Shown one piece after another: positions 1 through 64,000 of a DNA stretch of 64,000 bases. Within the stretch, counting starts at the first letter, position 1; every line of letters starts with the position of its first letter. Source of the DNA: a virus. Taxonomy: Duplodnaviria; Caudoviricetes. A program made the position numbers and the translations under genes. Location of the stretch: the IMG/VR virus record IMGVR_UViG_3300029305_006387, positions 3,221 to 67,220 of that record; one strand, written 5' to 3'. The notes below the pieces were generated by a model. That model had not been told where the DNA came from and did not search any database. It saw only the letters and a program-made list of their open reading frames with translations.

Positions 1-53
1 TTTCTTTGAGTAAAAAGTCTGCAATTTCTTTAATTTTTGCCTGCTTTTCCATT

Positions 54-287
54 CTACTTCTTTGCCTCCGCGATAATTTCATTTAATGCAACTATCTCAT
101 ATTCGCAATCCAAAAATCTTCGTCCACATTTCTCGTACTGTTGTTTTAGGCGATAGAGTTTAGCGCGAATCCTTTTTAACCCTATTATATCGAGCGTACC
201 GTCAACCTCGTTGTGTATCTCTTCAAGGCGTTCCTTGAAAACCTTTTCGTTAATATTGCCGTCGTTGTCGTAATATCTTCTTGCCAT
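54..287 (-). CDS. hypothetical phage protein
   Basis: ORF in leftward operon, start overlaps stop of upstream gene. Confidence 0.6.
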   Translation of the reverse strand: MARRYYDNDGNINEKVFKERLEEIHNEVDGTLDIIGLKRIRAKLYRLKQQYEKCGRRFLDCEYEIVALNEIIAEAKK

Positions 288-805
288 TATTTTCTTCTCC
301 TATCCTTGATTTTCTTTGCGTGTTTCGGTTTGCCTGCCGTCGCGCGATTCAGTTCCTTTTGGAAACATTCAATGCAAAACAATTTTTCGTTAAGTTCAAT
401 CATATCGCCTTTTGCGAACTTTCCCTTGCATTCTACGCAACAGCAGATTTCAGACTGCTTGCGCTCGTATTCTTCATTGATGGGCGCATCCGTGAAAAGC
501 AACATTTCCACGGGGAAGGACATATTATCCAAATTCCTATGGATTTTTTCAACGGAGATTACGATGAATGTAAGCCCTTCGTATGCGGCAACCTGCGTGT
601 GAATGTCGCCGTGATATTTTTTGTCGTCGAAGGTATCTTCGTATCGTTCTGTGCCTTCTACCTTAAATGCTTTTGCAATTTCAAAAGGGTGAAACTCCCA
701 ATTTCCGTTTTTGCTTGCGCTTCTAAAACCGTTTTCTTTGAGCTTGCTTTCTATGGTCGCCAAGTCCATAGTAGATACAATTTCGTTTAACTGTTCGATA
801 GTCAT
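287..805 (-). CDS. hypothetical protein with C-terminal Cys4 zinc finger
   Basis: CVEC...CIEC motif; ATG at 805 preceded by AAGGAG SD. Confidence 0.6.
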   Translation of the reverse strand: MTIEQLNEIVSTMDLATIESKLKENGFRSASKNGNWEFHPFEIAKAFKVEGTERYEDTFDDKKYHGDIHTQVAAYEGLTFIVISVEKIHRNLDNMSFPVEMLLFTDAPINEEYERKQSEICCCVECKGKFAKGDMIELNEKLFCIECFQKELNRATAGKPKHAKKIKDRRRK

Positions 806-818
806 ATTTCGTTTCTCC

Positions 819-1109
819 TTATATTCCTGCATAGCCGATTATCCTTTTTTGCGGCTTATAATTTCCCCAATATTGGCAACACCCGTTGACTTGCGCTTCA
901 AGTCCTTGTCTGCCGTCTTTCCATAACGCTCCGCAACAAGCAAAGTCGGTGAGTTCAACTTCATCTTTTGTTGCAGGTCTGCCTACGGCTTTTTCGTAAG
1001 CAGATACAATTTTTTCAACGGCTGTGTCTAACAGCCCGTGTTCTTCTTTCGTGAAAATAATTCGGTCTGTTGTTCGACCCAAATCATCAACAGTTCTTAT
1101 TGTAGTCAT
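819..1109 (-). CDS. hypothetical phage protein
   Basis: ORF with GGAG SD, part of tightly packed leftward operon. Confidence 0.55.
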   Translation of the reverse strand: MTTIRTVDDLGRTTDRIIFTKEEHGLLDTAVEKIVSAYEKAVGRPATKDEVELTDFACCGALWKDGRQGLEAQVNGCCQYWGNYKPQKRIIGYAGI

Positions 1110-1143
1110 ATTTTTCTCCGTGTTTCTCAATTATTATAACATT

Positions 1144-2883
1144 TTACGACCCGATTTGCAACAATTCTCGGCTTTCTACAAAGTAGTTTTGCTGATTGCG
1201 GAAAATCTTATTGTACTGCTCTTCGCTGCCCGAAAACTCTTTTACGATAGTCTTTTCTTCTTCGTCCATTTCATCATAGGCTTTCTTACCGTAGGAAGGG
1301 GGCAACCAACCTTTTCTCTGTGATGCAAAGAGATTGAACTTGTCAAGCAATTCTTGACTCCTGAATTTTAAGTGGCAAGTACCTTTTTTGTAGAACGTAA
1401 GGACGAAATGTTCCGTCGTAATATTTTTTGCGTTTCCGCGTTCAAAATTTCTTGATATTATGCCTTCCAAAAGGTCTATGTTTTCCAATCCGCAAACGCC
1501 TTTTGCAAGATAGTTCAGAGTTTTTGACATATCCGTAAGGGTGTAAATCGCTTCCCTTAAATCGAGCTTATAGGTATAGCCTTTTCTCGTGCAATACCCG
1601 CCATATCCGCTACCGTGAAATACATAGTTTGGCTCGGATTTCCACACCCCATAGAACGGAATTACAATCTTGCTGTTCAGCTTGTGTGCGCTATTCGTTT
1701 TCCATCCGTTGTAATAGTGGATATTGTCGCAACCGTCGTATTGCGCGTGTTTGGTAAACCTATCAAACAAGGAAAGGATTTCTTCTTCGATTCCGCGAGC
1801 GGTCGCTTTCATATTTTCTTCCATAAGCACCAAGATATTATGTTCATTAAAATCATAGTGCGACATTTCATCGAGGCGCGAAGAAAGCTCGTTGCGAAGT
1901 TTGCTTGTAGCTCTCCCCGAAAAATTGGGATTATCAAAAAGGGCTTTCCAATACAATCTTCTTGTTTTTTGTAAGTATCGGTTTATATCAAAACCGCGCT
2001 CATCATAAACCTTTAACTCAAAGGGCTTTACGTATGTATCTTTCTCAATTTGAGAAAACCGCGTATTGTATGTATTCTCAAAGGCGGCGTACTCTTTGAA
2101 GAACGCAAGGGCAGATTCTACGTGTTCATTGTATTGTGCCACGATTGCCGTCATCCAATCAAGCCCCATTCTGATAAGCTCTTTCTGTTCTGCGGTCTGT
2201 TCTGTTTCAATGCGGATTTCCCTTGCTTTATCCAACGACTCAAACACCTTGGAATTGAAGAGCTGTTCGGGGGCAGGAATATCAATCCATATTACCGCCG
2301 TTTCTACCGCCGTCTTTCTCTCGCAATCTTCCGCAAGGAAAGCATCTTTGTAATAGCGAATAACGGCGTTAAGTTCGTCTAATCGCTTGACAAGCTCCAT
2401 TCTCTTCCGGGTGTAGGGGTTTTTGATGGTTTCGGCATTCAAAATGCACAATATTCTACCGCCGTATCTTTCCTGAAGGGAGATTGCTTTAAGCAGATGC
2501 AATTCTCCATTCTCAAAAGGTGGATTCATATAAATCAAGTCGTACATTGTGTATGGATTGAACGAAAGGAAGTCGTCGTGGACAACGGGTAAATCCATAC
2601 CGCGCAAAGTTGCTTGGAGCGTTTTGTCGATTTCAACGCATTCAACGTGGCAACGGATGGAATCTCTGTACAACCCACGAACGCGATACAAACCGTCTTT
2701 CGCCAATCGCTGCGCAATGTCGCCCTTGCCTGCACTCGGCTCTAATACTCTAATATCGTATCTGCATTCTTTTTCAAAGCATTTAATCTCGGAATAAAAA
2801 TCGTTTCCAATTCGCTCCATAAAGGATGCAGGGGTGGGGTAGAATTGATTATCGTTTTCGGTGTAAGTAGTAATGTCTTTCAC
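1144..2883 (-). CDS. class I SAM-dependent DNA adenine methyltransferase with DUF4942-like C-terminal domain
   Basis: FYPTP (motif X), VLEPSAGKG (motif I), YMNPPF (motif IV); C-terminal FYKKGTCHLKF...NLFASQRKGWLPPSYGKKAY typical of DUF4942. Confidence 0.85.
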   Translation of the reverse strand: MKDITTYTENDNQFYPTPASFMERIGNDFYSEIKCFEKECRYDIRVLEPSAGKGDIAQRLAKDGLYRVRGLYRDSIRCHVECVEIDKTLQATLRGMDLPVVHDDFLSFNPYTMYDLIYMNPPFENGELHLLKAISLQERYGGRILCILNAETIKNPYTRKRMELVKRLDELNAVIRYYKDAFLAEDCERKTAVETAVIWIDIPAPEQLFNSKVFESLDKAREIRIETEQTAEQKELIRMGLDWMTAIVAQYNEHVESALAFFKEYAAFENTYNTRFSQIEKDTYVKPFELKVYDERGFDINRYLQKTRRLYWKALFDNPNFSGRATSKLRNELSSRLDEMSHYDFNEHNILVLMEENMKATARGIEEEILSLFDRFTKHAQYDGCDNIHYYNGWKTNSAHKLNSKIVIPFYGVWKSEPNYVFHGSGYGGYCTRKGYTYKLDLREAIYTLTDMSKTLNYLAKGVCGLENIDLLEGIISRNFERGNAKNITTEHFVLTFYKKGTCHLKFRSQELLDKFNLFASQRKGWLPPSYGKKAYDEMDEEEKTIVKEFSGSEEQYNKIFRNQQNYFVESRELLQIGS

Positions 2884-2899
2884 TTGTTTTTCTCCTATT

Positions 2900-3298
2900 T
2901 TAAGCTAATAATAGTTCGGGGTTGTCGTATATATTGCCGATTATTTCGTATTCAACATTGCACATTGAAGTAAAGGCGGTGAACGTTTCTGTTCCCATTC
3001 TTTTCCACAAAAGACCAAAAGAACCATTGCGGAATGCTACCACGCCGTTCACGGGCATAGAGTGCAAGAACAATCCTGTTAAAATATCGCCTTCAAAAAT
3101 GTCCTTTTTGTTCTTATCCGTCAAGTCCGTAAACTGTCCTACGGACTCCTTGTCAACGTCGGCGATTATTCGATTTCCGTATCTGTCTTTGTAGATTATT
3201 CTCGGATAATCCTTGTCAAGACTATCGAGCATACCATAAAGCCAATCCTTATTAAGTATTCCTGTTCTATCTTTTCCCCTAAACAAACGCTCTATCAT
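2900..3298 (-). CDS. YopX family protein
   Basis: LFRGK...W.YG; SVGQFTDLTDKNKKDIFEGDI; EIIGNIYDNPELL. Confidence 0.9.
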   Translation of the reverse strand: MIERLFRGKDRTGILNKDWLYGMLDSLDKDYPRIIYKDRYGNRIIADVDKESVGQFTDLTDKNKKDIFEGDILTGLFLHSMPVNGVVAFRNGSFGLLWKRMGTETFTAFTSMCNVEYEIIGNIYDNPELLLA

Positions 3299-3465
3299 AT
3301 CGCAATCTCCTTAATACTCAAAATCTTTACCCAAAACAGGGCTTTTAATCTGTTCAAAGTGTTCTCGCTGACAGATTCCATACACAAATGGTTTTCGTTG
3401 TCGTATTCGTCTGTCAGTCTGCCGTTTCTATCTACGAATTGATATTCTACGTGGTATCTTTTCAT
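3295..3465 (-). CDS. small hypothetical protein (56 aa, below ORF-track cutoff)
   Basis: Translated by hand MKRYHVEYQF...KEIAI*; ATGA overlaps with both neighbours. Confidence 0.6.
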   Translation of the reverse strand: MKRYHVEYQFVDRNGRLTDEYDNENHLCMESVSENTLNRLKALFWVKILSIKEIAI

Positions 3466-3683
3466 TGTTCGGTATCTCCCATTTCTTCGGTAGGGGAATA
3501 ATGCTCAATAATCTCCCCGTTCGGTTTAACGCAAGCAAGATAATCCATAGTACCCTGCATAAACAGCCAACAATTAAAATATCCGTTCCAACACAACAAG
3601 CCTTTCGTTTGATTGTGTTTTATGATAAAATTGTCAGCTTCTGCTTTCGTTGTAAAAGAATATAATTTATACGCCTTCTTCAT
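3462..3683 (-). CDS. hypothetical phage protein
   Basis: ORF with ATGA-type overlaps in leftward operon. Confidence 0.55.
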   Translation of the reverse strand: MKKAYKLYSFTTKAEADNFIIKHNQTKGLLCWNGYFNCWLFMQGTMDYLACVKPNGEIIEHYSPTEEMGDTEQ

Positions 3684-4435
3684 TCTTCAACCGCCTCTGC
3701 AAACTCCAATTCCCAAATGCTTGCGATAAAAGACAAGACTTCCTTATGGGGGAGATTCTCAACTTCCTTTTCAAGTTCTTCATTGTCGTCCATATACGCC
3801 CATTCCATAGCTTGCTCGCGCCATTGTTCAACAGTCAAATCTCTATCTGTCCCAAATTCGCCTCCCTGCAAATCTCTAACAACACGATAGCGTTTCTGTT
3901 CAACGCCGTAATGTTTGCAGATTGCATCAAACATAGCCAACCTTAATTCCAAGCCGTTCGTTTCCCAAATCTGCGGCGTGGGGCAGGTTTCGTTTTCGTC
4001 AAGGGAATCGCAATCGTTTTCAAAAGACATTTGCCATCCGTAAATCAAATCGTCAACCAAATCGTCAACCTGTTCTACTGTGATATTTTCAGATTCAAAG
4101 CGGTCTGAAAAATCGTCGAAAGAGTGGGCGGTTTCCCCGTCAACAACTACATTCCATTCGTGATAGCCTGCGACAAACTCAATCGTTTTTACGCCTTCAA
4201 CTTTCTCTACGGGGGAAACGATGCCGCAACCTTCTCTGTAAATATCGCCAACGCCTTCCGTTGTCCCGTCGTCGTATTCAATTATTGCTTGCACGTGCCG
4301 TTCTACTACGCTGTAATCCCCGTTGGGGTAATAGTTTACGGGTCTTAATACCGTGATTCTCCCAACCTTGCCATTGTGCGGATTGCAATCGCTTATATAA
4401 GCAATCTTTACTTTATCGCCGATATGAAATTCCAT
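3680..4435 (-). CDS. acidic multi-domain hypothetical protein (N-terminal SH3/KOW-like FHIGDKV)
   Basis: 251 aa ORF, AAGGAG SD, very acidic. Confidence 0.6.
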   Translation of the reverse strand: MEFHIGDKVKIAYISDCNPHNGKVGRITVLRPVNYYPNGDYSVVERHVQAIIEYDDGTTEGVGDIYREGCGIVSPVEKVEGVKTIEFVAGYHEWNVVVDGETAHSFDDFSDRFESENITVEQVDDLVDDLIYGWQMSFENDCDSLDENETCPTPQIWETNGLELRLAMFDAICKHYGVEQKRYRVVRDLQGGEFGTDRDLTVEQWREQAMEWAYMDDNEELEKEVENLPHKEVLSFIASIWELEFAEAVEE

Positions 4436-4447
4436 ACTTTTTCTCCT

Positions 4448-4609
4448 TTAATTGTATTCCCTAAACTCGATTTCTTCGCCGTCGGTAATGTAGTTAAACT
4501 CTTCTTCGGTCATACCTAAACCGTCTAAAACATTTCCCTTTTCATATTCGTCATAAGCAAACTTGACAAGCGCGTTATACAAAAGCCGTTTTAATCTCTG
4601 TTCGTTCAT
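4448..4609 (-). CDS. small hypothetical protein (53 aa)
   Basis: Translated by hand MNEQRLKRLL...FREYN*; GGAG SD. Confidence 0.55.
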   Translation of the reverse strand: MNEQRLKRLLYNALVKFAYDEYEKGNVLDGLGMTEEEFNYITDGEEIEFREYN

Positions 4610-4621
4610 AGTTCATTCTCC

Positions 4622-4912
4622 TTATGCTTGCGCCCAATTCGGTTTATAATAACCGCCGAGTAATTCCCAAAGCGCAACCCGACAGTCATCTCTCGTTTGC
4701 GTGTTGTCAATAAACGCATATTTCTTTCTGCCGTACTTTTCAAACGTGAGCTTGTTGTGGTTGAGAATCTCGATTCCCGTTTTCATACGGATTGCCCGTT
4801 TGAGTTGGTTATAGCCGATATATTCAGGCAATCCCCGGAAGAGCGTTCCGTCGATGGTTAAGTTTGCGTAGTAAACGCCGCCGTCCTGTACAATTTCACA
4901 AGTCCATTTCAT
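4622..4912 (-). CDS. hypothetical phage protein
   Basis: ORF with SD in operon. Confidence 0.6.
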   Translation of the reverse strand: MKWTCEIVQDGGVYYANLTIDGTLFRGLPEYIGYNQLKRAIRMKTGIEILNHNKLTFEKYGRKKYAFIDNTQTRDDCRVALWELLGGYYKPNWAQA

Positions 4913-4914
4913 AA

Positions 4915-5373
4915 TCAGTTATTCTCCTTTATGTCGTAGTCGGTAGGGTATTCAATGTAGTGAAAAGGCTTCCCTTTTTCTGCGCGTGTTTTCTTCAAGT
5001 GTTCAAAACATTGTTGGCAAAGCAAGCCGTAGCTCTCCGTGTCTGCTTGTGGGCTTACGCGGTCTGCATAGAAATCCTTTCCGCAAAAATCGCAATGCCA
5101 AGTTCTGCCGACCGTCTTTGCGCTTGCCCAATGGATTCCGTCAAGGAACGCGCCGCCAAAGATTAGCTGTTCATCGTCTATTGCCTTTTTCGCTTCTTCT
5201 ACCGTATCAAAATGCGAATCTGAAAGGGTAGCGGTTGCAGGTGCAACACCGTTGTTTTTATAGAAAACCTTTGTTGCGTTATTTTCGATTTTGCATATTT
5301 CAAAGTTGGTAAACTTTTTATTGTCGTAGCTAAAAGAAAAGGGGATTATTTTATATCCTTTATATTCAATCAT
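4915..5373 (-). CDS. hypothetical protein with CxxC...CxxC zinc finger
   Basis: HCDFCG...LCQQC; AAGGAG SD. Confidence 0.6.
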   Translation of the reverse strand: MIEYKGYKIIPFSFSYDNKKFTNFEICKIENNATKVFYKNNGVAPATATLSDSHFDTVEEAKKAIDDEQLIFGGAFLDGIHWASAKTVGRTWHCDFCGKDFYADRVSPQADTESYGLLCQQCFEHLKKTRAEKGKPFHYIEYPTDYDIKENN

Positions 5374-5387
5374 CCGTTCTGTTCTCC

Positions 5388-5582
5388 TTATAAAAGATTG
5401 ATATAGATAACGCCGGGTGCATCCGCATAGCTTTCTATGCTTTTTACTTCCCGTTTCTTGTACTGTTCGGGGGTATCGTCAGCATTTCCTTTATATCTTG
5501 CGCTGTTCGCTCCGTTGTCCCAAATCTCGATTTTTTGAAATAAAGCATCTTCAAATAATTCAATGATATTTTCTACTTTCAT
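5388..5582 (-). CDS. small hypothetical protein
   Basis: ORF; start chosen from SD position. Confidence 0.5.
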   Translation of the reverse strand: MKVENIIELFEDALFQKIEIWDNGANSARYKGNADDTPEQYKKREVKSIESYADAPGVIYINLL

Positions 5583-5598
5583 CTTTCTGTTTTTCTCC

Positions 5599-5796
5599 TT
5601 ATGATAAGATTTCAAATTCTCTGTGATATAAACTTCCGCTTATGGCTACGCGTACCCGTTTTCGGTCTTGCGTAAAATACCATACGTTTCCGTCCTCGTG
5701 CTTCAATTCTTTTCTTTGCCCGTTTTCAAAATGCACAAAATATCGTACATTCGGGTTGCTGTTCCCAAAGCAGGGGATAAAGGTTGAAAAAGTCAT
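5599..5796 (-). CDS. small hypothetical protein
   Basis: ORF with AGGAG SD. Confidence 0.5.
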   Translation of the reverse strand: MTFSTFIPCFGNSNPNVRYFVHFENGQRKELKHEDGNVWYFTQDRKRVRVAISGSLYHREFEILS

Positions 5797-5811
5797 AATC
5801 GTTTCTCCTGT

Positions 5812-5964
5812 TCAAAGTTTATAAATCCAACTGTCATCGCCTTTGGCGTGTTTCTTTTTCCAACGAAAGCGTAGCTCCAATATCCAAGCCCATATAAGTT
5901 GTGGCAACCACGCAACCACAAACCATATTACTAAACCGATTATAAAATAGAGTACGTATTCCAT
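5812..5964 (-). CDS. small single-pass membrane protein (50 aa)
   Basis: Translated by hand MEYVLYFIIGLVIWFVVAWLPQLIWAW...; hydrophobic N-terminus, basic tail. Confidence 0.5.
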   Translation of the reverse strand: MEYVLYFIIGLVIWFVVAWLPQLIWAWILELRFRWKKKHAKGDDSWIYKL

Positions 5965-5974
5965 TTTTACCGCC

Positions 5975-6280
5975 TTAATAAATCAATTCGTCAACGATAG
6001 CGCGGATGCGCTGTTCTTGTTCCTGTTCATTGAGAAATTCGTCGTTCCCAAAGGGAACGAAGATTCGCCCGTTTAAGGTTTCGCCTATATCGCCGTTGTT
6101 TTTAATCGCTATATGGTTGCGCTCGCACAATTCTGCCGTCAATCTACGCAAATAATGCGATAAGCAACCGCCACCCGGAAGGCTGTAATTGCCTTTTCTT
6201 TTGTCGATTTTCCAAGCCGAAAAGATTTTTATAATCGTCTTAAACTCTGTTCTTGTCATTGTTTTCGTCGCTCCTGTCAA
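5975..6280 (-). CDS. hypothetical phage protein
   Basis: ORF in operon. Confidence 0.55.
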   Translation of the reverse strand: MTGATKTMTRTEFKTIIKIFSAWKIDKRKGNYSLPGGGCLSHYLRRLTAELCERNHIAIKNNGDIGETLNGRIFVPFGNDEFLNEQEQEQRIRAIVDELIY

Positions 6281-6495
6281 TCAAATAAATACGTGCCGTT
6301 TTTTTGGTATGTTCTGTTCCATTCAATAGCAATATTTTCCGCCTCTCTTCTGCTTTCGCAGGCGTGAATAATCGTTGCGTTCGGGTATCTGTTCTTGAAA
6401 AAAGTTATCAAATTATTGCAATTAGCGATTGCATCAGCAAAGGCAAAGTGCTTGCCGCCTTTTTCTTCTGATATTACATAGTAAAACTTTTTCAT
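6277..6495 (-). CDS. hypothetical phage protein
   Basis: ORF in operon. Confidence 0.55.
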   Translation of the reverse strand: MKKFYYVISEEKGGKHFAFADAIANCNNLITFFKNRYPNATIIHACESRREAENIAIEWNRTYQKNGTYLFD

Positions 6496-6506
6496 ACCTT
6501 TTTCCT

Positions 6507-7004
6507 TTATGCAAAATGCACATTATAGCGCAAGATTGCTTGCCCTTTTATGGAATTGTCGATTACCTTTCTGCTGTTTCTGTCAAATCGTTTTCCGCGT
6601 ACCTTGTCCCACCCGTTCAAGTATTGAAAAGGGGATTTCTCAAAGTAAAATTTCTTTTTCCAATACGTATCAGAATAGGGGTTTTGTTTGATATATTCCT
6701 GTTCGATTCGCGCCCATTCAGACAAAAAACTTTCTTCTTCTGCCGTCAAATCGCGTTCACCCGGAGCGTAAACAGTCAAAGTTTCATCCGTATATTCAAT
6801 AAGGCTTGCAGCATCAAATCTTAATTCGCTTTTCAATCCGTCTGTGTTTTTTAGGAAAATTGCGACGGTGTTTGCGCCCATTACTTCGCGTTTTCCTTTC
6901 ATATTTTCGCGGATATTTTCCGTGCTTCCGTAGCGTTCTACAAGCTCCAAAAATAAACCGCCGTTTTGCGCATCTCTTTTAAGCTGTGTCAAGGTTTTAA
7001 TCAT
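6507..7004 (-). CDS. hypothetical phage protein
   Basis: 165 aa ORF, GGGAG SD directly after structured RNA motif. Confidence 0.65.
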   Translation of the reverse strand: MIKTLTQLKRDAQNGGLFLELVERYGSTENIRENMKGKREVMGANTVAIFLKNTDGLKSELRFDAASLIEYTDETLTVYAPGERDLTAEEESFLSEWARIEQEYIKQNPYSDTYWKKKFYFEKSPFQYLNGWDKVRGKRFDRNSRKVIDNSIKGQAILRYNVHFA

Positions 7005-7073
7005 AGTATTTTCTCCCTGCCGCGCCGCCCGTCCTTTTGGACGGTGCGGACTTATCGGCGTTTTCTGTTCTGC

Positions 7074-7721
7074 TCAATATGAGCCGTAAACTGTTCTGTG
7101 CTGTATATGTTCTTCAACCGAAAGGGGATGATATATATCCTTTGCGTTTGGATTCGGTCGGAAAATGTCAATCGTTTCCCCGTCGTTCACGAAGTAGCAG
7201 TCCACGATAGAGCCATTGCATAACGCCTTAATCGGTCTTATACCTTCGGGCAGTTCTTCCATCTTCCAAAAATATTTATGGTCGTTGATTTTTCGGTTCA
7301 AGCGGAAGGTTTCACATACGCCGACGATTTCAGAGCAACTTTCGCCGATTTTTTCATACTCAAAACCAAGCGTTTTTGCGAAAAAGTCAAGCTGTTCTTT
7401 CTTGTCAAACTCGGCAAAAATCCACGTATTCCCTGTTGTCTTATGTCGAATAATAGCCTTTTTTCTGTGGTATTGACTGTGCGTTCTTTCTGCAATCGTC
7501 AAATAGTATTCGTCGGGGATATAGTGGCAGATGCTGACCTGTTCGCTGTTCTGCCCTATGCCGCATTTCAGCTCCCATTTCTCGACGGTTTCGCCGTGGG
7601 GCAGAAGGTCGGTCGTCGTGTAAAGCTCGCCTTGATAAAGGTAAGCGATTCCCGTATAGGGTTTGTCGTTTTGGTCGGTGTAAAGGTAGGCGTTTTCGCT
7701 GTTCCCGTTCTTTAATTTCAT
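7074..7721 (-). CDS. hypothetical phage protein
   Basis: 215 aa ORF, AAGGAG SD. Confidence 0.65.
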   Translation of the reverse strand: MKLKNGNSENAYLYTDQNDKPYTGIAYLYQGELYTTTDLLPHGETVEKWELKCGIGQNSEQVSICHYIPDEYYLTIAERTHSQYHRKKAIIRHKTTGNTWIFAEFDKKEQLDFFAKTLGFEYEKIGESCSEIVGVCETFRLNRKINDHKYFWKMEELPEGIRPIKALCNGSIVDCYFVNDGETIDIFRPNPNAKDIYHPLSVEEHIQHRTVYGSY

Positions 7722-7742
7722 AGTCTTTTCTCCTTTTATAGT

Positions 7743-8546
7743 TTAGGCATCTGCCCAATATGTCCACGTGTGCAACTTGCTTGTGCCGTATCTTTTAAGG
7801 TATGCGTTCAATCGCTTGTCAAACTCGGCAAGGACGATTTCGTGCGCCCGTTTCAGCGTTGCGACGTCTGCCGCGTTCATAGGCTTATAACTTTGTCGCT
7901 GTGTTTCGCTCATCTTGTACAACCAATGGAAAGAGGGGATATGCACAAATTCTTTAATTTTACTATCTTCCGGGGATTTCCAATACTTCACGCGCAAATA
8001 CCAATCTTCGGGGCTGTTCAGACTTTCAATCGTTTTCAAAAGGTCGGCGCGGTTTTTCTCTTTGAAGTATTCTGCATCTTTACTTATTGCCGCCCGTGTT
8101 TCTTCCGCTTCTTCCTGCGTGTCAAATGCGCCTTGGCAACCGTAGCCAAAACAAAAACGCGTTTCGATTCTCGGCTTTTCAATTACCAAATAATCCCCGT
8201 TTTCAGTCTTGACGATTCGCGCCGTATCTTTGCGGATAAAGTCAAGCATTTTTTCATCTTTCCAAACCTGCGCCCGGATAAGCTCCAAATATTCGGCAAG
8301 GAGTTTTGCTTGCTCTTCGCGGTCGGCTCTCTGTTCTGCTTTTCCGTCCGTTTTCTGTTCGGTTGGCTGTTCCGTCTGTTCGGCGTTGAGCTTCGCGGAT
8401 ATGTCGGCGTAGCCGTACCAAATACCCTTTGCCTTATTCCATCGGTAGCCGCTCGCTTTCAGTAGGTCGCGTATTTCTTGCGACGGCTTACCGTCAAATT
8501 TCAATTCGTAGCTGTTATATTTATCATTTTTTGCAACTGTACACAT
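7743..8546 (-). CDS. polyvalent-protein-associated-like hypothetical protein
   Basis: N-terminal YELKFDGKPSQEIRDLLKASGYRWNKAKGIWYG resembles a module seen in mobile-element leading-region proteins. Confidence 0.55.
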   Translation of the reverse strand: MCTVAKNDKYNSYELKFDGKPSQEIRDLLKASGYRWNKAKGIWYGYADISAKLNAEQTEQPTEQKTDGKAEQRADREEQAKLLAEYLELIRAQVWKDEKMLDFIRKDTARIVKTENGDYLVIEKPRIETRFCFGYGCQGAFDTQEEAEETRAAISKDAEYFKEKNRADLLKTIESLNSPEDWYLRVKYWKSPEDSKIKEFVHIPSFHWLYKMSETQRQSYKPMNAADVATLKRAHEIVLAEFDKRLNAYLKRYGTSKLHTWTYWADA

Positions 8547-8550
8547 TTTT

Positions 8551-8712
8551 TTATCTCCGTTCGATTTCTTCTATTTGTCTATTTGTTATAGCCGTTAATC
8601 TTCCATACCGCAACGCCTGCAATACTTCTGCAAGGGTAGCAGACGGAAACGCCAACCGCAACGCTTGCAACGTCGTTATAACTTCCTGCGCTGTTCCCGT
8701 TATTCTCAACAT
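8551..8712 (-). CDS. small hypothetical protein (53 aa)
   Basis: Translated by hand MLRITGTAQEV...EIERR*; internal LQALR repeat; G-rich SD. Confidence 0.45.
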   Translation of the reverse strand: MLRITGTAQEVITTLQALRLAFPSATLAEVLQALRYGRLTAITNRQIEEIERR

Positions 8713-8774
8713 ACTTTACCCCCCAAGCCTTCCCCCTCGATTTTTTCGGGGGGAGCAGGCTTTCATTTTTTTTA

Positions 8775-9518
8775 TTATGCAAACTCGCCTTGATTCCATT
8801 TGTGGCGATTGAAAACTTTTTTGATTTCCGCGGCGGTTATTCCCGTTCCCCGGAAATGGTCTATCACGCCGTTCAAGTCCCACGAATAAAAACATTCATA
8901 ATTGAAAAGCTCGTACAAAATCGCGCTTTCTCTCTGTTCTGCATCGCCCATAAATTCCTGATAGCGTTTTTCGACGATTTCCGCGCGTTTTTTCAAATAA
9001 TCCACGCACCCGGAAAGAGGGAAATAAGCGAAGGCAACTTGCGAATAATAGGGGAAATGTCTGCGTATTCTTTCCGCGCGTTCCTGTTCTTCCTGCTCGC
9101 TTTTTATGATATGAAACGCGCTTTCATACTTCCAACGACGGGGCAAATAATTCCGCACGAAGTAGTCTTTTCGTCTGTACTCGTCATAGTCTTTTATAGG
9201 CGCGTTCAATTCTTCATCCGTGAAAAGTGTTTTTTCTACCTTTTCAAGCATCGCTCTAATCATTCGGTAGTTGCTGCCGCCGTAGCTGTTCAGGTTGTAG
9301 TGTATAGATGATTCAATGTAAATGCATCTGCTTTCAGTTATCCCTTCGCCGTTCTCAAACGCAAACCACGTGAACCCGTAATAAGGGGCGCATTTTACCA
9401 AAAACGCATCAAATCCCTTTACGCGCTTTTTAATGATTGCCACGCGTTCCAACTGTTCAAGCGTTGCGCTTGTCATATCATCCCATTTGTAAGCCGAAAA
9501 AGTTTTAATTTCCTTCAT
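8775..9518 (-). CDS. hypothetical phage protein
   Basis: 247 aa ORF with GAGG SD, downstream of hammerhead cleavage site. Confidence 0.65.
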   Translation of the reverse strand: MKEIKTFSAYKWDDMTSATLEQLERVAIIKKRVKGFDAFLVKCAPYYGFTWFAFENGEGITESRCIYIESSIHYNLNSYGGSNYRMIRAMLEKVEKTLFTDEELNAPIKDYDEYRRKDYFVRNYLPRRWKYESAFHIIKSEQEEQERAERIRRHFPYYSQVAFAYFPLSGCVDYLKKRAEIVEKRYQEFMGDAEQRESAILYELFNYECFYSWDLNGVIDHFRGTGITAAEIKKVFNRHKWNQGEFA

Positions 9519-9555
9519 AGTGTTTTACCTCGTTCTGTTCTGTTTTTTTGGCTAT

Positions 9556-9622
9556 CGCCGACGATGAAGGCGCGTTGCTGTTCATCGTTTCGCCCGGTTG
9601 CCGTCCGGGACTCGTCAGGGCG
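9556..9622 (-). ncRNA. type I hammerhead ribozyme
   Basis: Minus strand CGCC-CUGACGA-GUCCCGG(acggcaa)CCGGGC-GAAA-CGAUGAA(loop)UUCAUCG-UC-GGCG: all core nucleotides, stems I-III, GUC cleavage triplet. Confidence 0.85.
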
Positions 9623-9623
9623 T

Positions 9624-9827
9624 TCAAAGTGTAAATATTTTTGCTTTTAGTGCTTGGTTTGCCTTGGCGCAAACTTTTTTGATGTTCTGTTCTCCGTGCA
9701 TCCGCGCAAAACGTCTTGCAAAATCGCTTGCTTTCTGTTCTCGTCCGCTTTCGTTGCGGATTTCTTCGCCGTATTGCTTGAAAGATTTTACAAGATTATA
9801 AAATATAGCCGTCTGTTCAAAGCTCAT
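9624..9827 (-). CDS. small hypothetical protein
   Basis: ORF; stop codon abuts hammerhead stem I. Confidence 0.5.
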   Translation of the reverse strand: MSFEQTAIFYNLVKSFKQYGEEIRNESGREQKASDFARRFARMHGEQNIKKVCAKANQALKAKIFTL

Positions 9828-9837
9828 TTTTGCCCCC

Positions 9838-9984
9838 TTACAAATAACGAACGCGCCAAATTTCATCGTGCATATTAACGACTGCGGCAGAATAGCCCCG
9901 TTTTTCGAGGCTCTCTGCGTGCTTTAATGCTTCATAATAATTATCAAATTCTTTTTTAGACCATTTCCATATATTCATATTCAT
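9838..9984 (-). CDS. small hypothetical protein (48 aa)
   Basis: Translated by hand MNMNIWKWSKKEFDNYYEALKHAESLEKRGY...; GGAGG SD. Confidence 0.55.
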   Translation of the reverse strand: MNMNIWKWSKKEFDNYYEALKHAESLEKRGYSAAVVNMHDEIWRVRYL

Positions 9985-10062
9985 ATATACACCTCCGCGC
10001 CACCTGCCGCCCGTAGGCGGTCAGGATTTACGCGCTTTTTCTGTTCGTCTGTTCTGCCGTTC

Positions 10063-10416
10063 TTACTTCGTGCAGGGGATAGCCACACCGCGCCCCCAAT
10101 CAAAAACGCTTTTTTGCTTTCTTGCCGTTCCAAGTCTTAAAGCCTTTTTCTCGTTCTTGACTCGCTCGGAAATATCTATATAACACTTCCCATCATCACA
10201 CCACAAGCCGACAAACTCGCCTTTTTTCGCCGCGTTCAAAAGGGCATTGACCGCCGCAAGAATCGCGCCCACGTTCGACACGGGCAAAATATAAAAATCT
10301 TTCTTGCTTACTTGAAAACCGTTTGCAAAGTTTACCGCCTCCGCGCGTTCGTTAAGAGTCGCGCCGCCGTTCGTCAAAAATTCCTTCAAGTCGTTTTTTG
10401 TGATTGTGTTTTTCAT
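10063..10416 (-). CDS. conserved phage protein, first gene of leftward operon (possible SAM-lyase/PII-like fold)
   Basis: GGAT...GFQVS...FVGLW...YIDIS...ALRLG...QKSVFDW pattern; GAGG SD. Confidence 0.6.
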   Translation of the reverse strand: MKNTITKNDLKEFLTNGGATLNERAEAVNFANGFQVSKKDFYILPVSNVGAILAAVNALLNAAKKGEFVGLWCDDGKCYIDISERVKNEKKALRLGTARKQKSVFDWGRGVAIPCTK

Positions 10417-10487
10417 TGCTGCACCTCGTAAAAGTTTATTTTTTGCCGTTTTGGTTGTGTTTTCTCTCTCAACCTTTCGACATAATT

Positions 10488-10516
10488 ATTATAGCACTTT
10501 TATATATAGAAGTCAA
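10488..10516 (-). promoter_or_regulatory. strong sigma70 promoter for leftward operon
   Basis: TTGACT-17 nt-TATAAT with extended TGn. Confidence 0.75.
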
Positions 10517-10636
10517 TAAAAATATATAACTTTTATATAAAAATATATGACTTTTCTATAATTATTTTTTATGCCAAAACGCAAAAAAGCCGTTTATATA
10601 TAACTTTCATTTATAGCACTTTTATATAAAAAATGC

Positions 10637-10666
10637 TTGACAACCGCGCCGCCGTTATGCTAAAAT
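10637..10666 (+). promoter_or_regulatory. sigma70 promoter for RHH-like gene
   Basis: TTGACA-18 nt-TAAAAT with extended TGn. Confidence 0.7.
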
Positions 10667-10744
10667 AGAAAGCACAAAACCGCCCGAAATGCAACGAACG
10701 CAAGACGGACGGACAAACCCACGGAAAGCGAAGGAGGCGCAGAA

Positions 10745-11014
10745 ATGGCAACAACAGAAGCCCAAAAAAGGGCAATGAAAAAATACTACGAAAGCAAGCG
10801 CAGCAAAACACAGAAAACTATTTCTATTACATTAACGGCAGAACAGGCAGACCAAGACCGCCAAATTATAGCGGAACACAAGACCACGCCGAGCGAAGTA
10901 TGGCGAAAGGCTATTGACCGACTCAAAGCCGAGCCAATCCCCACGGAAGAAAGCACCCCCACGCAGACAGACGGCGAAAGCATCACCGCCGCCGATGCAG
11001 AAGGGCAGAGCTAA
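10745..11014 (+). CDS. ribbon-helix-helix (Arc-like) small regulator
   Basis: AQKRAMKKYYE...KTISITLT (beta ribbon) followed by two helices; AAGGAGG SD. Confidence 0.6.
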   Translation: MATTEAQKRAMKKYYESKRSKTQKTISITLTAEQADQDRQIIAEHKTTPSEVWRKAIDRLKAEPIPTEESTPTQTDGESITAADAEGQS

Positions 11015-11241
11015 ACGCATCCCAACGAGAGCGGAACGGCAACACGCGCCCGGGCAGACGTAGAGCGCAGGACGGCGCACCCAACCCAACAAAGACAGAC
11101 AGAAAAACGAAAAAAGGACGGACACGGAACACCCCCGCGCCCGCCTTTATTCTTTCCGGGCAGAACTGCCAAACCCAAAAAAAGAAAATTAAAACCGCCG
11201 CCTCTTTTTATAAATATATATTATATATAAAAAACCTTTAT

Positions 11242-11280
11242 AAAAAGAAAAGACTATATAAAAAAGAAAAGACTATATAA
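11242..11280. repeat. tandem AAAAAGAAAAGACTATATA repeat in AT-rich block
   Basis: Two adjacent copies; surrounding TTTTATAAAA-type palindromes at 11200-11370. Confidence 0.6.
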
Positions 11281-11961
11281 AAGGCTAAAAGATTTTATAA
11301 AAGGGATGCAGATATAAAAAAACAAAGTTTTTTATAATAGCTTTTTTATCTTAAAAGATTTTTATAAAATAGTATGTTATAGCGTGGAAGTGCTTTATAG
11401 AAGGCGGTTGTTCATTTCTAAAAAGCAGAGCAGGCGCGAGCCGTTTTTGCCGCCGTCAGCCATTGCAAAAAGGAACGGCAAGACCCCCGGAAAGCCTTTT
11501 TAATGCGTGAAAGTGTTTTAATAATGGTTAATTATTGCAACACTTTTCTATAAAACGGGGGTATATTTACGACTTCGTGAGTAAAAAACGAAAAGCCACT
11601 TCCGCTTATCCGCACCCCTTACCTTCTTGTTCATAAATCCTTTTCAAAACTGAAATCTCTTTCGCATTTCACTTCTTTATTTCACTTGCTCTGCCATTTC
11701 ACATTTTCATAGGGCAGGGGGGGGTATATTTCCAACCCCTGTGTTTTTCAAAGGGTAGGGGTGCTTTTAGGTGGGTATGGGGTGCGCTTGGGATGGTCGG
11801 TAGGTGGCGGGCGATAAAAGATTACTGCTAACGGGGTGAAATTGACATCTTTTTTGGTAAAGATGGTTAGTATGGTGATAATATTTCGCTACTTTATTTG
11901 CAAAAAGCCGCAAGCGGCTGACATTCTATTGTAAGAGTGAACGGCGGCGCGGGCGACCCGC

Positions 11962-12136
11962 TTTAACTTGCCTATAACTTGCTACGGACATTATTGTCCT
12001 TGGCAAACCCTTTTAATATGCGGACATTTTAACTTGCCACGGCGGGACGAGATTGCAGCTTCCCGTGGTTTTTTCTTTGGTTTTATGCAGAAATATGGCA
12101 TCCGTTGCGCCTTGCCGATACGAAATTTAACTTGCC
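11962..12136 (+). repeat. three exact TTTAACTTGCC direct repeats
   Basis: Copies at 11962, 12028 and 12126, plus a partial copy at about 11975. Confidence 0.7.
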
Positions 12137-12321
12137 GTATAAACTCAAAAAACGCGATTTTGGTTCTTATTATCCTGCAAAGGGCGGGTTTTGGCTTGCC
12201 TTGGTTTCATAAATGAGAATAAAATTCGTATTTTACTGCGAATGGCATTTCAATTTTTTGCTTGCGAATGTGGATAAGTTGTTGTAAAATATAGGTAAAT
12301 ATGATAAATAAGGTGGGGGCA

Positions 12322-12651
12322 ATGGCAAAACTTGACAAGTACATTGATAAAATCAATCCTACCTGTTGCGACCACAGCGCGGGTAGGCGGGCGTACCTTA
12401 TCGGATATGCCGGGTTAAAGGTATGCAAGGTCGCTATGTGCCTTGATTGCGAGAGCTTGCAGTTTATTGGCGGCAAGTTTGGCAAAATGCTTTATCCGTT
12501 GGTTCGGAAATTGAGCCGTGGGCGTTTGGATGTCTTGACGAAAGTCGGGATAGATTTCGGCGACGACGGCGCAACGGAAGAAGAGCTGTTAAAAGAAATC
12601 ACGGGAGAGGAGGCGGTAACGGACAATGAAGATACAAAACAGCCCGATTGA
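12322..12651 (+). CDS. hypothetical protein with Cys/His metal-binding motif
   Basis: CCDH...CKVAMCLDC. Confidence 0.6.
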   Translation: MAKLDKYIDKINPTCCDHSAGRRAYLIGYAGLKVCKVAMCLDCESLQFIGGKFGKMLYPLVRKLSRGRLDVLTKVGIDFGDDGATEEELLKEITGEEAVTDNEDTKQPD

Positions 12652-13249
12652 CATACTGCTTAAAGTATTCCGTAGGGAATACCCCGAAACGGCGAGTAGG
12701 GTTCGTTCGATTGCGTTTGGCAAGACGACGGATAAAGATGCTTTTGCGGAAACTATCTTCGCGGACGACGGCTCAAACGAAATTCATATCGTACTTTCCA
12801 CAACGGTAAAGGGCGGGGCAGAAATCACTTTCACTATTGCGACAGAATTGTTGGCTCACGAGCTTGCGCACGCCGTCGTAGGCGCGAGTGCGGGACACGA
12901 CGAGATGTGGGAGAGTGTTTCCGACCGATTATTTGAGCTTTACAACGAAGAGGCGCAAAAGGAAACCGAAATTTTTGCATTCGACGAAATCCTTGAAGAG
13001 CTTACGTTGCGTGGACAGTCCATCGCACGGCAATCGTGGAGTGTTGGAGCTTTCCTTTACTATGTTCCCGAAGGCAGATATATTGCCCGAACGGATATTG
13101 CAAAGGGTTTTGCGGGGCAGGACGGTAAGGTTGCTTACGCACCGTATATCGCCTTGAAAAAAGCAAATGGAGAAGTTGAACCTTGGAATCCTACCACGGC
13201 AGACATTCTCGCAAAGGATTGGTTTGTATTCGGTGGTGGTTCAAAATGA
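12626..13249 (+). CDS. HExxH metallopeptidase-like domain fused to DUF2829 (Tad2-like) domain
   Basis: AHELAH...GHD at N-terminus; C-terminal IARQSW...FLYYVP...YIALKKANGEVEPWNPTTADILAKDWFV matches DUF2829. Confidence 0.75.
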   Translation: MKIQNSPIDILLKVFRREYPETASRVRSIAFGKTTDKDAFAETIFADDGSNEIHIVLSTTVKGGAEITFTIATELLAHELAHAVVGASAGHDEMWESVSDRLFELYNEEAQKETEIFAFDEILEELTLRGQSIARQSWSVGAFLYYVPEGRYIARTDIAKGFAGQDGKVAYAPYIALKKANGEVEPWNPTTADILAKDWFVFGGGSK

Positions 13250-13767
13250 AAGTCGGCTCGGTGATTAGCGCGACTGCTGATAGATATGGCATTGAGTTTG
13301 ACAATGAAACCGACAAGGAACGCTTGCTTTTATGTTACTATCTCACGGAAAGAGAAATCGCGGAGAACTATATCCCGTTGCTTGCAATGCAAGACTTTAC
13401 GTGCGATAAGGAATGTCGGATTTTTTATAGGGATTTTCATCTTTTGCCAATTCGCATAGTCGGCGTTTACGATAAAAATGGAGTGAGTGTGAAATACACA
13501 ATTCACCACAACTATATTACCGTCCCCACGGTGGGAGAGTACACCGTCCACTATCATTACACGCCCAAAGAAAAGAAACTCGAAGATGCCTGCGAGTATG
13601 ACCTTTTCGCCAAGGATTGCCTTGTGTGTGGCATCGCGGCAGAGCATTTCTTGCTTTGTGGGGATATTGAAGGCGCGGGATTGGCAACAAGGGATTACAA
13701 ACGCCACCTTCTGCAACTTTATAAAAAGAGCAGGTTCTTAAAGTGTACGCGAGGAAAACGAGTGTGA
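13246..13767 (+). CDS. hypothetical protein, possible adaptor/tail-tubular-A-like
   Basis: LLLCYYLTEREIAENYIPL...YHYTP...GIAAEHFL pattern recalls phage-like connector proteins of gut Clostridia. Confidence 0.4.
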   Translation: MKVGSVISATADRYGIEFDNETDKERLLLCYYLTEREIAENYIPLLAMQDFTCDKECRIFYRDFHLLPIRIVGVYDKNGVSVKYTIHHNYITVPTVGEYTVHYHYTPKEKKLEDACEYDLFAKDCLVCGIAAEHFLLCGDIEGAGLATRDYKRHLLQLYKKSRFLKCTRGKRV

Positions 13768-13768
13768 T

Positions 13769-14257
13769 ATGAAGATTAAACAAATAGCGCATTATCCCGA
13801 AGAGGATTGCGTAAAAATCGAATACGAAGAAGGGGACGAACTTATTTTCCGTGGCGAAGAAGGTAAAAGACTTCTGCAACTGACAGAAATGAAAGTCGGG
13901 GAAACCTACACAATCACAAACGACCGCGCCCAAGTGTGGGATGCGACTGTGGAGAAGATTTCCGAGAATGCTGTCCACTTCGTAAATGTGGGGAGTGCGG
14001 AACACGGATTTATCCCTTACACCGATGCAAAATCATACAGTTTTGTAAAAAAGAAAGGAGTTCCGCAGACGTCCGCGAAAGAGCGTGTAGAGAAAGAACT
14101 CTCCGAGCTGTCCGAGCGTTGCAAAAAGTTGGCTTCGTTTATGATGACGGCTGAATACGATAAACTGTCGGTAGCACAACGGTATCTTATGGAAAAGCAA
14201 CTGCAAGCAATGGAAGAATACGAGTGTATTCTGAATGCGCGGTTGTCTATATGGTAA
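13769..14257 (+). CDS. two-domain protein with C-terminal crAss001_48-like helical hairpin
   Basis: KERVEKELSELSERCKKLASF...LMEKQLQAMEEYECILNARLSIW. Confidence 0.6.
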   Translation: MKIKQIAHYPEEDCVKIEYEEGDELIFRGEEGKRLLQLTEMKVGETYTITNDRAQVWDATVEKISENAVHFVNVGSAEHGFIPYTDAKSYSFVKKKGVPQTSAKERVEKELSELSERCKKLASFMMTAEYDKLSVAQRYLMEKQLQAMEEYECILNARLSIW

Positions 14258-14559
14258 ATATGTTCGTCTATGTGCGCAGAAAGGCATATTCTACGCCCAT
14301 CACCTCCTTGGCGACGAATTGACTCTCGTCGCCAAATATGAAGAAAGCGCAGCGCATTGCTTTACTCGGAAAAGGGTATCGCAAGGACGGGGTAGCTCCG
14401 TCAATCTTCACCAAACCGATGGGTTTGTCTGTCGAATGACGGAATGGCAGACTATTCGCCCTGTGAATCAGGTGCGGTCGCAAACAATCTCTTGTCGGGT
14501 TGTGGTTGCGATAAAAAGGTTTCGCCGTAAGAAGGGGTAAGGAAACTATTACGGTATAT

Positions 14560-14634
14560 TGGGGTTTCGCCAAGCGGTAAGGCACGGGACTTTGATTCCC
14601 GTATTCGGGTGTTCGATTCACTTAACCCCAGCCA
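14560..14634 (+). tRNA. tRNA-Gln(TTG)
   Basis: Cloverleaf; anticodon arm CGGGA-CTTTGAT-TCCCG; TTCGATT T-loop; encoded CCA. Confidence 0.9.
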
Positions 14635-14735
14635 ACGAACCTTGCACGGGAACTGTGTTTGTTTGGCTTTGCGCCCTACACAGTCCGTACCACGCAAGGT
14701 CTGCGGGAATACGGATTTATCTTTATTCCCTTAAT

Positions 14736-14829
14736 GCAAGTTTGTCCGAGTTCGGTTGATGGAAGCGGTCTTGAAAACCGCCGTACTCTTCCACGAGTAC
14801 CGGGAGTTCAAATCTCTCAACTTGCGCCA
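14736..14829 (+). tRNA. tRNA-Ser(TGA)
   Basis: GCGGT-CTTGAAA-ACCGC anticodon arm, long variable arm, encoded CCA. Confidence 0.9.
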
Positions 14830-14967
14830 AATCTTTTCAAATCTCCTGAAGTGATAAGAAAAGAACGTAAATTGGGACAACGGTAAAACCCAATTAGTCG
14901 GTCGGCTAAACACCATTTCCGCAAAAGAAACAGCATACATCGAGCTTACCTATTTTGCGGAACAAAT

Positions 14968-15043
14968 AGCGGGATAGAGCAGTTGGTAGCTTGCCGGGGT
15001 CATAGCCCGGAGGTCGTGGGTTCGAGTCCTACTCCCGCCCCCA
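14968..15043 (+). tRNA. initiator tRNA-fMet(CAT)
   Basis: CAT anticodon, 1:72 mismatch (A:C), three consecutive G-C pairs in anticodon stem, encoded CCA. Confidence 0.85.
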
Positions 15044-15384
15044 TCTCACACGCGCGTGGGTTTTTCCGTTTGTCGGTATCGTCGAATAACCGTCGGTTGG
15101 TGGCGACAACCATAAAAGTATGCTGCGTGAGTTCGGTCGAAAGACCATCAAATCTCATTAGGCTGACAACCTAATACATCTTGTTATGTGCGCAAAACTG
15201 TAAATGTGCGACCGTCGTTCAGTTATTTTAACTGCTTGGCGATTGTGCGGAGTGCGTTGCTCTCGATAAACGATAGTTCTTGTAGAATACAAGATATAGT
15301 AAGGCATAGGCGAGGGTCTTGCAGAATCTAATATTTTCCGTCGCGCGGCGTTTGTCGCCTACGAAGGCTACGCGACAACATAAT

Positions 15385-15702
15385 GGGGCAGTCATTGGTT
15401 TCGATTGCTGTGTAAGTTCATTAAACCCGCACGGGTGCTACCGCCGTTACGGTAGGAAAAATATAAACGCTGACACAAGAGCAGTAGCTTAACCTTTAAG
15501 CACCAAAACGGAGAGTTCCATAACAACTCCTGATGGTTTAGGAATTTGGATAAGAACGCCGTAATCCGAATAAAACGGCATCGCGCCGACGGCGTATGGT
15601 CGGTGGTGGAAGGATTGTGCCGTGTACATCCCCAAAATTGCGGTAGAGAGTTTAGTGCGCGAGCATTGCAAGACGTCGGTTCGACCCCGACCTGCTCCAC
15701 CA
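15385..15702 (+). ncRNA. ssrA: tmRNA
   Basis: 5' GGGGCAG pairs with 3' CTGCTCC-ACCA with G3:U70; T-arm GTCGG-TTCGACC-CCGAC; ATAAAC followed by tag ORF ADTRAVA* (15469-15492). Confidence 0.9.
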
Positions 15703-15707
15703 AATGT

Positions 15708-15795
15708 GCGGAAATCCCATAATCGGTATTGGAACGGTTTGCTAAACCGTCGTCGAAAAATCGGCTTGCAGGTTCGACCCCTGCTTTCCGCGCCA
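15708..15795 (+). tRNA. tRNA-Ser(GCT)
   Basis: ACGGT-TTGCTAA-ACCGT anticodon arm, long variable arm, encoded CCA. Confidence 0.9.
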
Positions 15796-15799
15796 ATAT

Positions 15800-15875
15800 G
15801 CTATCGTAGCTCAACAGGCAGAGCGGGTGATTTGTAATCATCAGGTTGTCGGTTCGATTCCGTTCGGTAGCTCCA
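15800..15875 (+). tRNA. tRNA-Thr(TGT)
   Basis: GGTGA-TTTGTAA-TCATC anticodon arm, encoded CCA. Confidence 0.9.
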
Positions 15876-15932
15876 ATTTGCCCATAACAGACTTCCCCCA
15901 AAAATATTTTTTCCACCTCACCTCGGAAAAGG

Positions 15933-15970
15933 AAAAGTCCCGCCTGCGTTTTTTGCACGGCGGGGCTTTT
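15933..15970. terminator. likely bidirectional intrinsic terminator
   Basis: AAAAGTCCCGCC...GGCGGGGCTTTT hairpin between convergent tRNA operon and integrase. Confidence 0.65.
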
Positions 15971-16036
15971 CTCTTGACTTTATGAATAAAAAATGGTAAT
16001 ATTAGGGTAGTAATACGGTTTGTTTTGCGGTCGAAA

Positions 16037-16237
16037 TGTTGCCAAATTGTTGCCAAATGATTTTTTACACAAGATATTGTGTGCTTTTTGCACATAAGAA
16101 CACAAGATATTGTGGTGTGCAAATTCCCTTCGTCCGCACCAATGCTAAAAACACCCCAAAAACGGGGTGTTTTTATGCTGTATTACGCCGTATTACGCTA
16201 TACTTTGTTGCGTTTTGTTGCCAAAATTTGTTGCCAA
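16037..16237. mobile_element. putative attP with integrase arm-type sites
   Basis: TGTTGCCAA pairs at 16037/16048 and 16216/16229 flank two ACACAAGATATTGTG copies (16067, 16100) and an inverted repeat (about 16148-16174), directly 3' of int. Confidence 0.65.
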
Positions 16238-16240
16238 TTT

Positions 16241-17377
16241 TTAGACGATTTTTGCGAGGATGTTATCCATATCTTCTTGGTACAAATGCCCGTATGTTTT
16301 TATTACTTGCTCAACGGTATCGCTAATTAAATCTGCCACAACGATAAAGTTTGCGCCAAGGTGTATAAGCATTGAAACGAAAGAGTGGCGCAAATCGTGA
16401 ATGCGGATGCGTTTCACGCCCGCTCTTTCTATATATTTATCAAAGACACGCGCGACGGTGGTCGCCGCAAGCGGTTGGTCGCCGCCAAAATAAAATTTCC
16501 CGTCTTTTGGTGCGTAATTCTTTATTTCATCTTGCACGACTTTGCAAATGGGAATAACGCACTCCTTATCTTCTTTCGTTGTGGTGATTTCCCAAGTTTC
16601 CTTGCCGAAAGTTCTCCTATTTACCGATTTTGAGAAAGAAATGGTTTTTTCGCGTACATCTTCGGGGAATAGAGCGAAAAGCTCCCCCTTTCTTCTCCCG
16701 GTGAAAAACATAAAAGTAAAAAGGGCGTGCCACGTGGGGTCATCAACGACGGCTATAAACTGTTCAAACTCTTCTCTCGTCCAAAATAACATTTCTTTTT
16801 TCGGGGAACGGCGTTTCGGCTTGTCCATAATAAGAAAGTAGTTTTTATAGCCGTATCTTTTTTCAACCCAAGTTAAAAACGTACTGAACAGACCACGGAT
16901 TTTCGTCAAATACTTATGCGAAAAATATTTCCCATTCTTCTCGTTTTTCATCGCCCACATTCTATCTTGCCAATTATACAGGCTTTCTTCCGTAATGTTT
17001 TTTGCTTTTATACTTTCATAATCAGGCAAGATATAGTTCCGAAAAATATTATGCTTGTCGTAGATTACACTTTCCTTATTCACATTTCCGAGTGTTGCCA
17101 AATAAGCCCGTACCAATTCGCCCACAGTAGGCTCTTCCTTCTGTGGGTTTTTCTTTTTCAACGGATTGCGCTTTACAAGCTCGCATTTTTCGGTTACAAA
17201 CTCCATATAGCCCTGCTTTGCTAAACCTTTCGTTGCAAAGCCGCGAATTTGCATCTGCTTTTCTTCGCCGTCCATTGTAATTACGCGGAATAGCAGGTCA
17301 TATACCTTTCCGCGTTTTTTTGTGTTTCTCTCACGAAGAGAATATTTATTTGAAGAAATATAATAATGTTCACTCAT
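16241..17377 (-). CDS. int: tyrosine recombinase / phage integrase
   Basis: FFTGRRKGELFAL (R), RIRIHDLRHSFVS (HxxR), YGHLY (catalytic Y); N-terminal arm-binding and SAM-like domains. Confidence 0.95.
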   Translation of the reverse strand: MSEHYYISSNKYSLRERNTKKRGKVYDLLFRVITMDGEEKQMQIRGFATKGLAKQGYMEFVTEKCELVKRNPLKKKNPQKEEPTVGELVRAYLATLGNVNKESVIYDKHNIFRNYILPDYESIKAKNITEESLYNWQDRMWAMKNEKNGKYFSHKYLTKIRGLFSTFLTWVEKRYGYKNYFLIMDKPKRRSPKKEMLFWTREEFEQFIAVVDDPTWHALFTFMFFTGRRKGELFALFPEDVREKTISFSKSVNRRTFGKETWEITTTKEDKECVIPICKVVQDEIKNYAPKDGKFYFGGDQPLAATTVARVFDKYIERAGVKRIRIHDLRHSFVSMLIHLGANFIVVADLISDTVEQVIKTYGHLYQEDMDNILAKIV

Positions 17378-18171
17378 TGCGCTGTAATATCAATTCCTAT
17401 AATGGTTTTTATCGAAAGAATTATATCGTCGTACCAATCGGGCATTTTTGTTGATTCACTATCCATAGACAAGAGCTGTGTCGCGCCGAATATTGCAAGT
17501 TTTTCCTTCAGAGAAGCATTGCTTGCTTTTTTCGATTTAATATGGGTCAATGCAAGCTCCCACGCAAAACCTTTGCAATTAAACAAATAACTATCTTCGC
17601 AGAGCGCAAAAAATGATTCGGCTTCGTCCAAATCGTCCTGCGCATCATCTATCAGTTTTTGGTTTATTTGATATTCCCATTGACCTGTCGCCGAATTATA
17701 CACGCGAACGGGTCTTTGGTTTTTTGCTGCATCGAGGGCATTCGTGCAATCTTCCACTTGTTCCCTTGCGGAAGTATATAAGGTTCTACTTGCCGATAAA
17801 GTATCGGAATCGACGGTATATGGGCATACATAAAACAAAGCATCATACAGCTCGTCGATTTGCTCATAATTCAACTGTGAAATGTCGGTGATAGTATTCC
17901 CGCAAGCGGAACACACGTTTTTATTATAAGAATGCCCCACAGCTTGCGCATTTTTTATGTTTTGTTGAAAACAATATCGACACTCAAATATTTCTTCGCC
18001 GTCTTGTGTGCAAGTTGCGGTTGAAGAGATAAGCCTATAATCGTGGCTACATTTCGCTTGTTGAGAAGAATTTGTCGTCGAGTTGCCGTCGCTACTATCC
18101 GCATTCATTGGAGAGCATCCAATAAAAAGAACCAAACCCAACGATAAAATTACTGATAAAATCTGTTTCAT
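17374..18171 (-). CDS. predicted lipoprotein in immunity region (superinfection-exclusion candidate)
   Basis: MKQILSVILSLGLVLFIGC signal/lipobox, Ser/Asn linker, Cys-His repeats. Confidence 0.65.
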   Translation of the reverse strand: MKQILSVILSLGLVLFIGCSPMNADSSDGNSTTNSSQQAKCSHDYRLISSTATCTQDGEEIFECRYCFQQNIKNAQAVGHSYNKNVCSACGNTITDISQLNYEQIDELYDALFYVCPYTVDSDTLSASRTLYTSAREQVEDCTNALDAAKNQRPVRVYNSATGQWEYQINQKLIDDAQDDLDEAESFFALCEDSYLFNCKGFAWELALTHIKSKKASNASLKEKLAIFGATQLLSMDSESTKMPDWYDDIILSIKTIIGIDITAQ

Positions 18172-18182
18172 AATCGTATTTA

Positions 18183-18584
18183 TTATTTGTTTTCGACGAG
18201 TTCCGCAGCAAATGTAAGCAATTTTGCCTTTTGGGTAACGGTCATTTTCTTGCAAATAGCAAATAGTTCAGATTCAAACTCGGAAAGCGATTCTCCGTTG
18301 AATACATTGCCGTTGTTGTTATCACCGATAATCCCGTTGTTTACACCGTGATTGGTGTTGCTCTCGTCCCACCCCATTAAATACGCGGGGGAAACACCAA
18401 GTACGGAAGCTATCGCAACTATCTTTGAACGACTAACATCAATTTCGCCTTTTTCAATCTTTGCAATACTCGACCTATCGGTATAACCACATTTTTTAGC
18501 GAATGCCTCTTGCGACAACCCAAGCTCAATTCTTTTGGTTCTTACTCTCTCTCCGAATGCCTTTAATTCTATTTGGTTACTCAT
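18183..18584 (-). CDS. CI-like XRE-family repressor
   Basis: GERVRTKRIELGLSQEAFAKKCGYTDRSSIAKIEKG...IASVLGVSPAYLMGW. Confidence 0.9.
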   Translation of the reverse strand: MSNQIELKAFGERVRTKRIELGLSQEAFAKKCGYTDRSSIAKIEKGEIDVSRSKIVAIASVLGVSPAYLMGWDESNTNHGVNNGIIGDNNNGNVFNGESLSEFESELFAICKKMTVTQKAKLLTFAAELVENK

Positions 18585-18685
18585 ATTATATATCTCCTGT
18601 AAGTGTCGGTGAATACATAATAGCATATTGTGGAAAAAAAATCAACAAAAAATCAAAAAAAATATAAAAAAGTATAAAAAAATAC

Positions 18686-18714
18686 TTGACAAGGCAAAAA
18701 TGATGTGATAAGAT
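18686..18714 (+). promoter_or_regulatory. lytic (PR-like) promoter
   Basis: TTGACA-17 nt-TAAGAT with extended TGn, divergent from cI. Confidence 0.7.
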
Positions 18715-18719
18715 ATATT

Positions 18720-18736
18720 CGTGAATTAAAATCACG
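18720..18736. promoter_or_regulatory. operator palindrome CGTGA-ATTAAAA-TCACG
   Basis: Just downstream of PR -10; 16-bp identical copy at 18987-19002. Confidence 0.7.
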
Positions 18737-18749
18737 GCAGGAGGTAAAT

Positions 18750-18986
18750 ATGCAAACTATGGACAAAATTAGCACACCGGCAATCGACAAAAACAGATTG
18801 AAGTCGAAGTGGGTCGAAAAGGGCTACTTACAGTCTGATATTGCAAGAGAATTACAGCTTTCCCCTGCGGGCTTTTCCAGAAAAATAAACGGCAAAACTG
18901 ACTTCTCCCTTTCGGAGATTCATAGGATTTGCTATTTGTTGGATTTGACCGCAGATGATAGGGAGGCTATTTTTTTTGCGAAATAG
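18750..18986 (+). CDS. Cro-like HTH protein
   Basis: RLKSKWVEKGYLQSDIARELQLSPAGFSRKINGKTDFSLSEI...IFFA; GGAGG SD. Confidence 0.85.
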   Translation: MQTMDKISTPAIDKNRLKSKWVEKGYLQSDIARELQLSPAGFSRKINGKTDFSLSEIHRICYLLDLTADDREAIFFAK

Positions 18987-19003
18987 CGTGAATTAAAATC
19001 ACA
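18987..19003. promoter_or_regulatory. second operator copy
   Basis: CGTGAATTAAAATCACA immediately after cro stop. Confidence 0.65.
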
Positions 19004-19026
19004 CAATCAAAGGAGAGCGAGTCAAA

Positions 19027-19278
19027 ATGACGATAGAAAGAAGGCGAGAAATTTTCGCCAAGGACTTTTTGACGGTATGTGAAATTGAAGAACTGCTCGG
19101 CGTTGATTATCAGACCGCAGCGAGAATTGTACGCAACATTCGGCGAATTTCAGACAGGCTTGGAATTAGGGGTAAGATTCACGTGCAAGATTACCTTGAT
19201 TATTATAAAATCCCGCCCGATAGGTATTACGCCGTGGAAACTTTTGAAAAAGGAGAAACAAACAATGAAAACACCTGA
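19027..19278 (+). CDS. excisionase-like HTH protein
   Basis: FLTVCEIEELLGVDYQTAARIVR...KIHVQDYLDY. Confidence 0.55.
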   Translation: MTIERRREIFAKDFLTVCEIEELLGVDYQTAARIVRNIRRISDRLGIRGKIHVQDYLDYYKIPPDRYYAVETFEKGETNNENT

Positions 19279-19441
19279 ACAAATCAAAACAGCAACGGAA
19301 ACGATTGCGTTATTGCAAGACTACACAGAGCTTGCAAAAATCGAAAAGAAGCTGAAAAGCGACGTCGCTAAACAAAAGACGGACGAGCTTATCGTCGCTA
19401 TTCTCGACAGGGCAAATCACAACGTCGGAGAGGTATTGTAA
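19265..19441 (+). CDS. small hypothetical protein
   Basis: MKTPEQIK... with AAGGAG SD. Confidence 0.5.
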   Translation: MKTPEQIKTATETIALLQDYTELAKIEKKLKSDVAKQKTDELIVAILDRANHNVGEVL

Positions 19442-19444
19442 TCA

Positions 19445-19861
19445 ATGAATAAGATTTTTCTCATCGGGAATATAACCCACGACCCGGAATTGTCTGAAAC
19501 AGACGGTGGAACGGCGCGATGCAAGTTTTCTCTTGCTGTAAATAGGGCTTATGCGGGGAATAACGGAGAAAGGCAAACAGATTTCTTTTCGTGTGTTGCT
19601 TGGAGAAACCAAGCGGAAGCTATTGCCAAATATTGTAAAAAGGGCAGTAAGATTTCGATTGTCGGCACGGTGCAAGTTCGCCAATATGAAGATAGTCAGG
19701 GCGTAAAACGAACCGCATTCGATGTGGTTATACAAGAGCAAGAGTTCTTATCCAAGGCAAGTGAAACGGTAGAAGAAGAGAACAACGCACCGAAAGCCAC
19801 CAACCAAAGGAAGAAACCTACGCTCAAACCTGTTGACGACGACGAAGAACCGCCGTTTTAA
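19445..19861 (+). CDS. ssb: single-stranded DNA-binding protein
   Basis: MNKIFLIGNITHDPEL...TDFFSCVAWR...KGSKISIVG; acidic tail DDDEEPPF. Confidence 0.95.
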   Translation: MNKIFLIGNITHDPELSETDGGTARCKFSLAVNRAYAGNNGERQTDFFSCVAWRNQAEAIAKYCKKGSKISIVGTVQVRQYEDSQGVKRTAFDVVIQEQEFLSKASETVEEENNAPKATNQRKKPTLKPVDDDEEPPF

Positions 19862-19881
19862 TAAGAATAAGAGGTGAATAT

Positions 19882-20115
19882 ATGGAAAACAACAAAAGAC
19901 CCGCTCAATGCGACAGAGCGTTAGAATATATGCGAACTCACAACGGGCTGACTTCCCTTGAAGCTCTCCTTAACCTTGGCATTTTAAGTTTCCCGAAACG
20001 CATTTGCGAATTGCGCCAACGCGGGTATTACATAACAACAAAGTGGGAACAGGGAACAGATAGGGATGGAAAGAAGTTTCGCGTGAAACGTTATTTCCTT
20101 GTTGAAGAGAAATGA
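19882..20115 (+). CDS. winged HTH protein (HTH_39-like)
   Basis: QCDRALEYMRTHNGLTSLEA...ILSFPKRICELRQRGY.I. Confidence 0.75.
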   Translation: MENNKRPAQCDRALEYMRTHNGLTSLEALLNLGILSFPKRICELRQRGYYITTKWEQGTDRDGKKFRVKRYFLVEEK

Positions 20116-20756
20116 GTTTGACCTATATTGATTACCCAAATAGGGAAGAGTGGCTCAAAGGGCGTATCAATACGCTTGGCGCAAGCGAGATTGCATCCGC
20201 AATGGGTATGGGGTTTATGTCGCAAATCGACCTTTGGAAGATAAAGACGGGGCGAATGCCCGCAAAAGACATCTCCCAAAGTTCTCGCGTAAAGTATGGC
20301 ACGGATGCGGAAGAGCATTTAAGAGCTTTATTCGCATTAAAACACAAGAACGAATATCGGGTGGAGTATCACCCATACCGAACGTACATCAATACAGATA
20401 TTCCTTTTATGAGTTGCACTCTTGACGGCGAGCTTGTAAGGCTTTCCGACGGCGCAAGGGGAATATGGGAAGGAAAGACTGTTTGGATAATACGGTCAAG
20501 TGAGCTTGAAGAGTGGAATGGAAAAATAAAACAAGCATATTACATTCAAGTATTGGGGCAGTTAGACATTACCAAATGGGATTTTGCGATTGTTACGGTA
20601 GAGATTATTTTTCCTGATAAAAACTCCGAGATAAGACATTATCAAATAGAGCGGAGCGGAGCTATAAAAGCGATTTCTACCGTCGAGAACGGCGCAAGAA
20701 AATTTTGGGGGTATGTTGAAAGTAATAAGCAACCGCCGATAACGGTGCGATTATAG
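20112..20756 (+). CDS. YqaJ-like viral recombinase exonuclease
   Basis: REEWLKGR...LGASEI...CTLDGEL...EGKT...YYIQVLGQL. Confidence 0.9.
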   Translation: MSLTYIDYPNREEWLKGRINTLGASEIASAMGMGFMSQIDLWKIKTGRMPAKDISQSSRVKYGTDAEEHLRALFALKHKNEYRVEYHPYRTYINTDIPFMSCTLDGELVRLSDGARGIWEGKTVWIIRSSELEEWNGKIKQAYYIQVLGQLDITKWDFAIVTVEIIFPDKNSEIRHYQIERSGAIKAISTVENGARKFWGYVESNKQPPITVRL

Positions 20757-20775
20757 ACGTGGAGGTGATATTGAT

Positions 20776-21861
20776 TTGAAATGCGGGTTAAAAACTTTCC
20801 CGCTTTCCGTAGATTTAGACGATAGTGTAAAACTCATTGAGGCTGAATATGGAGTTCAGGGCTTTGCCATTGTTATAAAACTCTATCAAGCCATATACAG
20901 TCGCGGCTATTATATGAAATGGGACACGGATGCCAAGCTCCTATTTATCCGAGATTATTGTTTAACAGAAGTGGGGAGAGATTTGGTTTCCGAAGTGGTG
21001 GAGTGTTGCATAAGGCGCGAAGTATTTGAGCCTTCCTTGTATAAAGAACACAATATTTTAACAAGCAAAAGGATTCAAGAAACTTTCTTAACGGCAACAA
21101 AGCGAAGTACAAAAGTCGTGTTTGATAAGCAGTACGCCCTTCCTATCGTTTATGAATTTATACAAAATGTAAGCAAAAGTGGAAAAAATGTAAACATTTT
21201 CTTCAAAAATGATGACATTTTGCAACAAAGGAAAGGAAAGGAAAAGAAAGAAGAGGAAAAGCCCCCTAACCCCCAAGAAGGGGGAGGGGAAACACAATCA
21301 GAGTGGAGAGATAAATTTTTCGATAAATTCAATCAATTCGCAAAGAAGAACTATCACGACGAAGGTGTTGATTACAAAATCCTTTATTCGGAATTTTGTC
21401 AATCGGTGCATTTGCAGAATATGTATTCTTTTCCGCTGGTAGTTAGGATTTATCCGAAGATTAAGAACGGCGATTACCGCGACAAAAAAAGCGAGCAAGA
21501 GCAACGGATAGATGCCATAAATGCAAAAGCGGATAGGGAGCGGTATTATGCCAACCTTCAAGCAAGGGCGCAGGCGCGTGTCGATAGGATTACTGAAATC
21601 GCAATGGGCGACAGTCGTTTCAAGGAGTTGTCGAAAGAATTGTCTAAATTGGAAATTGAACTTGCAAGAGCTGAAGTGTACAACCTTGGTACGCTCGACG
21701 ACTTGAAACAAAAACAAGAACAATTATTAAGCGAACGCGCATCTGTCCTTCGGGAACTTGGCATAAAGGAATCGGATTTTACACCGACCTTTAAGTGCAA
21801 AAAATGTTCCGATACGGGCTATCTCCCGAGCGGTGCAGCGTGTGATTGCTACAATCCATAA
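20776..21861 (+). CDS. replication initiator (DUF4373/Lin1244-like) with C-terminal coiled-coil and Cys4 zinc finger
   Basis: FPLSVDLDDSVKLIEAEYGVQGFAIVIKLYQAIY...LTSKRIQ; C-terminal CKKCSDTGY...CDC. Confidence 0.85.
   Translation: MKCGLKTFPLSVDLDDSVKLIEAEYGVQGFAIVIKLYQAIYSRGYYMKWDTDAKLLFIRDYCLTEVGRDLVSEVVECCIRREVFEPSLYKEHNILTSKRIQETFLTATKRSTKVVFDKQYALPIVYEFIQNVSKSGKNVNIFFKNDDILQQRKGKEKKEEEKPPNPQEGGGETQSEWRDKFFDKFNQFAKKNYHDEGVDYKILYSEFCQSVHLQNMYSFPLVVRIYPKIKNGDYRDKKSEQEQRIDAINAKADRERYYANLQARAQARVDRITEIAMGDSRFKELSKELSKLEIELARAEVYNLGTLDDLKQKQEQLLSERASVLRELGIKESDFTPTFKCKKCSDTGYLPSGAACDCYNP
21164..21221. repeat. putative origin iterons inside initiator gene
   Basis: AAAATGTAAGCA, AAAATGTAAACATTTT and AAAATGATGACATTTT near-repeats in the linker region. 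Confidence 0.4.
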
Positions 21862-21872
21862 GGAGAATGCCG

Positions 21873-22052
21873 ATGATAGTAGTGGAAGGATATAAGGCTT
21901 TCAGGGGAGTTATGCTGATAATCCCTAAAAACAAAGAAATGCAGCCATTTGAAATCGAATGCGATTGGCTCTATAAACCTGAATACGATTGTTGGTATGG
22001 GAACGGTAGTAGCTATCCTGCGGGAATTTGCGAAATCGTAAGGGAGTATTGA
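21873..22052 (+). CDS. small hypothetical protein
   Basis: ORF with GGAG SD. Confidence 0.55.
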   Translation: MIVVEGYKAFRGVMLIIPKNKEMQPFEIECDWLYKPEYDCWYGNGSSYPAGICEIVREY

Positions 22053-22053
22053 A

Positions 22054-22260
22054 ATGAAATGGCAACATTGCAAAGGTGGAGTTTGGAAAGCTACGGGTAA
22101 AATAGGAGAGTTCGTCCTTTATAAAGATAAAGGCGGTTGGAAAGGGCATTATCACACGCCCGACGACAGTTATTTCTTTTTCTTGCCTTGGCATCGAAAA
22201 ATTGAACCATTGAAAAAGGTGTGCGAAAGAAACACTTATTGGGAAACAGAACAAAAATAA
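22054..22260 (+). CDS. small hypothetical protein
   Basis: Trp-rich ORF with GGGAG SD. Confidence 0.55.
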   Translation: MKWQHCKGGVWKATGKIGEFVLYKDKGGWKGHYHTPDDSYFFFLPWHRKIEPLKKVCERNTYWETEQK

Positions 22261-22280
22261 AAAACAGGAGATTTGAAGAA

Positions 22281-23165
22281 ATGAATGCAAAGAATATACA
22301 GAAGTCGCTGAAAAGAAAGATTGACGATTGGCTTAAATGTGTAAAGGACGAAAATATTGTTAAGTTAATCAAAGAAAACGCTCTTATTACCGGCGGCGCA
22401 ATCGTGTCGTTGTTAAACGGGGAAAAGCCGAATGACTACGACATTTATTTTAAGTCGTTGGAAAGTTGCAAAGAGGTTGCATCGTATTACGCTGAAATAT
22501 GGAACGCGGCGCACCCCGACGGGGCGCAAGTAAGCATAGAAAGCGACGACGAGAGAGTTCGGTGTTTTATAAGGTCGGTTGGCGTGGCTATGGAAGATGC
22601 GGAGAATGGTATCGACGACGAAACAGAGCCTTACGCAACTGAAAATCAAGAAAACCCCACCGAACAAAACCCCGAAGTTGAGAAACCGAAATACAGACCG
22701 CGTTATTTCTCCACGAATGCCATTAGCCTTTCCGACGGAATCCAAATCGTCATTCGGTTTTGCGGCGACGTCAAAGAAATTCATAAGAATTACGATTTTG
22801 TGCATTGCACTTGTAGCTACGACTATAAGACGGATGCTGTTGACCTGCCCGCAAGAGCGTTAGAGGCGATTATTAACAAAGAACTGTATTACGTAGGCAG
22901 TAAATATCCGCTTTGCTCAATCATTAGAGCAAGAAAGTTCATTGGGCGCGGTTGGAATATCAACGCGGGGCAGTATCTCAAAATGTGCCTTCAGTTGAAT
23001 GAGCTTGACTTGAAAGATTTGGCTGTATTCCAAGACCAATTATGTGGGGTGGACAGCTTGTATTTCTCGCAAGCTATCGAGGCTATCAAGGAAAGAAAAG
23101 AGAAAGAACCCGATTTTCAAATCGACAACGAGTATCTTTTTGAAATTATAAACCGAATTTTTTAA
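22281..23165 (+). CDS. nucleotidyltransferase-fold phage protein
   Basis: ITGGAIVSLL...PNDYDIYF (GG...DxD), later YDFVHC. Confidence 0.7.
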   Translation: MNAKNIQKSLKRKIDDWLKCVKDENIVKLIKENALITGGAIVSLLNGEKPNDYDIYFKSLESCKEVASYYAEIWNAAHPDGAQVSIESDDERVRCFIRSVGVAMEDAENGIDDETEPYATENQENPTEQNPEVEKPKYRPRYFSTNAISLSDGIQIVIRFCGDVKEIHKNYDFVHCTCSYDYKTDAVDLPARALEAIINKELYYVGSKYPLCSIIRARKFIGRGWNINAGQYLKMCLQLNELDLKDLAVFQDQLCGVDSLYFSQAIEAIKERKEKEPDFQIDNEYLFEIINRIF

Positions 23166-23180
23166 TAAGGAGATATAAAG

Positions 23181-24062
23181 ATGGAACAAAACAATATTGA
23201 CACGGCGATTGCCGCATTGAATGGACAGGAACAGCTCCCGCAGAGCATTGATGTCATTGTACGGGAAGATTTTGTGGAAAAATTGCCACAGATTTTATCC
23301 AACTTGGAATCGGTGAAAGCGTGGGCGATTGCTTGCACGGAACAGGACAGGCGTTTGATGCTTGTTTCGGATGAAGATTTTGAGCAAGCCAAGAAAAGGT
23401 GCGCTACAATAAACAACGTAATCAAAACCATTAACAGTAAAAAGATTGATGTAAAGAAAGCCTACATAAAGCCCTATGAGCTTTTTGAACAAAAGGCAAA
23501 AGAAGTCATTGAAATTCTTTCTACGGCAAAAGACCACCTTTGGTTGCAGGTATGCGATGCAGAGGAGAAGGCGAAAAACGCAAAGTTGGAGGAACTTCGT
23601 GCGCATTGGGAATCCCTTGGAGAAAAATGCGAATACCGTTCATTCGGGCAGATTTTTGATAAAAAATGGCTCAACAAAGGCTGTAAAGTCGAAACGGCAT
23701 TCGCGGAGATGGACAAGATTTATCAATCTATCGAAACGGATATTGGGGCAATCAAGGGGTTGAACAGCGAATTTACCGTGAGCTTGTATGAATATTACAA
23801 AGACGGTCATAGCGTAAGCGAAGTAATTGCTTACAACAACCGTCTTGCGGCACAAAAACAAGCCGTAGAACAACAAAAACAGGCAAGCAAGGAAATCCCG
23901 CAAACAAAAGAAGAAAAGGCTGAAATCGCAAAAGAGAGCGCGGATAAAGACGAAACGGAAGAAGTGCAAGAAATCACTTTTAAGGTTTGGGGAACGAGCG
24001 AGCAGTTTGCAAAGTTAAAGAAATTCCTTAACGAAAACGGTATGCGTTACGGAAAAGCATAA
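23181..24062 (+). CDS. DUF1351 family coiled-coil protein
   Basis: AKKRCATINN...KIDVKKAYIKPYELFE...KWLNK; typical position next to RecT. Confidence 0.8.
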   Translation: MEQNNIDTAIAALNGQEQLPQSIDVIVREDFVEKLPQILSNLESVKAWAIACTEQDRRLMLVSDEDFEQAKKRCATINNVIKTINSKKIDVKKAYIKPYELFEQKAKEVIEILSTAKDHLWLQVCDAEEKAKNAKLEELRAHWESLGEKCEYRSFGQIFDKKWLNKGCKVETAFAEMDKIYQSIETDIGAIKGLNSEFTVSLYEYYKDGHSVSEVIAYNNRLAAQKQAVEQQKQASKEIPQTKEEKAEIAKESADKDETEEVQEITFKVWGTSEQFAKLKKFLNENGMRYGKA

Positions 24063-24099
24063 AAAGTAAAAACAAAAATAAAAAATAGGAGAAAATATT

Positions 24100-25110
24100 A
24101 TGGCAACAACAGTATCAAATCAGTTGGCAACAGACGACGAAAGCGGGAAAGTAGTACCGTTTAGTCAGGCAATTCAATCCAAGGGCTATCAAGCTCTCAT
24201 CAACAGCACCTTGAAAGACCCGAAGAGAGTAAATCGCTTTGTAACGGCGGTCGTATCGGCGGTATCTGCAAACCCGCAACTGCAAAAATGTGAAGCAAGG
24301 ACGATTATCTCCGCAGCGTTGCAGGGCGAGGCTTTGGAGCTTTCACCTTCTCCCGCGCTCGGCGAGTATGCGCTCGTTCCTTACGGCTCTAATTGGAATG
24401 CACAGACCAAGGACTACGACACATACAAAGCTCAATTCCAAATTATGACGAATGGGCGCGTACAGTTGGCTATGCGCACGGCGCAATATGAAGATTTGGA
24501 TGCGCTTGAAATCCGCGAGGGCGAATATAAGGGGAAAGATAAGAGAACGGGCAAACCTATCATCGAGTTTATCGAAGATGACGAAGAAAGAGAAAAACAG
24601 CCCATCATTGGTTACTACGCATTCTTCAAGTTATTAAATGGATTCTTCAAGTCTGTTTATTTCTCCAAGACCAAGGTAATCGAACACGCAAAGAGATACA
24701 GCAAGGCTTTTGACTACAAGGTATTCTTAAAGGTTCAGAAAGGCGAAAGGCTCTCCGATTGGAAAGAAGAGAAGAAAGCGGAAACGCCTTGGATTGCGCA
24801 ATTTGACGAAATGGCAAAGAACCTCGTGTTGCGCCAAGTCTTGAAGAAAGCACCGAAGTCTATTGAAATGAGAACGGCAGACGAAGTGGAAGATAAAAAT
24901 GCACAAGATGCAAATCTCGCGGCAGTTATTGCAGAGCAACAGCAAACAAGCGAAGAGTTCTTTGATGGAACGGATGAAACAGCAGAACCCGTTGAATATA
25001 CGGAAGAAGATTTCGACGGTGAAACAGGCGAAGTGAAACCAAAACGTGGGCGTAAGAAAAAGGGAGAAAGCGTTGCTGCAACTTTCTTTGACGGTAACGA
25101 TGGCGAATAA
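24100..25110 (+). CDS. recT: RecT-family single-strand annealing protein
   Basis: LQKCEARTIISAALQGEALELSPSPALGEYALVPY...AQFQI...MAKNLVLRQVL. Confidence 0.9.
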   Translation: MATTVSNQLATDDESGKVVPFSQAIQSKGYQALINSTLKDPKRVNRFVTAVVSAVSANPQLQKCEARTIISAALQGEALELSPSPALGEYALVPYGSNWNAQTKDYDTYKAQFQIMTNGRVQLAMRTAQYEDLDALEIREGEYKGKDKRTGKPIIEFIEDDEEREKQPIIGYYAFFKLLNGFFKSVYFSKTKVIEHAKRYSKAFDYKVFLKVQKGERLSDWKEEKKAETPWIAQFDEMAKNLVLRQVLKKAPKSIEMRTADEVEDKNAQDANLAAVIAEQQQTSEEFFDGTDETAEPVEYTEEDFDGETGEVKPKRGRKKKGESVAATFFDGNDGE

Positions 25111-25568
25111 TGGTAATTCAACAGTATGACGAAAAACTGAAAAGGTGGGTCATATCCGGTGTTGGTCGTATTGTGGCGAGGGACGGTCAAAGTCCCTTGC
25201 TACAAACGGTCGCCAAAGGATTCAAAAGAATAGGTTTTTCGGTAAATACAGGCACGATAATCAACGGACAAGGGGAACATATCTACGAAACGGTTGTGTG
25301 TGCGGTGTATAGCAATATGTGGAACAAACAACTTTACGATATTGCTACAACTTTGAAAAAGAACGACGTGGTGCAATTCGCGGGGTGGGTTAAAGAAGGC
25401 GAGTTTGAAGATAGAGAAACAGGGACGATGAAACCGAGCAAAGAATGCCGCATCGAGTGGCTTTTACCGCTCAATCTTGTTGCTCCGCTTGTGAAGCCTG
25501 AAACCGACATAAACATACCAACGAAATACGCTACGGGCGAAGAAAAAGACGACGACTATCTTTTTTAA
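25110..25568 (+). CDS. second OB-fold / SSB-like protein
   Basis: VVCAVY...LKKNDVVQFAGWVKE...; acidic aromatic tail DDDYLF. Confidence 0.65.
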   Translation: MVIQQYDEKLKRWVISGVGRIVARDGQSPLLQTVAKGFKRIGFSVNTGTIINGQGEHIYETVVCAVYSNMWNKQLYDIATTLKKNDVVQFAGWVKEGEFEDRETGTMKPSKECRIEWLLPLNLVAPLVKPETDINIPTKYATGEEKDDDYLF

Positions 25569-25586
25569 TAAATAGGGAGAGGTGAA

Positions 25587-25850
25587 ATGGAAACAGACGA
25601 TAGAAGAAAAAAAACGGGAATCCCGAATTTTGGTGGAAATCTCGTATTATCGGGATATGACACGGAGAGAGATTTGAATAAAGCCAAGAAAGACATTGAG
25701 CGTATGCTTATGATTTTGAGTTCTGAAAGTGTCTATAACATTATCAAATTTCTTGCTCCATATAGGGCTGAAATGGCAAAGCGGGAACAGTTGGAATACA
25801 ACGACCTTACAGAAAGGGCAAAAAATGGAAAAACAAATCAAAAGCCGTAA
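25587..25850 (+). CDS. hypothetical protein
   Basis: ORF with GAGGTG SD. Confidence 0.55.
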   Translation: METDDRRKKTGIPNFGGNLVLSGYDTERDLNKAKKDIERMLMILSSESVYNIIKFLAPYRAEMAKREQLEYNDLTERAKNGKTNQKP

Positions 25851-26268
25851 GAGAGTAAAAGAATTTGCCGAGGTGTTCACCTCGGAACGCGAAGTTAAAG
25901 CTATGTGCGACCTTCTTCCTGATGAAATTTGGAACAATATCGAAAGCACCTTTCTTGAACCTGCTTGCGGGAACGGAAACTTTCTCGTCGAGATTTTTTC
26001 AAGAAAGTTGGAGCGTTGCAATAGCGAAAAAGAAGGTCTTAAAGCATTGGCGAGTATTGTCGGTGTGGATATTCAAAATGACAACGTAGAAGAGAGCAGA
26101 AAACGACTGCGCGAGTTGTACCTGAAACGGTTTCCGTCGGCAAACGCATTTTGTCTTGTTTTATTGGCACAGATACTGCACAACAATATATTCTGCGACG
26201 ACAGCCTAAAAAGGATGCAGTCGTGGATAGATGAAACAAAGCCAACACAATTAAAATTGGAGATTTGA
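25825..26268 (+). CDS. SAM-binding half of an N6-adenine methyltransferase
   Basis: AEVFT (X), FLEPACGNGNFL (I), GVDI (II), CDDSL (III); no NPPY/DPPY before stop. Confidence 0.7.
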   Translation: MEKQIKSRKRVKEFAEVFTSEREVKAMCDLLPDEIWNNIESTFLEPACGNGNFLVEIFSRKLERCNSEKEGLKALASIVGVDIQNDNVEESRKRLRELYLKRFPSANAFCLVLLAQILHNNIFCDDSLKRMQSWIDETKPTQLKLEI

Positions 26269-26272
26269 AACA

Positions 26273-26878
26273 ATGAAGATTATACCTTCTTTTGATAACA
26301 TAGAAAAAGGCTACTGCGTATTCGAGAAACGCGGAAAATATAAAGGATTGGACGAGAACGACATCCCGCAGTTTTCAAACCCGCTCTCATTAGATGTAAT
26401 GATTGCTCACGGTGCATTCAAAAAGCATCTCACAATAGAGATATTATTAGACAGAAAGCGGGGAAGGAGAGCGTTCTGCTTTGGTTATGATGATAAGAGA
26501 TACCCCTACACTTTTGAATATTCGCAAGCAGGGTACGACGAAATGCTCAAAAAGATTGAAAGCGTGTTGCGCGACGACTTGCGGCGCATAACAGAATTGT
26601 TGGATGATATTTCCGCGCCACAACTATTCGCCAAATATTGCCACGAAAACAACGGGCGAGAAAGCGATAAAGAACGGAATAAACGGTATCTCATTCTTGG
26701 AAATATGTACAAGGTTGAGAACGTTGAAATGGGGCAGAGCAGTACGAGTATTTCATTGCGCGGAATAAAAGGCTCTTTTAATAGCGTGAGCTTCAATTTC
26801 TTTGTAATGATTGACGGGGAATACAAAGAACACGATATTTACAAGGATAAAAAATACAATCCGTATTTGCGAGGATAA
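26273..26878 (+). CDS. hypothetical protein
   Basis: 201 aa ORF in operon. Confidence 0.6.
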   Translation: MKIIPSFDNIEKGYCVFEKRGKYKGLDENDIPQFSNPLSLDVMIAHGAFKKHLTIEILLDRKRGRRAFCFGYDDKRYPYTFEYSQAGYDEMLKKIESVLRDDLRRITELLDDISAPQLFAKYCHENNGRESDKERNKRYLILGNMYKVENVEMGQSSTSISLRGIKGSFNSVSFNFFVMIDGEYKEHDIYKDKKYNPYLRG

Positions 26879-26879
26879 T

Positions 26880-27551
26880 ATGAAAAAGACGAAAATTGAT
26901 TGGTGCGACTGCACAGTAAATCCCGTTGTTGGGTGTAAAAATGGTTGCGAATACTGCTATGCAAAGAAGATTAACGATAGATTCAAAATTGTCCCCGATT
27001 TTAAGAAACCGCAATTCTTCCCGGAGCGACTGAAACAGTTTGAAAGTAAAGCTCCCAAAAGTGTATTTATCGACAGTATGAGCGATATAGCGAATTGGAA
27101 ACAGGCTTGGTTTGACGAAACTATGGAGGCAATCCATAATAATCCGCAACACCAATACATTGCCCTTACGAAAAATGTCGCCGAGTTAAGGGAAAGACTA
27201 TGGTTGTATTTCTGCAAGTACACAAAAGTTCAACCGCACAATCTCTTTGTTGGAAAGACGATTACTCAAAAAAGGAATCCTTCTCTGAAACCACTCAACG
27301 TTGACTTTTTGAGCATCGAACCGTTGTTAGAGCCGATTGATATAATTCCGTATATAGACCCGGTATTGAAAACAGTAATTATTGGGGCTGAAACGGGTAA
27401 TAGAAAACAAAAAGTAGTACCCAAAAAACAATGGGTGGAAGATATTGTGGATGCGGCTACCATTTATGGCGTGGGGATTTTTATGAAGGAAAGCCTGCGT
27501 GGAATAATGGGAGAAGATTTCAGACAAGATAAATTGCCTTGGCAACATTAG
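26880..27551 (+). CDS. DUF5131 (phage Gp37/Gp68) radical-SAM-like protein
   Basis: KTKIDWCD.TVNPVVGCKNGCEYCYA...LTKN...FLSIEPLL...VIIGAETG...FMKE. Confidence 0.9.
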   Translation: MKKTKIDWCDCTVNPVVGCKNGCEYCYAKKINDRFKIVPDFKKPQFFPERLKQFESKAPKSVFIDSMSDIANWKQAWFDETMEAIHNNPQHQYIALTKNVAELRERLWLYFCKYTKVQPHNLFVGKTITQKRNPSLKPLNVDFLSIEPLLEPIDIIPYIDPVLKTVIIGAETGNRKQKVVPKKQWVEDIVDAATIYGVGIFMKESLRGIMGEDFRQDKLPWQH

Positions 27552-27561
27552 GAGTAAGGAT

Positions 27562-27969
27562 ATGGGATTTACAAGAAATCGGTACAACGGAAAATATAAC
27601 GCAAAAAAAATAGTAATAGACGGACACGAGTTTGCGAGTAACAAGGAAGCAAAGAGATACGGGGAACTTTCGTATCTCTTGGAGCAAGGCAAAATCAAAG
27701 ACCTTGAAATCCAAAAAGAGTTTTTGCTTATTCCTACGCAAAGAGAGCCTGATATTATTGGCAAGCGTGGTGGAGTAAAAAAAGGAAAGGTAATAGAGCA
27801 ATCCGTGAAATACATAGCGGACTTTGTTTACACCGACGTAGAAACAGGGGAAATGGTTGTTGAAGATGTCAAAGGCTACCGCGACCCTGCAAGCGCGGGG
27901 ATTGTCAAGTATATCTTAAAACGAAAAATGATGCTGTATTTCCACGGAATCCGAATAAAGGAGATTTGA
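27562..27969 (+). CDS. DUF1064 family PD-(D/E)xK nuclease-like protein
   Basis: KYNAKKIVIDGHEFASNKEAKRY...YIADFVY...VVEDVKG. Confidence 0.9.
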   Translation: MGFTRNRYNGKYNAKKIVIDGHEFASNKEAKRYGELSYLLEQGKIKDLEIQKEFLLIPTQREPDIIGKRGGVKKGKVIEQSVKYIADFVYTDVETGEMVVEDVKGYRDPASAGIVKYILKRKMMLYFHGIRIKEI

Positions 27970-28190
27970 GAATAATGGGAACGACTGATATTTGCGAACT
28001 TGTGATAAAAGAAATAACGGAAAGCGAGTTGTCCGTTAATAGTATAGCGAAAAAGTCCGGGATAAGCGAGGCGACAATTCGCGGTTGGTTGCGCGGAAAA
28101 GGAACACCGTCCATTGCAAACGCACAGTTTGTATTGTCAGTCTTGGGCAAAGAACTTTGTATTAAGGAGAAAGCGACCAATGGGCAATAG
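27966..28190 (+). CDS. XRE-family HTH protein
   Basis: SVNSIAKKSGISEATIRGWLRGKGTPSI. Confidence 0.8.
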   Translation: MRIMGTTDICELVIKEITESELSVNSIAKKSGISEATIRGWLRGKGTPSIANAQFVLSVLGKELCIKEKATNGQ

Positions 28191-28380
28191 AAAGATTTTT
28201 CGCTGTAAATGCAAAAAGGAAAACGGGCAGATTTGCGGAAACCCTCTATATGCAGTAAAAGACGGGGAAGTGGTTATGAAACGCCACGGCAGGGAAATAC
28301 GATTCTCGGAAGAACAACGCGCCGAAATCAAATGCGAGCGATGCGGCGGGGTAACGATAGTAGGAGATAAGAATGGATAA
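28180..28380 (+). CDS. Com-like Cys4 zinc-ribbon protein
   Basis: FRCKC...ICG...EIKCERCG; AAGGAG SD. Confidence 0.55.
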   Translation: MGNRKIFRCKCKKENGQICGNPLYAVKDGEVVMKRHGREIRFSEEQRAEIKCERCGGVTIVGDKNG

Positions 28381-28717
28381 AAAAGAACGAGTTGCTGAAA
28401 TGGCAAAAATCATCAAGCCGTTAATGCCAAATCAATGTGGGTTTGTGGAAGAAACGGGCTGCGTTTTTGGCGACGACATAGATTGCCCCGAATGCGTAAT
28501 AGCACAAAGGCTCGTGGAAGTCGGATATAAAAAAGAGAGTGAAGTAGCAGGGGAGATTTTGGGGGAGATACGGAAAGCGGTCTTTGATTATCTGAATGTA
28601 AAAAATGAGCAACAAGCAGATAACCTTTCTTTAATTGATAGCACATTGACATACGATGTTGTAACGAAAAAGATTGCGGAGATTGCAAAACGATTGAAAT
28701 GCGAGGTGAAAGAGTGA
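28373..28717 (+). CDS. hypothetical protein
   Basis: ORF in operon. Confidence 0.55.
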   Translation: MDKKERVAEMAKIIKPLMPNQCGFVEETGCVFGDDIDCPECVIAQRLVEVGYKKESEVAGEILGEIRKAVFDYLNVKNEQQADNLSLIDSTLTYDVVTKKIAEIAKRLKCEVKE

Positions 28718-29466
28718 AATACATTGGGAGCAAGTCGAAAATTGCATCGGAGATTGTGCCGATTTTGCAGAACATCATAGACGAAAATAAAATTGAGTTT
28801 TACATAGAACCTTTTGTGGGTGGGTTTAATATTATTGATAAAATCAAATGCGTTGTGCGCATAGGCGCGGATATTGATAAGCTCGTGTGCAATCTCGTTG
28901 TTGAGTGCAGGAGAAATCCTTGTTTACTTGATACACTTAAAACGCCAACACGCGAAGAATATTACGACGTTCGGGATAATCCGCATAAATACCAAAGTTG
29001 GTACAGGGCGGCAATACTTCTCTTTGCATCGTATAATTCCCGTGTGTACGGCGGTTGCTACGGCGCGACGGCTAAAACGAAAGACGGAAAAACTCGTGAT
29101 TATTTTGAAGAAGCGAAGAGGAATTTCCAAAATCAACTTCCCAAATTAACAAATATATTCATTCAAAACTGCGATTATAGAAAAATGGTATTGCCAAAGC
29201 CCGCAAAAATGTTATTTTATTGCGACCCGCCTTACGCTGAAGGAATTGGCTACGGGGAGGGATTCAATACCGAAGAGTTTTGGGATTGGTGCAGAGAGCG
29301 AACCAAAGAAGGAAATATAGTTATTGTTAGCGAAAACTCTGCGCCGAAAGATTTTGCTTGCATTTGGGAAAAGGGCGTTGAAAGTCATTTGAATAATCGC
29401 AATAAGACGAGAAAAACAGAAAGACTTTTTATGTGTATGGATTGCACGTATGGGGTGCAGTCGTGA
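28714..29466 (+). CDS. D12-class (Dam-like) N6-adenine DNA methyltransferase
   Basis: KYIGSKSK, YIEPFVGG, FYCDPPY; intact frame. Confidence 0.9.
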   Translation: MKYIGSKSKIASEIVPILQNIIDENKIEFYIEPFVGGFNIIDKIKCVVRIGADIDKLVCNLVVECRRNPCLLDTLKTPTREEYYDVRDNPHKYQSWYRAAILLFASYNSRVYGGCYGATAKTKDGKTRDYFEEAKRNFQNQLPKLTNIFIQNCDYRKMVLPKPAKMLFYCDPPYAEGIGYGEGFNTEEFWDWCRERTKEGNIVIVSENSAPKDFACIWEKGVESHLNNRNKTRKTERLFMCMDCTYGVQS

Positions 29467-29669
29467 AATACAAGAAGGTTGACGAGTATATAACCTACAC
29501 CCCGCCCGAAGAGATTGCAATCTGTGAAGATTGTCCATACCCAACGGCGCAATGCGGCGATAGAGGGTGCAGACACTTTCTATCAGCAAAGAAAGCATTG
29601 GAAGAGAAACGAAGAAAGGAAAAACAGAACGGTGGAAAAGTACATAAACAAAATCATTCACGCGGATAG
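29463..29669 (+). CDS. small Cys-rich hypothetical protein
   Basis: ICEDCPYP...C...C. Confidence 0.5.
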   Translation: MKYKKVDEYITYTPPEEIAICEDCPYPTAQCGDRGCRHFLSAKKALEEKRRKEKQNGGKVHKQNHSRG

Positions 29670-30347
29670 CTACGACTTCATAAAAAGCATCCCCGATAAG
29701 AGTATTGATTGTATCTATACGGATATTCCCTATTTATATGTAAACGGCGGCGTTGGGCATAGTGAGTTGTGTGTGAGAACGGCGAGAAAGAAAAAAGAGC
29801 TTGAAGATATTTCAAAAGGGATTGATTACTCCATTCTCGAAGAGTTCAAAAGGGTTCTCAAAAAAGTCAACATTTTCATTTGGTGCAGTAAGATGCAACT
29901 GCTTGATATTATGAAATGGGGGGGGGGGGTTATAATACTGACTTGTTAGTATGGTGTAAGACGAACCCTACTCCGCAAACGAATAATATTTGGTTGCCCG
30001 ATTTGGAGTATTGCGTATATATGCGGGAGTTCGGCGTACCCTTAAACGACGGCTACGAGCTGAAAAGTAAATGGTATTGCTCCCCGGCGAATAAAAGCGA
30101 CAAGGATTTATTCGAGCATCCAACGATTAAACCCCTGCAACTTGTGGAACGGCATTTGCTACACGCAACGCAGCCAAACGATATTGTAGCAGATTTCTTT
30201 GTTGGGAGTGGCACGACAGCTGTCGCCTGCAAGGAGATAGGGCGGCGGTATATCGGGGTCGAAATTGAAGAAAAGTGGGTAAAGGTCGCAAACGATAGGC
30301 TGAACGGAATAGACCAAAATGGACAAATAAGCTTCTTTTTAAGATAA
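29632..30347 (+). pseudogene. beta-class N4/N6 DNA methyltransferase, frameshifted at G12 tract (phase-OFF candidate)
   Basis: IYTDIPY in 5' frame; HPTIKP and DFFVGSGTT in 3' frame; junction is G12 at 29918-29929; G13 or G10 restores one ORF. Confidence 0.85.
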
Positions 30348-30364
30348 CATTTCAGGAGAACAGG

Positions 30365-30739
30365 ATGGATAAAGCAAAGATAAAAGCACAGTTTCTTAAA
30401 TACAGCAAGGAGCAAATTATAGATGCAATGCTTTCGGAAACAATCTTCAATGAAGCAAGCTGTATCCTGCATCGTTGTTGGCATACGAAACACGAAGAGC
30501 TTTACAAGGCTATGTGCAAAGCCGGAGAAGAAGAGAATGCTGCGCTAACTGCTTTCATTGAATACCAAAAAGAACTCGCCGCAAAGTATGGCGACGGGGA
30601 AAAGTTTAAGTTTTCAAGGCTGTCGTCGCAAGAATCTATAAAGTATGATAAACTGTCGGCGGCGTGGGATGAAACGCGTAAACGATACGAAAAAGCAAAC
30701 AAACAAATCGACGCCTTTTACAAGGAGTGCAAGTTATGA
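30365..30739 (+). CDS. hypothetical protein
   Basis: 124 aa ORF with AGGA SD. Confidence 0.55.
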   Translation: MDKAKIKAQFLKYSKEQIIDAMLSETIFNEASCILHRCWHTKHEELYKAMCKAGEEENAALTAFIEYQKELAAKYGDGEKFKFSRLSSQESIKYDKLSAAWDETRKRYEKANKQIDAFYKECKL

Positions 30740-31020
30740 AACCTTCGTTAAACAGAACGGTTTATTGCATATACGAAGATTCCATACTCACGGAAGAAGT
30801 TTACGCACTCGGTGCGGACAGCTTTATTGTTGCGAGCTTCGGGAGTATGACAAATTCCGATAGTTGGGAATATTTCTTTGAAGAGTACAATGAAACTTGG
30901 TTCACAAGCCTTGCAAGAGCAAAGAAAAAATTGAAGGCTAAATACCATAGAGAACACGGAAAATCTTGTACTTTTGTCGAGATTGAGAGCGGATATTACG
31001 AGGCTATACCTGAAAAATGA
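30727..31020 (+). CDS. hypothetical protein
   Basis: ORF overlapping both neighbours. Confidence 0.55.
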   Translation: MQVMKPSLNRTVYCIYEDSILTEEVYALGADSFIVASFGSMTNSDSWEYFFEEYNETWFTSLARAKKKLKAKYHREHGKSCTFVEIESGYYEAIPEK

Positions 31021-32158
31021 CAAATTATCGCCTTCTTAACAAATACATAACCGAAGAAATAGACCCAAACGCGGTTTACGTTCTCTCGCTTTCATACGGA
31101 AAAGATAGTCTTGCTTGCCTTGGGGCGATTGAAAAACTTGGACTTCCGCTCCACAGAATCGTACACGCAGAGGTGTGGGCTACGGACACAATCCCCGCCG
31201 ACTTGCCGCCTATGATGGAATTTAAGGCAAGGGCAGATGAAATTATAGAACGGCGTTGGGGAATAAAAGTCGAGCATATTTGCGCAACGAAGAAGGTTTG
31301 CGGGGGGGGGCAACAAAAACTCTCTTACGAGCAAATGTTCTACAATGTGCTTGAAAGTGGACAGTTTGCAGGAGCAATCAAAGGATTCCCTCTTACAATC
31401 GGAAGTTGGTGTAAAAAGCTCAAATACGAAAACGGAGCGGTTGACGTACGAAGATATATTCTATCGAGTTGTGCAATCGCGGGGGGGGCAAGGATTTACG
31501 GTTTTCCGATGCTCGGCGGGCAATGGTGCAACTCGGCTCTCAAAATGCAAGCCTTCCGACAGACTCAATCACGGGCTTTGCGACGAAATGGAGTCAATAC
31601 TGCACGGGGGAACTCAAACGAACCGCATTACGGGCTTTCCCATTTCAGTCAACCGGGGAAATTGGTGTACCCAACTCAAACAAAGGGTTTTCCAAAAGCC
31701 CGAACACGACGGGCGGTATAAATGTCGTGCAGTATCTTGGGATTGCGGCGGACGAGCCTTTAAGAATTAAAAAACACGCCAAACGAAAAGATATTATATT
31801 GCCACTTGCAGAAATTGGGTGGGATGAAGATTATTGCGGATTGTGGGCAAAATACAATGATTTGCTATCGCCGACATATACGACGGCGACAAGGGGTGGC
31901 TGTTGGTTCTGCCACAACCAAGGGGTTGAGCAATTAAGGTTATTGCGAAAGAATTACCCTGACCTTTGGGAAATCTTATTAAAGTGGGACAAGGACAGCC
32001 CGACAACGTTTAAGCCCGACGGTCATACGGTGCGGGATTTTGACAAGAGATTCGAGATGGAAGATAAAGGAATTATCAACCCAAACGACACGTTTCGGTG
32101 GAAATACCTTACAGAACCGCCGCGAATAAGGCAAATGTCTATTTTTGACATTATTTAG
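31017..32158 (+). CDS. PAPS-reductase-family (PP-loop) protein split over three overlapping frames, with cassette array
   Basis: SLSYGKDS PP-loop in frame of 31017; YLGIAADEP and RGGCWFC in frame ending 32158; G9 (31302-31310) and G8 (31481-31488) tracts between them. Confidence 0.85.
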
Positions 32159-32170
32159 GAGAAGAATAAA

Positions 32171-33121
32171 ATGTTTCAAATGAGCTTATTTGACGGCAGT
32201 CAGCCGTTCAAAATAGATAAACCTATACGCCTAATAGAGCTTTTTGCAGGGTATGGGAGTCAAGCACTTTCCCTTAAATATCTCGGCGTACCCTTTGAAC
32301 ACCACGTTATAAGCGAATGGGCGGTAAAATCCATTCAAGCGTATAAGGATATGCACTTTGCAGGCGACTCAACGGATTACTCTATGGGGATGACCGACGG
32401 GGAACTCGTGGACTTTCTCGACGGGAGAATATCAGCAGACTACAACAAGCCTATGACCCGCAAACAAATAGAGAAACATAACGGTGGCGAAAAATGGCGT
32501 AGGGCAGTTTATAACAATATGAAAGCAACGAGAAACCTTGGTTCTATAACAATGGCAAGGGGGGGGGATTTACAGGTTGAAGAAACCGACAAATACTGCT
32601 ACATACTCACCTACTCATTCCCCTGCCAAGACCTTTCTTCGGCGGGAAAGGGCGCGGGGATGGAGAAAGGGAGTGGAACGCGTAGTGGATTGCTGTGGGA
32701 GGTGGAGCGATTGCTGAAGGAATGCAACGAACTTCCGCAGGTTCTTCTAATGGAGAATGTTCCTGATGTTACGAGCAGGAAAAATATGCCGCATTTCGCG
32801 CAATGGATAGCTTTTCTCGACGAGCTTGGGTACAAAACGAAATGGGCAAATTTGAATGCAAAGGAATTTGGCATTCCGCAAAACCGAGAGAGATGCTTTG
32901 CGGTTTCTATCCTTGGGGATTACTACTACAATCACCCCACGGGGTTTCCCCTAAAAAAAAGACTGCGCGACGTCCTTCAAAAAAATGTGGACGAAAGCTA
33001 TTATCTAAAAGAAGAAACAATACAAGCGTTAAACCTTCATAAAGAACGCCACGATGCCAAGGGCAATGGATTCGGTTGGCAACCTACGACGGGGGGGGTA
33101 CGCAAAGACTATCAAGACTGA
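32171..33121 (+). CDS. C5-cytosine DNA methyltransferase, N-terminal part (motifs I-VIII)
   Basis: LIELFAGYGSQ (I), SFPCQDLS (IV), MENV (VI), PQNRERCF (VIII); G9 in frame at 32559-32567; frame ends shortly after G8 at 33091-33098. Confidence 0.9.
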   Translation: MFQMSLFDGSQPFKIDKPIRLIELFAGYGSQALSLKYLGVPFEHHVISEWAVKSIQAYKDMHFAGDSTDYSMGMTDGELVDFLDGRISADYNKPMTRKQIEKHNGGEKWRRAVYNNMKATRNLGSITMARGGDLQVEETDKYCYILTYSFPCQDLSSAGKGAGMEKGSGTRSGLLWEVERLLKECNELPQVLLMENVPDVTSRKNMPHFAQWIAFLDELGYKTKWANLNAKEFGIPQNRERCFAVSILGDYYYNHPTGFPLKKRLRDVLQKNVDESYYLKEETIQALNLHKERHDAKGNGFGWQPTTGGVRKDYQD

Positions 33122-33396
33122 AAGCGGATACAGACCAAGTTCAAACTTTGTTATTGAGCAACCAAGGGAAAACGGTAAAGAAATTCGTGGACGTCGCGGG
33201 AACGGTGATGGCGCGAGATTGGAAGGGATTTGGCAATCAAGCGATGACGGCGGTGATGGAAACAAAAAAAACAATAGTTGTGAGCCGTCCGCACGGCTAT
33301 AATCGCGGTGGGATAGAAGAAACGGATATTTTCCCGACGGTGCGAAAATCGTCAACTATGGACGGAAATAATGGAGTGGTGGAATGGAAGAAATAA
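33076..33396 (+). other. out-of-frame TRD-like cassettes of the C5 methyltransferase
   Basis: VAGTVMARDWKG...AVME and IFPTVRKSS...GVVE units; third frame carries YAKTIKTESG...FVIE. Confidence 0.65.
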
Positions 33397-33992
33397 CAAG
33401 GTGTAAGCAGGTGGCAACGCTCACCGGTGGAAAATGGGATAGGACAATAGAAGCAAGTAGGCGTGTTTATTCTATCGAACATTTAGCCCCTACCGTAACT
33501 TGCGCGGGGGGGGGGAATCAAGAAGTGAAGATTTTAGAGCCTATGATAGTTGATGATACCTATAAGGGCAGAGAGCCGAGGGTAACGGATAACAGACCAA
33601 CGATTAGAAGTAAGCGCGACGGGTTGAAAGTTTTAGAGCCTATCATCTACGACGGATTTAATCAACAGGTACGCGCCGACCAAAGTTGTGTGGGCGCACT
33701 CACAAGGAATTGTGGGGCTGACCTTAAACGAAACGGTCAAGGGGTAGTCGAACCGCAAGAAACGGGCGTTCGAGTGCGCAAACTCACAGAAAAGGAGTGC
33801 TTTCGACTTCAAGCGGTAAAAGATGAAGATTACGAAAGAGTGCGCAAAAATCAATCAAAATCGAGTAGCTATCATTTGGCAGGCGACAGTATTTGCACAG
33901 TTTGCCTTATGGCTATTTTTGGTGGTATGATGGGCGTAGATTGGAGAAAAAAGATTGACGAGTTGGTAGAGGGACTGAAAGACAATGAGTAG
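33384..33992 (+). CDS. C5-cytosine DNA methyltransferase, C-terminal part (TRD repeats plus motifs IX-X)
   Basis: RVRKLTEKECFRLQ (IX), YHLAGDSI (X); own GGAG SD and ATG; G10 in frame at 33506-33515. Confidence 0.85.
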   Translation: MEEITRCKQVATLTGGKWDRTIEASRRVYSIEHLAPTVTCAGGGNQEVKILEPMIVDDTYKGREPRVTDNRPTIRSKRDGLKVLEPIIYDGFNQQVRADQSCVGALTRNCGADLKRNGQGVVEPQETGVRVRKLTEKECFRLQAVKDEDYERVRKNQSKSSSYHLAGDSICTVCLMAIFGGMMGVDWRKKIDELVEGLKDNE

Positions 33993-34248
33993 AGAAAACA
34001 TAATAAAATTTGTACCACCCGTACCGCTTGCAAAAAGATGTACCTTCTGTGGCGATTTGAGAAAAGAAGCGCAATTTCTATGCGATATGCCGATAGGAAC
34101 GAGCGTGAATACGATTGATTTCAAAAAGCGGTTGATTACTTGCAATAAAATTCTTTGTCGAGATTGCACAACGCAGGTAAACGGGTTTGACTTTTGTCCC
34201 GACTGTATCAAAAAAATAAAATCTGCTAAAAAGGGAGCGCGAGATTGA
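33985..34248 (+). CDS. Cys-rich zinc-finger hypothetical protein
   Basis: CTFC...LCD...TCNKILCRDC...FCPDC. Confidence 0.6.
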   Translation: MSRENIIKFVPPVPLAKRCTFCGDLRKEAQFLCDMPIGTSVNTIDFKKRLITCNKILCRDCTTQVNGFDFCPDCIKKIKSAKKGARD

Positions 34249-34249
34249 T

Positions 34250-34540
34250 ATGAAGAATGAAGAAATAAAAGAGCTTTCAAACGATTTACAGGAAGTGGGT
34301 AAATATGCTACGGATTGGCTTGTTGCAGAAACAAAGGAAATGCTTTCCAAGAACGGCAGGTTCAAGTCGAGCGAACACACAAAATCTCTCAATGAAATTG
34401 TAGCAGAACAGCTAATTGAAAGGGGCTACCAACAGAAAAGCAGAACGGTAGTAGAAATCTTGCAAGCAGTTGATTTAGAGAGTGGCGGTCAGACGGTTGC
34501 AATAACAAATGTTTTAAGAAAGAAATACGGAGTGAAATAG
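34250..34540 (+). CDS. hypothetical protein
   Basis: ORF in operon. Confidence 0.55.
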   Translation: MKNEEIKELSNDLQEVGKYATDWLVAETKEMLSKNGRFKSSEHTKSLNEIVAEQLIERGYQQKSRTVVEILQAVDLESGGQTVAITNVLRKKYGVK

Positions 34541-34544
34541 AGAT

Positions 34545-34769
34545 ATGGAACACGAGAAACTAATAAAAGATTGTGGGGCGTTTATTGACAAGTGTCCCAA
34601 CGAACCAAAACATACTATTGAATGCGAGGTTTGTCGTATGCGGTACGTTGAAAAGGAAAAAGCGAAAGAGATTTTGACCGAAATAAACAATCTATGCAAA
34701 GAAAAAGGAATGCTCTATTTATACGATTGGGTTGACCTTTGGAAAAAATATGTAGGAGAGAATGAATAA
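34545..34769 (+). CDS. hypothetical protein
   Basis: ORF in operon. Confidence 0.55.
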   Translation: MEHEKLIKDCGAFIDKCPNEPKHTIECEVCRMRYVEKEKAKEILTEINNLCKEKGMLYLYDWVDLWKKYVGENE

Positions 34770-35434
34770 TGAAAGCGTGGGCGGCAAGAGAAAAAGACGG
34801 GTTTAGTTGTGCGGTTGTATTTGCCGAAACAAGGGGGAAGGCAAGGGCGTTAGTCGTTTTGAATTATCACAAAATCCGAGAAAACGAATTGGTCGTCGAA
34901 ACAAGCACGTGGGATAGCCCTGAAATAAAGAATTATCGGGATGTTATTTACGAACAGGCGCGTAAAGAAATCGCGGGAAAAATCGCCGAAGAGTTAAAGA
35001 CATTATTTCCAATCAGCGGAGATGTGTTTAGATTCGCAACACCCGAAAATATACAAAAGGCTGTTGACGATGTTTGTAAAAGAGTTGCGGGCGGGCAATA
35101 TGTAAACACGACTACTTTAATAGAGCTTTCCACCGAGAAAAACCCGCTTACCGTGGAACAGTTAAAGGATTTGCCCATCGGCGCGTGGATTTGTGTGGAT
35201 GCTTTGCAGGACACAAAATATGAAACTGCGGGTGTGAGATATTGGAAGAAAACACCGCAAGCAAAATTCATTCCCGACGAATTTCAATGTGGGACTATTG
35301 GGTATGGTACGGCTTATAATCTAAAAGACTACGGCACGACTTGGCTTGCGTATTTACCTGAAAAACAACCCAAAAACATTGATTTCAGCAGATTCTATGA
35401 GCTTGTCGGCTTACCCAAAGGGAAAAATTCGTAA
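34769..35434 (+). CDS. hypothetical protein
   Basis: 221 aa ORF, last of early/middle operon. Confidence 0.55.
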   Translation: MKAWAAREKDGFSCAVVFAETRGKARALVVLNYHKIRENELVVETSTWDSPEIKNYRDVIYEQARKEIAGKIAEELKTLFPISGDVFRFATPENIQKAVDDVCKRVAGGQYVNTTTLIELSTEKNPLTVEQLKDLPIGAWICVDALQDTKYETAGVRYWKKTPQAKFIPDEFQCGTIGYGTAYNLKDYGTTWLAYLPEKQPKNIDFSRFYELVGLPKGKNS

Positions 35435-35464
35435 TATTCTGCGAATTGAAATAATTTGAAAGAC

Positions 35465-35493
35465 TTGTAAAACGAATAATTCTATGCTAAAAT
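35465..35493 (+). promoter_or_regulatory. promoter of packaging/structural operon
   Basis: TTGTAA-17 nt-TAAAAT with extended TGn. Confidence 0.6.
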
Positions 35494-35630
35494 ATAAAAA
35501 GAAACTGAATATTTTAGCGAAAATTATTATTCGCCAAGTAATTGACACGATAATAGGAAACACCTTATGTGCCTACACCAACTCGCGGAATGTGAGCAGG
35601 GCATAGTGTCTTTTACAAAAAATGCGCTTT

Positions 35631-35669
35631 AACCGAGTGAGTTGAACAAACTTACTCGGTTTTTCTTTT
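35631..35669 (+). terminator. intrinsic terminator within late-operon leader
   Basis: 11-bp stem AACCGAGTGAG/CTTACTCGGTT followed by TTTCTTTTC. Confidence 0.65.
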
Positions 35670-35707
35670 CATTGCAGGAACGCAAAATTGGGCAAACGGG
35701 AGAAGAA

Positions 35708-36793
35708 ATGGAGAACAGCAGGTCATCCAAAATTAAATACATTTGCCACAAATGCGGAGCAGAGTTAAGCGAAGAGAATTGCCGAGCGGAAGGAGTGCCA
35801 TACTGCATCTTTTGCGAAAGTGAATCGTTTGAAGAGTTTGAAAAGGCAAACGGAACGCATTTGGCTTTGTATTTGAACTGTGCGCGATTTGATGTGCCAC
35901 TCCACCCGTTGCTCCTTGGAAAAGATTTTGAGCAGGAAGAGAACAAATGGTTTTCCTACATTGAACTGCTTGAAGAAAACGGTAAGCACCTTGTGAACGA
36001 ACGACCCGCAAGTTTTGCAGACGGCGAATCAAGGTTGTTGCGGATTTTTGGTAAAGATTTTACTGAAAAAGATTTTGCGAAATATATTCACTACGAAAAA
36101 GATAGGCTTTCAAAGCTCCCCGGAACTGAAAAGCAAAGGGAAATGTGGGGAACGCGTACATTGTGGCAAAATCTGCCTATGACAACGGAAGTTTACGACG
36201 AGCTTGATAGGATTTACGATGCACGTATATCGAGATACAAAGGGGTTTCGTTGGACGACACCGTGCGTGAAGTTCTCAAAAAAGTTTCAACCCTTTCTCT
36301 CGTACAAGAACATTTACGCTCGCTCGGCGATGCGGCGGGATATGATAGGGTGCAAAAGATTATCGACAGTATGCTCGCATCCGAGCAACTTCGTAGAAAA
36401 GACGAAAAACCCGTAGAGCCATTGAAAATGGATGCAATGGTCGTTGCATTGGAAGCTATGGGGCTTATGGAGAACGGTCAACTGCTTAATTACGACGAGC
36501 TTGTAGAAGTTCTCCGCGATAAATTCGTTAAGTCAAAAAAATATGCTTATTCTTTGGACGTTGCAGACCAAATGATACTCGATATTCACAATACAATGAG
36601 AAAAAATGCAGACATAGCGACATTGGTTGATTTGCCTGCTGAAATGGAACTCGTTGACGAATACGGTGAATTTGAACCCGAAGAAACGGAGCAAGAGAAA
36701 GAGAATAAGAGATTTGCGGGATTAACAAAGGTACAGTTTGAAAAGCCTGCACCCGCGCCCGCCACAAAAAAAAGTAAAGGCGGTAAAAAGTAA
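35708..36793 (+). CDS. putative terminase small subunit / packaging-associated protein with N-terminal zinc finger
   Basis: ICHKCG...CIFC; directly upstream of and overlapping large terminase, as in SPbeta-like phages. Confidence 0.55.
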   Translation: MENSRSSKIKYICHKCGAELSEENCRAEGVPYCIFCESESFEEFEKANGTHLALYLNCARFDVPLHPLLLGKDFEQEENKWFSYIELLEENGKHLVNERPASFADGESRLLRIFGKDFTEKDFAKYIHYEKDRLSKLPGTEKQREMWGTRTLWQNLPMTTEVYDELDRIYDARISRYKGVSLDDTVREVLKKVSTLSLVQEHLRSLGDAAGYDRVQKIIDSMLASEQLRRKDEKPVEPLKMDAMVVALEAMGLMENGQLLNYDELVEVLRDKFVKSKKYAYSLDVADQMILDIHNTMRKNADIATLVDLPAEMELVDEYGEFEPEETEQEKENKRFAGLTKVQFEKPAPAPATKKSKGGKK

Positions 36794-38631
36794 TGCCTAC
36801 GGGTTATTGCGGAGAAGGGCGCAAATGGAACAAAAAGATAGGTCGTTGGGAAAAGACAAAAAAAGAGCAAGCGTTTGATTACGAGAGCGTAGATAAAAAG
36901 GCGTGGGGCTTGCTTATCAGCTTTTTCCGTTTCTATCCCGATTTTTGGTATGATTTGATTCGTTCGGAAAACGCTCCGTATGGGCTTGAACTTGCGCAGA
37001 GAATTATGCTCCGGGTGCAGGCAAGATACCAAACTACGTACATAACAGGCGCGAGAGGTATTACAAAGACCTTTGTGGCGATGCTCTCCAAAGAACACGA
37101 TGGGACTTTTTATCCCGGCGAGCAAGTTCGATATTACGCCCCCGCACAGAAACAATCCGCAAAACTTGCATCGCAAGCATTCGCCGTTACAGAAAAATGC
37201 TATCCGATTGCGACGAGCTATTGGAATAAAAATAACGACAGAGCGGATATGTTCCGTATCACAACCGATTACGGGTCAGAGTTCACAATGTATGCACCGC
37301 GCGGCGACAACTTTCACGCCGTAATTGCCGAAGAAATGGCGCAAGAAGGCGGCGAAGATGGATTTAACTTTGACGACTTTGAAGAAGATGTAAAGAAAGG
37401 GCATCGTCTTGAACGAATGATAAACGGCGTAAAAGACAGAACCCGCGTACAGTTAAAGTTTAACTGTATATCGAACGCATCTTCGCGGCAAAACAAGGCG
37501 TTTACCGTCTATCGCAAGACCGCCTTAAAAGCGATGATATTCGGCGATAAATACGACGGTTTCTGTATGGATATTTCTTGGATTTCGGCTTTACTCTGCA
37601 ATTTAAGGGGCATTGCTTACTACAAGAAAGAAAAATCTACATCAACAGTAGAAGTTTGGCAACGCGAAATGGAAGCGCGGTACACGGGAACGGGCGAAAA
37701 TCCTATGCTCTCCGACGAAATATTAGCCAAAAGCAAAAAACTTATGGTTATGGAAAATCGTCATAGCGGCGACCCGAATGCTGTATATGTAGTTGCTCAC
37801 GACGTTTCCTACGAAGAAGGACAAAAGAACGCAAAGTGCGCCGACGTCGTTTGGAAATGTACAAGATATACAACCCCCGCAAAGCGCGATAAGTATCGAA
37901 AACAAGCCGTATTTGTCGATAGCTATCCACCGCCAAAAACGGAAGCATTGCAAGCGCAAAAGTTGAAAGATTTGTGGTTACGGTTTTGTATGGATGGCGG
38001 TCAAGCGACATATATCGTGGTCGATGCTCGCGCCGTCGGCAAGACGGTGGTGCAAGAGCTTATGAAACCAACGGGTGATGGAACGCCTACGCTTTGTTGC
38101 TACGACCATTGCGCGTATGCAGATATTGAACAGCCTAACGCATTGCCTATTATTTATCCGTTAAAAGCGACAAGAGCGGGTGGAACGGACGACGAAGGGC
38201 AGATGATTAGATACCTTCAGCGTGAGTGGGAGCAAGGCAATATCGAGATATTGACGACAAACGTTCTTGACGGCGTGGAAGCGTACAAAATATTTCACGG
38301 AATAAAAGATACATTCGACGACGGCAAGGTAGCACAACCCTATAAGCAAACGGAAGGGTGGTGCGAAGAAATACAAAATCTTCAAGTCAAGCCGAGCGGA
38401 ACTTCGATAAAGGAAGTTCGGAAAAGTAAAGGAAAGCAACGCGACCGACATTCGGCGGGAAAATACGGCTTACGCTTTATTAGCCTTCTTGAAGATAAAC
38501 TCGTAAAAGAAACCTACAAAAAGAAGTCGTCGTGGTCGGATGCGATTGAGCAACGGCAGATTGACATCCCACGATATGGCGGTGTGCAAAACAATACAAG
38601 AGCGAACCTACTTGCATTAAGGAGAAGATAA
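36793..38631 (+). CDS. terL: terminase large subunit
   Basis: GARGITKT (Walker A), VIAEE (Walker B), VAHDVS (RNase H-like nuclease), RDRHSA. Confidence 0.9.
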   Translation: MPTGYCGEGRKWNKKIGRWEKTKKEQAFDYESVDKKAWGLLISFFRFYPDFWYDLIRSENAPYGLELAQRIMLRVQARYQTTYITGARGITKTFVAMLSKEHDGTFYPGEQVRYYAPAQKQSAKLASQAFAVTEKCYPIATSYWNKNNDRADMFRITTDYGSEFTMYAPRGDNFHAVIAEEMAQEGGEDGFNFDDFEEDVKKGHRLERMINGVKDRTRVQLKFNCISNASSRQNKAFTVYRKTALKAMIFGDKYDGFCMDISWISALLCNLRGIAYYKKEKSTSTVEVWQREMEARYTGTGENPMLSDEILAKSKKLMVMENRHSGDPNAVYVVAHDVSYEEGQKNAKCADVVWKCTRYTTPAKRDKYRKQAVFVDSYPPPKTEALQAQKLKDLWLRFCMDGGQATYIVVDARAVGKTVVQELMKPTGDGTPTLCCYDHCAYADIEQPNALPIIYPLKATRAGGTDDEGQMIRYLQREWEQGNIEILTTNVLDGVEAYKIFHGIKDTFDDGKVAQPYKQTEGWCEEIQNLQVKPSGTSIKEVRKSKGKQRDRHSAGKYGLRFISLLEDKLVKETYKKKSSWSDAIEQRQIDIPRYGGVQNNTRANLLALRRR

Positions 38632-38942
38632 TGGAGAAATATTCGCTTTATATTGGCAGGTACAAAGATTTGTCCGAAGAGGAGTTTAGTTATTTCTCTC
38701 CAATGAGTGGGTATATGCTTGTGTATAGCCAAAAAGAAGTAGAAGGCTTAAAAAAAGTTCTTCCCGAAAAAGAAAGCAAACTTTCTTCTGATGAAAGAGC
38801 GTGGTTGACCCAAACGAAACTCACCATCAGCGCAAGACATTTCGGGCAATCTATGGAAGAGGCGACGAAAAACGCGGAGCAGTTTTTTGAACTTCTCAAA
38901 AAAGAATTAAAAGCAGAGCAAGAAAAAGTAAACAAGGGTTAG
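38631..38942 (+). CDS. hypothetical protein
   Basis: ORF between terL and portal. Confidence 0.6.
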   Translation: MEKYSLYIGRYKDLSEEEFSYFSPMSGYMLVYSQKEVEGLKKVLPEKESKLSSDERAWLTQTKLTISARHFGQSMEEATKNAEQFFELLKKELKAEQEKVNKG

Positions 38943-38943
38943 T

Positions 38944-40704
38944 ATGAACAAAACGGAGCAACAAAAACAGAATAAGAACGCGAGCGGGCAATCGGTAGCC
39001 GAAACGAAAAAGACTTCGTATTCTGCCATTCTCGAAACTCTGAATAGCATAATGTCCAATTACGGACAAGGGTTGCCCGTTGCAAATCTCTTTGGCGCAT
39101 TTTCTCGCGCGAGCGAAAGTTATGCAAATCAACCGCAGATACAGAATGCAAGAATTAAGGCAATTTCGTCCTTGCCCGTTGATTACACAAAGGAAGAGAT
39201 AGGGGAGTTTTTACGTACCCCGTATCAAAATGAACAACCCTTGCGGCAAACGAGCGAAATCTTGCGGTGGACTGCCTATCCCTATTTCAAAATCTCAAAA
39301 ACATATCAGGATATTCCCACTTATCATTATTGCGCAACGCCGTTGTATTTGACGAGCGAAGATGCAAAATCGGAAGAGTATAAGAGAGAAGAACGCTTGA
39401 TTGATAAAGTCAATAAAACTCTTCGCCCTGATATTCAAGCCCATAGGATTGCCGGGGAAGCTGTCAACCAAGGAAAAGTTTTTTATTCCTTGCGCGTAAA
39501 CGCCGACAAGGTTCACAATAAAGTGAACTATGCGTTTCTGCAACAACTTCCAACGGATTGGTGTTGGATTGTTGGGAAAAACAATTTAAGCGGATGGACT
39601 ATTTCGTTTAATATGTTTTACTTTATGCAACCGGGGACAGACCCTTTACAATACGGCGATTTATTTAAGCCTTACCTTGATGACTTCAATAGTATGTTTG
39701 AAGAACCGAAATCGAGAAAAAGGGGAGAAATGGCGGTGTACGCAAGCGTTCCCTGCAAAGGCAAAGATATTCATTTTTACCCTTGCAATATCAAGTCGAA
39801 CGCCACGGGCAATCCAAAAACATTTAAGCAAAACGGCGAGTGGTATTACTATGTAACACTCCCCGTGGACAAGGTGTATGCGTTTGAAATCGACGACACG
39901 ACACCTGCTGTTGCATCTCCTTTGAGCGGTTTAATGCTTACCTATTCGCAACAGAGCGATTATGAGGCGGCGCAGTTGAGCTTATTACTCAATCCCCTAA
40001 TTAAGATTTTCACAGGCGAAATTCCGTACTTCCAAGACAATGGAAGCACGGTGGAAGATGGCTATCGTCTTTCTCGCGGTGGAAGATTGCTCTTTGAAAC
40101 CTTATTCCAAGAGCTTATGCTTAAAAATAATACGTCGGGCGCATCGTTCTTCTCTGCTCCCGTGCAGAACATTAAGAGCCACGATTTCACGGAAAGCGCA
40201 AACGCAAACGAAATCTCTTCTTCGTTCAATAAGTACGGTATGGCAAAGGCGGGATTAAGCGGTATTATTCCCGTTGACGAAGATGTTAAAGCAGGGCAAG
40301 CAGAGATTTCCGCAAAACTTGAAAGCCGTTACTCAAATTGTATCTACAAACAGTTTGAGAGAATGATGGACAATCTCTACGAGAGCCTGAATCTTAAACA
40401 CGCTTTCAGATTTACAATGTTCGGTTCAATATATACCGACAATGAATTGCGCGAAAATCTTGAAAAGCGGGTATCGAACGGCGACACGAGCGTATATCCG
40501 TATCTTGCTGCGCTTGACGGTCAGAGTATGTTGGATAAAGTTGCGGTGATGAACGGTGTAGAGGCAAGTGGTTTCTTGGATATGCTTACACCGCCCGCGA
40601 CGTCGTACACGCAAAGCGCAGACGGTAAAACGGTGGGTCGCCCCAAAAACAAAAAGATAACGGAAGGAAATGAAAAATCTGCCGATAGCGGCAATGTAAA
40701 ATGA
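38944..40704 (+). CDS. portal protein (putative)
   Basis: 586 aa, position after terminase, helical composition. Confidence 0.7.
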   Translation: MNKTEQQKQNKNASGQSVAETKKTSYSAILETLNSIMSNYGQGLPVANLFGAFSRASESYANQPQIQNARIKAISSLPVDYTKEEIGEFLRTPYQNEQPLRQTSEILRWTAYPYFKISKTYQDIPTYHYCATPLYLTSEDAKSEEYKREERLIDKVNKTLRPDIQAHRIAGEAVNQGKVFYSLRVNADKVHNKVNYAFLQQLPTDWCWIVGKNNLSGWTISFNMFYFMQPGTDPLQYGDLFKPYLDDFNSMFEEPKSRKRGEMAVYASVPCKGKDIHFYPCNIKSNATGNPKTFKQNGEWYYYVTLPVDKVYAFEIDDTTPAVASPLSGLMLTYSQQSDYEAAQLSLLLNPLIKIFTGEIPYFQDNGSTVEDGYRLSRGGRLLFETLFQELMLKNNTSGASFFSAPVQNIKSHDFTESANANEISSSFNKYGMAKAGLSGIIPVDEDVKAGQAEISAKLESRYSNCIYKQFERMMDNLYESLNLKHAFRFTMFGSIYTDNELRENLEKRVSNGDTSVYPYLAALDGQSMLDKVAVMNGVEASGFLDMLTPPATSYTQSADGKTVGRPKNKKITEGNEKSADSGNVK

Positions 40705-40722
40705 TGCAAGGAGAATCAGATT

Positions 40723-40878
40723 ATGAAAATTAAGGCTATATTGCAAAACGAGAAAAAGGAAGTCGTGTATATCATTGCCGTAGATATGAATTTCGTTTAT
40801 TACGTAAAAAACACGGGCGAAATTGGGTATTGCAAACATTGCAAAATAAAGGTTTCCGACCCGACTTATCTCGTGTAA
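40723..40878 (+). CDS. small hypothetical protein (51 aa)
   Basis: Translated by hand MKIKAILQNEK...PTYLV*; AAGGAG SD. Confidence 0.5.
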   Translation: MKIKAILQNEKKEVVYIIAVDMNFVYYVKNTGEIGYCKHCKIKVSDPTYLV

Positions 40879-40890
40879 GGCGGTGATGAT

Positions 40891-41571
40891 ATGTCTGAAA
40901 CATTAAGACCTATGGAAGAGATACGGGCTATGATAAAAGAGAAAACAGCTCCAACGGAAGAGCCTGTGGTTGAAGAAAAAAACGGGCAGGCGGCAGAATC
41001 TCACGCCATTGTAGCCCAAGAAGATGGCAAGGCTATTACTGAATTGTCGGCTTCGGATATTCGATTAAAGGTTGATAAGTCGAAGTCGATGGAAGAGCAA
41101 GCAGAAGATATTGTTGGTGCTATGGCTACGGCAAAAGCCGTACAAAACGAAGAAACAGCCCGTGAGTTGACGGAGAAAAAATCGGAAGAATTGCTTGCAA
41201 AAGCCGAAACAAAGAAAAAGCAAGCGCAAACAGCCGAAACGAAAGCCGAAGTTGAAAAGCAAGAGGCAAATCGGAGTAAAAACGAAGCGGTTTTGCAAAC
41301 CTTTGGCATAAATAAGCATTTGCCCGATTGGTTGCTCGGTATTATGGTGTTTATTTTTTCACCGATATTCATTGTGTTGACAATCGCCATCGGTGTCCCG
41401 TGCGGGATTATCAAGGTATTTATTGACGATATAGACAATATTCTCGTTCGTTATGAAGCGGCAGATGCGAAGAATAAACCAAAAATTAAAGTTACGGTTT
41501 GGATTTTTCTCGTCTTGCTCGTTCTTGCGGCGGCAACGTTTATCGTCTTAAAATGTCTTGGAAAAATCTAA
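40891..41571 (+). CDS. coiled-coil membrane protein
   Basis: Acidic coiled coil followed by two hydrophobic segments. Confidence 0.65.
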   Translation: MSETLRPMEEIRAMIKEKTAPTEEPVVEEKNGQAAESHAIVAQEDGKAITELSASDIRLKVDKSKSMEEQAEDIVGAMATAKAVQNEETARELTEKKSEELLAKAETKKKQAQTAETKAEVEKQEANRSKNEAVLQTFGINKHLPDWLLGIMVFIFSPIFIVLTIAIGVPCGIIKVFIDDIDNILVRYEAADAKNKPKIKVTVWIFLVLLVLAAATFIVLKCLGKI

Positions 41572-41656
41572 TATGAAATAGTATCGCAGGGTTTTAGGGA
41601 AGAAAAATTGGAAAACCGCGCCGACTATAAAAAATAATAAAAGGAGAAAAAGGATT

Positions 41657-41968
41657 ATGAACTTTATTATGAGAGAACTCGAAAATAGAGAGAAACTTCT
41701 GGTTGAATACGCAGCCAAGGAGCAAAGGCGCGACGAACTCCAAGCGGAGTTGAATTGTCTTAATCAAGACCTTTCCCAAAATAGCCCCGAAACCTTGAAA
41801 GCGGAAATCGAAGAGCTGAAAGGTTACGCAATCAAGTTGGGCTTTATTCAGCCGCCCGTCGAAGATGTGCAGCCTGAATGCGCAACTCAAACAGAAGAGC
41901 TTGCGGTTGAAGAAACCGCGCCTGTGCAGGAAGAGCCTATTGCGGCTCAACCTGTTACGACAATCTAA
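41657..41968 (+). CDS. acidic coiled-coil hypothetical protein
   Basis: ORF with AAGGA SD. Confidence 0.6.
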   Translation: MNFIMRELENREKLLVEYAAKEQRRDELQAELNCLNQDLSQNSPETLKAEIEELKGYAIKLGFIQPPVEDVQPECATQTEELAVEETAPVQEEPIAAQPVTTI

Positions 41969-41981
41969 TAGGAGGTAAATT

Positions 41982-42305
41982 ATGTTGGATTGCATTAAAA
42001 ACGAACTTGTAAAAACAAGAGCGAATATCGTGGCGCAGAAACAAACAGAAATTGCCAACCAAAAGGTAAGAGCAGACCAAGAAGTTATCGCGCCCAAAGT
42101 CGCCGAATATGAAGCGGAAAAAGAAAATGCGCTTGCAGTCGCAAAAGCGAATTACGAAAAAACCGTAAATGAAATCACGGCGAGCTGTGAAGCCAAAAAA
42201 ACCGCTTTTATTCAGCAGGTAAACGCGGCGGTGGAAAGCAAGGTTGAAGAGGGGTTCAGAGCAGTTCTTGCGGTTCTCGACGAACAAATCAGCGATAAGG
42301 AGTAA
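41982..42305 (+). CDS. coiled-coil hypothetical protein
   Basis: ORF with GGAGG SD. Confidence 0.6.
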   Translation: MLDCIKNELVKTRANIVAQKQTEIANQKVRADQEVIAPKVAEYEAEKENALAVAKANYEKTVNEITASCEAKKTAFIQQVNAAVESKVEEGFRAVLAVLDEQISDKE

Positions 42306-42310
42306 GGACT

Positions 42311-42832
42311 ATGCAATGGCTCAAAGTAATTTTATACAATCAAAACATAATGATATGGATTATGGCATTGTTGGTATTTTTACTTACGCAATTATTGAAA
42401 TTCCCGATTAAGTTCTTCACGAACAAAATCAAAAAAGAAAGCACGAGAAAGGCGGTGAATTCGACGATTATGCTCCTTCCGTTCGCGCTTGGTTGCTTGG
42501 TTGAATATCTCTATTGCTATTACATACTTCATTGTGCTTTTGATTTAACCGCAGGATTTATTCTCGGCGGTCAATCTATGGCATTCTACGGCATTATCGA
42601 CCATCTTTTCGGGATTAAAATCGAAAACGAGCTTGAAACCGAAGAGGGGCAGGAAGTCTTGGAAGCAATCAGCGATGCACAAGCTGACGGGGTTGTTACC
42701 ACAGACGAAGTAAAAGACATTGCGGGAACGGCAGTAAAAGGGAAGAAAAACACGGGGAAAACCGCGAAAGCGGAAAAAGTGGAAACCCCCAAAGAGCTGC
42801 AAGAGTTTCTCAATGGCATTGATGTAAAATAA
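42311..42832 (+). CDS. holin-like membrane protein
   Basis: Three hydrophobic segments at the N-terminus, charged C-terminal tail. Confidence 0.5.
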   Translation: MQWLKVILYNQNIMIWIMALLVFLLTQLLKFPIKFFTNKIKKESTRKAVNSTIMLLPFALGCLVEYLYCYYILHCAFDLTAGFILGGQSMAFYGIIDHLFGIKIENELETEEGQEVLEAISDAQADGVVTTDEVKDIAGTAVKGKKNTGKTAKAEKVETPKELQEFLNGIDVK

Positions 42833-42881
42833 CAAAATAGCCGTGCCGCCGGGCAAAGGCGGTGCGGCAAAGGAAAGAATT

Positions 42882-44267
42882 ATGAGCGATAACAAAACCA
42901 TACAAGGAAAACTGAACGAAGTGTCTTGCGGTGGCGGTCTGTTAAAAATGCTCTCCGAAAACGACGGGTTAATCCAATATGTGGAGTTGTGGTTGATAAA
43001 CGACAAAAAGCATAGAAACAAATGGACATTCGGGAAACTGAAAGAACATTTGAACTTGCTTGCCGGCATCCCCATTCTCGTTGCGTATGTTGACGGGGAG
43101 CTTGGGAAAAAGAGCGGTCATAATTTTAGGCAAGTCCGTCAACCCGACGGCTCTGTGATTGCCACGTTTCTTGACGACGGCGCGGAGCATATAGTTGGGT
43201 TGCTCGGCAACGAAGAAGATATACGCCTTGAACATAAAGACGGCAAAGAATGGGTAGTCGCAAAAGGTAAGTTGTGGAAATGGTACGCACAGGAGTTGGT
43301 TGCCAAAATCAAGAAACAGGGGCTTGAAGGGCAACAAATCAGTATCGAAACTCTTGTTATGGACTATATTCCTGACGAAGAAAATGACCCCATTTACACA
43401 AAGTGGATGCCATTGGGTGTAACCGTTTTGGGCGACGGTGTAGAAGAAGCCGTAGCCGGGGCGAATATCCGAGCATTGTCTGCTATGGGCATTGATAAGA
43501 TTAGAGAAGAAACATTACGAGTCGCATCGGTGTACCAAGCACAAACTCAAAATCCGCAAACCAAAAATAACAAGGAGAAACAAACAATTATGAACAAGAA
43601 AAGTCTTAACAATATGTTTAAGAACTGTCAAATTCTTGGAGTTGTTGGCAGTAAGGTAGCCTTGCTTTCTTGCGATAAGCACGAGGCTTACGTTTCTTCC
43701 GTAACGAAAGACGATAGTGGTGCGTTGGTTGAAGGCGGCAAGATTGCCGTCAACGCGACTGTTGTTTTTGGGGAAGGAGAAAACGAAGTCAAGCTCGCCT
43801 TGGATTCCGTCATTGAAACATTCAAAGCGGAAAACGAAGAGCTGAAAGGTAAAATCACCGACAACGAAAAGACGATTAAGGCATTGTCCGAAACGAACGA
43901 GAAGATGAAGAGTCAAGAAACTACGCGCAGAAAAAATGCAGTAAAGACTGCAATCGATTCTCGTTTCGCGGAAATCAAGGCGAACAGCAAGGCTGATTTC
44001 GCGGACGACGAAGTGGACGACCTTAAAGCAGAAGAAAAGCTCTGTGCGTTTGCCGCTATGGAAGATAAAGACGGTGTGTTTATCGGCGAAAAAGAAGCGG
44101 TAAAAGCGGTGGATGCCCGTTGTATGGATAAGGTTATCGAAGCGGGCAAGGTAATGGCAAATTCCAAACAAAAAGCCTATGTTTGGGACGAGCAAGCGGG
44201 CGGCGGTCAATCGAAAGCCAAAGACGGTTTGGATGAGCTGATTGACGAGTTCACGAACAAAGATTAA
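42882..44267 (+). CDS. prohead protease/scaffold (putative)
   Basis: LWKWYAQE...QQISIE...GVTVLG...EA pattern, then coiled-coil scaffold; upstream of capsid genes. Confidence 0.65.
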   Translation: MSDNKTIQGKLNEVSCGGGLLKMLSENDGLIQYVELWLINDKKHRNKWTFGKLKEHLNLLAGIPILVAYVDGELGKKSGHNFRQVRQPDGSVIATFLDDGAEHIVGLLGNEEDIRLEHKDGKEWVVAKGKLWKWYAQELVAKIKKQGLEGQQISIETLVMDYIPDEENDPIYTKWMPLGVTVLGDGVEEAVAGANIRALSAMGIDKIREETLRVASVYQAQTQNPQTKNNKEKQTIMNKKSLNNMFKNCQILGVVGSKVALLSCDKHEAYVSSVTKDDSGALVEGGKIAVNATVVFGEGENEVKLALDSVIETFKAENEELKGKITDNEKTIKALSETNEKMKSQETTRRKNAVKTAIDSRFAEIKANSKADFADDEVDDLKAEEKLCAFAAMEDKDGVFIGEKEAVKAVDARCMDKVIEAGKVMANSKQKAYVWDEQAGGGQSKAKDGLDELIDEFTNKD

Positions 44268-44288
44268 CAGTAAAAGGAGAAACAGATT

Positions 44289-44912
44289 ATGGCTAAAATT
44301 GCAAATACTCGGTTTGAAGTGTATGTTTCTAATTCCAAGAGAAACGACCTTCAAAATATTACAGGCAAATTCGGCTCGTTTTCCGGTGAAACCTTTAACC
44401 CCGATGTATGTTCGGCAGGTTTCCTTTGTGTAACGTCGGGCAGACTTCCCTTGGAAGGCTACGAAAAGCACGGGATGAAAAACGGCAACTCGTGGTATAT
44501 GGTTGAGGCGGCGAACGGTAGCGTTGTAGGCTTCCCCGGCGATAAGACGGGCATTTACGCTTGCAATACATACGACGTAAACAAGGTTACGGACGGCGAA
44601 CTCGTACTCAATCTCCCCGGCAAAACGCTTGGGCTTTCCGTTCCCGCGGGGGAAAGAGCGGACTTCACCGAACTCATTGTCGGCGAATCGTACAATTTCG
44701 GTGCAGGCAATTTCAAAACACTTCCCACCAATCTTACGGCAACGCCTTACGCAACGATTTCCAACGGCTTGCTTGTTGCTACTGCAACTGCACCTACGGA
44801 CGGTAGCGTTTACGCTGAAATCATCGACATCAGCAAGAGATTTATTGAAGGCGCGTATGACGGTGGACAAAAAATCACGGTTCGCATTTTGAGAAGTGCG
44901 AAAACGGCGTAA
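44289..44912 (+). CDS. head decoration / minor capsid protein (putative)
   Basis: Beta-rich 207 aa between scaffold and major capsid. Confidence 0.55.
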   Translation: MAKIANTRFEVYVSNSKRNDLQNITGKFGSFSGETFNPDVCSAGFLCVTSGRLPLEGYEKHGMKNGNSWYMVEAANGSVVGFPGDKTGIYACNTYDVNKVTDGELVLNLPGKTLGLSVPAGERADFTELIVGESYNFGAGNFKTLPTNLTATPYATISNGLLVATATAPTDGSVYAEIIDISKRFIEGAYDGGQKITVRILRSAKTA

Positions 44913-44930
44913 TAGGAGGGAACACACATT

Positions 44931-46178
44931 ATGAATGCTAAACAGTTGAATAGATTGCCCAGAGCTATCTTCTCATACAAGAGCGAAATTGACCAAAAAG
45001 TAAAGGTTTGCAACGCTGACGGGTCGAATATGACTTTAAGCAGGGACAAACTGATTTCTGCGGGTCGTTTGGCTACTTGTGAATACTTCGGCAGAATCGC
45101 AAACAACGACAAGAACTCGACCGAAAAGTACGTCCTTAAAGTAAACGACTACGCTTCGTATTCGCGTAACGTTTGGGAACAAACCGTGCTTTTCTGTGCG
45201 GCGCAAGCAAACCGTCAAATCGGTAAAGCTCCCTACTCCACAATGAAAGAGGTTGAAGATGACAGAAGTTTGTACGGTAGTCAAACTTTCTTCGCTGCTC
45301 TTCAATCCATTGCGACGGAAGTCATTACTCCGTTGCTCCCTGCGATTACGGACGACGTAACGAGCCGTCTTATCTCTTGGACGTCGGGTAGATTGGGCGA
45401 AACAAAAATGATTGATATTGAGTCCAACGATTTCTTCGTTTACGACGACGATTCGTGGGGTGCTGTATCGAGCAAGCCGCGCCAAAGACTTTACAAGTCG
45501 CAGGTCGCGCTTACTCCCAAGCTCCATACCGCAAAGGCATCCATCAAGTGGTATCAGGATGTCATCGACGGCGAAGCGGGTAGATTTTACGCGGCGTTCG
45601 CGCGTGGTGCAGCCAATAAGACCTACTCTATGACCCTTGAAAAATTCAAAGGTGCGGTCGGAAATACGAAGTATGTTCCTTCCGCGTTTGTGCTTGACGG
45701 TTTCTCAATGGATAATTGGAATAAGGCTCTTATGTGGTCGCAAGCAATCAACGGCGTAACGAGAAACAACCTTATGGCACTCGGTACTCTTTCCGGGCTT
45801 TCCAATATCGTTCCTACGATTGGCGCGGACGGTGTGATTGCGGGTGCGCAAGGCGAAATCGGTACGGAGTGGACGAGAAATGGTTTCCTTGCAAACGTTT
45901 CGGGTGTTGACCTTGTTGAAGCGGGTTTGTCTGTTGTACCCGGTACGCAGAATTATGACCCGAAATTCGTCAGCCTCGACGACCCCGAACAGGAAAACGT
46001 ATATATCGTCGCAAAAATCGGACACGCGCCTATGGCGGGCGTTATGGCGAGCGGTGCGCCTATTACCATTACGCTTACACCTACGGAAACTTCCGATATG
46101 ACGATTGAGATTACGGAAACCTTGGCTTTCGACATCGTTCCCGTATTCAGCTCCAAGATTTTCAAGATGATGGTTTAA
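44931..46178 (+). CDS. major capsid protein (putative)
   Basis: 415 aa, position, GGAGG SD, highly-expressed codon usage. Confidence 0.75.
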   Translation: MNAKQLNRLPRAIFSYKSEIDQKVKVCNADGSNMTLSRDKLISAGRLATCEYFGRIANNDKNSTEKYVLKVNDYASYSRNVWEQTVLFCAAQANRQIGKAPYSTMKEVEDDRSLYGSQTFFAALQSIATEVITPLLPAITDDVTSRLISWTSGRLGETKMIDIESNDFFVYDDDSWGAVSSKPRQRLYKSQVALTPKLHTAKASIKWYQDVIDGEAGRFYAAFARGAANKTYSMTLEKFKGAVGNTKYVPSAFVLDGFSMDNWNKALMWSQAINGVTRNNLMALGTLSGLSNIVPTIGADGVIAGAQGEIGTEWTRNGFLANVSGVDLVEAGLSVVPGTQNYDPKFVSLDDPEQENVYIVAKIGHAPMAGVMASGAPITITLTPTETSDMTIEITETLAFDIVPVFSSKIFKMMV

Positions 46179-46242
46179 TCCATTTCGGTAAAGTAAGTTG
46201 AATAAAAAACGGCGATACGCGAATGTTTATCGCCGTTTATAT

Positions 46243-46282
46243 GGGGATAACGGTTCGTGGGTTCGACTCCCGCAATCCCCCA
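46243..46282 (+). ncRNA. tRNA-like minihelix (acceptor-like stem plus T-arm)
   Basis: GGGGAT/ATCCCC stem, GTGGG-TTCGACT-CCCGC T-arm, ends ...CCA; no D or anticodon arm. Confidence 0.45.
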
Positions 46283-46315
46283 ATAAAAATTATATGTTTC
46301 AAAGGAGAAAGAAAA

Positions 46316-47002
46316 ATGGCAGACGAAACAAAGAAAAGAAACAATGCAACTCAAAAACCCGCAACGGAACAGGCAGCAAGCGAAAAGAAAGAAAAAACTT
46401 TCACGGCGAGCGAAGTCGAGAAAATGATTGCAAAAGCGGTGGCGACGGCACTTGCCGACGTACAGCAAGCCAACCAAACTGTGGTTGTAAAAGAAACAAG
46501 TGAACCGCTCGTAACGCTTTTGTATATGGGAACTGTGGCTGAAGGGTCAACCGTTTCCCTTGGAAAGCTCGGCGATATTCAAGGCAGAGGCGGCACGAGA
46601 GATATTCCAAAGAAAGAATTTTTCCAAAATCTCAACCCCGCAATCCTTAAACGCTTAAAGGACAGACGACTGATTGTGTTGTCGGGACTTACAGACGACG
46701 AGCGTGAGAGATACGGCGTAAAGTACACAGATGGGGAATTGCTTTCAAGCGATGTGTATTACAAGCTCTTGTCGCTTGACGAAACAGATATTATTAACAT
46801 TTTCAAAAAGGCGTGTTATCGCCACAAGCAGATTATCTCCACTCTGTATATCGATGCTTATATGAAAGGCGACAACAGAGTAAATCAGCCCTTTATTCAA
46901 AAGCTCAATGAAATCTCAAAAGCAGACGACAAAGACGGTATGTTTAAGGGCATTCTTAAAGATATGATTGCCGAAATGAACGATGCAACGGACGGCGAAT
47001 AA
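46316..47002 (+). CDS. hypothetical structural-module protein
   Basis: ORF with AAGGAG SD after capsid. Confidence 0.65.
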   Translation: MADETKKRNNATQKPATEQAASEKKEKTFTASEVEKMIAKAVATALADVQQANQTVVVKETSEPLVTLLYMGTVAEGSTVSLGKLGDIQGRGGTRDIPKKEFFQNLNPAILKRLKDRRLIVLSGLTDDERERYGVKYTDGELLSSDVYYKLLSLDETDIINIFKKACYRHKQIISTLYIDAYMKGDNRVNQPFIQKLNEISKADDKDGMFKGILKDMIAEMNDATDGE

Positions 47003-47013
47003 GGAAAGGAATT

Positions 47014-47745
47014 ATGACACCGGTTTTGAAAGTTTTAACTGAATACTGTGATACTTATGTGGACGATATAAGGTTAAAGGAGCTGTTGCCCACAAATCCC
47101 GCGCTTTATGCGAGAAAAATGTCGCAGTATTTTATTCCCGCAATCTCGCTCTTTGAAATACCTTCAGAGATGCAGGAATATCTACTCGGAACGAAAAGAA
47201 ATCCGAAATTCTTTGAGCCGAGATACGACAACAAAAGATATACGACGTCGGAGAAAATTACTGCGCCGCATTCCGTTGAACTCGGAAATGATTTCAAAGA
47301 ATATGAATTATTCTCCGCTCAAATCCTGTCGCTTAACGGCAACCAAATAGTTGCTACTCCTACGGATATTTGCTCGTATGACAGCGATAAAGGCGTGATA
47401 ACCATAAACGCGAGCGAGGATAACCCCGTTGAAGAAAATACGACATTTGACTTCGATTTTTACGCGGACGGATATTTTGAAAACGACCTTTCGCATTCCG
47501 CATTAAAAATACTTGGAATGTGCTTTGAGGTTGTTTGGCAAACTCGTTTTAATAATGATTGGCTGTCCAACGTTTCAAAGGTTGAAAGCAATTCATTTGG
47601 CGAGCAAAATCGCGCGAATAAAACAAGAGCAGATACGGAACGCTTTGAGCAATTAAAGCGAAAGCTCGCGGGGGAAATGCGCAGATTTGAACAAAATGCC
47701 GAATATCGTCAGGTCGTACCGAGCGATAAGCGGTTGAAATTCTAA
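47014..47745 (+). CDS. head-tail adaptor (putative)
   Basis: Position in neck module. Confidence 0.5.
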   Translation: MTPVLKVLTEYCDTYVDDIRLKELLPTNPALYARKMSQYFIPAISLFEIPSEMQEYLLGTKRNPKFFEPRYDNKRYTTSEKITAPHSVELGNDFKEYELFSAQILSLNGNQIVATPTDICSYDSDKGVITINASEDNPVEENTTFDFDFYADGYFENDLSHSALKILGMCFEVVWQTRFNNDWLSNVSKVESNSFGEQNRANKTRADTERFEQLKRKLAGEMRRFEQNAEYRQVVPSDKRLKF

Positions 47746-47769
47746 AAAACCAAAGGAAAGGAAATTAAA

Positions 47770-48360
47770 ATGGAAAACTTTGAGTTATCGAAAGAAGTAT
47801 TACAAAAAGCGAATACATATATGAGCTTGGCGCAAAAGACTATTTTAGCCGAGCTTGTCGCAAGACGGAGCGTGAAACCTATTCGGGGATTAGCGACGGA
47901 AAAAGAGAGCAAAGAGCAATCTGCCTTTATTGCCATTCCGAGCGTGGTCGGAGAAGATTCCGATATGAAAGAAAAACTGCTGTTGAATGTGCTTTTGTCG
48001 CACTATTTGGACATTGCAGTACCCGAAATGGACAACAATATTTACGACTTTTATATGGGCGGTCATTTGCTTAATCAGTTGGAGAGATTTAAGACGGATT
48101 CGGAGCTTAAAATCAAGGCATTCGACATTCTCGCCGACTTTAAGCAGTTCAAAAAAATGGTCGATATTGAGATTTATAATATCAAGACCAAAGAAAACGA
48201 TGTTGTTGAACGCACATTAAAGGGCATTTCGCTTTTTGCGGCAGAGAAGATTACGGAGAACCCCGAACTTATCGACAAGTTTACGGACGAGCTGAAAAAA
48301 GCGGTCGAAAATCTTAAAGTTCAAGAACCCGTTGCGGCAGCCGAAGGAGTGGAAGAATGA
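47770..48360 (+). CDS. hypothetical neck/tail-module protein
   Basis: ORF in structural operon. Confidence 0.6.
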   Translation: MENFELSKEVLQKANTYMSLAQKTILAELVARRSVKPIRGLATEKESKEQSAFIAIPSVVGEDSDMKEKLLLNVLLSHYLDIAVPEMDNNIYDFYMGGHLLNQLERFKTDSELKIKAFDILADFKQFKKMVDIEIYNIKTKENDVVERTLKGISLFAAEKITENPELIDKFTDELKKAVENLKVQEPVAAAEGVEE

Positions 48361-49079
48361 CACCCGACATCAATTCTCCGTATTATCCGTATTTCAAAAC
48401 GCAAGACAGCTTTGCCGATTTATCGGATGCGGTAAGCATACCGAGAAAAATATGCGATTACTTGTTAGATGCGCCAAAGGGCGATTACAAGCCCATCGAC
48501 AATAACAAGTACCCGCGTTGTAGGTTTTGGAAATACCTGTATTACGACGGTGCAAAGCCCCTTGGGGAGAAACTGCCTTCCATACAGAAGAAAATGCAAG
48601 TTCTTTTCAATCCAAATTCGCCCGAAAATCCACCTACGGAAAAAGGATATAGACTTATTCCGCAGATATACACAAAGCAATCGCAAACAGACGGTCAAAC
48701 AAGGGTTTATGTGTATCTCGGTAGAACCGTGCCGTCGGGGGAAGGGGAGTATAAGGTTGCACTCGCGGTAAAATTTCTCATATTTACACACTACACCTAT
48801 GAACTCAACACAAAGTCGGACGAATATAGCCGTTGCGCCGGGATAGAGTATGCGTTAATCGAGGCTTTGCACGGCGTAAATATGGCGGGTATTGGAACAT
48901 TCTCTTTTTCAAAAAGAGTGCACCCCGAATGTGGCAGTCGTGAAATGTTTGATGGGGGCGCGAACGTCGGTAGGGAACTCACTCTTGCATTGGAGCTTGC
49001 CACGACAGCAAACAACGAAGCGACAAGTATCGAAAATATGCCTTCGTTCTCCCTTGACGGGAAGATTAAGATGGCGTAA
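48357..49079 (+). CDS. tail terminator / completion protein (putative)
   Basis: Position and beta-rich C-terminal half. Confidence 0.45.
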   Translation: MTPDINSPYYPYFKTQDSFADLSDAVSIPRKICDYLLDAPKGDYKPIDNNKYPRCRFWKYLYYDGAKPLGEKLPSIQKKMQVLFNPNSPENPPTEKGYRLIPQIYTKQSQTDGQTRVYVYLGRTVPSGEGEYKVALAVKFLIFTHYTYELNTKSDEYSRCAGIEYALIEALHGVNMAGIGTFSFSKRVHPECGSREMFDGGANVGRELTLALELATTANNEATSIENMPSFSLDGKIKMA

Positions 49080-49090
49080 GTGGTGAAGAG

Positions 49091-49243
49091 ATGACCCCGA
49101 AAAAAGAAAAGTGCAAGCAAGGGCGCAGCGAATGCACAAAGAATTGCAAAAAGAGAAAGGCAAGACAAGCAAAATGCAAGGAAGTCTTTAATATTGGCGG
49201 TAAAACTATCGAGTTTAGAACGACAATGATAGATAAACAGTAA
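49091..49243 (+). CDS. small basic Cys/Lys-rich protein (50 aa)
   Basis: Translated by hand MTPKKEKCKQG...MIDKQ*. Confidence 0.35.
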   Translation: MTPKKEKCKQGRSECTKNCKKRKARQAKCKEVFNIGGKTIEFRTTMIDKQ

Positions 49244-49258
49244 GGGAAACGGCAAGGT

Positions 49259-50764
49259 ATGGCACAGAATGACAGCAAAAAGTATATAAAAAGTGTTGCG
49301 GCGTTTAACGGCGGTGGCGCAATGCGAACCGCGCAAAATACGCCTACGCAATATGCAAGCCGTCAAGCGCAATATATGGCAGGGAGAACAGCCGTATTTG
49401 ATGCAAATCGCGCCTATCTTGCAACCGATTATGTAAACGCTGATGTGCAAGGCTTAATACCCGACGATTTTTACGCGTGGACAAATACAAATATACGACT
49501 TGCGGATATTTCGCATCGTCCTACCGCTAACAGCACAAAAAAGACGGACGATTATAAGCAAGTTTTATTTCCCGAAAACGGCGTTGATTATTTCCCTATT
49601 GGGGCTAAAATCAAGGCTATGGGGAGCGTATGGATTTGTGTAAATCCTTCTAATATGTCAACCGCCCAAAACACGGCAATCGTCGCGCGATGCAACGCAT
49701 CGTATAATTCCTACGATTTCTATGGAAATGTTATTACAGAGCCTATTCTTGTTGAAAGAAATGCAATGCTCGGTAATGATACGGAAAACACGCAAAACCT
49801 TGTACTTATGGACGGGTATTTCAATATCACCTGTCAACTCAACGAAAATACGGCAAAGTTGCAAGAAAACTCGCGGATAATTCTCGGTAAAAAACCTTAC
49901 CACATAACAGGCGTTACAGACTTCATACAGGAATTTTCGGGCGATAGAGAAAGTTGCCACTTGCTTACGTTTACGGCTCGTGTTGAAGAACTGACGGAAT
50001 CCGACGATATTGAAAAAGATTTCGTGGCGAACGGTAAAGAACTTTCGTTTGAAGTGAAGATACAAACCCCGGAAAATATAAATGTTGGCGATACGGCGCA
50101 GGTGCGGGCTGTATTTGTTAAAAACGGAGATTTTATTTGGCAACCGCCGACGGCGTATGTGGAGAATGAAACGGGAATGCTTTATGTCGAATATCCCGAT
50201 AACTACGAGCAGGGGCAATTTGTTTTGTGTGGCAATTCTCTTATATTCCAACAAGGTAATACGCCTTTAAGCGCGGAGTTCACAACAGAAAACGGCATTT
50301 TGAAAACAACGCTTGAATATCCCATTGCTTGGGATTGGGTTTCGACGAATACGAAGGTTGCAACAATCAATGCAAACGGGGTCGTAACGGCTATCGCGGC
50401 GGGAAGTGCGCAAATTGTCGCAACATTACGCCAAAACCCTGCGGTTTCCGCTATGGCTGAACTAATCGTCAAAGAAAAGAGATTGGAACAATACGTTGAG
50501 TTTATAAGCGTTTCTCCGAATAGTATCACGCAATACGAAAGTGTTATAGTACAAGCGCGGTATTTTGAAAACGGAGATATGACGAAAATCCCACTCAAAT
50601 GGAACTTTGGTGGGGCAAAAGCGGAAGATTTTTCCGTTGTGTTTGCGGAAGATGGTTTGTCTGTTGAGATTACTTGTTTAAGTCCAAGCGACGAAAATCT
50701 TGAAATCACGGCAAGTTACGGAGAGCAGTCCGCAACAATGAATATAGAACTGCTCGGATATTAA
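49259..50764 (+). CDS. head-closure-like protein with Ig-like (Big_2) domain
   Basis: WDWVSTNTKVATINANGVVTAIAAGSAQIVAT is a Big_2 signature. Confidence 0.65.
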   Translation: MAQNDSKKYIKSVAAFNGGGAMRTAQNTPTQYASRQAQYMAGRTAVFDANRAYLATDYVNADVQGLIPDDFYAWTNTNIRLADISHRPTANSTKKTDDYKQVLFPENGVDYFPIGAKIKAMGSVWICVNPSNMSTAQNTAIVARCNASYNSYDFYGNVITEPILVERNAMLGNDTENTQNLVLMDGYFNITCQLNENTAKLQENSRIILGKKPYHITGVTDFIQEFSGDRESCHLLTFTARVEELTESDDIEKDFVANGKELSFEVKIQTPENINVGDTAQVRAVFVKNGDFIWQPPTAYVENETGMLYVEYPDNYEQGQFVLCGNSLIFQQGNTPLSAEFTTENGILKTTLEYPIAWDWVSTNTKVATINANGVVTAIAAGSAQIVATLRQNPAVSAMAELIVKEKRLEQYVEFISVSPNSITQYESVIVQARYFENGDMTKIPLKWNFGGAKAEDFSVVFAEDGLSVEITCLSPSDENLEITASYGEQSATMNIELLGY

Positions 50765-50798
50765 AATAAGTCAATTAGAGAAAGGACGGGAAATTATA

Positions 50799-51623
50799 AT
50801 GGGTCAATTCTCAAAAATGGATAGAAAATCTCTTGTACGGCAGGGAAAACCTGTCGAATGTTTGGGGCTTACCTTCTATCCGATAAAAATGTATCACTAC
50901 GACGATTTCTTGGCGAGCAAGGATGCGTTAGTTCTTCGATTGGGTACACTCCCTGTAAAGTACGCAATAAAGGATTATCTGAATGCAATCTTCTCGTTGG
51001 AATACGATGCGGTGCAAGGTAATGGTGTCGGTATAGGTTTGTTTAATCGAGCGATTTCCTTACTGCTGATGTCTTTGCGGATAGATGTCAACCTGAAGGA
51101 GTTTATCGGAAAGCAAGTTTTTATTCGACAGGTCGGGGAAAACGACTTTGAAATAGACCATATCGTGGTAATACAAAACAACATTCGCGTTGAGATAACA
51201 CCGCAAGATTTCTCTTCGCAAATACGACCGCTCATAGCAGAGCAGAATGGCTTGGAATTGCCAAACGAATCCGACAACGCCGAATTGGTTAAGGCGCAAG
51301 AAGAGCTTACAGAACTGAACAACTCCACAAAAAGACTCAAACAAAGCACGACAAGTCTTATTGCATCCGTAGCTTACAATTCAAAAGTAAGCGAACGAGA
51401 GATAGACGAGTGGACGGTGCGAGAGTTTGAAAATCGGCGTAGCGCAATCGAGCGCGATAAACGCTATACGCTTTACAGCCAAGCGGAGCTTTCGGGTATG
51501 GTAAGTTTCAAAAACGGAAATCCGTTCCCTTCTTGGTGCTACGATACGATTGACGATACGATGGGGACTATGGCTCTTTCGAGCTTGGGCAACGCGATAG
51601 GCGGCGCAACTCAAAAACAATAA
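50799..51623 (+). CDS. tail assembly chaperone-like protein (putative)
   Basis: Helical; C-terminal EIDEWTVREF resembles chaperone C-domains. Confidence 0.45.
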   Translation: MGQFSKMDRKSLVRQGKPVECLGLTFYPIKMYHYDDFLASKDALVLRLGTLPVKYAIKDYLNAIFSLEYDAVQGNGVGIGLFNRAISLLLMSLRIDVNLKEFIGKQVFIRQVGENDFEIDHIVVIQNNIRVEITPQDFSSQIRPLIAEQNGLELPNESDNAELVKAQEELTELNNSTKRLKQSTTSLIASVAYNSKVSEREIDEWTVREFENRRSAIERDKRYTLYSQAELSGMVSFKNGNPFPSWCYDTIDDTMGTMALSSLGNAIGGATQKQ

Positions 51624-51645
51624 TCTGAAAAAAGGAGAAACTTTT

Positions 51646-52761
51646 ATGAATGCAATTAGATTGGGCGACCCCAATTTGTTTGTCAAAGGTATTGCCGAAG
51701 TAACGATTACAGACCCTAAAACGGGTAATATTATCGGTTTCGATAAGGTTGCAAGCGAAGGTAGTATTACATCGTCCGTAAATATGGGCGAAATTACGGG
51801 TGGTATCGGTAATCCCTTACTTATCACAATTCCCGATACGACTCGTATCACGGGTGCGCTTACGTCGCAAGCGTTCTCTTTGGAACAAAGAGCATTGACG
51901 GCGGGTGGCAATGTAAACTACAACGGCTTAACGCCCGTTTGCGAGCATATCACGGCGACGGGTGCAACCTTGAAAGTAACGGGCAATCCCGTGAAACATT
52001 ATGCACAGACCGCAAGCGATGCAACGGCTTGGTGTTATGTGAGAGTTCACGGTGCGGACAACTATGTAGGGACGAACTATGGCGTGGATGTTTCCACAAA
52101 AGAGGTTAAAGGCTTTACGGCGGTTCTTGGCACGGAATACGATGTATTCTACTTTGTTGAGAACGCATCCGCAAAGGTGTTGGAACTTTCTTCCAACTTC
52201 AAACCTTCCGTTGCAACGGTTTCCTACAAGTTCAACGTTTACGCAAAGCAGAACGGCTCTGTATCGAACGGTACTTTGCAAGGTTTCTTGTACTTTATCG
52301 TTCCCAAGGCGCAATTCGGCGGCGACGTGGGTATTTCGGCGAACCAAACATCCAACGCAACGACGGACTATTCGTGGAATGCTCTCGCGGACAACGACAA
52401 TATGCCCTCTTGCGAAGGTTGCCAAGAAAACGGCAGTCCTTATGCGTATTACGTGTATGTTCCTTGCGGTGGCGCAAAGGTTGCGGTTGAAGCTCTCGCG
52501 GTTATCGGCGGCGCGGTAAGCGTTGCGGTAAACGGAAAGGCTCAAATCCCCGTTAAGTATGTAATGCCCAACGGTGATACCGTACAACCTACTTACAGCG
52601 ACCTTACCTACGCATCGGAAGCGACTGCTACGGCAACCGTTGATACGAGCGGTGTGGTAACGGGCAAGGCGACGGGCAACACGAAGATTACGATTACGCT
52701 CAATAAGGGCGACGGCAAAACGCTGACGACATACTGCCTTGTAGCGGTATCGGGTAGCTAA
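51646..52761 (+). CDS. major tail protein with C-terminal Ig-like domain
   Basis: Thr/Gly/Val-rich; YASEATATATVDTSGVVTGKATGNTKITIT Big_2 signature; followed by terminator. Confidence 0.75.
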   Translation: MNAIRLGDPNLFVKGIAEVTITDPKTGNIIGFDKVASEGSITSSVNMGEITGGIGNPLLITIPDTTRITGALTSQAFSLEQRALTAGGNVNYNGLTPVCEHITATGATLKVTGNPVKHYAQTASDATAWCYVRVHGADNYVGTNYGVDVSTKEVKGFTAVLGTEYDVFYFVENASAKVLELSSNFKPSVATVSYKFNVYAKQNGSVSNGTLQGFLYFIVPKAQFGGDVGISANQTSNATTDYSWNALADNDNMPSCEGCQENGSPYAYYVYVPCGGAKVAVEALAVIGGAVSVAVNGKAQIPVKYVMPNGDTVQPTYSDLTYASEATATATVDTSGVVTGKATGNTKITITLNKGDGKTLTTYCLVAVSGS

Positions 52762-52769
52762 CAAAAAAT

Positions 52770-52813
52770 AAACGCGCCTACGCCCTAAAAACGGGGCGTA
52801 GGAGAGCGTTTTT
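52770..52813 (+). terminator. intrinsic terminator after major tail gene
   Basis: CCTACGCCC/GGGCGTAGG stem followed by T-run. Confidence 0.65.
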
Positions 52814-52839
52814 ATTTAACACAAGGAAAGTATCGACTT

Positions 52840-53439
52840 ATGGCAGGTGTGCAGATTACAGCCCAAATTATCGGTTTGGAAGAAGAGTTGCAAGCCGAAG
52901 TAAAAAAGATAGAACGGCAGATACCATACGCCCTTACAAATACGGGCGTTGAAATGGCGCGGGATTTGCAATCTACTCTCCATAGGGTTTGGTATAAGGG
53001 ATATACGCCTGCCGTTTACGAGAGAAGAACAGATGACCCTAATTTGGGTACGCCAATCGGCAGCGATGAAAACTTCGACATAAGCACAGACGTCGCAACA
53101 AAAGTGTTGAATTTCATTTTTGAGCCTGACGGCAACAATGCGAAGTTTGAAACGATGCGCGGCGGGGATAAACTGATTGAGTGGATTCAGAAAGAGCATA
53201 AATACGGTGAGATAAGGCACGGAAAAGTCGTTTCAAGGGAAGCGACGACAACGATTCCCGCAAGACCGTTTTGGAATATCTTTTTGGAAGAACAATCGCA
53301 CGGCGGCATAATTGAGAAATTCATTAAGGGAATGTCGCCATACCAAGTCATTGCGGGGAGTGAAGATAGTGCAATCGACTTGACAGAATTTGAATTACCT
53401 GCGGGTGGAACATTTGAAGAAAGTGAACTCCCGTTTTAA
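52840..53439 (+). CDS. tail completion protein (HK97 gp10-like, putative)
   Basis: C-terminal IPARPF motif; position before tape measure. Confidence 0.5.
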   Translation: MAGVQITAQIIGLEEELQAEVKKIERQIPYALTNTGVEMARDLQSTLHRVWYKGYTPAVYERRTDDPNLGTPIGSDENFDISTDVATKVLNFIFEPDGNNAKFETMRGGDKLIEWIQKEHKYGEIRHGKVVSREATTTIPARPFWNIFLEEQSHGGIIEKFIKGMSPYQVIAGSEDSAIDLTEFELPAGGTFEESELPF

Positions 53440-53467
53440 CATAAAAGCACAGCAGTAGGAGCGGATT

Positions 53468-56400
53468 ATGGCAGAAATTTTACTGAAGGTTAGATTAGAC
53501 GATAGTACATACAAGAGCCAACTTGCAGAACTCGAAGCGCAAGTCGGCAAAATCGTTTCGTCCACCACAAAAACGCCGTCAATGAATGTTGACAGCTTGC
53601 AAAAATCGTTCGCAAACCTACTCAATACATTAAAGGGTGCGGAAGGGAAGTATGCAGTAGGTACATTTCAAAGCCTTAAAACAGAGGTTTCCGAATGCCT
53701 CGGCAGGGTTAAAGAGCTGAATGCGGAAATCGGCGATAGCAAGCCCACAAAGGCGCAAAAAGCGGAGCTTGCGGGGTTGACAAAGCAACTCTCTGAACTG
53801 CAAGCCAAGTTTGCCACCGTGAGAGCGGAAACGGCAAAACTTTCTACGGTGCAGGGGACTTCTTCCAACGCGGTAAAGACTTTGCAAAAATCCTACGCAA
53901 ACCTTATCAACTCGTTGAACACCGTAAAGAATAAATACCCTGCGGGGACTTTTGACAATCTTATCGCGCAAGCAAAAGAAGGTCTTACGGCGACGAAAAA
54001 TCTTAACACGGAAGTAGGCACGAGCGCAACGCTGAATGAAAAGCAGGGCGCGACTTTGCAAATGCTTTCGGGAAAATATCAGCAACTCGCCGCCGATGTA
54101 GCAACGGTGAGAGCGGAAACGGAACAAAATACTTCTGCTGTAATTAAGAATGGCGATAGCATTGGTGCTATGGCAAAGAAATTCATTATTTGGCAGGCGG
54201 CGGCAACGCTCGTAATGAAACCCTTACAGCTTATCCGTGATGCTATTTCGTCAATCAATGAAACGCTCGTAGAAACGGAAAATGCCGTAGTCGCATTACG
54301 GCGTGTAGCGGGTACTTCCGCGAATGCCGACGAGCTTTACGACCTTGCGCAAAGATACGGTCAAACATTCGAGAATGTAAACGAAATTGCCTTGAATTTT
54401 GCCCGTTCGGGTATGGATTGGACGGACACGATTAAAGCGACGGAGGCGGCATTACTCGCGCTTAACGTAGCTGAATTAGATGCAACGCAAGCATCCGACG
54501 GAATGATTGCGATTATGCAACAGTTCGGATATGAAGCAAGCGAATTAGAGCTTATCATAGACAAGCTCAATATTTCGGCTGACAATGCGGCAGTTTCGAC
54601 AGAAAAACTGCTTGCTGCATTACAGCGCACGGGTTCGTCCGCAAAAAATGCCAATCTTACTCTTGAAGAAACGGTAGGTATTATCACGGCTATCTCCGAG
54701 GCAACGGGGCGTAGCGGTGAAAATATCGGTACTGCCGTAAACTCTCTTATTCAATTCACAACAAAGGAATCGTCCCTTGCAACCTTTGAAAAATTGGGTG
54801 GCGACGTTGCAAAAGTCGTGGAAGATTACCGAATGGGCGCGGCGACAGTTCTCGATATTTGGGAAGAATTGAGCAAGGTTATTCAATCGAAAAACAGCTC
54901 AACGGAAGGCATATTGTCGGGGCTTTTTGCTGACGATGATTGGCGTTCCCTTAACGAAGAATTGCAGACAGAGCTTGGCGAGAATTTCGCAACCGTAACC
55001 GAAATCTATGGAACGGCAAGCACATTCCGTAAAAACTATTTTATCGCCCTTTTGAACAATCTCGACCAAGTCCAAGAAACAATGGACGATATGAACAGCG
55101 CGGAAGGCTATTCACAAAAGGAAAATGAGCAATATCTCGACACTTATTCCGCGAAAGTCAATGAGTTAAAGGCTCAATGGCAAGATATGGCTAACGACGA
55201 GCAGGGCATCCTTGGTATTAAAAAGTCGTTAGTCGAGTTTGCGAGCAACCTGCTTACGGTGTTAGATAAGCTCGGCGGGATAAAGTTTGTTTTAACTGAA
55301 ATTCTCGTAATCGGTGGTACGCTCCTGATGACGTATAAAGGAACGGCGATTATTGCGGGGTTACAAAAGATTTGGGTACTTTTGCGAACGCTATCCATTG
55401 ATGCTATCCCCAACGCAATCGCAGCTTGGAGAGCTTATGCGGCAGGTATTGTTTCCGCAAATACTGCAATTCAAGCATCAATTCCCATAATCGGTATGGC
55501 TATTGCCGCTATATCTCTGCTTGCTACAAAGATTTCAGATGCGAGAGAAAAAGAAAGGCAAGCAGCAGAAGAAGCTCGCCAAGAGCTTATCAATTTAAGA
55601 CAAGAAGCGGCAAATTCTATTGCATCATACGAGAATATCTCCAACTCTTTGAACGAAACCATTGAACGGGTTAAGGAATTGAGGAGTGGCGAAGATTTGA
55701 CTGCCGATGCCACAAAAGAATTGATTTCTATTCAGGAAAGTCTGATTAAGAATAATGGCGACCTTGCGGGGTCAATCGACCTTGTAAACGGAAAACTCGA
55801 AGAGCAAATCCCTTTAATGGAGCAAGTTGCAAAGGCGCAACTCCAACAATGGATTAAAGACAATCAAACAGCAATCAACACAAGTGAGGCTCTGCTTAAT
55901 TCAAAAGGTAACAGTTATTATGAAACGGGGCGCGATGGCAATATTTTTACTACGCCCGACGGTGGAGCAGCGGAAAAAATCAGCGAAATAGCTCGAAAGG
56001 CGGGGATTGATGTATATGGAAGTAAAAGTGTATATTATCCCTCCAAATCAGGTGATTGGTGGACTTGGATTCCATTTGCAGAAGAAGTTGCAGACATATT
56101 TGGCTCAGAGAGCTATACTTGGATTTTAGCCGGTGGCGAAAACATAGAAGAGCAAATAAAGAATTACAACGCTCTGTATGATTACATAAGCAAAAACGCA
56201 GAAAGTCTTGGGTTGGATGATAAAACAAAGAAAGAATATCTCGGCTATTTGTCCAATGCACTTCGGAAACTAAACACCGATGATTACAAAAACGCCAAGG
56301 AAACCTATGACTATTACCAAAAGATACAGAAGTATCTCAACGGGGAGATTTCCTACAACGAATTTCTTACAGGCGTAAAAGACGGCACAGAGGATGTAAC

Positions 56401-57337
56401 AGACGAAACAGATGATTGGAAAAACTCCCTTTCGGACGTAAGCGACCAATTTGACAGCATTGCCGAAAAACTTAAAGCAATTCGAGAAGAAGAAGAGAAA
56501 GAGCTTGAACTGCAAGAGCGGAAAGAAGAAATACTCGAAGCCCAAAAAAGCCTTGCGGATGCCCAAAACGAAGCCGAAAAAAAACGAATTGCTCTGTTGG
56601 AGGCTGAAAAAGCACTTCAAGATGCTATGAAACAGCGTAGCGTTCGTGTATTCAACGCGACTACGGGGCAATGGGAGCAAGTCGCCAACGAGAAGAGTAT
56701 TCAACAAGCGAAAGATAATATCACAAAAGCCAACGAAGCTCTTGCAAAAGCGAGCGAAGATATTATCAAGGCGCAAGAGAATATCGCAAAAGCAGAGCGC
56801 GAACTTGAAGATTATGCCTATAACACCATTATAGATGACCTTGAAGAAGGCAATCTCACCAATGCAAGCATCTTACAAGTTATTTCCGACGTTGCAGACT
56901 ATCTCCCGCAATTCGGGGAAGAAATAAAAAGATTTATCAAGGAAACAACGGGTGTTGACCTTGATTTACCCGAAAAGATAGAAACAGAAAACGAAAAGCC
57001 TGTATATGATAGCGGTGGATTCTTGCACGGTCTTGGCGGGATTAAAGCGACGGGCAGAGCAGAAACGATTTTACCACCTGATATAACCGAAAAAATTATC
57101 GAGCCTTCTTCTAATGAAAGATTTAAGAATTTCACGCGGTCGCTCGGTTTATTATTCGGTACAAGCGATAAGTTGGAGCAACTTCCGCGCGGTGCATTTG
57201 TTTCCAATCGCGGTGGAGATACGACGAATAATAACAATAGCCGTAGTTATTCGATTAACGGCGTTCCTATCCCCGCAGAAATCGCACAAACTCACACACT
57301 CGCCGAATTGTGCGACACTATGACATTGATAGAATAA
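53468..57337 (+). CDS. tail tape measure protein (TP901-type core)
   Basis: 1289 aa helical; LAQRYG...FARSG...AALLALNVA...ALQRTGSSA...SGENIGTAV core; hydrophobic mid-segment. Confidence 0.9.
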   Translation: MAEILLKVRLDDSTYKSQLAELEAQVGKIVSSTTKTPSMNVDSLQKSFANLLNTLKGAEGKYAVGTFQSLKTEVSECLGRVKELNAEIGDSKPTKAQKAELAGLTKQLSELQAKFATVRAETAKLSTVQGTSSNAVKTLQKSYANLINSLNTVKNKYPAGTFDNLIAQAKEGLTATKNLNTEVGTSATLNEKQGATLQMLSGKYQQLAADVATVRAETEQNTSAVIKNGDSIGAMAKKFIIWQAAATLVMKPLQLIRDAISSINETLVETENAVVALRRVAGTSANADELYDLAQRYGQTFENVNEIALNFARSGMDWTDTIKATEAALLALNVAELDATQASDGMIAIMQQFGYEASELELIIDKLNISADNAAVSTEKLLAALQRTGSSAKNANLTLEETVGIITAISEATGRSGENIGTAVNSLIQFTTKESSLATFEKLGGDVAKVVEDYRMGAATVLDIWEELSKVIQSKNSSTEGILSGLFADDDWRSLNEELQTELGENFATVTEIYGTASTFRKNYFIALLNNLDQVQETMDDMNSAEGYSQKENEQYLDTYSAKVNELKAQWQDMANDEQGILGIKKSLVEFASNLLTVLDKLGGIKFVLTEILVIGGTLLMTYKGTAIIAGLQKIWVLLRTLSIDAIPNAIAAWRAYAAGIVSANTAIQASIPIIGMAIAAISLLATKISDAREKERQAAEEARQELINLRQEAANSIASYENISNSLNETIERVKELRSGEDLTADATKELISIQESLIKNNGDLAGSIDLVNGKLEEQIPLMEQVAKAQLQQWIKDNQTAINTSEALLNSKGNSYYETGRDGNIFTTPDGGAAEKISEIARKAGIDVYGSKSVYYPSKSGDWWTWIPFAEEVADIFGSESYTWILAGGENIEEQIKNYNALYDYISKNAESLGLDDKTKKEYLGYLSNALRKLNTDDYKNAKETYDYYQKIQKYLNGEISYNEFLTGVKDGTEDVTDETDDWKNSLSDVSDQFDSIAEKLKAIREEEEKELELQERKEEILEAQKSLADAQNEAEKKRIALLEAEKALQDAMKQRSVRVFNATTGQWEQVANEKSIQQAKDNITKANEALAKASEDIIKAQENIAKAERELEDYAYNTIIDDLEEGNLTNASILQVISDVADYLPQFGEEIKRFIKETTGVDLDLPEKIETENEKPVYDSGGFLHGLGGIKATGRAETILPPDITEKIIEPSSNERFKNFTRSLGLLFGTSDKLEQLPRGAFVSNRGGDTTNNNNSRSYSINGVPIPAEIAQTHTLAELCDTMTLIE

Positions 57338-57349
57338 AAGGAGAACAAT

Positions 57350-60300
57350 ATGCCTTTATTTCAACCTTCAAATATTACGCCCTCTTCATTCGCGGGAATC
57401 GGCGGTGGGACTGTTGCTGCCTCCGATAACATAAGCGTTTCTTGGCAACTGAACGGGAATGTCCCTATGACGGGTTTCAAGATTGATATTTATCAAGGAA
57501 CTTCAAGAAAGGGCGGCACAGGCGGGATTATAATCCCTTATCCGAATAAAATCTATCCGACGGACAAAAGCGGGAATCCGACCTACTATGTCTATCAACC
57601 TGACGGTAAAACTTGGGGAGATTGGGGCGTTGTTGACGGCGGTAATTACACGATACAGATTACACAGTATTGGACGAGTTCCGCTACAAACGATAATTTC
57701 ATCGAGCAAATTTCCCAATCGGCGTTCGTTTCCCGTTCAAAACCAACACTCTCTATTACAACCGCGAGTGGTGCGACGATAGAAAATATTATTGATTCCG
57801 TTACGATGACCGTTACCGCCGTTTATGTACAAGCACAAGGAGATTGTATTGATTGGGTAAGGTGGAGATTTTATCAAATTCAAAACGGAAATGAAATATT
57901 GCTCGACGATACAGGTGCGGTTAATACCGCCGTATTAAACTATTCAGCAGATAATATGAGGAATGGGGGCGCATACAAACTTGTTTGCATAGTACAGACG
58001 GAGAACGGCGTTCAAGTTTCTAATTCGGCAACATTCAATGTTTCATACGAATTGCCGAAAATCGAAGGTGGGTTTAGTTTTGATTGTAGCGATAGGTCGA
58101 GCAATCTTCTTACTTGGAGTGAAATCTATGAAACAACGGGGAATGATATTCCGGGTGTTAGCAGCGACAATAGTTATATTTATTCAGATAATCGTTTAGA
58201 ACTTCCCAATAACTCGTTGGTAACTTGGGAAACAAAGAACGACGAGCCTTTGAATATCCCCACGGATTGGTCTTTATTTTGGAAAGGAAGCGTGGACTTT
58301 GCCGCGAATTATACTCGAACGGCAAAGAGCCTTTCTTTAAGTGGCTACGGGATAAATGGTGCTGTATTCAGTCCTGATGGGACAAAACTTTCACTTTGGG
58401 GCTATTCGCGGGTCATAACCTGTGGCGTAAGTACAAGTTCTATTTACACAAGCGGGACAAAAACCACCGACTCTGCTGTATATACAGTATCATATTGCAA
58501 CGACGGTACGCGTTGCATAGGCGGTGCGTTTGGCGCAATTTATCAGTCAACCGAAATATCGACAGCCAAAGTATTATCTTCTGCGTTCAACGGAACTCGC
58601 AAGGATGTGCTTGCGCTTGGCGTTGCGGGTGCAATAAAGTTGTTCAGGATTGAAGATGGCTCTGCAACGCCTATGTCGGGTAGTGTTGAAGGCGAATTTG
58701 GCGAAGTGTCGAGTATTACATTTAGCCCCGACGGAAAATACCTTATTGCAGCAGGGAGCAAGAGCATAGAGCAATTTCATAGGTACGGGTTGCTCGACGG
58801 TTCTCATTATATGCACGACGGGAGTATTTTACAAGGCGGTATATCAGATGGGTGCGTTGCATTCAGCCCTGACGGGAAATACCTTATTTGCGGAACGGGC
58901 GTATATAAGGTTTCAGATGGTGTTGATACGATTATCCTTACGCAAATTGGTAGCATCTCGTCAAACTATAATGCTTGTTTTACCCCCGACGGAAAGTTCA
59001 TTCTTTCTTGTTATTTGGACAGGGATGCGGACGTGCGGATATATCAAGTAAAGGACGATACAGTTCAGTATATCGGTGGAGTTCCTGCACTTTACACTTC
59101 TTGTAAATATGTTGCTTGTAGCCCGAACAGTAATCTCGTTTTTGTGGGCGGTGGTATATCAAATGCGCAAGCAAAGTATTTCTTTGCTAATACACGCGAA
59201 CGGTCGCTTGTTTCTGCGGGGAATATGAATGTTAGCGTAGGGAATAAAGTAGTGTTCGGCATAGGAGAGTATTCTACTGAATTTACACTTGGAATAGAAA
59301 ACGAGTTGATACTTACTTTGCTTGATTCCTACGTGGAAGATTTTTCGTTTTCTGTAAACAAATCTTCGGTTGCTCTTATTCATAATGGGACAAGTCAAAC
59401 AGTTGAAATAGATAGTTCACTATACCCGCAATCCGCGATTTCATCCGTAGTTTTGACGGGTGCGCAAGTTTGCAGTTGGCTTTATATCACAAACGAAACG
59501 GCTGTTATAACAGAAGATTTCTCCCCCGTGTGGGATAATCACACGCAATTTCTAACCCATTTTGAAGAGCAGGTTTTGCAGGCAGGGCAACTCAATGTCG
59601 CGGAAAACAAAATGGATATTTACCGCGAGAACGTAGAAACGGGCAAGCTCCAAAAACTGTATTCCGCACCGAAAGAGATTACGCAAATACGTGATTTTGG
59701 TTGGATAACAGGCGAAAAATATTATTATACGGGCTATGCCCTGCTTGACAACGCATATACAAGCGCAAATCCTTTCACGGAAACGCCTGTATGTCGCAAT
59801 CAACCGTATTATCTTCTTCTTGAAACAACGCAAGATGAAGAATATCCCGATGTGTACCACGTTGTGAATTATTGGCGGTTCGGGAATAATATTTCTGCGG
59901 GAAGCGTAAGCAACAATAATACTCCGAATTTCCTTACAAACTTCACGAAATATCGCTTAAAACAGCCTGTTTCAAGAATGGGAAAGAGCGGAACGCTCAC
60001 AGCTTTGCTTTCAAACGTCATTGGCGGCGAATACAAGGACACCGCCACGCAAATGGAAGATTTATACAACATTTCCGCGAGTGAAAACACATTCTTCTTA
60101 AAGGATATGAAAGGAAATCTTTATATGGTCGCCGTGTCAAACCCCATTACGCAAACGATAAACACAAAATCGTTCGTGCAGGAAGTAACGGTTTCTATCC
60201 CTTGGGAAGAAGTCGGTTCAACTGAAGGCATTTCTATTATTCAAACGCCGAATGACCCGAATTGGGTTGGCAATAACGACGATTTGGCAAAGGTTGCATT

Positions 60301-60469
60301 TAGTGTGGATAATGCGACGGGTATGTTGTCGGTTGAATATCCCGACGGATATAGCATAACGCAGTTTGCATTGAATGGAGAACGCTTGGTAGCCACAACG
60401 AAAGGCGAGTCGCAAGCTCCTAAACTTTCCTTGCAGAATGGCTCTGTGAAATTAAAAACGGAGAAATAA
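57350..60469 (+). CDS. distal tail/baseplate protein with inserted beta-propeller
   Basis: Repeats FSPDGTK, FSPDGKY (x2), FTPDGKF, CSPNSNL; C-terminal FLKDMKGNLYMV Dit-like region. Confidence 0.7.
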   Translation: MPLFQPSNITPSSFAGIGGGTVAASDNISVSWQLNGNVPMTGFKIDIYQGTSRKGGTGGIIIPYPNKIYPTDKSGNPTYYVYQPDGKTWGDWGVVDGGNYTIQITQYWTSSATNDNFIEQISQSAFVSRSKPTLSITTASGATIENIIDSVTMTVTAVYVQAQGDCIDWVRWRFYQIQNGNEILLDDTGAVNTAVLNYSADNMRNGGAYKLVCIVQTENGVQVSNSATFNVSYELPKIEGGFSFDCSDRSSNLLTWSEIYETTGNDIPGVSSDNSYIYSDNRLELPNNSLVTWETKNDEPLNIPTDWSLFWKGSVDFAANYTRTAKSLSLSGYGINGAVFSPDGTKLSLWGYSRVITCGVSTSSIYTSGTKTTDSAVYTVSYCNDGTRCIGGAFGAIYQSTEISTAKVLSSAFNGTRKDVLALGVAGAIKLFRIEDGSATPMSGSVEGEFGEVSSITFSPDGKYLIAAGSKSIEQFHRYGLLDGSHYMHDGSILQGGISDGCVAFSPDGKYLICGTGVYKVSDGVDTIILTQIGSISSNYNACFTPDGKFILSCYLDRDADVRIYQVKDDTVQYIGGVPALYTSCKYVACSPNSNLVFVGGGISNAQAKYFFANTRERSLVSAGNMNVSVGNKVVFGIGEYSTEFTLGIENELILTLLDSYVEDFSFSVNKSSVALIHNGTSQTVEIDSSLYPQSAISSVVLTGAQVCSWLYITNETAVITEDFSPVWDNHTQFLTHFEEQVLQAGQLNVAENKMDIYRENVETGKLQKLYSAPKEITQIRDFGWITGEKYYYTGYALLDNAYTSANPFTETPVCRNQPYYLLLETTQDEEYPDVYHVVNYWRFGNNISAGSVSNNNTPNFLTNFTKYRLKQPVSRMGKSGTLTALLSNVIGGEYKDTATQMEDLYNISASENTFFLKDMKGNLYMVAVSNPITQTINTKSFVQEVTVSIPWEEVGSTEGISIIQTPNDPNWVGNNDDLAKVAFSVDNATGMLSVEYPDGYSITQFALNGERLVATTKGESQAPKLSLQNGSVKLKTEK

Positions 60470-60474
60470 AACAA

Positions 60475-61803
60475 ATGAGTGGAACGAATAAATATCTGCA
60501 ATATTTGAAAGCGGTTGCAAGACCTTTTAGAAAAATCACTAAATTGGATTTCTTGCAACCCGACAACTCCGTGGCATTCTCGCTCGGCAATACCGTGAAA
60601 CGTGGCTATATGACGAGATATGACACTCGTGCGTTTATCCAAGGCGGGACACTCAATGTATCTTTGAATAATGGGCAACGTCGAAGGGCAAACATTACTC
60701 TGTCGAATCTCGATGGCGCGTTTGAGTATAGCGTAAATAAGATTTGGTTCGGGCAAAAGGTAAGGCTGTCAATGGGACTTATCTTGCCCGACGGAACGGA
60801 GTTCTTTTTGCCACAAGGCGTATTTTACATCAAAGACCCGCAAAACGTATTTAAGCCGAATGATAAGTCCGTTTCCTTTCCGCTCTACGACAAATGGGCG
60901 TATTTGGACGGCACGTTGGCGGGGAAATTAAATCAAGCATACTCAATCACGGTGGCGCAAAACCCGAATGTACTCAACGCAATGGCGAGCATACTTCAGC
61001 TTTCAAAGTTCGACCATTTGCCAACGTCGGATAAGCTCAAAATGATTGACAGCGTTGTGCCTATTTTTACGAATTATTATAACAATAAAACTTATTCCGC
61101 AAAAAACTCCGACGGCTCAATTTCGGCAGATATTTCTATGGCTACTTTGCCTTATGATATTACGGAAAATAGCGGTGGAAATTTCGGAAACTTACTACTT
61201 CAACTGAATAAAACTTTCGTTGGTCTTATTGGGTACGACCAAACAGGGGCAATGCGCGTTGAGCCGTCGCAGGAAGATATAAGCGACAGTAATAAACCCA
61301 TACTTTGGAATTTTAGTCCCGAAAACAGCCAACTGTGCGGTTTTACCGAAACGCATAAAAACGGCGAAGTTTACAACGATATTTTGATTACAGGAGAAGG
61401 ATTGACGGGCTACGAAGTTTGGGGGAAAGCCACAAACTATGACCCGTCGAGCGATACGAATGTAAATCTTATCGGATTAAAAACCTTTACGGAAAGCCGC
61501 GCGGAATATTGGAATAGTAAGCAATGCGCCGACCTTGCGGAATGGTATCTAAAACGAAAAACGATTTTGCAAAAATCGGTAACGATTGAGTGCAGTCAAC
61601 TTTTCCACCTGATAGAAAATCGACTCGTAACCATCAAAAGAACGGACAAACAAGGCAGTCCTGTTGAACGCCATTTGATAAACTCTTTCAGCTTGCCGAT
61701 TGGGGAAACCGGTAGTATGTCTATTAACGCCGTAAGCGTGAACGATTTTCCCATTGCAACGATTAAGCAGTATTCAAGCGAAAGCGGGCTTATTACGAAT
61801 TAA
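60475..61803 (+). CDS. baseplate hub / Tal-like protein (DUF5048-like)
   Basis: GTLNVSLNNGQRRRANITL...LPQGVFYI...DKWAYLDG. Confidence 0.7.
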   Translation: MSGTNKYLQYLKAVARPFRKITKLDFLQPDNSVAFSLGNTVKRGYMTRYDTRAFIQGGTLNVSLNNGQRRRANITLSNLDGAFEYSVNKIWFGQKVRLSMGLILPDGTEFFLPQGVFYIKDPQNVFKPNDKSVSFPLYDKWAYLDGTLAGKLNQAYSITVAQNPNVLNAMASILQLSKFDHLPTSDKLKMIDSVVPIFTNYYNNKTYSAKNSDGSISADISMATLPYDITENSGGNFGNLLLQLNKTFVGLIGYDQTGAMRVEPSQEDISDSNKPILWNFSPENSQLCGFTETHKNGEVYNDILITGEGLTGYEVWGKATNYDPSSDTNVNLIGLKTFTESRAEYWNSKQCADLAEWYLKRKTILQKSVTIECSQLFHLIENRLVTIKRTDKQGSPVERHLINSFSLPIGETGSMSINAVSVNDFPIATIKQYSSESGLITN

Positions 61804-61813
61804 GGGGGGTGCT

Positions 61814-62125
61814 ATGTCGAATGTTTTTGAAGAAAGCGCAAAATTAAAACAGGCTCTCACGCCCATCATTGAAAAAATAGTTGACGAAAGAACACGCTCC
61901 TGTTTGCGCACATATAAAGCAAAAGTCGTAACCGCGCCCGACAGTACGACGGGAAAATGTGTGGTACAGCTTATGGGGCAAAGTGGTCTTACTGACCCGA
62001 CAACATTGTCTTTACCGTATTCAACGGCGGTAAGTGGTGTTTCAGCCGGGCAAATGGTTTGGGTGGCAACAACTTACAATTCTTGGAGAAATGCCGTAGT
62101 TTGGCAAAAAATAGATTTCTCATAA
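61814..62125 (+). CDS. small baseplate/spike-like OB-fold protein
   Basis: YKAKVV...CVVQL...LPYS...GQMVWV. Confidence 0.5.
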   Translation: MSNVFEESAKLKQALTPIIEKIVDERTRSCLRTYKAKVVTAPDSTTGKCVVQLMGQSGLTDPTTLSLPYSTAVSGVSAGQMVWVATTYNSWRNAVVWQKIDFS

Positions 62126-62159
62126 AACAGAAAAAAAATAAAAAACGGAGGACTTATAA

Positions 62160-63908
62160 ATGAGTAATGTACAAGACCTTGGTATTGTTTCTCCCGTCCC
62201 GAAAGGGGATTGGAAATCCACTACCGCCTATCAACAATTAAACATTGTTAGATTTAACAGCGCAAGCTATATCGCAACAGCTCCGAGTATTGGCGTTGCC
62301 CCCGGCGTAACAAACGGGTGGCAATCGTTTTGGCAGTTGCTTTCGAGTGGCGTTGACGAAGATGCGCAGAAACAAATTGACCAAAACACAGAAGCGATTT
62401 CCGCGCTTGGCGGTTCGGTTGAAGAGTTGAAAACGGCAACGAAGAACAACGACAGCTCTATCGTGCAAATCAACAAGTGGATTGAAGAAGCGGAAAAAGA
62501 CCCTGTGGAATACGGCATTCGCCACGTTATCGGCGCAAGCAGTCCTGTCGGCGAAAGGGTAATCCGTAAGGACGGCGTTATCTCCACTTGGGATATTGAT
62601 TTTACGCCGAATATTGGCACAGAGCCTACGGACAACCCCTTTGACTACATAAGCGTATTCAATCCGTCGGTATGGTACGACGAAGCGGGAAATAAGTTTG
62701 CGAGATTTTCACGGTTCTATTATCTGAAACAAACCATTGGAAACTATGAGTACACTTGGGTTTGTCAAAAACAGTTGTACCCGTTCTATGTTCTGCCCAA
62801 GGCATTCAAAAGGGACGGCAAGCCTTATTGGAACTATGTTGACATTGGTTGCTACGAAGCATCGGCAGAAACACGCACGTTCAATGGTACGGACTATGCT
62901 TGTCTTGCATCCAAGCCCGGTAAAAATCCCCGTCATAATGCAACGCGAACGGTTATGTTCAACGAGGCGAAGAATCTCGGCGCGACTTTGGAAATCAATA
63001 CGGAGCAGGAATACTATTGCATTACCACAATGAGCGAAGTCAACGAAATTCGCAATATCTTGGTTCATATTATGTTTGGCACGAGAAACTGTCAATCCAA
63101 GTACAACGGTATTTCGAGTTTTGGTAATACGGGCGCGACGGCGTTTGCAGCGGTTGACAAGGAAAACAACATTTTCTACTTCGCAACCAACGTATTAAAG
63201 GATTTCCGCGTGGGAGCAACAGTCGCACTTAACGGCTCTGCAACAGAAGCCTACTACCACCAAGTAATTGAGAATGGCGAAGTGGTGGGCGGTATTGCCG
63301 ACGGCGCGTTTGTGGAATCCGTGGGCGGTACGACCTATTATTATGCAAAAATCGACGGAGATGCGCTCACGGAACTTACAATCGACTTGACCTCGATTTC
63401 TATCCGTCCGCTTTTCACAGGGGAAACGGATATTATCAAGGCGACTCACGGTACGCTCGCCAACGCAAACGGCAGAAATTCCTTCAAGGTATTCAACATT
63501 GAAAATATGTGGGGCAATATTTGGGAACACGTGCTTGATTGCACTATTAAAGAGTATGTGCCGTATGTTTGCGACGACATTACCAAGTGGACGGACACAA
63601 CAACGCCCGATACAAACGAGAACTTCAAGGCTTGCGATATGATGATTTCGCAAACGGGTGGTTCGTATGTAAAGGCGTTGGATTATGACCCCGCGCACCC
63701 CGACATTGTGTTGCCCGTAGAAGTAGGCGCATCTGCATCTACTTATTGGTGCGATTATTATTGGGTAAGTGCAGGCGTGAGAACGGTTTACGTCGGCGGT
63801 AGTCTGGCCAACGGGGCTATTGACGGTTTCTGTTATTGGTATTGCGCTGACGGGGTCGGTATTGCGAATTGGAGTATCGGCGGTCGCCTTTCTCATAGGA
63901 GTCTTTGA
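62160..63908 (+). CDS. tail fibre / receptor-binding protein, DGR target with C-type-lectin-like C-terminus
   Basis: GIENMWGNIWE-like motif (NIENMWGNIWE) and terminal VYVGGS.ANG..DG..YW...NWSIGGRL, typical of DGR CLec targets. Confidence 0.85.
   Translation: MSNVQDLGIVSPVPKGDWKSTTAYQQLNIVRFNSASYIATAPSIGVAPGVTNGWQSFWQLLSSGVDEDAQKQIDQNTEAISALGGSVEELKTATKNNDSSIVQINKWIEEAEKDPVEYGIRHVIGASSPVGERVIRKDGVISTWDIDFTPNIGTEPTDNPFDYISVFNPSVWYDEAGNKFARFSRFYYLKQTIGNYEYTWVCQKQLYPFYVLPKAFKRDGKPYWNYVDIGCYEASAETRTFNGTDYACLASKPGKNPRHNATRTVMFNEAKNLGATLEINTEQEYYCITTMSEVNEIRNILVHIMFGTRNCQSKYNGISSFGNTGATAFAAVDKENNIFYFATNVLKDFRVGATVALNGSATEAYYHQVIENGEVVGGIADGAFVESVGGTTYYYAKIDGDALTELTIDLTSISIRPLFTGETDIIKATHGTLANANGRNSFKVFNIENMWGNIWEHVLDCTIKEYVPYVCDDITKWTDTTTPDTNENFKACDMMISQTGGSYVKALDYDPAHPDIVLPVEVGASASTYWCDYYWVSAGVRTVYVGGSLANGAIDGFCYWYCADGVGIANWSIGGRLSHRSL
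63780..63899 (+). other. DGR variable repeat (VR)
   Basis: 3' end of fibre gene; codons GCC/GAC/TAT/AGT/AAC in positions expected from AAY template codons. Confidence 0.65.
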
Positions 63909-63919
63909 GTTGGGGGGAG

Positions 63920-63939
63920 TGGGGGTTTCTCCCCCACAA
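63920..63939. promoter_or_regulatory. GC-rich hairpin downstream of VR (DGR target-recognition hairpin candidate)
   Basis: GTGGGGG-TTTCT-CCCCCAC. Confidence 0.55.
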
Positions 63940-63984
63940 ATAAGCGCGTTTATTAAAACAAACTAAATAAAAACAAGGGTGCAA

Positions 63985-64000
63985 TATACTACGTCGGCGG
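63985..64000 (+). repeat. probable start of DGR template repeat (truncated by window)
   Basis: TACGTCGGCGG at 63990-64000 is identical to VR start 63789-63799. Confidence 0.55.

Follow-up and report, generated by a model that had tools for sequence, protein, structure and literature searches.

Poly-G tracts as candidate contingency loci in the DNA-modification genes of an uncultivated temperate phage

Runs of A in T2 agt and T4 rIIA are phage contingency loci (Gomez, Barrick and Waters 2025, bioRxiv, PMC12633550). In T2 agt, reversible frameshifts generate ON and OFF subpopulations, with a trade-off between a modification-dependent nuclease (TgvAB) and McrA/BC, and the methylase gene of BPP-1 carries poly-G (PMC12633550). 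In Campylobacter Fletchervirus, hypermutable poly-G tracts, 7-11 in length, make the progeny phenotypically diverse (Sorensen et al. 2021, Cell Rep 35:109214, insofar as it is described in PMC12633550 and PMC12823448). Phase-variable bacterial methyltransferases include Type III mod, Type I hsdS and hsdM, and Type IIG enzymes [e.g., C. jejuni cj0031; PMC4889913]. They are textbook examples in bacteria, whereas phage contingency loci have only just been proposed, for the A-runs of T-even phages.

Multispecific C5 methyltransferases of Bacillus phages (M.SPRI, M.Phi3TI and M.Rho11sI) have tandem TRDs between motifs VIII and IX. Programmed -1 ribosomal frameshifting signals occur in dnaX, IS elements and phage tail chaperones.

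We analyzed a 64-kb stretch of phage DNA (the window). The phage is uncultivated and temperate, comes from gut or rumen, and has a Clostridia bacterium as its host. Its genes include integrase, RecE/RecT and a replication initiator. Because no DNA polymerase was recognized among the 20 window ORFs scanned against PHROGs, we infer, without direct evidence, that the host replisome replicates the phage. We consider it likely that poly-G tracts in the modification island of this phage are hypermutable contingency loci, kept by selection, that switch or vary three genes.

Non-random poly-G tracts in the modification island

We found that the island contains six long poly-G tracts. A scan of the window for runs of at least eight G confirmed those reported in the initial annotation (G12, G9, G8, G9, G8 and G10 at 29918, 31302, 31481, 32559, 33091 and 33506), and also its claim that the only other such run (11717, length 8) is non-coding. 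Two sites lie outside the three genes discussed below:

11717..11724, + strand: non-coding G8 tract adjoining ATTTCAC repeats; G9 in the MAG prophage
29254..29261, + strand: interrupted tract GGGGAGGG within an intact gene for a Dam-type (D12) methyltransferase (28699-29466); pure G8 in the MAG copy

The poly-G tracts are far above chance expectation. Overlapping matches to a G8 pattern numbered 15, compared to 0.70 ± 1.14 in 100 dinucleotide shuffles (largest, 5). G-run lengths in the window were bimodal, with 20 runs of G5, 3 of G6, none of G7 and 7 of G8 or longer; no C runs of seven or more were found in the window. Six of the seven tracts of at least eight G fall within 3.6 kb of the 64 kb, all six on the sense strand of + strand genes. 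They are made of all-GGG glycine codons. GGG accounts for 21% of Gly codons outside the island, and Gly-Gly-Gly encoded by GGG alone is not used there: pure or nearly pure G was found at 4/4 Gly-Gly-Gly sites in the island and at 0/8 elsewhere. The tracts thus meet one criterion for a simple-sequence-repeat contingency locus, a homopolymer or short repeat that lies within a reading frame or promoter and exceeds chance length. In the host MAG (1.7 Mb), runs of at least eight G occur only inside the prophage (8 tracts), apart from one at a contig end.

Long genes elsewhere in the window are intact, as had been noted; the 1289-aa tape-measure ORF is uninterrupted by the A/T run at 56577. Control runs of 7-8 A or T well inside long ORFs (21484, 36858, 40976, 48151 and 56577) left these ORFs unbroken. 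No frame break was seen at the other A/T runs of 7-8, which are near ORF ends or intergenic and were not individually examined.

Tract lengths in near-identical copies and the frames they set

We found length variation at every one of the six tracts when near-identical copies were compared. These were members of protein clusters at 90% identity or more (mostly at least 97% identical) from independent JGI, ENA, Logan and NCBI assemblies, and tract lengths were those of the assembly consensus, not of reads. Invariance across relatives had been named as an outcome that would refute phase variation. This outcome was not seen. The observed protein lengths were those predicted from the three frames (316, 368, 377 and 408 aa; 234, 251 and 235 aa; 202 aa versus 47 plus 155 aa), and combinations of states differed between genomes. 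These results support the phase-variation reading in the initial annotation, including its combinatorial ON, OFF and variant states. The tracts also meet two further contingency-locus criteria: length polymorphism far above the background indel rate, and shifts between in-frame and out-of-frame states. The 316-aa product of the 33091 tract (P0123) is recorded in both JGI/IMG and ENA, and the 368-aa product (P0121) in NCBI, Logan and ENA. By inference, the same samples were assembled anew in these records, in which case different pipelines reproduce the lengths.

Since each tract lies in a coding frame, a length change re-sets the frame, and since run lengths differ between near-identical phage copies, each gene can go off, on or variant. 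Slipped-strand mispairing during replication would add or remove one or more G; this mechanism, and switching within one lineage or population, are inferred. Because MutS and MutL are present in the host, any products of slippage have to evade repair, which counts against the explanation.

The prophage in the host MAG is 95.7% identical over the island (TerL, 99% aa). Tract lengths in the window and the MAG prophage were G12 and G10 at 29918, G8 and G9 at 31481, G8 and G9 at 33091, and G8 and G9 at 11717. The MAG prophage also has one extra T beside 31302 and A7 instead of A8 at 33264. The differences at coding tracts, the extra T and the A8/A7 difference are all five of the frame-changing coding indels in 9.36 kb aligned, over a region (window 25500-34851) with 393 substitutions. 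The adjoining 34865-48628, from the terminase genes into the structural module, had 242 substitutions and 1 gap.

The first gene encodes an N4/N6 methyltransferase:

29632..30347, + strand: N4/N6 (beta-class) DNA methyltransferase, split by the G12 tract into 29632-29949 and 29916-30347
29918..29929, + strand: G12 tract, OFF here; in frame at G10 or G13, which would fuse both halves

Three-frame analysis confirmed the reported frame break between the two halves. The C fragment (29916-30347) matches Pfam PF01555 (E=1e-26, 94.8 bits; gathering cut-off 26.7) and the N fragment matches PHROG MTases, so that the criterion for an N6_N4 DNA methyltransferase, a score above gathering with both halves present, is met. 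The MAG copy, with G10, is one continuous 237-aa ORF. The Gly loop encoded by the tract stands in for a variable loop of tract-free relatives. Lengths of 8, 9, 10, 11 and 12 were seen among near-identical proteins. We propose that this gene has a plain ON/OFF switch, with G10 and G13 ON and the G12 of the window OFF. Of the states listed, 13/15 were OFF, which would also fit relaxed selection.

The second gene encodes a PP-loop enzyme:

31017..32158, + strand: PP-loop ATPase gene, PAPS-reductase-like, PHROG 424 (frame analysis, PHROG, AF2/Foldseek)
31302..31310, + strand: G9 tract T1 at the junction of the N domain and cassette 1, in frame in the window
31481..31488, + strand: G8 tract T2 inside cassette 2, where the C-domain frame opens
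31685..31729, + strand: putative -1 frameshift signal, heptamer and H-type pseudoknot (alignment A1, covariation test)

The N domain is in frame 0, four diverged 'GFP..WC..LK' cassettes follow in three frames, and the C domain is in frame 2. The protein has the PP-loop motif SLSYGKDS and matches PHROG 424 'PAPS reductase' (3e-28); a Pfam scan gave no hit at E<1. Foldseek with an AF2 model returned LarE, TtuA, NcsA, GMP synthetase and PAPS reductase (E about 1e-3, TM 0.3-0.36). We tentatively propose a PAPS-reductase-like enzyme that has conserved Cys residues and a predicted fold like that of LarE/TtuA. In the model, the off-frame cassette region comes out as a linker of low confidence.

Lengths of 9, 10 and 11 were seen at T1, and of 4, 7, 8, 9, 10 and 12 at T2. 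T2 sets the downstream frame and therefore which cassettes are read; T1 and T2 together would determine which Cys-loop cassette, out of four alternatives, has its own frame read. Among 150 homologous loci, single-cassette genes (41 intact, 8 broken) were mostly without repeats. Nearly all multi-cassette genes (20 intact, 80 broken) had poly-G or (GA)n at the homologous junctions, and the one homologous to T1 is either poly-G or (GA)n in relatives. Pairs of loci with 0 mismatches over 1521-1644 nt differed only in poly-G or (GA)n length. Repeat-free clusters, with up to 37 mismatches, had no gaps in the two largest and 1-3 in four others.

We found a conserved RNA structure downstream of T2. 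The heptamer G_GGT_TTT (31685-31691, frame 0) is followed by a 6-nt spacer and a pseudoknot (S1, 31698-31702/31710-31714; S2, 31705-31709/31725-31729). In a covariation test with alignment A1 (56 loci), pairing was 92.7%, compared to at most 52.7% when the pseudoknot was slid, and the observed score was reached in 0/500 shuffles. The sequence and structure criteria for a -1 signal are met: a heptamer in the incoming frame, a spacer within 5-9 nt and a stable structure downstream, here a pseudoknot covarying in both stems. The slippery site and pseudoknot probably return the 'broken' frame of the window to the C domain, although no product was seen and the frameshifting efficiency is inferred. 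At 31481 the N-terminal frame is open to 31721, beyond the frameshift signal, and therefore 31481 may not be a simple break. The tract does lie at the opening of the C-domain frame; what was called a break there is probably a cassette switch with ribosomal frameshift rescue.

Of the three PP-loop frames, one would enter the C domain directly, that of the window would probably be returned by the -1 frameshift, and the third would be truncated. This third frame occurs often among the data, with no obvious way into the C domain, an observation that counts against the explanation.

The third gene encodes a C5 methyltransferase:

32171..33121, + strand: C5 cytosine methyltransferase core with motifs I-VIII; 316 aa when the tract at 33091 is G8 (Pfam PF00145, E=5e-42)
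32559..32567, + strand: G9 tract within the core, between motif I and motif IV, in frame in the window
33091..33098, + strand: G8 tract after motif VIII, where the core frame ends after 316 aa
33099..33396, + strand: TRD-like units in two frames (frame analysis, observed proteins)
33384..33992, + strand: C part, with further TRD-like units and motifs IX-X (PF00145, PHROG MTases)
33506..33515, + strand: G10 tract in the C part, at the 'T.T..GGG' motif of one of its TRD-like units, in frame in the window

The core scores 144.9 bits against PF00145. The C part spans profile positions 269-319 with 19.6 bits, alone below the cut-off of 22. The PF00145 criterion is met in that motifs I-VIII and IX-X are both present, but on separate ORFs. 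The gene does not qualify as a multispecific enzyme of the Bacillus-phage type, in which one polypeptide holds all TRDs between motifs VIII and IX; here the units occupy two frames and two ORFs.

Near-identical proteins had n=9, 10 and 12 at 32559, n=8-11 at 33091 and n=9, 10 and 12 at 33506. At 32559, G10 gives a 136-aa truncation (P0127) and G12 one extra Gly (P0133), and we propose that this tract is a master ON/OFF switch of the core. At 33506, many contigs with G9 or G12 carry stubs of 47-48 aa together with restart ORFs of 155 aa; we propose a second master switch of the methyltransferase.

Our results support the notion that the 33091 tract selects recognition modules joined to the core. 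In the G8 state the protein is the core alone, with G9 the frame-1 TRD-like units are joined to it, and with G10 or G7 the frame-0 unit is; proteins of 316, 368, 377 and 408-409 aa were all found in one cluster (at least 90%). The core would end, or gain one of two alternative sets of target-recognition-like units, which would change methylation specificity (specificities are inferred). The initial annotation correctly placed a tract at a frame break here, but one detail of the phase-variation reading needs revision: G8 may be 'core only' instead of OFF. An A8 run (33264-33271) is a second frame junction, also in relatives. It is A7 in the other lineage; the difference follows lineage and may be a single event. 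The frame change at 33384-33396 has no tract: it is a stop/ATG overlap between modules, the ATG of the C part overlapping the upstream stop.

Alternative explanations

The tracts might act mainly at the RNA level, by transcriptional slippage or ribosomal frameshifting on the G runs, with one genotype giving several proteins and heritable switching secondary. All tracts are on the sense strand, and the PP-loop gene family probably uses recoding elsewhere, at the slippery site and pseudoknot. However, length polymorphism in the DNA is abundant at all six tracts, efficient RNA-polymerase slippage has been described mostly for A/T runs, and a stimulatory structure after the G tracts was neither sought nor seen. 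We find it very unlikely that this is the main mechanism. It could co-exist with DNA slippage, not replace it.

Still harder to sustain is the notion that the prophage is domesticated or defective and the island a set of pseudogenes undergoing decay, the tracts being functionless mutational hot spots. Many copies are indeed out of frame, the N4/N6 gene is mostly OFF, and the MAG copy has the extra T next to T1. But frame-changing indels are found only at or beside tracts despite 4% substitution divergence, and the tracts are uninterrupted and made of rare all-GGG codons. The alternative frames are open and the cassette motifs conserved in very diverged relatives, every gene has in-frame versions in the population, and a covarying pseudoknot is conserved within a supposedly dead gene. 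The virus record is rated complete, with its structural genes intact.

Least credible is that the frame breaks are homopolymer sequencing or assembly errors in a phage with fixed in-frame tracts: long G runs are error-prone in several technologies, lengths were not read-checked and at two of the window breaks the MAG has one G more, but differences go in both directions and up to 4 nt (G12 vs G10; n=8-12), identical products are recorded in at least two source collections (which would fit recovery of one state by different pipelines), (GA)n at the same junctions in homologues differs by 2-14 nt between otherwise identical contigs (many Illumina SPAdes), the A/T runs well inside long ORFs leave them unbroken, and the existence and placement of the tracts are independent of exact length.

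Significance and comparison with known systems

If the tracts are contingency loci, the population would hold many DNA-modification 'phasotypes'. A hedge against both restriction enzymes and modification-dependent nucleases is plausible, although this purpose, the selective benefit and defense evasion are inferred. If the states change methylation, one phage lineage could pre-adapt to hosts that differ in restriction-modification and modification-dependent defense. The locus extends the contingency principle to an uncultivated temperate phage, with several switches in genes that mark phage DNA and many natural combinations. Pre-adaptation of this kind would bear on host-range prediction, on methylation-based linking of phages to hosts in metagenomes, and on pipelines that discard such genes as pseudogenes.

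A broader reading, on which we are evenly divided, is a combinatorial 'modification phasome': repeats switch three or four enzymes and pick recognition modules and catalytic-loop cassettes in three overlapping frames, and the pseudoknot re-merges the frames. If true, it would be genetically programmed storage of several enzyme variants in one gene. Module and cassette selection with a frameshift pseudoknot also offers a case in which the storage of information in several frames of an enzyme gene can be tested.

Like T2 agt, the locus has simple repeats inside phage DNA-modifying genes and the same bet-hedging logic. T2 and T4 are lytic T-even phages with A6-A9 runs and one switch per gene; here there are six tracts of G8-G12 in three adjacent genes of a temperate phage. 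Unlike those of T2 and T4, some tracts here select alternative modules besides OFF switching (switching rates are unmeasured). Fletchervirus, as far as the available descriptions go, shares poly-G of similar length in phage genes. There, the genes encode receptor-binding proteins, and poly-G phase variation is also abundant in the host itself. Here, the genes are for DNA modification and, apart from the one at a contig end, the host MAG lacks such tracts beyond the prophage.

As in bacterial phasevarions, repeat-driven frame switching of a methyltransferase would alter the methylome of a subpopulation. Phasevarions are bacterial chromosomal genes, usually studied as expression regulators, whereas the methyltransferases here are orphan and phage-borne, and protection of phage DNA is therefore the more likely role (there are no regulon data). 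The C5 gene resembles the multispecific Bacillus-phage enzymes in having several tandem recognition units between motifs VIII and IX. Those enzymes are single polypeptides in which all TRDs are expressed together. In contrast, here the core and C part are split, and units in different frames are chosen by G8-10 and A7/8 runs. The PP-loop signal has the X_XXY_YYZ heptamer, 6-nt spacer and pseudoknot with two covarying stems of programmed -1 frameshift signals. Unlike dnaX-type signals, it would not derive two products from a single frame but would merge alternative entry frames set by hypermutable repeats located upstream.

Poly-G tracts in the modification genes

The initial annotation had listed six poly-G tracts in modification genes and a single other, non-coding run of at least 8 G. 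A run scan of the window (3221-67220 in an IMG/VR virus record of 67,220 bp that is rated complete) confirmed all of these positions and lengths:

11717, G8, non-coding
28699-29466, D12-class Dam methyltransferase, intact
29918, G12, in the N6_N4 methyltransferase, which is in two pieces and lies after Dam, with two small ORFs
31302, G9, and 31481, G8, in the PP-loop gene (PHROG 424, 'PAPS reductase'), which occupies at least two frames
32559, G9, 33091, G8, and 33506, G10, in the C5 methyltransferase, which is in three pieces

The distribution of these tracts was not that of ordinary G runs. Run lengths were bimodal, with 20 runs of G5, three of G6, none of G7, and then seven of G8-12. The G8 pattern had 15 overlapping matches, compared to 0.70 expected from shuffles. 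Six of the seven tracts were within 3.6 kb and on the sense strand in every case; the run scan found no C runs of at least 7 nt. Outside the island of modification genes, GGG makes up 21% of Gly codons and none of the eight Gly-Gly-Gly tripeptides used GGG three times; inside it, 4/4 were encoded as G8-9. In the entire 1.7-Mb genome of a Clostridia host with a near-identical prophage (the MAG), G8 was confined to this prophage, plus one at a contig end. A or T runs well inside long ORFs elsewhere left those ORFs uninterrupted. For example, the 1289-aa tape-measure ORF is unbroken by a run at 56577.

The Dam gene contains GGGGAGGG (G4AG3) at 29254-29261 in the window, compared to a pure in-frame G8 in the MAG prophage. 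Dam is therefore a fourth modification gene with a tract in some lineages, interrupted ('locked') in the window. A minus-strand 579-aa ORF (1144-2883) without a tract also had DNA-methyltransferase PHROG matches, and the phage therefore has at least five modification genes.

Tract lengths in a near-identical prophage and in populations

We found that the window and the MAG prophage (roe-deer caecum) differ at the tracts. Their terminases are 99% identical and the island DNA is 95.7% identical. The coding differences in the following table account for every frame-changing coding indel (five in all) in the 9.36-kb alignment (window 25500-34851), a region with 393 substitutions. Next to it, 34865-48628 (the terminase genes and on into the structural module) had 242 substitutions and one gap.

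Table. Differences at tract sites between the window and the MAG prophage.
Site; window; MAG prophage
11717; G8; G9
29918; G12; G10 (in frame, 237-aa enzyme)
Beside 31302; no extra base; one extra T
31481; G8; G9
33091; G8; G9
33264; A8; A7

We rejected the possibility that the window assembly consistently calls G runs too short, because 29918 differs in the opposite direction. A host without mismatch repair was also rejected, as the MAG contains MutS, MutS2 and MutL.

The phage is temperate, with an integrase (16241-17377, minus strand), RecE/RecT and a replication initiator; no DNA polymerase was recognized among 20 ORFs scanned. In the MAG it is integrated with permuted gene order: window 25.5-48.6 kb corresponds to 165.9-192.3 kb of MAG contig C24, and 10.9-14.2 kb to 221.6-224.9 kb. 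An attachment site is therefore expected beside the tRNA cluster and integrase, at window ~15.9-16.3 kb.

Tract lengths also varied in populations. We used protein clusters of at least 90% identity, whose products come from gene calls on independent assemblies (JGI, ENA, Logan and NCBI), and inferred tract length from the Gly count together with the frame that follows. The observed protein lengths were those predicted from the three frames.

Table. Tract lengths in the protein clusters.
Tract; lengths; products
29918; 8, 9, 10, 11, 12; in frame only at 10
31302; 9, 10, 11
31481; 4, 7, 8, 9, 10, 12
32559; 9, 10, 12; 136-aa stub (n=10), one Gly more (n=12)
33091; 8, 9, 10, 11; 316 aa (n=8), 368 aa (n=9), 377 or 408-409 aa (n=10)
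33506; 9, 10, 12; 202 aa in frame (n=10), 47-48 aa plus a 155-aa restart ORF (n=9, 12)

Invariance among relatives and populations would have counted against phase variation, and lengths varied at all six tracts. Combinations of tract states also differed between contigs. Protein P0121 is recorded under NCBI, Logan and ENA, and P0123 under JGI and ENA. These source lists are consistent with the same samples having been assembled by different pipelines. INPHARED phages yielded no relatives of the island, and IMG/VR and metagenome scans found nothing closer to this phage than about 72-76% aa; the near-identical copies came from the MAG prophage and the protein clusters. Together, the comparative and population evidence supports phase variation at all six tracts. 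It does not show the slippage mechanism, reversibility, specificities or adaptive purpose.

In the N4/N6 methyltransferase, frame analysis indicated that G13 or G10 joins the two halves and that the window's G12 is out of frame. This tract had no counterpart in 70%-identical relatives, so its variability can be demonstrated solely within the close cluster. Tract-free relatives have an ordinary variable loop at the position of the Gly run.

In the C5 methyltransferase, the tract at 33091 selects among downstream frames: G8 stops the core after 316 aa, G9 leads into frame 1 with two recognition-like units, and G7 or G10 leads into frame 0 with one other unit. P0130 matches the window's core except for the frame after the tract (G10 vs. 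the window's G8). The tracts at 32559 (core) and 33506 (C part) are both in frame in the window. In C5 relatives, tracts are placed on a conserved 'T.T..GGG' motif of the recognition units, also in phages of 25-28% G+C (G10 in locus L009, G8 in L016 and L017). A run at 33264-33271, A8 in the window (A_AAA_AAA in frame 1) and A7 in the other lineage, moves the last recognition-like unit to the other frame. This difference follows lineage and so may be a single event. The junction at 33384-33396 does not represent damage; it is a module boundary with a stop/ATG overlap like that of L009.

Cassettes and a putative frameshift signal in the PP-loop gene

The PP-loop gene tracts do more than ON/OFF switching. 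The gene contains four diverged 'GFP..WC..LK' units (cassettes 1-4) in frames 0, 0, 2 and 1, and the motif is kept in off-frame cassettes across very diverged relatives. Natural variants read different cassettes: P0270 reads 1 and 2, P0293 (G11 at 31302, G9 at 31481) reads 2 alone, and P0294 and others read 1 and the cassette-4 frame. The MAG state (G9 at 31481) reads 1 and 3, directly into the C domain. We looked for a route from the cassette-4 (third) frame into the C domain by a +1 or -2 shift at the slippery site described below and found none that was convincing.

Repeats were associated with multiple cassettes. In a set of 150 loci with homologs of the PP-loop gene, single-cassette genes ('TYE..FY...GFP...WC..LK') were mostly without repeats (41 intact, 8 broken). 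Genes with two to four cassettes (20 intact, 80 broken) nearly all had poly-G (6-11) or (GA)n (8-35 nt) where the N domain meets the cassettes or between cassettes, positions homologous to 31302 and 31481. Loci L049, L051 and L055 had 0 mismatches in 1644 nt, yet their (AG) tracts were 18, 20 and 16 nt; L173 and L176 had 0 mismatches in 1521 nt and G8 vs. G7. Repeat-free clusters had up to 37 mismatches, with no gaps in the two largest and 1-3 in four others.

Searches of Pfam, NCBIfam and PDB sequences were uninformative on the PP-loop protein, which was placed solely by PHROGs and a fold search. When the closest intact relative was modeled with AF2, its N and C domains were predicted with confidence, and the stretch where an off-frame cassette is translated came out as a disordered linker. 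The modeled fold matches PP-loop enzymes, including LarE, TtuA and NcsA, which are [4Fe-4S] sulfur transferases. The cassette cysteine and a CWFC motif are invariant. Locus L134 (3464-6970) has an in-frame fusion of the PP-loop gene within a 1169-aa ORF, and in L058 it similarly continues from a C5-methyltransferase-like N terminus, which suggests occasional fusions with other modification enzymes.

Just upstream of the C domain, at 31685-31729, are a slippery T-run and an H-type pseudoknot. All multi-cassette genes have a run of at least four T, then 5-6 nt of spacer and a hairpin, the loop of which pairs to the following 'VQY' codons. The T4 run was absent in 15/19 distinct single-cassette loci, and the signal is mostly missing there. 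In 56 distinct sequences the two stems were 92.7% paired, compared to at most 52.7% when slid. Covariation was strong in both stems (55 double-change cells; 0/500 shuffles reached the observed score).

In the window, the site G_GGT_TTT (31685-31691) is read in frame 0, and a -1 slip would lead to the C-domain frame. The N frame is frame 0 and remains open past this site, to 31721. The G9/G8 state may therefore be full-length with cassettes 1 and 2, although frameshifting was not shown. Of the frame breaks first proposed at three tracts, those at 29918 (G12 out of frame) and 33091 (core ended) stand; the one at 31481 may be more than a simple interruption.

Other runs and known systems

The non-coding G8 at 11717 (region 11640-11740) follows about four ATTTCAC repeats and precedes TATATT, and might serve as a regulatory spacer of variable length. 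A promoter scan found no sigma-70 promoter with the tract in a 16-18 nt spacer, and a by-eye reading, TTTTCA-N15-TATATT, with spacing nearer optimal for a longer tract, is unsupported. The gap that separates a leftward ORF (18183-18626) from the rightward ORFs at 19079 onward contains three A runs at 18634-18682 (A8, A8, A7 at exact 21-nt spacing), possibly phased A-tracts (bent DNA). A T8 at 8766 lies at the overlap of two plus-strand ORFs, 8429-8812 and 8790-9311; it may be the minus strand that encodes the true genes at 8390-9311.

Our literature search found no paper on poly-G-switched modification islands in gut phages. A 2025 preprint mentions poly-G in Fletchervirus receptor-binding genes and a BPP-1 methylase gene, neither studied further, and shows phage contingency loci in T2 agt and T4 rIIA (PMC12633550). 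That repeats drive phase variation of methyltransferases in bacteria is established (e.g., PMC4889913).

Follow-up and report, generated by a model that had tools for sequence, protein, structure and literature searches.

Stacked cassettes in an apparently broken gene

Is a gut-phage gene whose conserved ends lie in different reading frames, with four variants of one internal segment between them, a relic, or a device that selects among proteins? The question is raised by a PAPS-reductase-like gene at 31017-32158 of the window, by which we mean the whole 64,000-nt stretch analyzed here (positions 3,221 to 67,220 of the viral record IMGVR_UViG_3300029305_006387). Its PP-loop motif SLSYGKDS is read in frame A (the phase of 31017) versus frame B (the phase of 31019) for its GGCWFC motif; frame C is the phase of 31018. 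In between are four GFP..WC..LK cassettes distributed over the three frames, two upstream half-cassettes and two G tracts of nine and eight bases. We consider it likely that the apparently broken gene is a reading-frame switch, in which tract length sets the frame, each frame holds one cassette copy and frameshifting returns the ribosome to a common frame. The features are as follows:

31017..31301, + strand: N-terminal PP-loop segment (SLSYGKDS), frame A, from the ORF reading and a phrog_424 match; tblastn anchor for relatives
31302..31310, + strand: SSR1, G9 tract at the junction of N-terminus and cassette 1; variants G10 (contig X4) and G9+T (prophage L084)
31320..31424, + strand: whole cassette 1, frame A, comprising half a1 LSYEQMFY (31320-31343) and half b1 GFPLTIGSWCKKLK (31383-31424)
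31377-31424: cassette 1, IKGFPLTIGSWCKKLK, frame A
31441..31464, + strand: half-cassette a2, the second upstream half, LTYEDIFY, frame C, from the sequence, relatives and a substitution against L084
31481..31488, + strand: SSR2, G8 tract at the a/b junction; variants in X4, X19, X2 and L084
31494-31544: cassette 2, IYGFPMLGGQWCNSALK, frame A
31500..31544, + strand: half b2, GFPMLGGQWCNSALK, frame A, +1 relative to the C-terminal frame
31568-31618: cassette 3, ITGFATKWSQYCTGELK, frame B
31574..31618, + strand: half b3, GFATKWSQYCTGELK, frame B, the C-terminal frame; orthologues in L032, L034, L035, L038 and L084-L086
31627-31680: cassette 4, ITGFPISVNRGNWCTQLK, frame C
31633..31680, + strand: half b4, GFPISVNRGNWCTQLK, frame C, +2 relative to the C-terminal frame
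31685..31692, + strand: putative slippery site G GGT TTT C
31688..32158, + strand: C-terminal segment, frame B (VVQYLGIAADEP ... GGCWFC ...)
31698..31729, + strand: H-type pseudoknot, from covariation among 53 distinct versions and linkage to multi-frame loci; stem 1 pairs GCCCG (31698-31702) with CGGGC (31710-31714), stem 2 pairs loop CACGA (31705-31709) with TCGTG (31725-31729)

All four cassettes end in CTCAAA, and cassettes 3 and 4 additionally have ACGGGCTTT in common. The ORFs 31017..31721, 31345..31770 and 31469..32158 overlap, so that all three frames are open over 31469-31721. By arithmetic on the window, a change from G8 to G9 at 31481 yields an ORF product of 380 aa, and the CTCAAA copies of cassettes 1 and 2 are spaced 194 and 74 nt from that of cassette 3. 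A preliminary description of this DNA had listed the cassettes, upstream segments, tracts and open frames, all of which we found where it placed them, and its length and spacing arithmetic was correct on recount.

Recurrence of the array

The whole array is present in a 16,083-nt contig from another study (X4, depth about 40), which covers 29400-34000 at 99% identity, and again in a prophage on a 228-kb metagenome-assembled genome (MAG) contig, L084. Related arrays were found at about 70 distinct loci in viral contigs and MAGs; two to four cassettes in different frames occur in most of the 80 related viral loci kept and in many MAG loci, and the relatives identified number roughly 380 in total. 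Because the independent X4 contig, L084 and dozens of lineages have it, the array is not a mis-assembly. These data contradict the possibility, raised in the preliminary description as a refutation, that homologues have a single cassette and that the array collapses several strains.

The enzyme family has >5000 members, and multi-frame forms are common in phages of animal and human gut Clostridia. All multi-frame forms identified come from metagenome-derived contigs and none was found in cultured isolates; the isolates identified (Gemmiger gallinarum, Anaerocaecibacter muris and Pumilibacter spp.) carry single-cassette genes. Loci with three cassettes occur in all three frame states (5, 7 and 4 loci), while two-cassette (GA)n loci, as assembled, were in the stop-rich frame in 11 cases, in the +1 frame in five and in the C-terminal frame in none. 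Cassette sets are mosaic among lineages, and contigs of a co-resident relative part from the window precisely at 31696, a sign that recombination may have taken place over evolutionary time.

Length variation in two coding repeats

SSR2 is G9 in X4, in X19, in one of two X2 contigs and in the MAG prophage L084. The G9 variant that had been predicted at 31481 thus exists in three other samples and one prophage, and the single X2 sample contains both G8 and G9. Across the four runs compared with the window, frame-changing indels within this gene were confined to its two G tracts; the remaining ones over the 4.6 kb compared fell in G tracts of neighboring genes, plus one in an A8 run at 33264. 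As these lengths were read from contigs, minority variants are hidden in them. The RNA run X19 contributed one colinear contig (31308-31978) with SSR2 at G9, a single length from material that may be DNA, and this contig cannot reveal transcription, RNA-level slippage or strand.

At these two junctions, relatives have tracts of G6-G13 or (GA)4-17. Eleven related loci were aligned over 575 columns, of which 106 varied, and within-gene indels occurred at poly-G only (G7, G9, G9C and G8AGG). L032, L034 and L038 are distinguished by (GA) units, and over 2.6 kb the sole difference between L140 and L141, two contigs from the same sample, is one AG unit. As in simple sequence repeat (SSR) contingency loci, both repeats are in coding sequence and have units that are not a multiple of three, and tract length differs among near-identical genomes and within a population. 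A length change in poly-G or (GA)n joins the N-terminus to different cassettes. Frame B downstream of SSR1 contains three stops before SSR2.

Selection on each cassette in its own frame

Ratios of synonymous to non-synonymous changes in the cassettes' own frames were 150/36, 208/46, 317/52 and 223/88, as compared with about 1:4 to 1:20 in the other frames. The first of these belongs to b4, for which the two other frames gave 37/131 and 9/143. Of the 11 substitutions that separate the window from L084 in the cassette zone, 10 are at third positions of the cassette's own frame: four in cassette 1 are synonymous in frame A, that at 31446 (a2) is a third-position change in frame C, and those at 31502 and 31505 (b2) are synonymous in frame A. 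Each cassette is therefore under purifying selection as coding sequence in its own frame.

Open frames follow the cassettes. All three frames were stop-free across 116-245 nt in each of 25 distinct three-cassette arrays of relatives, whereas the cassette-free frame of two-cassette relatives had 3-8 stops per roughly 265 nt. From the repeat to a conserved T tract, cassette-holding frames were stop-free in 42 of 42 arrays (25 with three cassettes and 17 with two), and the array's open frames are far beyond chance. Before the T tract, an Arg codon varies synonymously in the cassette frame (CGG, CGA, AGG and AGA); after it, synonymous variation is found in Gly and Ala codons of the C-terminal frame. 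The frame of synonymous variation changes around the T tract, indicating that selection flips there.

A T tract followed by a covarying pseudoknot

At the putative slippery site, frames B and A both read TTT (at 31688 and 31689, respectively) and frame C reads TTC (31690), which gives a Phe codon in every frame. In 60 of 69 loci, a codon of the C-terminal frame starts with the first of the last four T's, and a C comes after them. A full X XXY YYZ heptamer is present in frame A of the window (G GGT TTT, 31685-31691); many relatives keep the TTT(T/C) part only, after GA, TG, CA, GC or AA. Forty of the 53 distinct versions have a spacer of 6 nt between T tract and pseudoknot, a distance within 5-9 nt that is followed by a covarying structure. 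The frame A stop (31719-31721) is located inside the pseudoknot.

In alignments of the T4(C/T) tract and pseudoknot, 95.1% of cells were paired versus 84.3% (sd 0.7) after shuffling, a level reached by 0 of 500 shuffles; slid controls were 30-66% paired. Changes on both sides were seen in eight of 12 pairs, with 42 compensatory cells. The structure is small (5 bp plus 5-8 bp), and its support comes from covariation alone, since nested folding energies of the element were no better than those of shuffles (z between -1.5 and +0.3). Tract and pseudoknot occurred together in 69 of 76 multi-frame loci versus two of 57 scored single-frame loci (Fisher p = 6e-27, with kinship ignored); both exceptions are misclassified multi-frame loci, and true single-frame loci lack the element. 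Rfam has no family at this site. The phage encodes tRNAs for Gln, Ser (two), Met and Thr as well as a tmRNA, but no tRNA-Phe.

From these features, -1 and probably -2 ribosomal frameshifting into the C-terminal frame would be expected. A +1 slip at TTTTC from the +2 frame was considered and rejected on pairing grounds, because a shift from UUC to UCC would not allow re-pairing; the putative route preferred for that frame is a -2 slip. Carried from frame A into frame B by a -1 shift, the window as assembled would give a 380-aa protein. The earlier statement that no full enzyme is encoded as assembled had overlooked the slippery site and pseudoknot at 31685-31729 and is probably wrong.

Enzyme family and gene neighborhood

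The sole family match was to phrog_424 'PAPS reductase' (1.5e-10 and 1.4e-20). Searches of Pfam with the window's three frames and with intact single-cassette relatives gave no match, PF01507 included, NCBIfam returned traces far below cut-off only, and a PDB sequence search gave none. Residues S12, G14, K15, D16 and S17 are invariant in 71 sequences. An AF2 model (pLDDT 90.6) had its best Foldseek matches to the PP-loop enzymes NcsA, GMP synthetase, MnmA, TtuA, LarE and TilS at probability 0.97-1.0 with TM values of only 0.35-0.39; the PAPS reductase 2oq2 scored a TMq of 0.43. With an SxGxDS-type PP-loop at its first strand-helix turn and a modeled alpha/beta fold, the protein fits the PP-loop ATP pyrophosphatase (adenine nucleotide alpha hydrolase) superfamily. 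The single-cassette form has about 260 aa, and in the model the C-terminal half opens with a core beta strand of the fold.

Immediate neighbors are a D12 N6-methyltransferase, an N6_N4 methyltransferase, two small ORFs of no family and a C5 methyltransferase. DndC, SspD and BrxP are sulfur-inserting DNA-modification enzymes with a PAPS-reductase domain (PMC12914056). These and lambda NinC-type 'PAPS reductases' have in common with our protein the PP-loop, conserved cysteines, a phage or defense context and methyltransferase neighbors. Unlike DndC, SspD and BrxP, our protein is small and has no PF01507 match, and there is no dndD, sspC or brxC partner among the immediate neighbors. Specificity for the substrate may be set by the variable segment, and DNA modification is a possible activity of the enzyme.

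Proposed mechanism of the frame switch

The two hypermutable G tracts would gain or lose bases through slipped-strand mispairing at replication. Depending on the length of SSR1, the N-terminus would read cassette 1 (frame A), skip to a2 (frame C) or stop (frame B, OFF). SSR2 length would then pick b2, b3 or b4, one GFP..WC..LK copy per frame, with unselected copies translated as stop-free filler. At TTTTC, tRNA-Phe may slip back by one base from the +1 frame and by two from the +2 frame, helped into the common C-terminal frame by the pseudoknot six nt downstream. Through this combination of frame choice and re-framing, one gene could give several full-length isoforms or none, heritably and reversibly. 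Conservation, tract variation and own-frame selection lend support to the core of the preliminary description, a library of alternative segments selected by slippage without a recombinase.

Predicted isoforms each contain 40-60 residues of filler. In the AF2 model of an in-frame multi-cassette isoform, both core halves are confident and the read-through filler forms a low-confidence loop; with almost no alignment depth in filler regions, this is weak evidence. Efficient -2 frameshifting is rare in bacteria, which counts against the proposed switch, as do the metagenome-only origin of the multi-frame forms identified and the lack of C-terminal-frame states among two-cassette (GA)n assemblies. 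The isoforms may be active and differ in target, the likely target being a nucleic-acid modification made beside the neighboring phase-variable methyltransferases.

Alternative explanations

The gene could be an ordinary ON/OFF contingency locus, its off-frame cassettes being duplication relics and its T tract and pseudoknot serving, for example, in pausing or mRNA stability. Repeat-driven ON/OFF expression is known behavior of such tracts and is now reported for phages (bioRxiv 10.1101/2025.10.21.683753). Early-stop states are common in assemblies: this phage has them in X4 and L084, and they account for 11 of the 16 two-cassette loci. Relics would decay, however, and the off-frame cassettes are under strong purifying selection in their own frames. 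Cassette frames are kept open over the whole array, cassette-free frames are not, and the pseudoknot is limited to loci where frames need rejoining. We therefore regard this explanation as unlikely.

It is quite unlikely that re-framing is absent and that +1 and +2 N-terminal fragments act alone or with a separately initiated C-terminal polypeptide, the pseudoknot tuning termination and re-initiation. Consistent with such a split enzyme, out-of-frame readings end within about 30-90 nt past the array, and an AAGGAG-like motif lies a short distance upstream of the NIVQYLG codons in several relatives. Translational coupling or an internal Shine-Dalgarno sequence was nevertheless rejected as a general route to the C-terminal half, as the window lacks the motif and the out-of-frame stops keep no constant position with respect to any start codon. 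The C-terminal half also starts with a core beta strand in the model, and a phase-locked T tract 6 nt before a pseudoknot is classic frameshift geometry.

Alternatively, the frame could be chosen mainly on RNA, by a polymerase that stutters on the G or GA tracts and makes all isoforms from each genome, with DNA lengths a by-product. Homopolymer slippage does give three-frame expression in the paramyxovirus P gene (PMC5009743), and slippage is conceivable on tracts of 8-13 G or 4-17 GA units. Against this stand the heritable DNA length variation seen between and within samples and the single length in the one RNA-library contig across SSR2, itself perhaps DNA, so that we consider a mainly RNA-level choice decidedly improbable. 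Slippage at the RNA level and at the DNA level are compatible with each other.

Exchange of cassettes by deletion or gene conversion between CTCAAA or GFP repeats seems very improbable, even though the cassettes share short identical words, their sets are mosaic and a relative's contigs diverge at 31696. Microhomology deletions at CTCAAA had been anticipated in the preliminary description; no rearranged or cassette-deleting joint occurred in four runs, relatives retain complete arrays, and near-identical loci differ in tract length, never by whole cassettes. Deletion also cannot put the last cassette in the C-terminal frame, because the spacings (58-61 nt) are all 1 modulo 3. A single 149-nt skip in X2 (31117-31267), with 24 nt on one side, is outside the array and probably from another organism. 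The locus also differs from diversity-generating retroelements, in that its cassettes are short, with only 9-24-nt words in common at 72-79% identity and differences at all four bases, and from recombinase switching (shufflons, hsdS inversion), in that all cassettes are on one strand and lack notable flanking inverted repeats.

Mis-assembly of several strains or a decaying pseudogene has a negligible probability: the source record is a metagenome-derived viral contig and the X1 and X2 contigs break at tracts, but the array is contained in the single contig X4, in L084 and in dozens of lineages, and own-frame selection and open frames speak against decay.

Relation to known systems

Contingency repeats and -1 frameshift pseudoknots are already known as parts; in the literature searched, we found no description of their combination and its logic. 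On the broader proposition we would give equal weight to either outcome: that this is a new encoding of mutually exclusive protein segments in a prokaryotic gene, with frame-stacked cassettes chosen by repeats and a convergent -1/-2 site, giving up to six full-length isoforms plus OFF from the window's two tracts and, together with phase-variable methyltransferases, varying a nucleic-acid modification or the host defenses escaped. If true, bacteria and phages would have a new coding logic that functions like mutually exclusive exons and is achieved by slippage and frameshifting, and a 1.1-kb gene would constitute a heritable, reversible library of enzyme variants. It would also be the first natural frameshift site that serves to bring several frames together in one, with a bacterial -2 event among its slips, and many 'broken' phage or metagenome genes may then be neither pseudogenes nor assembly errors. 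The system further offers a way into the question of what phage 'PAPS reductase' genes do.

Phasevarions (phase-variable Type III mod and Type I hsdS) and phage contingency loci, the latter recently described by Gomez, Barrick and Waters (bioRxiv 10.1101/2025.10.21.683753), likewise involve slippage of a coding repeat that is not a multiple of three, in DNA-modification genes, with variation between near-identical genomes. Their outcome is ON/OFF or truncation, whereas here each frame has its own copy of an internal segment and the used frames are open. A downstream signal appears to rejoin a common C-terminus, so that the outcome would be a choice of isoform plus OFF.

For the Helicobacter pylori alpha-1,2-fucosyltransferase gene futC, Wang et al. 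reportedly described a poly-C tract plus a -1 translational frameshift cassette in 1999 (Mol Microbiol). As proposed here, a hypermutable homopolymer and a ribosomal frameshift site are in one gene, and off-frame variants can yield full-length protein. The futC frameshift partially rescues the OFF state of a single sequence, in contrast to our locus with its alternative cassettes, three-frame coding and convergent Phe site. In PMC2806470 this is referred to as 'multiple mechanisms'.

Paramyxovirus P/V/W(D) genes resemble the locus in that a slippage-prone run selects among three overlapping downstream frames; in bovine parainfluenza virus 3, for example, all three frames are translated over about 300 nt once the polymerase has stuttered (PMC5009743). 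That slippage is on RNA and non-heritable, and it gives alternative C-termini from frames that never rejoin. Arterivirus -2/-1 programmed frameshifting takes place at G_GUU_UUU (PMC6675879, PMC7939443), a motif nearly the same as G GUU UUC in our +2 frame; there, as would be the case here, tRNA-Phe slips by -1 or -2 and re-pairs on a U run. In arteriviruses the slip is stimulated by a protein-RNA complex on a C-rich motif rather than by an RNA pseudoknot. Ribosomes are diverted from a single frame at the arterivirus site, whereas at ours they would pass from two frames into one.

Gene anatomy and reality of the cassette array

The window comes from a 67-kb IMG/VR viral record that CheckV classes as complete. 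The preliminary description had placed alternative cassettes (paralogous GFP..WC..LK segments, here called b-halves, with two alternative upstream segments, the a-halves) in three frames of a PAPS-reductase-like gene, and rechecking the sequence bore out all its details of this gene, including cassettes, half-cassettes, frames and tracts. Frames A, C and B are the phases of 31017, 31018 and 31019:

31017-32158, + strand: whole gene, divided among frames A, C and B, as read in the sequence
First part of the gene, + strand, frame A: PP-loop N-terminus
31302-31310, + strand: G9 tract (SSR1) after the PP-loop N-terminus
3' of the G9 tract, + strand, frame A: complete cassette 1, half a1 LSYEQMFY and half b1 GFPLTIGSWCKKLK
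Between cassette 1 and the G8 tract, + strand, frame C: second a-half (a2), LTYEDIFY
31481-31488, + strand: G8 tract (SSR2)
After the G8 tract, + strand, frames A, B and C: b-halves b2, b3 and b4, respectively
Frame B, + strand: C-terminal half, VVQYLGIAADEP ... GGCWFC

Between SSR1 and SSR2, only frame B is interrupted, by three stops; A and C stay open. The array is no artefact: in sequencing run X4, from a bovine-gut study, a 16,083-nt contig (depth ~40) spans 29400-34000 at 99% identity with every cassette placed as in the window, and the same array occurs in L084, a prophage 96.7% identical to the window that lies within a 228-kb contig from a Clostridia metagenome-assembled genome (MAG) of roe deer cecum.

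Architectures of related loci

Searches with the C-terminal half matched 235 viral and 145 genome contigs, of which 160 loci were kept. Multiple cassettes in differing frames, as described for the window, recurred in most of these, with two to four GFP..WC..LK cassettes per locus. With the frame of the C-terminal half as [0] and the others as [1] (+1) and [2] (+2), five architectures were distinguished:

Architecture 1: one in-frame cassette, no repeat, ~260 aa; all cultured isolates found are of this kind
Architecture 2: two in-frame cassettes, for example phage nd4
Architecture 3: N-terminus, (GA)n, a[0]b[0], a[1]b[1], C-terminus
Architecture 4: N-terminus, a, polyG, b[0] b[1] b[2], C-terminus
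Architecture 5 (the window's type, two repeats): N, SSR1, a b, a, SSR2, b b b, C

All multi-frame examples came from metagenomes. Successive cassettes in the related loci are spaced by 58-61 nt, that is, 1 modulo 3, so each tandem-duplicated copy lands one frame further on. The homologue in phage nd4 (OR777945.1, 2563-3531) is annotated as two ORFs. It has TGA in place of the Trp of GGCWFC that is invariant in all relatives; a point mutation, an error in sequencing or recoding of the stop could each account for this.

Codon-level selection on the cassettes

Patterns of substitution argue that every cassette is read. Orthologous +1- and +2-frame cassettes vary mostly at third codon positions of their own frame, with own-frame synonymous/non-synonymous counts of 150/36, 208/46, 317/52 and 223/88, against ratios of about 1:4 to 1:20 when read in either of the remaining frames; cassettes were chosen by motif for these counts, a possible bias, yet all cassettes are intact in every locus of the groups. 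Of the 11 substitutions that separate the window from L084 within the cassette zone, 10 fall at own-frame third positions, distributed across frames A and C. In 25/25 distinct three-cassette arrays, no stop interrupts any of the three frames between the repeat and the array end (116-245 nt). In two-cassette arrays, both cassette-holding frames are open across 260-337 nt, and the third has 3-8 stops.

Length variation at the repeat tracts

In 11 related loci with 106 of 575 columns variable, indels within the gene were confined to the poly-G tract (G7, G9, G9C, G8AGG), joining the N-terminus to b[0], b[1] or b[2] depending on the sample. Differences in GA units likewise change the cassette joined to the N-terminus in L032, L034 and L038. 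For the window's own phage, every frame-changing indel that four runs showed within the gene fell in one of its two G tracts: SSR1 is G10 in X4, and SSR2 is G9 in X4, X19 and one of two X2 contigs. Across the rest of the 4.6 kb compared, the other indels were in the neighbours' tracts, an A8 run at 33264 and one in-frame 3-nt indel. L084 has G9+T at SSR1 and G9 at SSR2. Two contigs binned together in one Oscillospiraceae MAG from roe deer colon (L140 and L141; 27,090 and 27,088 bp) are identical across the 2.6 kb compared save one AG unit in the second repeat of the gene's homologue, a length polymorphism within one sample that sufficed to split the assembly.

Among two-cassette (GA)n loci (L005-L008, L020, L021, L037, L042, L046, L049, L051, L052, L054-L056, L059), the assembled N-terminus lies in the stop-rich third frame in 11, in the +1 frame in 5 and never in the C-terminal frame [0]; selection or assembly bias on long GA repeats could account for this absence. 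Many relatives (L022, L029-L033, L045, L058 and L060-L079) have a further G7-G8 tract in Arg-Gly-Gly codons just before CWFC, ~+170 to +190 of the C-terminal match and in frame as assembled, which could be an additional ON/OFF switch. The window has only G4 there (~31892).

A putative re-framing element 3' of the last cassette

At its natural distance from the C-terminus, the last cassette of a multi-frame locus is never in the C-terminal frame, and some re-framing step is therefore required. Directly 3' of its LK-x-R-(V/C)-F lies an element that begins with four T's and a C or T; an H-type pseudoknot comes next, after a spacer that is 6 nt in most cases. The element is present in 69/76 distinct multi-frame loci and absent from all true single-frame loci; L045 and L068, which have it but were scored single-frame, proved to be multi-frame loci missed by the classification. 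L009 and L093, multi-frame loci without it, carry an (AG)n repeat at the same place. Codon-level selection in related loci changes over at the T tract.

Stem 1 has 5 bp (GCxCC/GGx'GC), its middle pair being C-G, U-A, G-C or A-U by lineage; stem 2 joins the 3' part of the hairpin loop (UGCACAA) to UUGUGCA within NIVQYLG codons and covaries (CACGA/UCGUG in the window; GAACGA/UCGUUC, UGUACAA/UUGUACA, UGAACAA/UUGUUCA and UCACAG/CUGUGA elsewhere). In a plain MAFFT alignment of 38 distinct element versions, 95.1% of cells were paired, compared with 84.3% (sd 0.7) in shuffles, a value reached by 0/500; 8 of 12 pairs vary on both sides, and slid controls were 30-66% paired. Protein constraint does not explain the covariation, because changes alter the amino acid on one side and are mostly synonymous on the other. 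Nested folding of this small pseudoknot gives energies no better than those of shuffles.

In 60/69 loci, the last four T's begin with the first base of a [0] codon and precede a C, and this TTTTC reads TTT in [0], TTT in [1] and TTC in [2]. We infer ribosomal frameshifting here: tRNA-Phe arriving in [1] would slip back one base and in [2] two bases, and in [0] it would have nowhere to slip. A -2 step is unusual for bacteria. Read in frame A, the window's putative slippery site is a full heptamer, G GGT TTT (31685-31691), which is missing in many relatives.

As assembled (G9, G8), translation would run from the N-terminus through cassette 1 and, out of frame, the a2 zone to b2 and the slippery site in frame A, where a -1 slip would give a protein of ~380 aa. 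With SSR2 at G9 (X2, X19, X4, L084), the window's N-terminus would be joined through cassette 1 and b3 to the C-terminus, with no frameshift needed. One base more in SSR1 (X4, L084) would bring an early stop (OFF); one base less would skip cassette 1, and a2 would be read, then b2, b3 or b4. The two tracts would thus offer six full-length isoforms plus OFF. The isoforms' filler is 40-60 residues, drawn by AF2 as a loop between two well-folded halves.

In X1 and X2, contigs from a related phage present in the same samples match the window through b4 and the slippery site and diverge exactly at 31696, the pseudoknot start, continuing with a pseudoknot version whose stem is GCGCC/GGCGC, a pattern that points to recombination between the array and the C-terminal modules. 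The phage also encodes five clustered tRNAs (Gln, Ser-UGA, Met, Ser-GCU, Thr; 14560-15875) and a tmRNA (15385-15702) but no tRNA-Phe.

Comparison with known systems

Helicobacter pylori futC combines a poly-C tract and a -1 frameshift cassette in one gene. Modification genes that repeats switch ON and OFF are long established and were recently reported in phages as well (bioRxiv 10.1101/2025.10.21.683753), paramyxovirus P genes use three frames following polymerase stuttering (PMC5009743) and arteriviruses make -2 and -1 slips on G_GUU_UUU (PMC6675879, PMC7939443). In none of these are alternative internal segments layered one to a frame and the frames subsequently merged, and our literature searches found no published description of such an arrangement.

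Enzyme identity and neighboring modification genes

The gene product matches only phrog_424 ('PAPS reductase'); Pfam, NCBIfam and PDB sequence searches gave no match. The family has >5000 members. An AF2 model of a single-cassette relative was confident (pLDDT 90.6), least so in the b-loop, and resembles PP-loop enzymes, with all matches weak (TM 0.35-0.43). Nearest were the [4Fe-4S] thiolases NcsA and TtuA, then MnmA, LarE, TilS and GMP synthetase; PAPS reductase had the best TM-score among the weak matches. Conservation of the cassette Cys and of CWFC in the C-terminal half is complete or nearly so, which would fit a three-Cys cluster site.

The neighbors are a D12 N6-methyltransferase and two split methyltransferase genes:

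29515-30347: N6_N4 DNA methyltransferase (PF01555), split at the G12 tract 29918-29929
32171-33992: C5 cytosine methyltransferase (PF00145), split at further G tracts across three frames in the target-recognition region

Together with the likeness to PP-loop enzymes, this setting makes a role of the enzyme in nucleic-acid modification plausible. The tract at 29918 varies between samples (G12 in the window, G9 in X4, G10 in X19), and G10 would bring both N6_N4 methyltransferase halves into one frame. The tract at 33091 is G8 in the window, G9 in X4 and L084 and G10 in X2; that at 33506 is G10 in the window, G8 in X19 and G12 in X4. At 33264, X4 and L084 have A7 in place of A8; the G9 at 32559 showed no variation. 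The 64-kb window contains no C runs of 7 or more, and 6 of its 7 G runs of 8 or more lie within three adjacent modification genes: the two split methyltransferase genes and the cassette gene between them.

Follow-up and report, generated by a model that had tools for sequence, protein, structure and literature searches.

Why should a phage gene for a C5 methyltransferase (C5 MTase) carry its putative recognition modules in two reading frames and on two ORFs, with long homopolymers placed among them? This question is raised by a locus of about 1.8 kb in the window, i.e., the whole stretch of 64,000 nucleotides analysed here, for which a preliminary description had proposed a split, multispecific C5 MTase with a changeable set of TRDs. 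All the features and coordinates that it listed were recovered in the window; of its interpretation, the two-ORF layout, the modular cassettes and the tract-length alleles were upheld, while deletion of a 99-bp segment as a switch was not. We favour, with a probability of roughly 0.6, the reading that the locus encodes a prophage-borne orphan two-chain, multi-cassette C5 MTase in which tract length would pick the cassette set of the N-side. Single-base slips would then probably change the sequences which the enzyme is able to methylate.

Layout of the two chains

The argument rests on the following features, the switching roles being predicted ones:

32171..33121, plus strand: N-chain ORF in the G8 allele, 316 aa, with C5 MTase motifs I-VIII and a 7-residue tail
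32559..32567, plus strand: G9 tract in the catalytic domain, coding ..ARGGD..; putative ON/OFF point of the N-chain
33091..33098, plus strand: G8 tract (site 1), predicted to determine in which frame the tail of the N-chain is read (as a stub, unit A or unit B)
33099..33158, plus strand: cassette A (YAKTIKTESGYRPSSNFVIE), window frame 0
33148..33261, plus strand: cassette B with its N-terminal extension (LLLSNQGK...VAGTVMARDWKGFGNQAMTAVME), frame 1
33264..33271, plus strand: A8 tract (site 2), predicted to decide whether the tail continues into cassette C
33274..33396, plus strand: cassette C (..SRPHGYNRGGIEETDIFPTVRKSSTMDGNNGVVE), then WKK and a stop, frame 1
33373..33376, plus strand: GGAG, the C-chain Shine-Dalgarno sequence, with a 7-nt gap to the ATG at 33384
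33384..33992, plus strand: C-chain ORF, 202 aa, with cassettes D, E and F (each ending xxEP) and motifs IX-X
33402..33542, plus strand: cassette D (..GGKWD..RRVYS..LAPTVTCAGGGNQEVKILEP)
33506..33515, plus strand: G10 tract (site 3), coding GGG of cassette D; putative ON/OFF point of the C-chain
33543..33641, plus strand: cassette E (33 aa, ..NRPTIRSKRDGLKVLEP), bracketed by a repeat with 99-nt spacing
33642..33755, plus strand: cassette F (IIYDGFNQQVRADQSCVGALTRNCGADLKRNGQGVVEP)
33771..33992, plus strand: motif IX (RVRKLTEKECFRLQ) to motif X (..LAGDSI..) and the C-terminal helix

The first ORF matches PF00145 (Pfam, E 5e-42), carries motifs I, IV, VI and VIII in the proper order (ELFAGYGS, SFPCQ, MENVP and QNRER), ends seven residues past the G8 tract and is 99% identical to P0001/P0121. 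Motifs IX and X do follow the variable region, but on the separate ORF 33384-33992, which aligns to PF00145 positions 269-319; a profile built on 120 C-chains hits M.MpeI (2e-9) and M.HhaI (4e-5) at their motifs IX-X. Motifs I-VIII and IX-X are located on different ORFs with the split falling within the variable region, as in the two-subunit enzymes of the M.AquI type. The single polypeptide of the multispecific phage MTases is replaced here by two ORFs with a conserved stop/start overlap, and no combination of tract lengths is able to fuse them because frame 0 contains stops before 33384.

The own Shine-Dalgarno sequence ascribed earlier to the C-terminal ORF was confirmed as GGAG at 33373-33376. 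The ATG at 33384 overlaps the end of the frame-1 ORF, and this junction, GAATGGAAGAA(A/C)T(A/G)A, is also present in L077, L011 and L117, which are only ~60-68% identical. Together with 453 clusters of stand-alone C-chains, these junctions indicate that the split proposed in the preliminary description is a conserved layout.

In the AlphaFold2 model of the single-chain relative P0035, the catalytic core has a pLDDT above 90, and in the AlphaFold model of the window C-chain (120 homologues) the part from motif IX to the C-terminal helix reaches 70-87. The cassette region stays below 50 in both models, so structure prediction is uninformative on the cassette folds. A Foldseek search against the PDB returned no significant match, and a phmmer search of the C-chain against the PDB returned none.

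Cassettes in two frames and their relatives

Several TRD-like units stand in series between motifs VIII and IX: six cassettes of ~20-46 aa each, first in frames 0, 1 and 1 (A, B and C) and then in frames 0, 0 and 0 (D, E and F). That these units are real modules is indicated by the in-frame homologues which each of the six has in single-chain relatives. One of them, P0026, maps on the window in frames 2, 0, 1 and 0, in this order, and its A and B pieces share 50 nt of window DNA. The comparison of TRD content in relatives, which had been suggested as a check, showed at least 12 cassette types recurring in shuffled combinations across the 453 C-chain clusters.

On the N-side, cassette A is 77% identical to an in-frame segment of P0026 (E 2.7e-10) and stands in frame in the natural alleles P0125, P0130, P0132 and P0133. 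Cassette B, whose initial codons lie over the last ones of cassette A, matches P0027 (E 7e-17) and P0062 (E 1e-21), in both of which it is in frame with the catalytic domain. For cassette C, homologous in-frame cassettes occur in P0085 (E 6e-4), P0111 (E 1e-4) and the L117 C-chain, and the ending VVEWKK* is conserved across many relatives. An extended true dual coding of the A/B region was considered and rejected: the frame-1 peptide upstream of LLLSN follows the underlying A-type cassette, so that only ~4-5 codons (FVIEQ over LLLSN) appear doubly constrained. In this genome alone the open alternative frames are only mildly improbable (P 0.32 and 0.09), which is a weak single-genome test.

On the C-side, the stretch from unit D to motif X aligns to the MTases of phi3T, SPbeta, rho11s and H2 (tblastn/BLASTP, 30-31% identity, E ~1e-15), cassette D itself pairing with ..KRVYSPEGLSPTLTTMGGGHREPKI.. 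of M.Phi3TI and with its M.Rho11sI counterpart at the same level (30-31%, E ~1e-15). Homologues of cassette E are present in L117 and many C-chains. Cassette F with motifs IX-X is 65% identical to P0056, and the cassette also occurs in P0035, P0074, L117 and dozens of C-chains.

The 13-bp repeat previously seen 99 bp apart proved to be the exact core (TTTTAGAGCCTAT) of a 22-nt, 86% repeat at 33526-33547 and 33625-33646. Its proposed role as a deletion switch of the TRD set found no support: none of the 15 near-identical C-chains carries the 99-bp deletion allele, and a nearly exact loss of cassette E (a 32-residue gap) is found only in distant relatives such as P0074, where it represents an evolutionary cassette indel and not a fast switch.

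Homopolymer tracts and natural alleles

Four homopolymers lie within the gene, namely G9 at 32559, G8 at 33091, A8 at 33264 and G10 at 33506. The A8 run is located at 33264-33271, as previously noted, with other A8 runs of the window at 27603 and 32953, and the G9 tract of the catalytic domain and the G10 tract of unit D are additions to the earlier list. The window contains seven G runs of 8 or more, where a first-order model expects 0.48, all of them with G on the coding strand, and six of the seven fall within 3.6 kb (placement P ~2e-7). As in contingency loci, homopolymers of at least 7 nt are located inside a reading frame and are over-represented relative to composition. The same concentration is observed in the 1.7-Mb host MAG of L112, the closest genome found, in which 7 of 9 G tracts of at least 8 nt are inside the 4.3-kb modification module that holds this gene. 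In relatives ~55-70% identical, the tract positions are kept with G5-G13 at site 1 and G6-G9 at site 3; at site 2, the L013 DNA has G9, and protein relatives have Pro-Pro-Pro or Gly-Gly-Gly tails.

Simulated alleles behaved as the preliminary description had said. With G7 or G10 at site 1 the N-chain reads unit A (YAKTIK...FVIE) and, with A8, stops at 33302, and with G9 it passes through unit B (VAGTVMARDWKG...VME) into unit C (IFPTVRKSS...VVE) and terminates at 33396. At the G9 tract (32559) and the G10 tract (33506), the other frames run directly into stops.

Tract variants with the predicted alternative tails do exist in near-identical genomes. The allele set comprised proteins at least 90% identical from other metagenome assemblies, the tract lengths being read from consensus assemblies. 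Five of the six predicted N-chain tail states were seen: the stub (316 aa), B only (368 aa), A only (377 aa), A with linker and C (408 aa), and OFF (136 aa), the sole predicted state unseen among these proteins being B+C. The protein P0127 ends ..MARGGGFTG*, as expected from a frame shifted at the G9 tract 32559, and the natural tails at site 2 include ..GNKKTIV.., ..GNKKNNS..* and ..METKKQ*. Among 77 close relatives with a G run at site 1, 20 are stubs, 26 are in the A frame and ~20 are in the B frame. Near-identical C-chains include ON forms of 202 aa alongside OFF stubs of 47/48 aa (..CAGGGIKK* and ..CAGGGGIKK*) and 155-aa remainders beginning at VKILEP, with a GTG at 33525 as their start, the OFF alleles being about as common as the ON ones. 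Thus, tract length differs between near-identical genomes and alters the product, again as in contingency loci.

The closest genome, found among genome contigs, is L112, a prophage of a Clostridia MAG with 95.9% identity across 7.7 kb; viral and metagenome contigs offered only relatives of at most 68% identity, and blastn detected no related genome among annotated phages. All the indels against L112 whose length is not a multiple of three are at or adjoining homopolymers (G12/G10, a T beside G9, G8/G9, G8/G9 and A8/A7), with G9 at site 1 and A7 at site 2 in L112, and the other A7-A8 runs of the aligned stretch are unchanged. The L011/L077 pair mostly agrees, with 3 of 4 single- or two-base indels within the gene located in G runs. 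Synonymous to nonsynonymous substitutions against L112 number 19:3 in the N-chain and 16:3 in the C-chain, and both substitutions in cassette B leave the peptide unchanged when read in frame 1 and change it when read in frame 0. The MTase gene is under purifying selection and is not decaying.

Proposed selection of cassettes and its alternatives

We suppose that the N-chain would supply the catalytic motifs I-VIII, and the C-chain, started from its own GGAG/ATG, would supply cassettes D, E and F with motifs IX-X. Cassettes A, B and C, placed between motif VIII and the C-chain start, are interleaved in two frames: frame 0 gives cassette A proper, after which the cassette B DNA is read as a Gly/Asp/Arg-rich linker, and frame 1 passes through the cassette A DNA as a linker before giving cassettes B and C proper. 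The N-side cassettes would have to work with motifs IX-X provided in trans. Slipped-strand mispairing at the G tract 33091 may set the ribosome frame to no N-side cassette, to A or to B, and slippage at the A tract 33264 may append cassette C or not. In addition, G9 at 32559 and G10 at 33506 would toggle the N-chain and the C-chain, respectively, between ON and OFF. With tails set by slippage and ON/OFF tracts combined, a phage or lysogen population would therefore be a mixture of enzymes with differing cassette sets and, probably, differing methylated motifs. A likely benefit is a hedge between escape of methylation-sensitive restriction and avoidance of methylation-dependent restriction. Since the tract alleles come from consensus assemblies, we infer switching within populations and its high rate. 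The assembly of two chains, a specificity for each cassette and the selective benefit are likewise inferred.

The same observations might be read otherwise. It is very improbable that the tracts are homopolymer miscalls of the assembly or that the gene is breaking up into a pseudogene: homopolymers are indeed error-prone, and the window allele yields only a stub N-chain, but long tracts are retained at the same codons in relatives ~55-70% identical, they are confined to the modification module of a 1.7-Mb genome, and many independent assemblies give alleles each of which reads a coherent cassette. The strong synonymous bias of substitutions and the invariance of nearby A7-A8 runs also oppose this view. 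We strongly doubt, too, that recoding on the G or A runs, whether RNA polymerase slips there or the ribosome shifts frame, yields all the tails in every cell, so that the enzyme would be constitutively multispecific and tract length would set the proportions. Defined products from all three frames after G8, and a G run which is a perfect re-pairing site for tRNA-Gly, would suit such recoding; however, length alleles are abundant at the DNA level, and no stable RNA structure was found 3' of the G8 or A8 tract (z +1.2 and -0.6, respectively). Efficient transcriptional slippage in bacteria is known mainly at A/T runs of ~9 or more, which also counts against recoding.

It is unlikely, as we see it, that the tracts are plain ON/OFF contingency switches of the whole enzyme, with specificity provided by D, E and F only and the N-side cassettes being relics or inert tails. 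The direct path to stops at G9 32559 and G10 33506 agrees with this view, mycoplasma C5 MTases are known to be switched ON and OFF by poly(G) tracts (PMC9465063), and an N-fragment ending after motif VIII suffices in fragment complementation (PMC3404938). Moreover, the OFF state of the C-chain is common, so that selection may act mainly on simple ON/OFF switching. Nevertheless, single-chain enzymes contain in-frame homologues of each of the cassettes A, B and C, cassette B changes only synonymously in its own frame, the frame-0 and frame-1 tails are both natural alleles and are conserved in relatives 60-75% identical, and the exact B/C junction retains a second homopolymer, the base of which differs from lineage to lineage.

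Beyond this reading, we consider it an even bet that the locus represents a "frame-multiplexed" specificity switch, in which cassettes interleaved in two frames each read the other's DNA as a linker, so that a one-base slip would swap a module rather than kill the gene. With the second selector and the two ON/OFF tracts, about a dozen heritable methylation states might arise from 1.8 kb, and this design would be found in many gut phages that infect Clostridia and their relatives. In the literature searched, we found no published description of frame-switched TRDs in C5 MTases.

Relation to known systems

Which hosts are open to a phage is determined by its MTases. Should a single slip alter the methylated motif set, standing epigenetic diversity would exist within populations of phages and lysogens and could meet both methylation-sensitive and methylation-dependent (Type IV) restriction, a form of counter-defence undescribed for C5 enzymes; the locus would, in addition, clearly exemplify how selection in nature maintains two usable frames over one stretch of DNA. 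The cassettes, with at least 12 types in 453 C-chain clusters, form an extensive natural collection of compact, portable modules for C5 recognition, of interest for motif assignment in metagenomes and for engineering MTase specificity. Since gene callers fragment such genes, they are likely under-annotated as pseudogenes.

The closest parallel in phages is provided by the multispecific C5 MTases of Bacillus phages, M.SPRI, M.Phi3TI, M.Rho11sI, M.H2I and SPbeta MtbP (Wilke 1988, Trautner 1996 and Lange 1991, as reported in PMC8936443 and PMC12707154). The enzyme studied here resembles them in being an orphan C5 MTase of phage origin that combines a single catalytic core with short modules in series between motifs VIII and IX; the cassette content varies between relatives, and unit D with motifs IX-X aligns to M.Phi3TI and M.Rho11sI. 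The Bacillus phage enzymes are single polypeptides read in one frame and without homopolymer tracts, whereas the modules at our locus are distributed between two chains and two frames and would be gated by G and A tracts which vary among near-identical genomes. Two-chain C5 MTases, or fragment complementation across the variable region, are established for M.AquI, M.EcoHK31I, M.SssI and M.HhaI (PMC3404938). The split in the variable region, with motifs I-VIII and a part of that region on one chain and the rest with IX-X on the other, is that of M.AquI. M.AquI and M.EcoHK31I have one fixed specificity and no slippery tracts, and the large-chain tail has alternative readings in our case.

Phase variation of C5 MTases is known from the Mycoplasma CpG enzymes with their poly(G)/poly(GA) tracts, the length of which also varies within populations (PMC9465063). 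They share with our locus a mid-gene homopolymer which differs in length between strains and variants which truncate the product, but they switch a single specificity of a cellular gene ON or OFF, whereas two of the four tracts here would choose between cassettes in different frames. In the phasevarions formed by phase-variable Type I hsdS and Type III mod specificity genes (PMC7383803, PMC4889913), simple-sequence slippage likewise alters the methylation of a population, and in some Type I systems it changes specificity, beyond expression. These systems differ in that they produce m6A, use a separate S subunit or alternative TRD alleles of Mod, and reside in host genes with no interleaved frames coding for alternative TRDs.

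Arrangement of the modification block and the C5 methyltransferase gene

The source IMG/VR virus record comprises 67,220 bp and is rated complete, and the window represents 64 kb of it. The C5 methyltransferase (MTase) locus belongs to a block of DNA-modification genes placed directly upstream of the packaging genes:

28699-29466, D12-class adenine MTase (PF02086)
29515-30347, N6/N4 MTase, split at a G12 tract (PF01555)
31017-32158, PAPS-reductase-like gene with G9 and G8 tracts
32171-33992, C5 MTase (both ORFs)

Just upstream of the MTase block, at 26811-27551, lie a protein of DUF5131, weakly matching radical-SAM, and then DUF1064. L112, a prophage carried by a 228-kb contig in a Clostridia MAG (roe deer cecum), contains a copy of the block with 95.9% identity. 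Less similar relatives occur in MAGs from the ruminant gut as well as in assemblies of human-gut and other metagenomes.

All features listed in the preliminary description were found at the coordinates it gave. The N-chain ORF (32171-33121) carries motifs I-VIII (PF00145, E 5e-42) and stops 7 residues past the G8 tract at 33091-33098 (site 1). When tract-length alleles were constructed in silico, G7 or G10 at 33091 led into the TRD-like cassette A in window frame 0, and G9 led into frame 1, where cassette B is followed by cassette C. Whether either frame reaches C (stop at 33396) or stops early depends on the A8 run at 33264 (site 2). The C-chain ORF (33384-33992), preceded by GGAG 7 nt before its ATG, contains cassettes D, E and F in this order, each with an hhEP end, followed by motifs IX-X. 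Two further tracts within the gene are G9 at 32559 and G10 at 33506 (site 3). Where the latter is out of frame, gene callers begin a 155-aa ORF at GTG 33525, 9 nt past the G run, which could act as a weak Shine-Dalgarno sequence; the product would be a C-chain without cassette D, and this GTG is not kept in all relatives.

The window contains 7 G runs of 8 or more nucleotides versus 0.48 expected under a first-order model; all of them present G on the coding strand, and six fall within 3.6 kb. The 1.7-Mb host MAG has only nine such runs, seven of them in the modification module. The G tracts of this module are therefore not due to chance. The only G8 tract outside the block (11717-11724) lies where neither strand has a long ORF, and it is absent from the corresponding place in the G-tract list of the L112 genome. 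The D12-class adenine MTase has GGGGAGGG at 29247-29262 versus an uninterrupted G8 in L112 (96% identical), as if a single substitution had locked the tract. Thus, each of the four modification genes has a G tract in the window, in L112 or in both.

Tract-length alleles in nature

Alleles were surveyed in the 90%-identity protein clusters that hold the two ORFs of the window, whose members come from independent assemblies (JGI, ENA, Logan and NCBI).

Allelic forms of the two chains in the 90%-identity clusters
N-chain, 316 aa: stub (7-aa tail)
N-chain, 368 aa: B only (G9 + A7)
N-chain, 377 aa: A only (G10 + A8)
N-chain, 408 aa: A + linker + C (G10 + A7)
N-chain, 136 aa: shifted at the 32559 tract
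C-chain, 202 aa: ON
C-chain, 47/48-aa stub plus 155-aa remainder: shifted at the 33506 tract

The B+C tail is the sole predicted tail state with no member in these clusters. The tract-length variants that had been proposed earlier do differ, both among cluster members and between the window and L112. The latter two are separated by 318 substitutions over 7.7 kb, and all their frameshifting indels fall at or beside homopolymers (G12/G10, T beside G9, G8/G9, G8/G9 and A8/A7), the remaining A7-A8 runs of this stretch being the same in both. Outside the C5 MTase, the G12 that splits the N6/N4 MTase (29918-29929; PF01555) is G10 in L112, and in the PAPS-reductase-like gene an extra T directly follows the G9 tract (31302-31310) and the 31481-31488 tract is G8 versus G9. 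In another near-identical pair, L011/L077, three of the four single- or two-base indels within the gene are in G runs, a pattern which mostly agrees with that of the window and L112.

The change of the TRD set by repeat deletion, suggested in the preliminary description, is not supported as a switch among near-identical genomes. The repeat with 99-nt spacing was confirmed (22 nt at 86% identity around an exact core of 13 nt), but no 99-bp deletion occurs among these genomes. Since the bracketed cassette is almost exactly missing only in more distant relatives, for example in the protein P0074, this deletion seems to be a cassette indel of evolution and not a means of fast switching.

Cassettes as modules in relatives

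Comparison of the relatives indicates that each TRD-like cassette is a real module. The 120 best-matching homologues of the N-chain include proteins ending in all three frames past the Gly run at site 1: 20 are stubs, 26 follow the A frame and about 20 follow the B frame. Single-chain relatives contain the same cassettes in one frame. One of these, P0026, aligns with the window in frames 2, 0, 1 and 0, in that order; its consecutive segments match 33093-33170 (77% identity, in frame 0) and 33121-33393 (in frame 1), with a 50-nt overlap. Cassette B is matched in the proteins P0027 (E 7e-17) and P0062 (E 1e-21), cassette C has in-frame counterparts in P0085, P0111 and the locus L117, and cassettes E and F are found again in L117 and in many C-chains. 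Stand-alone C-chains form 453 clusters with at least 12 hhEP-bounded cassette types in shuffled orders. The serial TRD-like cassettes claimed earlier are borne out, with content shuffled across relatives and with unit D matching the phi3T/rho11s MTases.

Across relatives, frame 0 is constrained up to ..NF(I/V)IE and frame 1 from LLSN(Q/K)G(K/T) on, while the frame-1 peptide upstream of LLSN varies with the underlying A-type cassette. Therefore, each frame reads its own cassette properly and passes through the DNA of the other as a stop-free linker, and only a few codons seem to be constrained in both frames. Relatives with about 60-68% identity keep the stop/start overlap of the two ORFs (..VVEWKK and stop over ATGGAAGAA..) in their DNA.

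Relatives have homopolymers at the same three junctions: G5-G13 at site 1; at site 2, a G9 run in L013 DNA and Pro-Pro-Pro or Gly-Gly-Gly tails in protein relatives, compared with A8 in the window; and G6-G9 at site 3. The tract-free relatives L016, L020, L092 and L115 have the same cassettes in a single frame. Other lineages are arranged differently. For example, the variable region in L024:4617-5413 (IMGVR_UViG_3300029705_000315, about 57% identical) contains four G8 tracts, and the two examined (4617-4624 and 4772-4779) lie in a cassette's recognition segment or directly ahead of it; this relative represents a more elaborate form of the same design. In P0065 (533 aa, Logan), the frame past the site-1 Gly run enters, by eye, PAPS-reductase-like sequence with a Cys-rich C-terminus instead of TRD cassettes. 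Either the genes were truly fused or neighbours exchanged at the tract, or the assembly joined two sequences at poly-G. The single-chain L115 (JAFQXD010000006.1, 60% identical) comes from a 40-kb contig that was assigned to Methanobrevibacter sp. in a goat duodenum MAG; it is either phage DNA placed in the wrong bin or a relative carried by an archaeal virus.

Proposed switching of the enzyme and known systems

We suppose that replication slippage at four tracts would set the state of the enzyme. The tracts at 32559 and 33506, whose other frames meet immediate stops, would be ON/OFF points for the N-chain and C-chain, respectively, and those at 33091 and 33264 would decide which tail the N-chain receives (none, A, A+C, B or B+C). 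Two-chain C5 MTases (M.AquI and M.EcoHK31I) and complementation by fragments split in the variable region are established (PMC3404938); by this analogy the stub N-chain would be expected to form a working enzyme with the C-chain, so that site 1 would alter the repertoire and not kill the enzyme. We infer every step from the presence of a tail to methylation of a new motif; AlphaFold was uninformative over the cassette region.

The strongest rival to this selection of tails is plain ON/OFF switching of the enzyme, which agrees with the commonness of OFF C-chains and has a precedent in the known poly(G) ON/OFF C5 MTases of mycoplasmas (PMC9465063). Recoding at the RNA or ribosome level may instead give the tail variants, but no stimulatory structure was found and the DNA-level alleles suffice without it. 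A sequencing artefact or pseudogene decay is unlikely, given the mostly synonymous substitutions and the confinement of long G tracts to the module in the 1.7-Mb MAG. Between the window and L112, the N-domain has 19 synonymous and 3 nonsynonymous changes and the C-chain has 16 and 3, respectively, and those in cassette B are 2:0 in frame 1, both being nonsynonymous in frame 0; because of this synonymous excess we conclude from the sequences that the gene is not decaying.

A literature search found no description of the frame-switched arrangement, which does not prove that none exists. As to known systems, unit D with motifs IX-X shows 30-31% identity (E about 1e-15) to the multispecific MTases of phages phi3T and rho11s, and the SPbeta and H2 MTases are also among the best tblastn matches.
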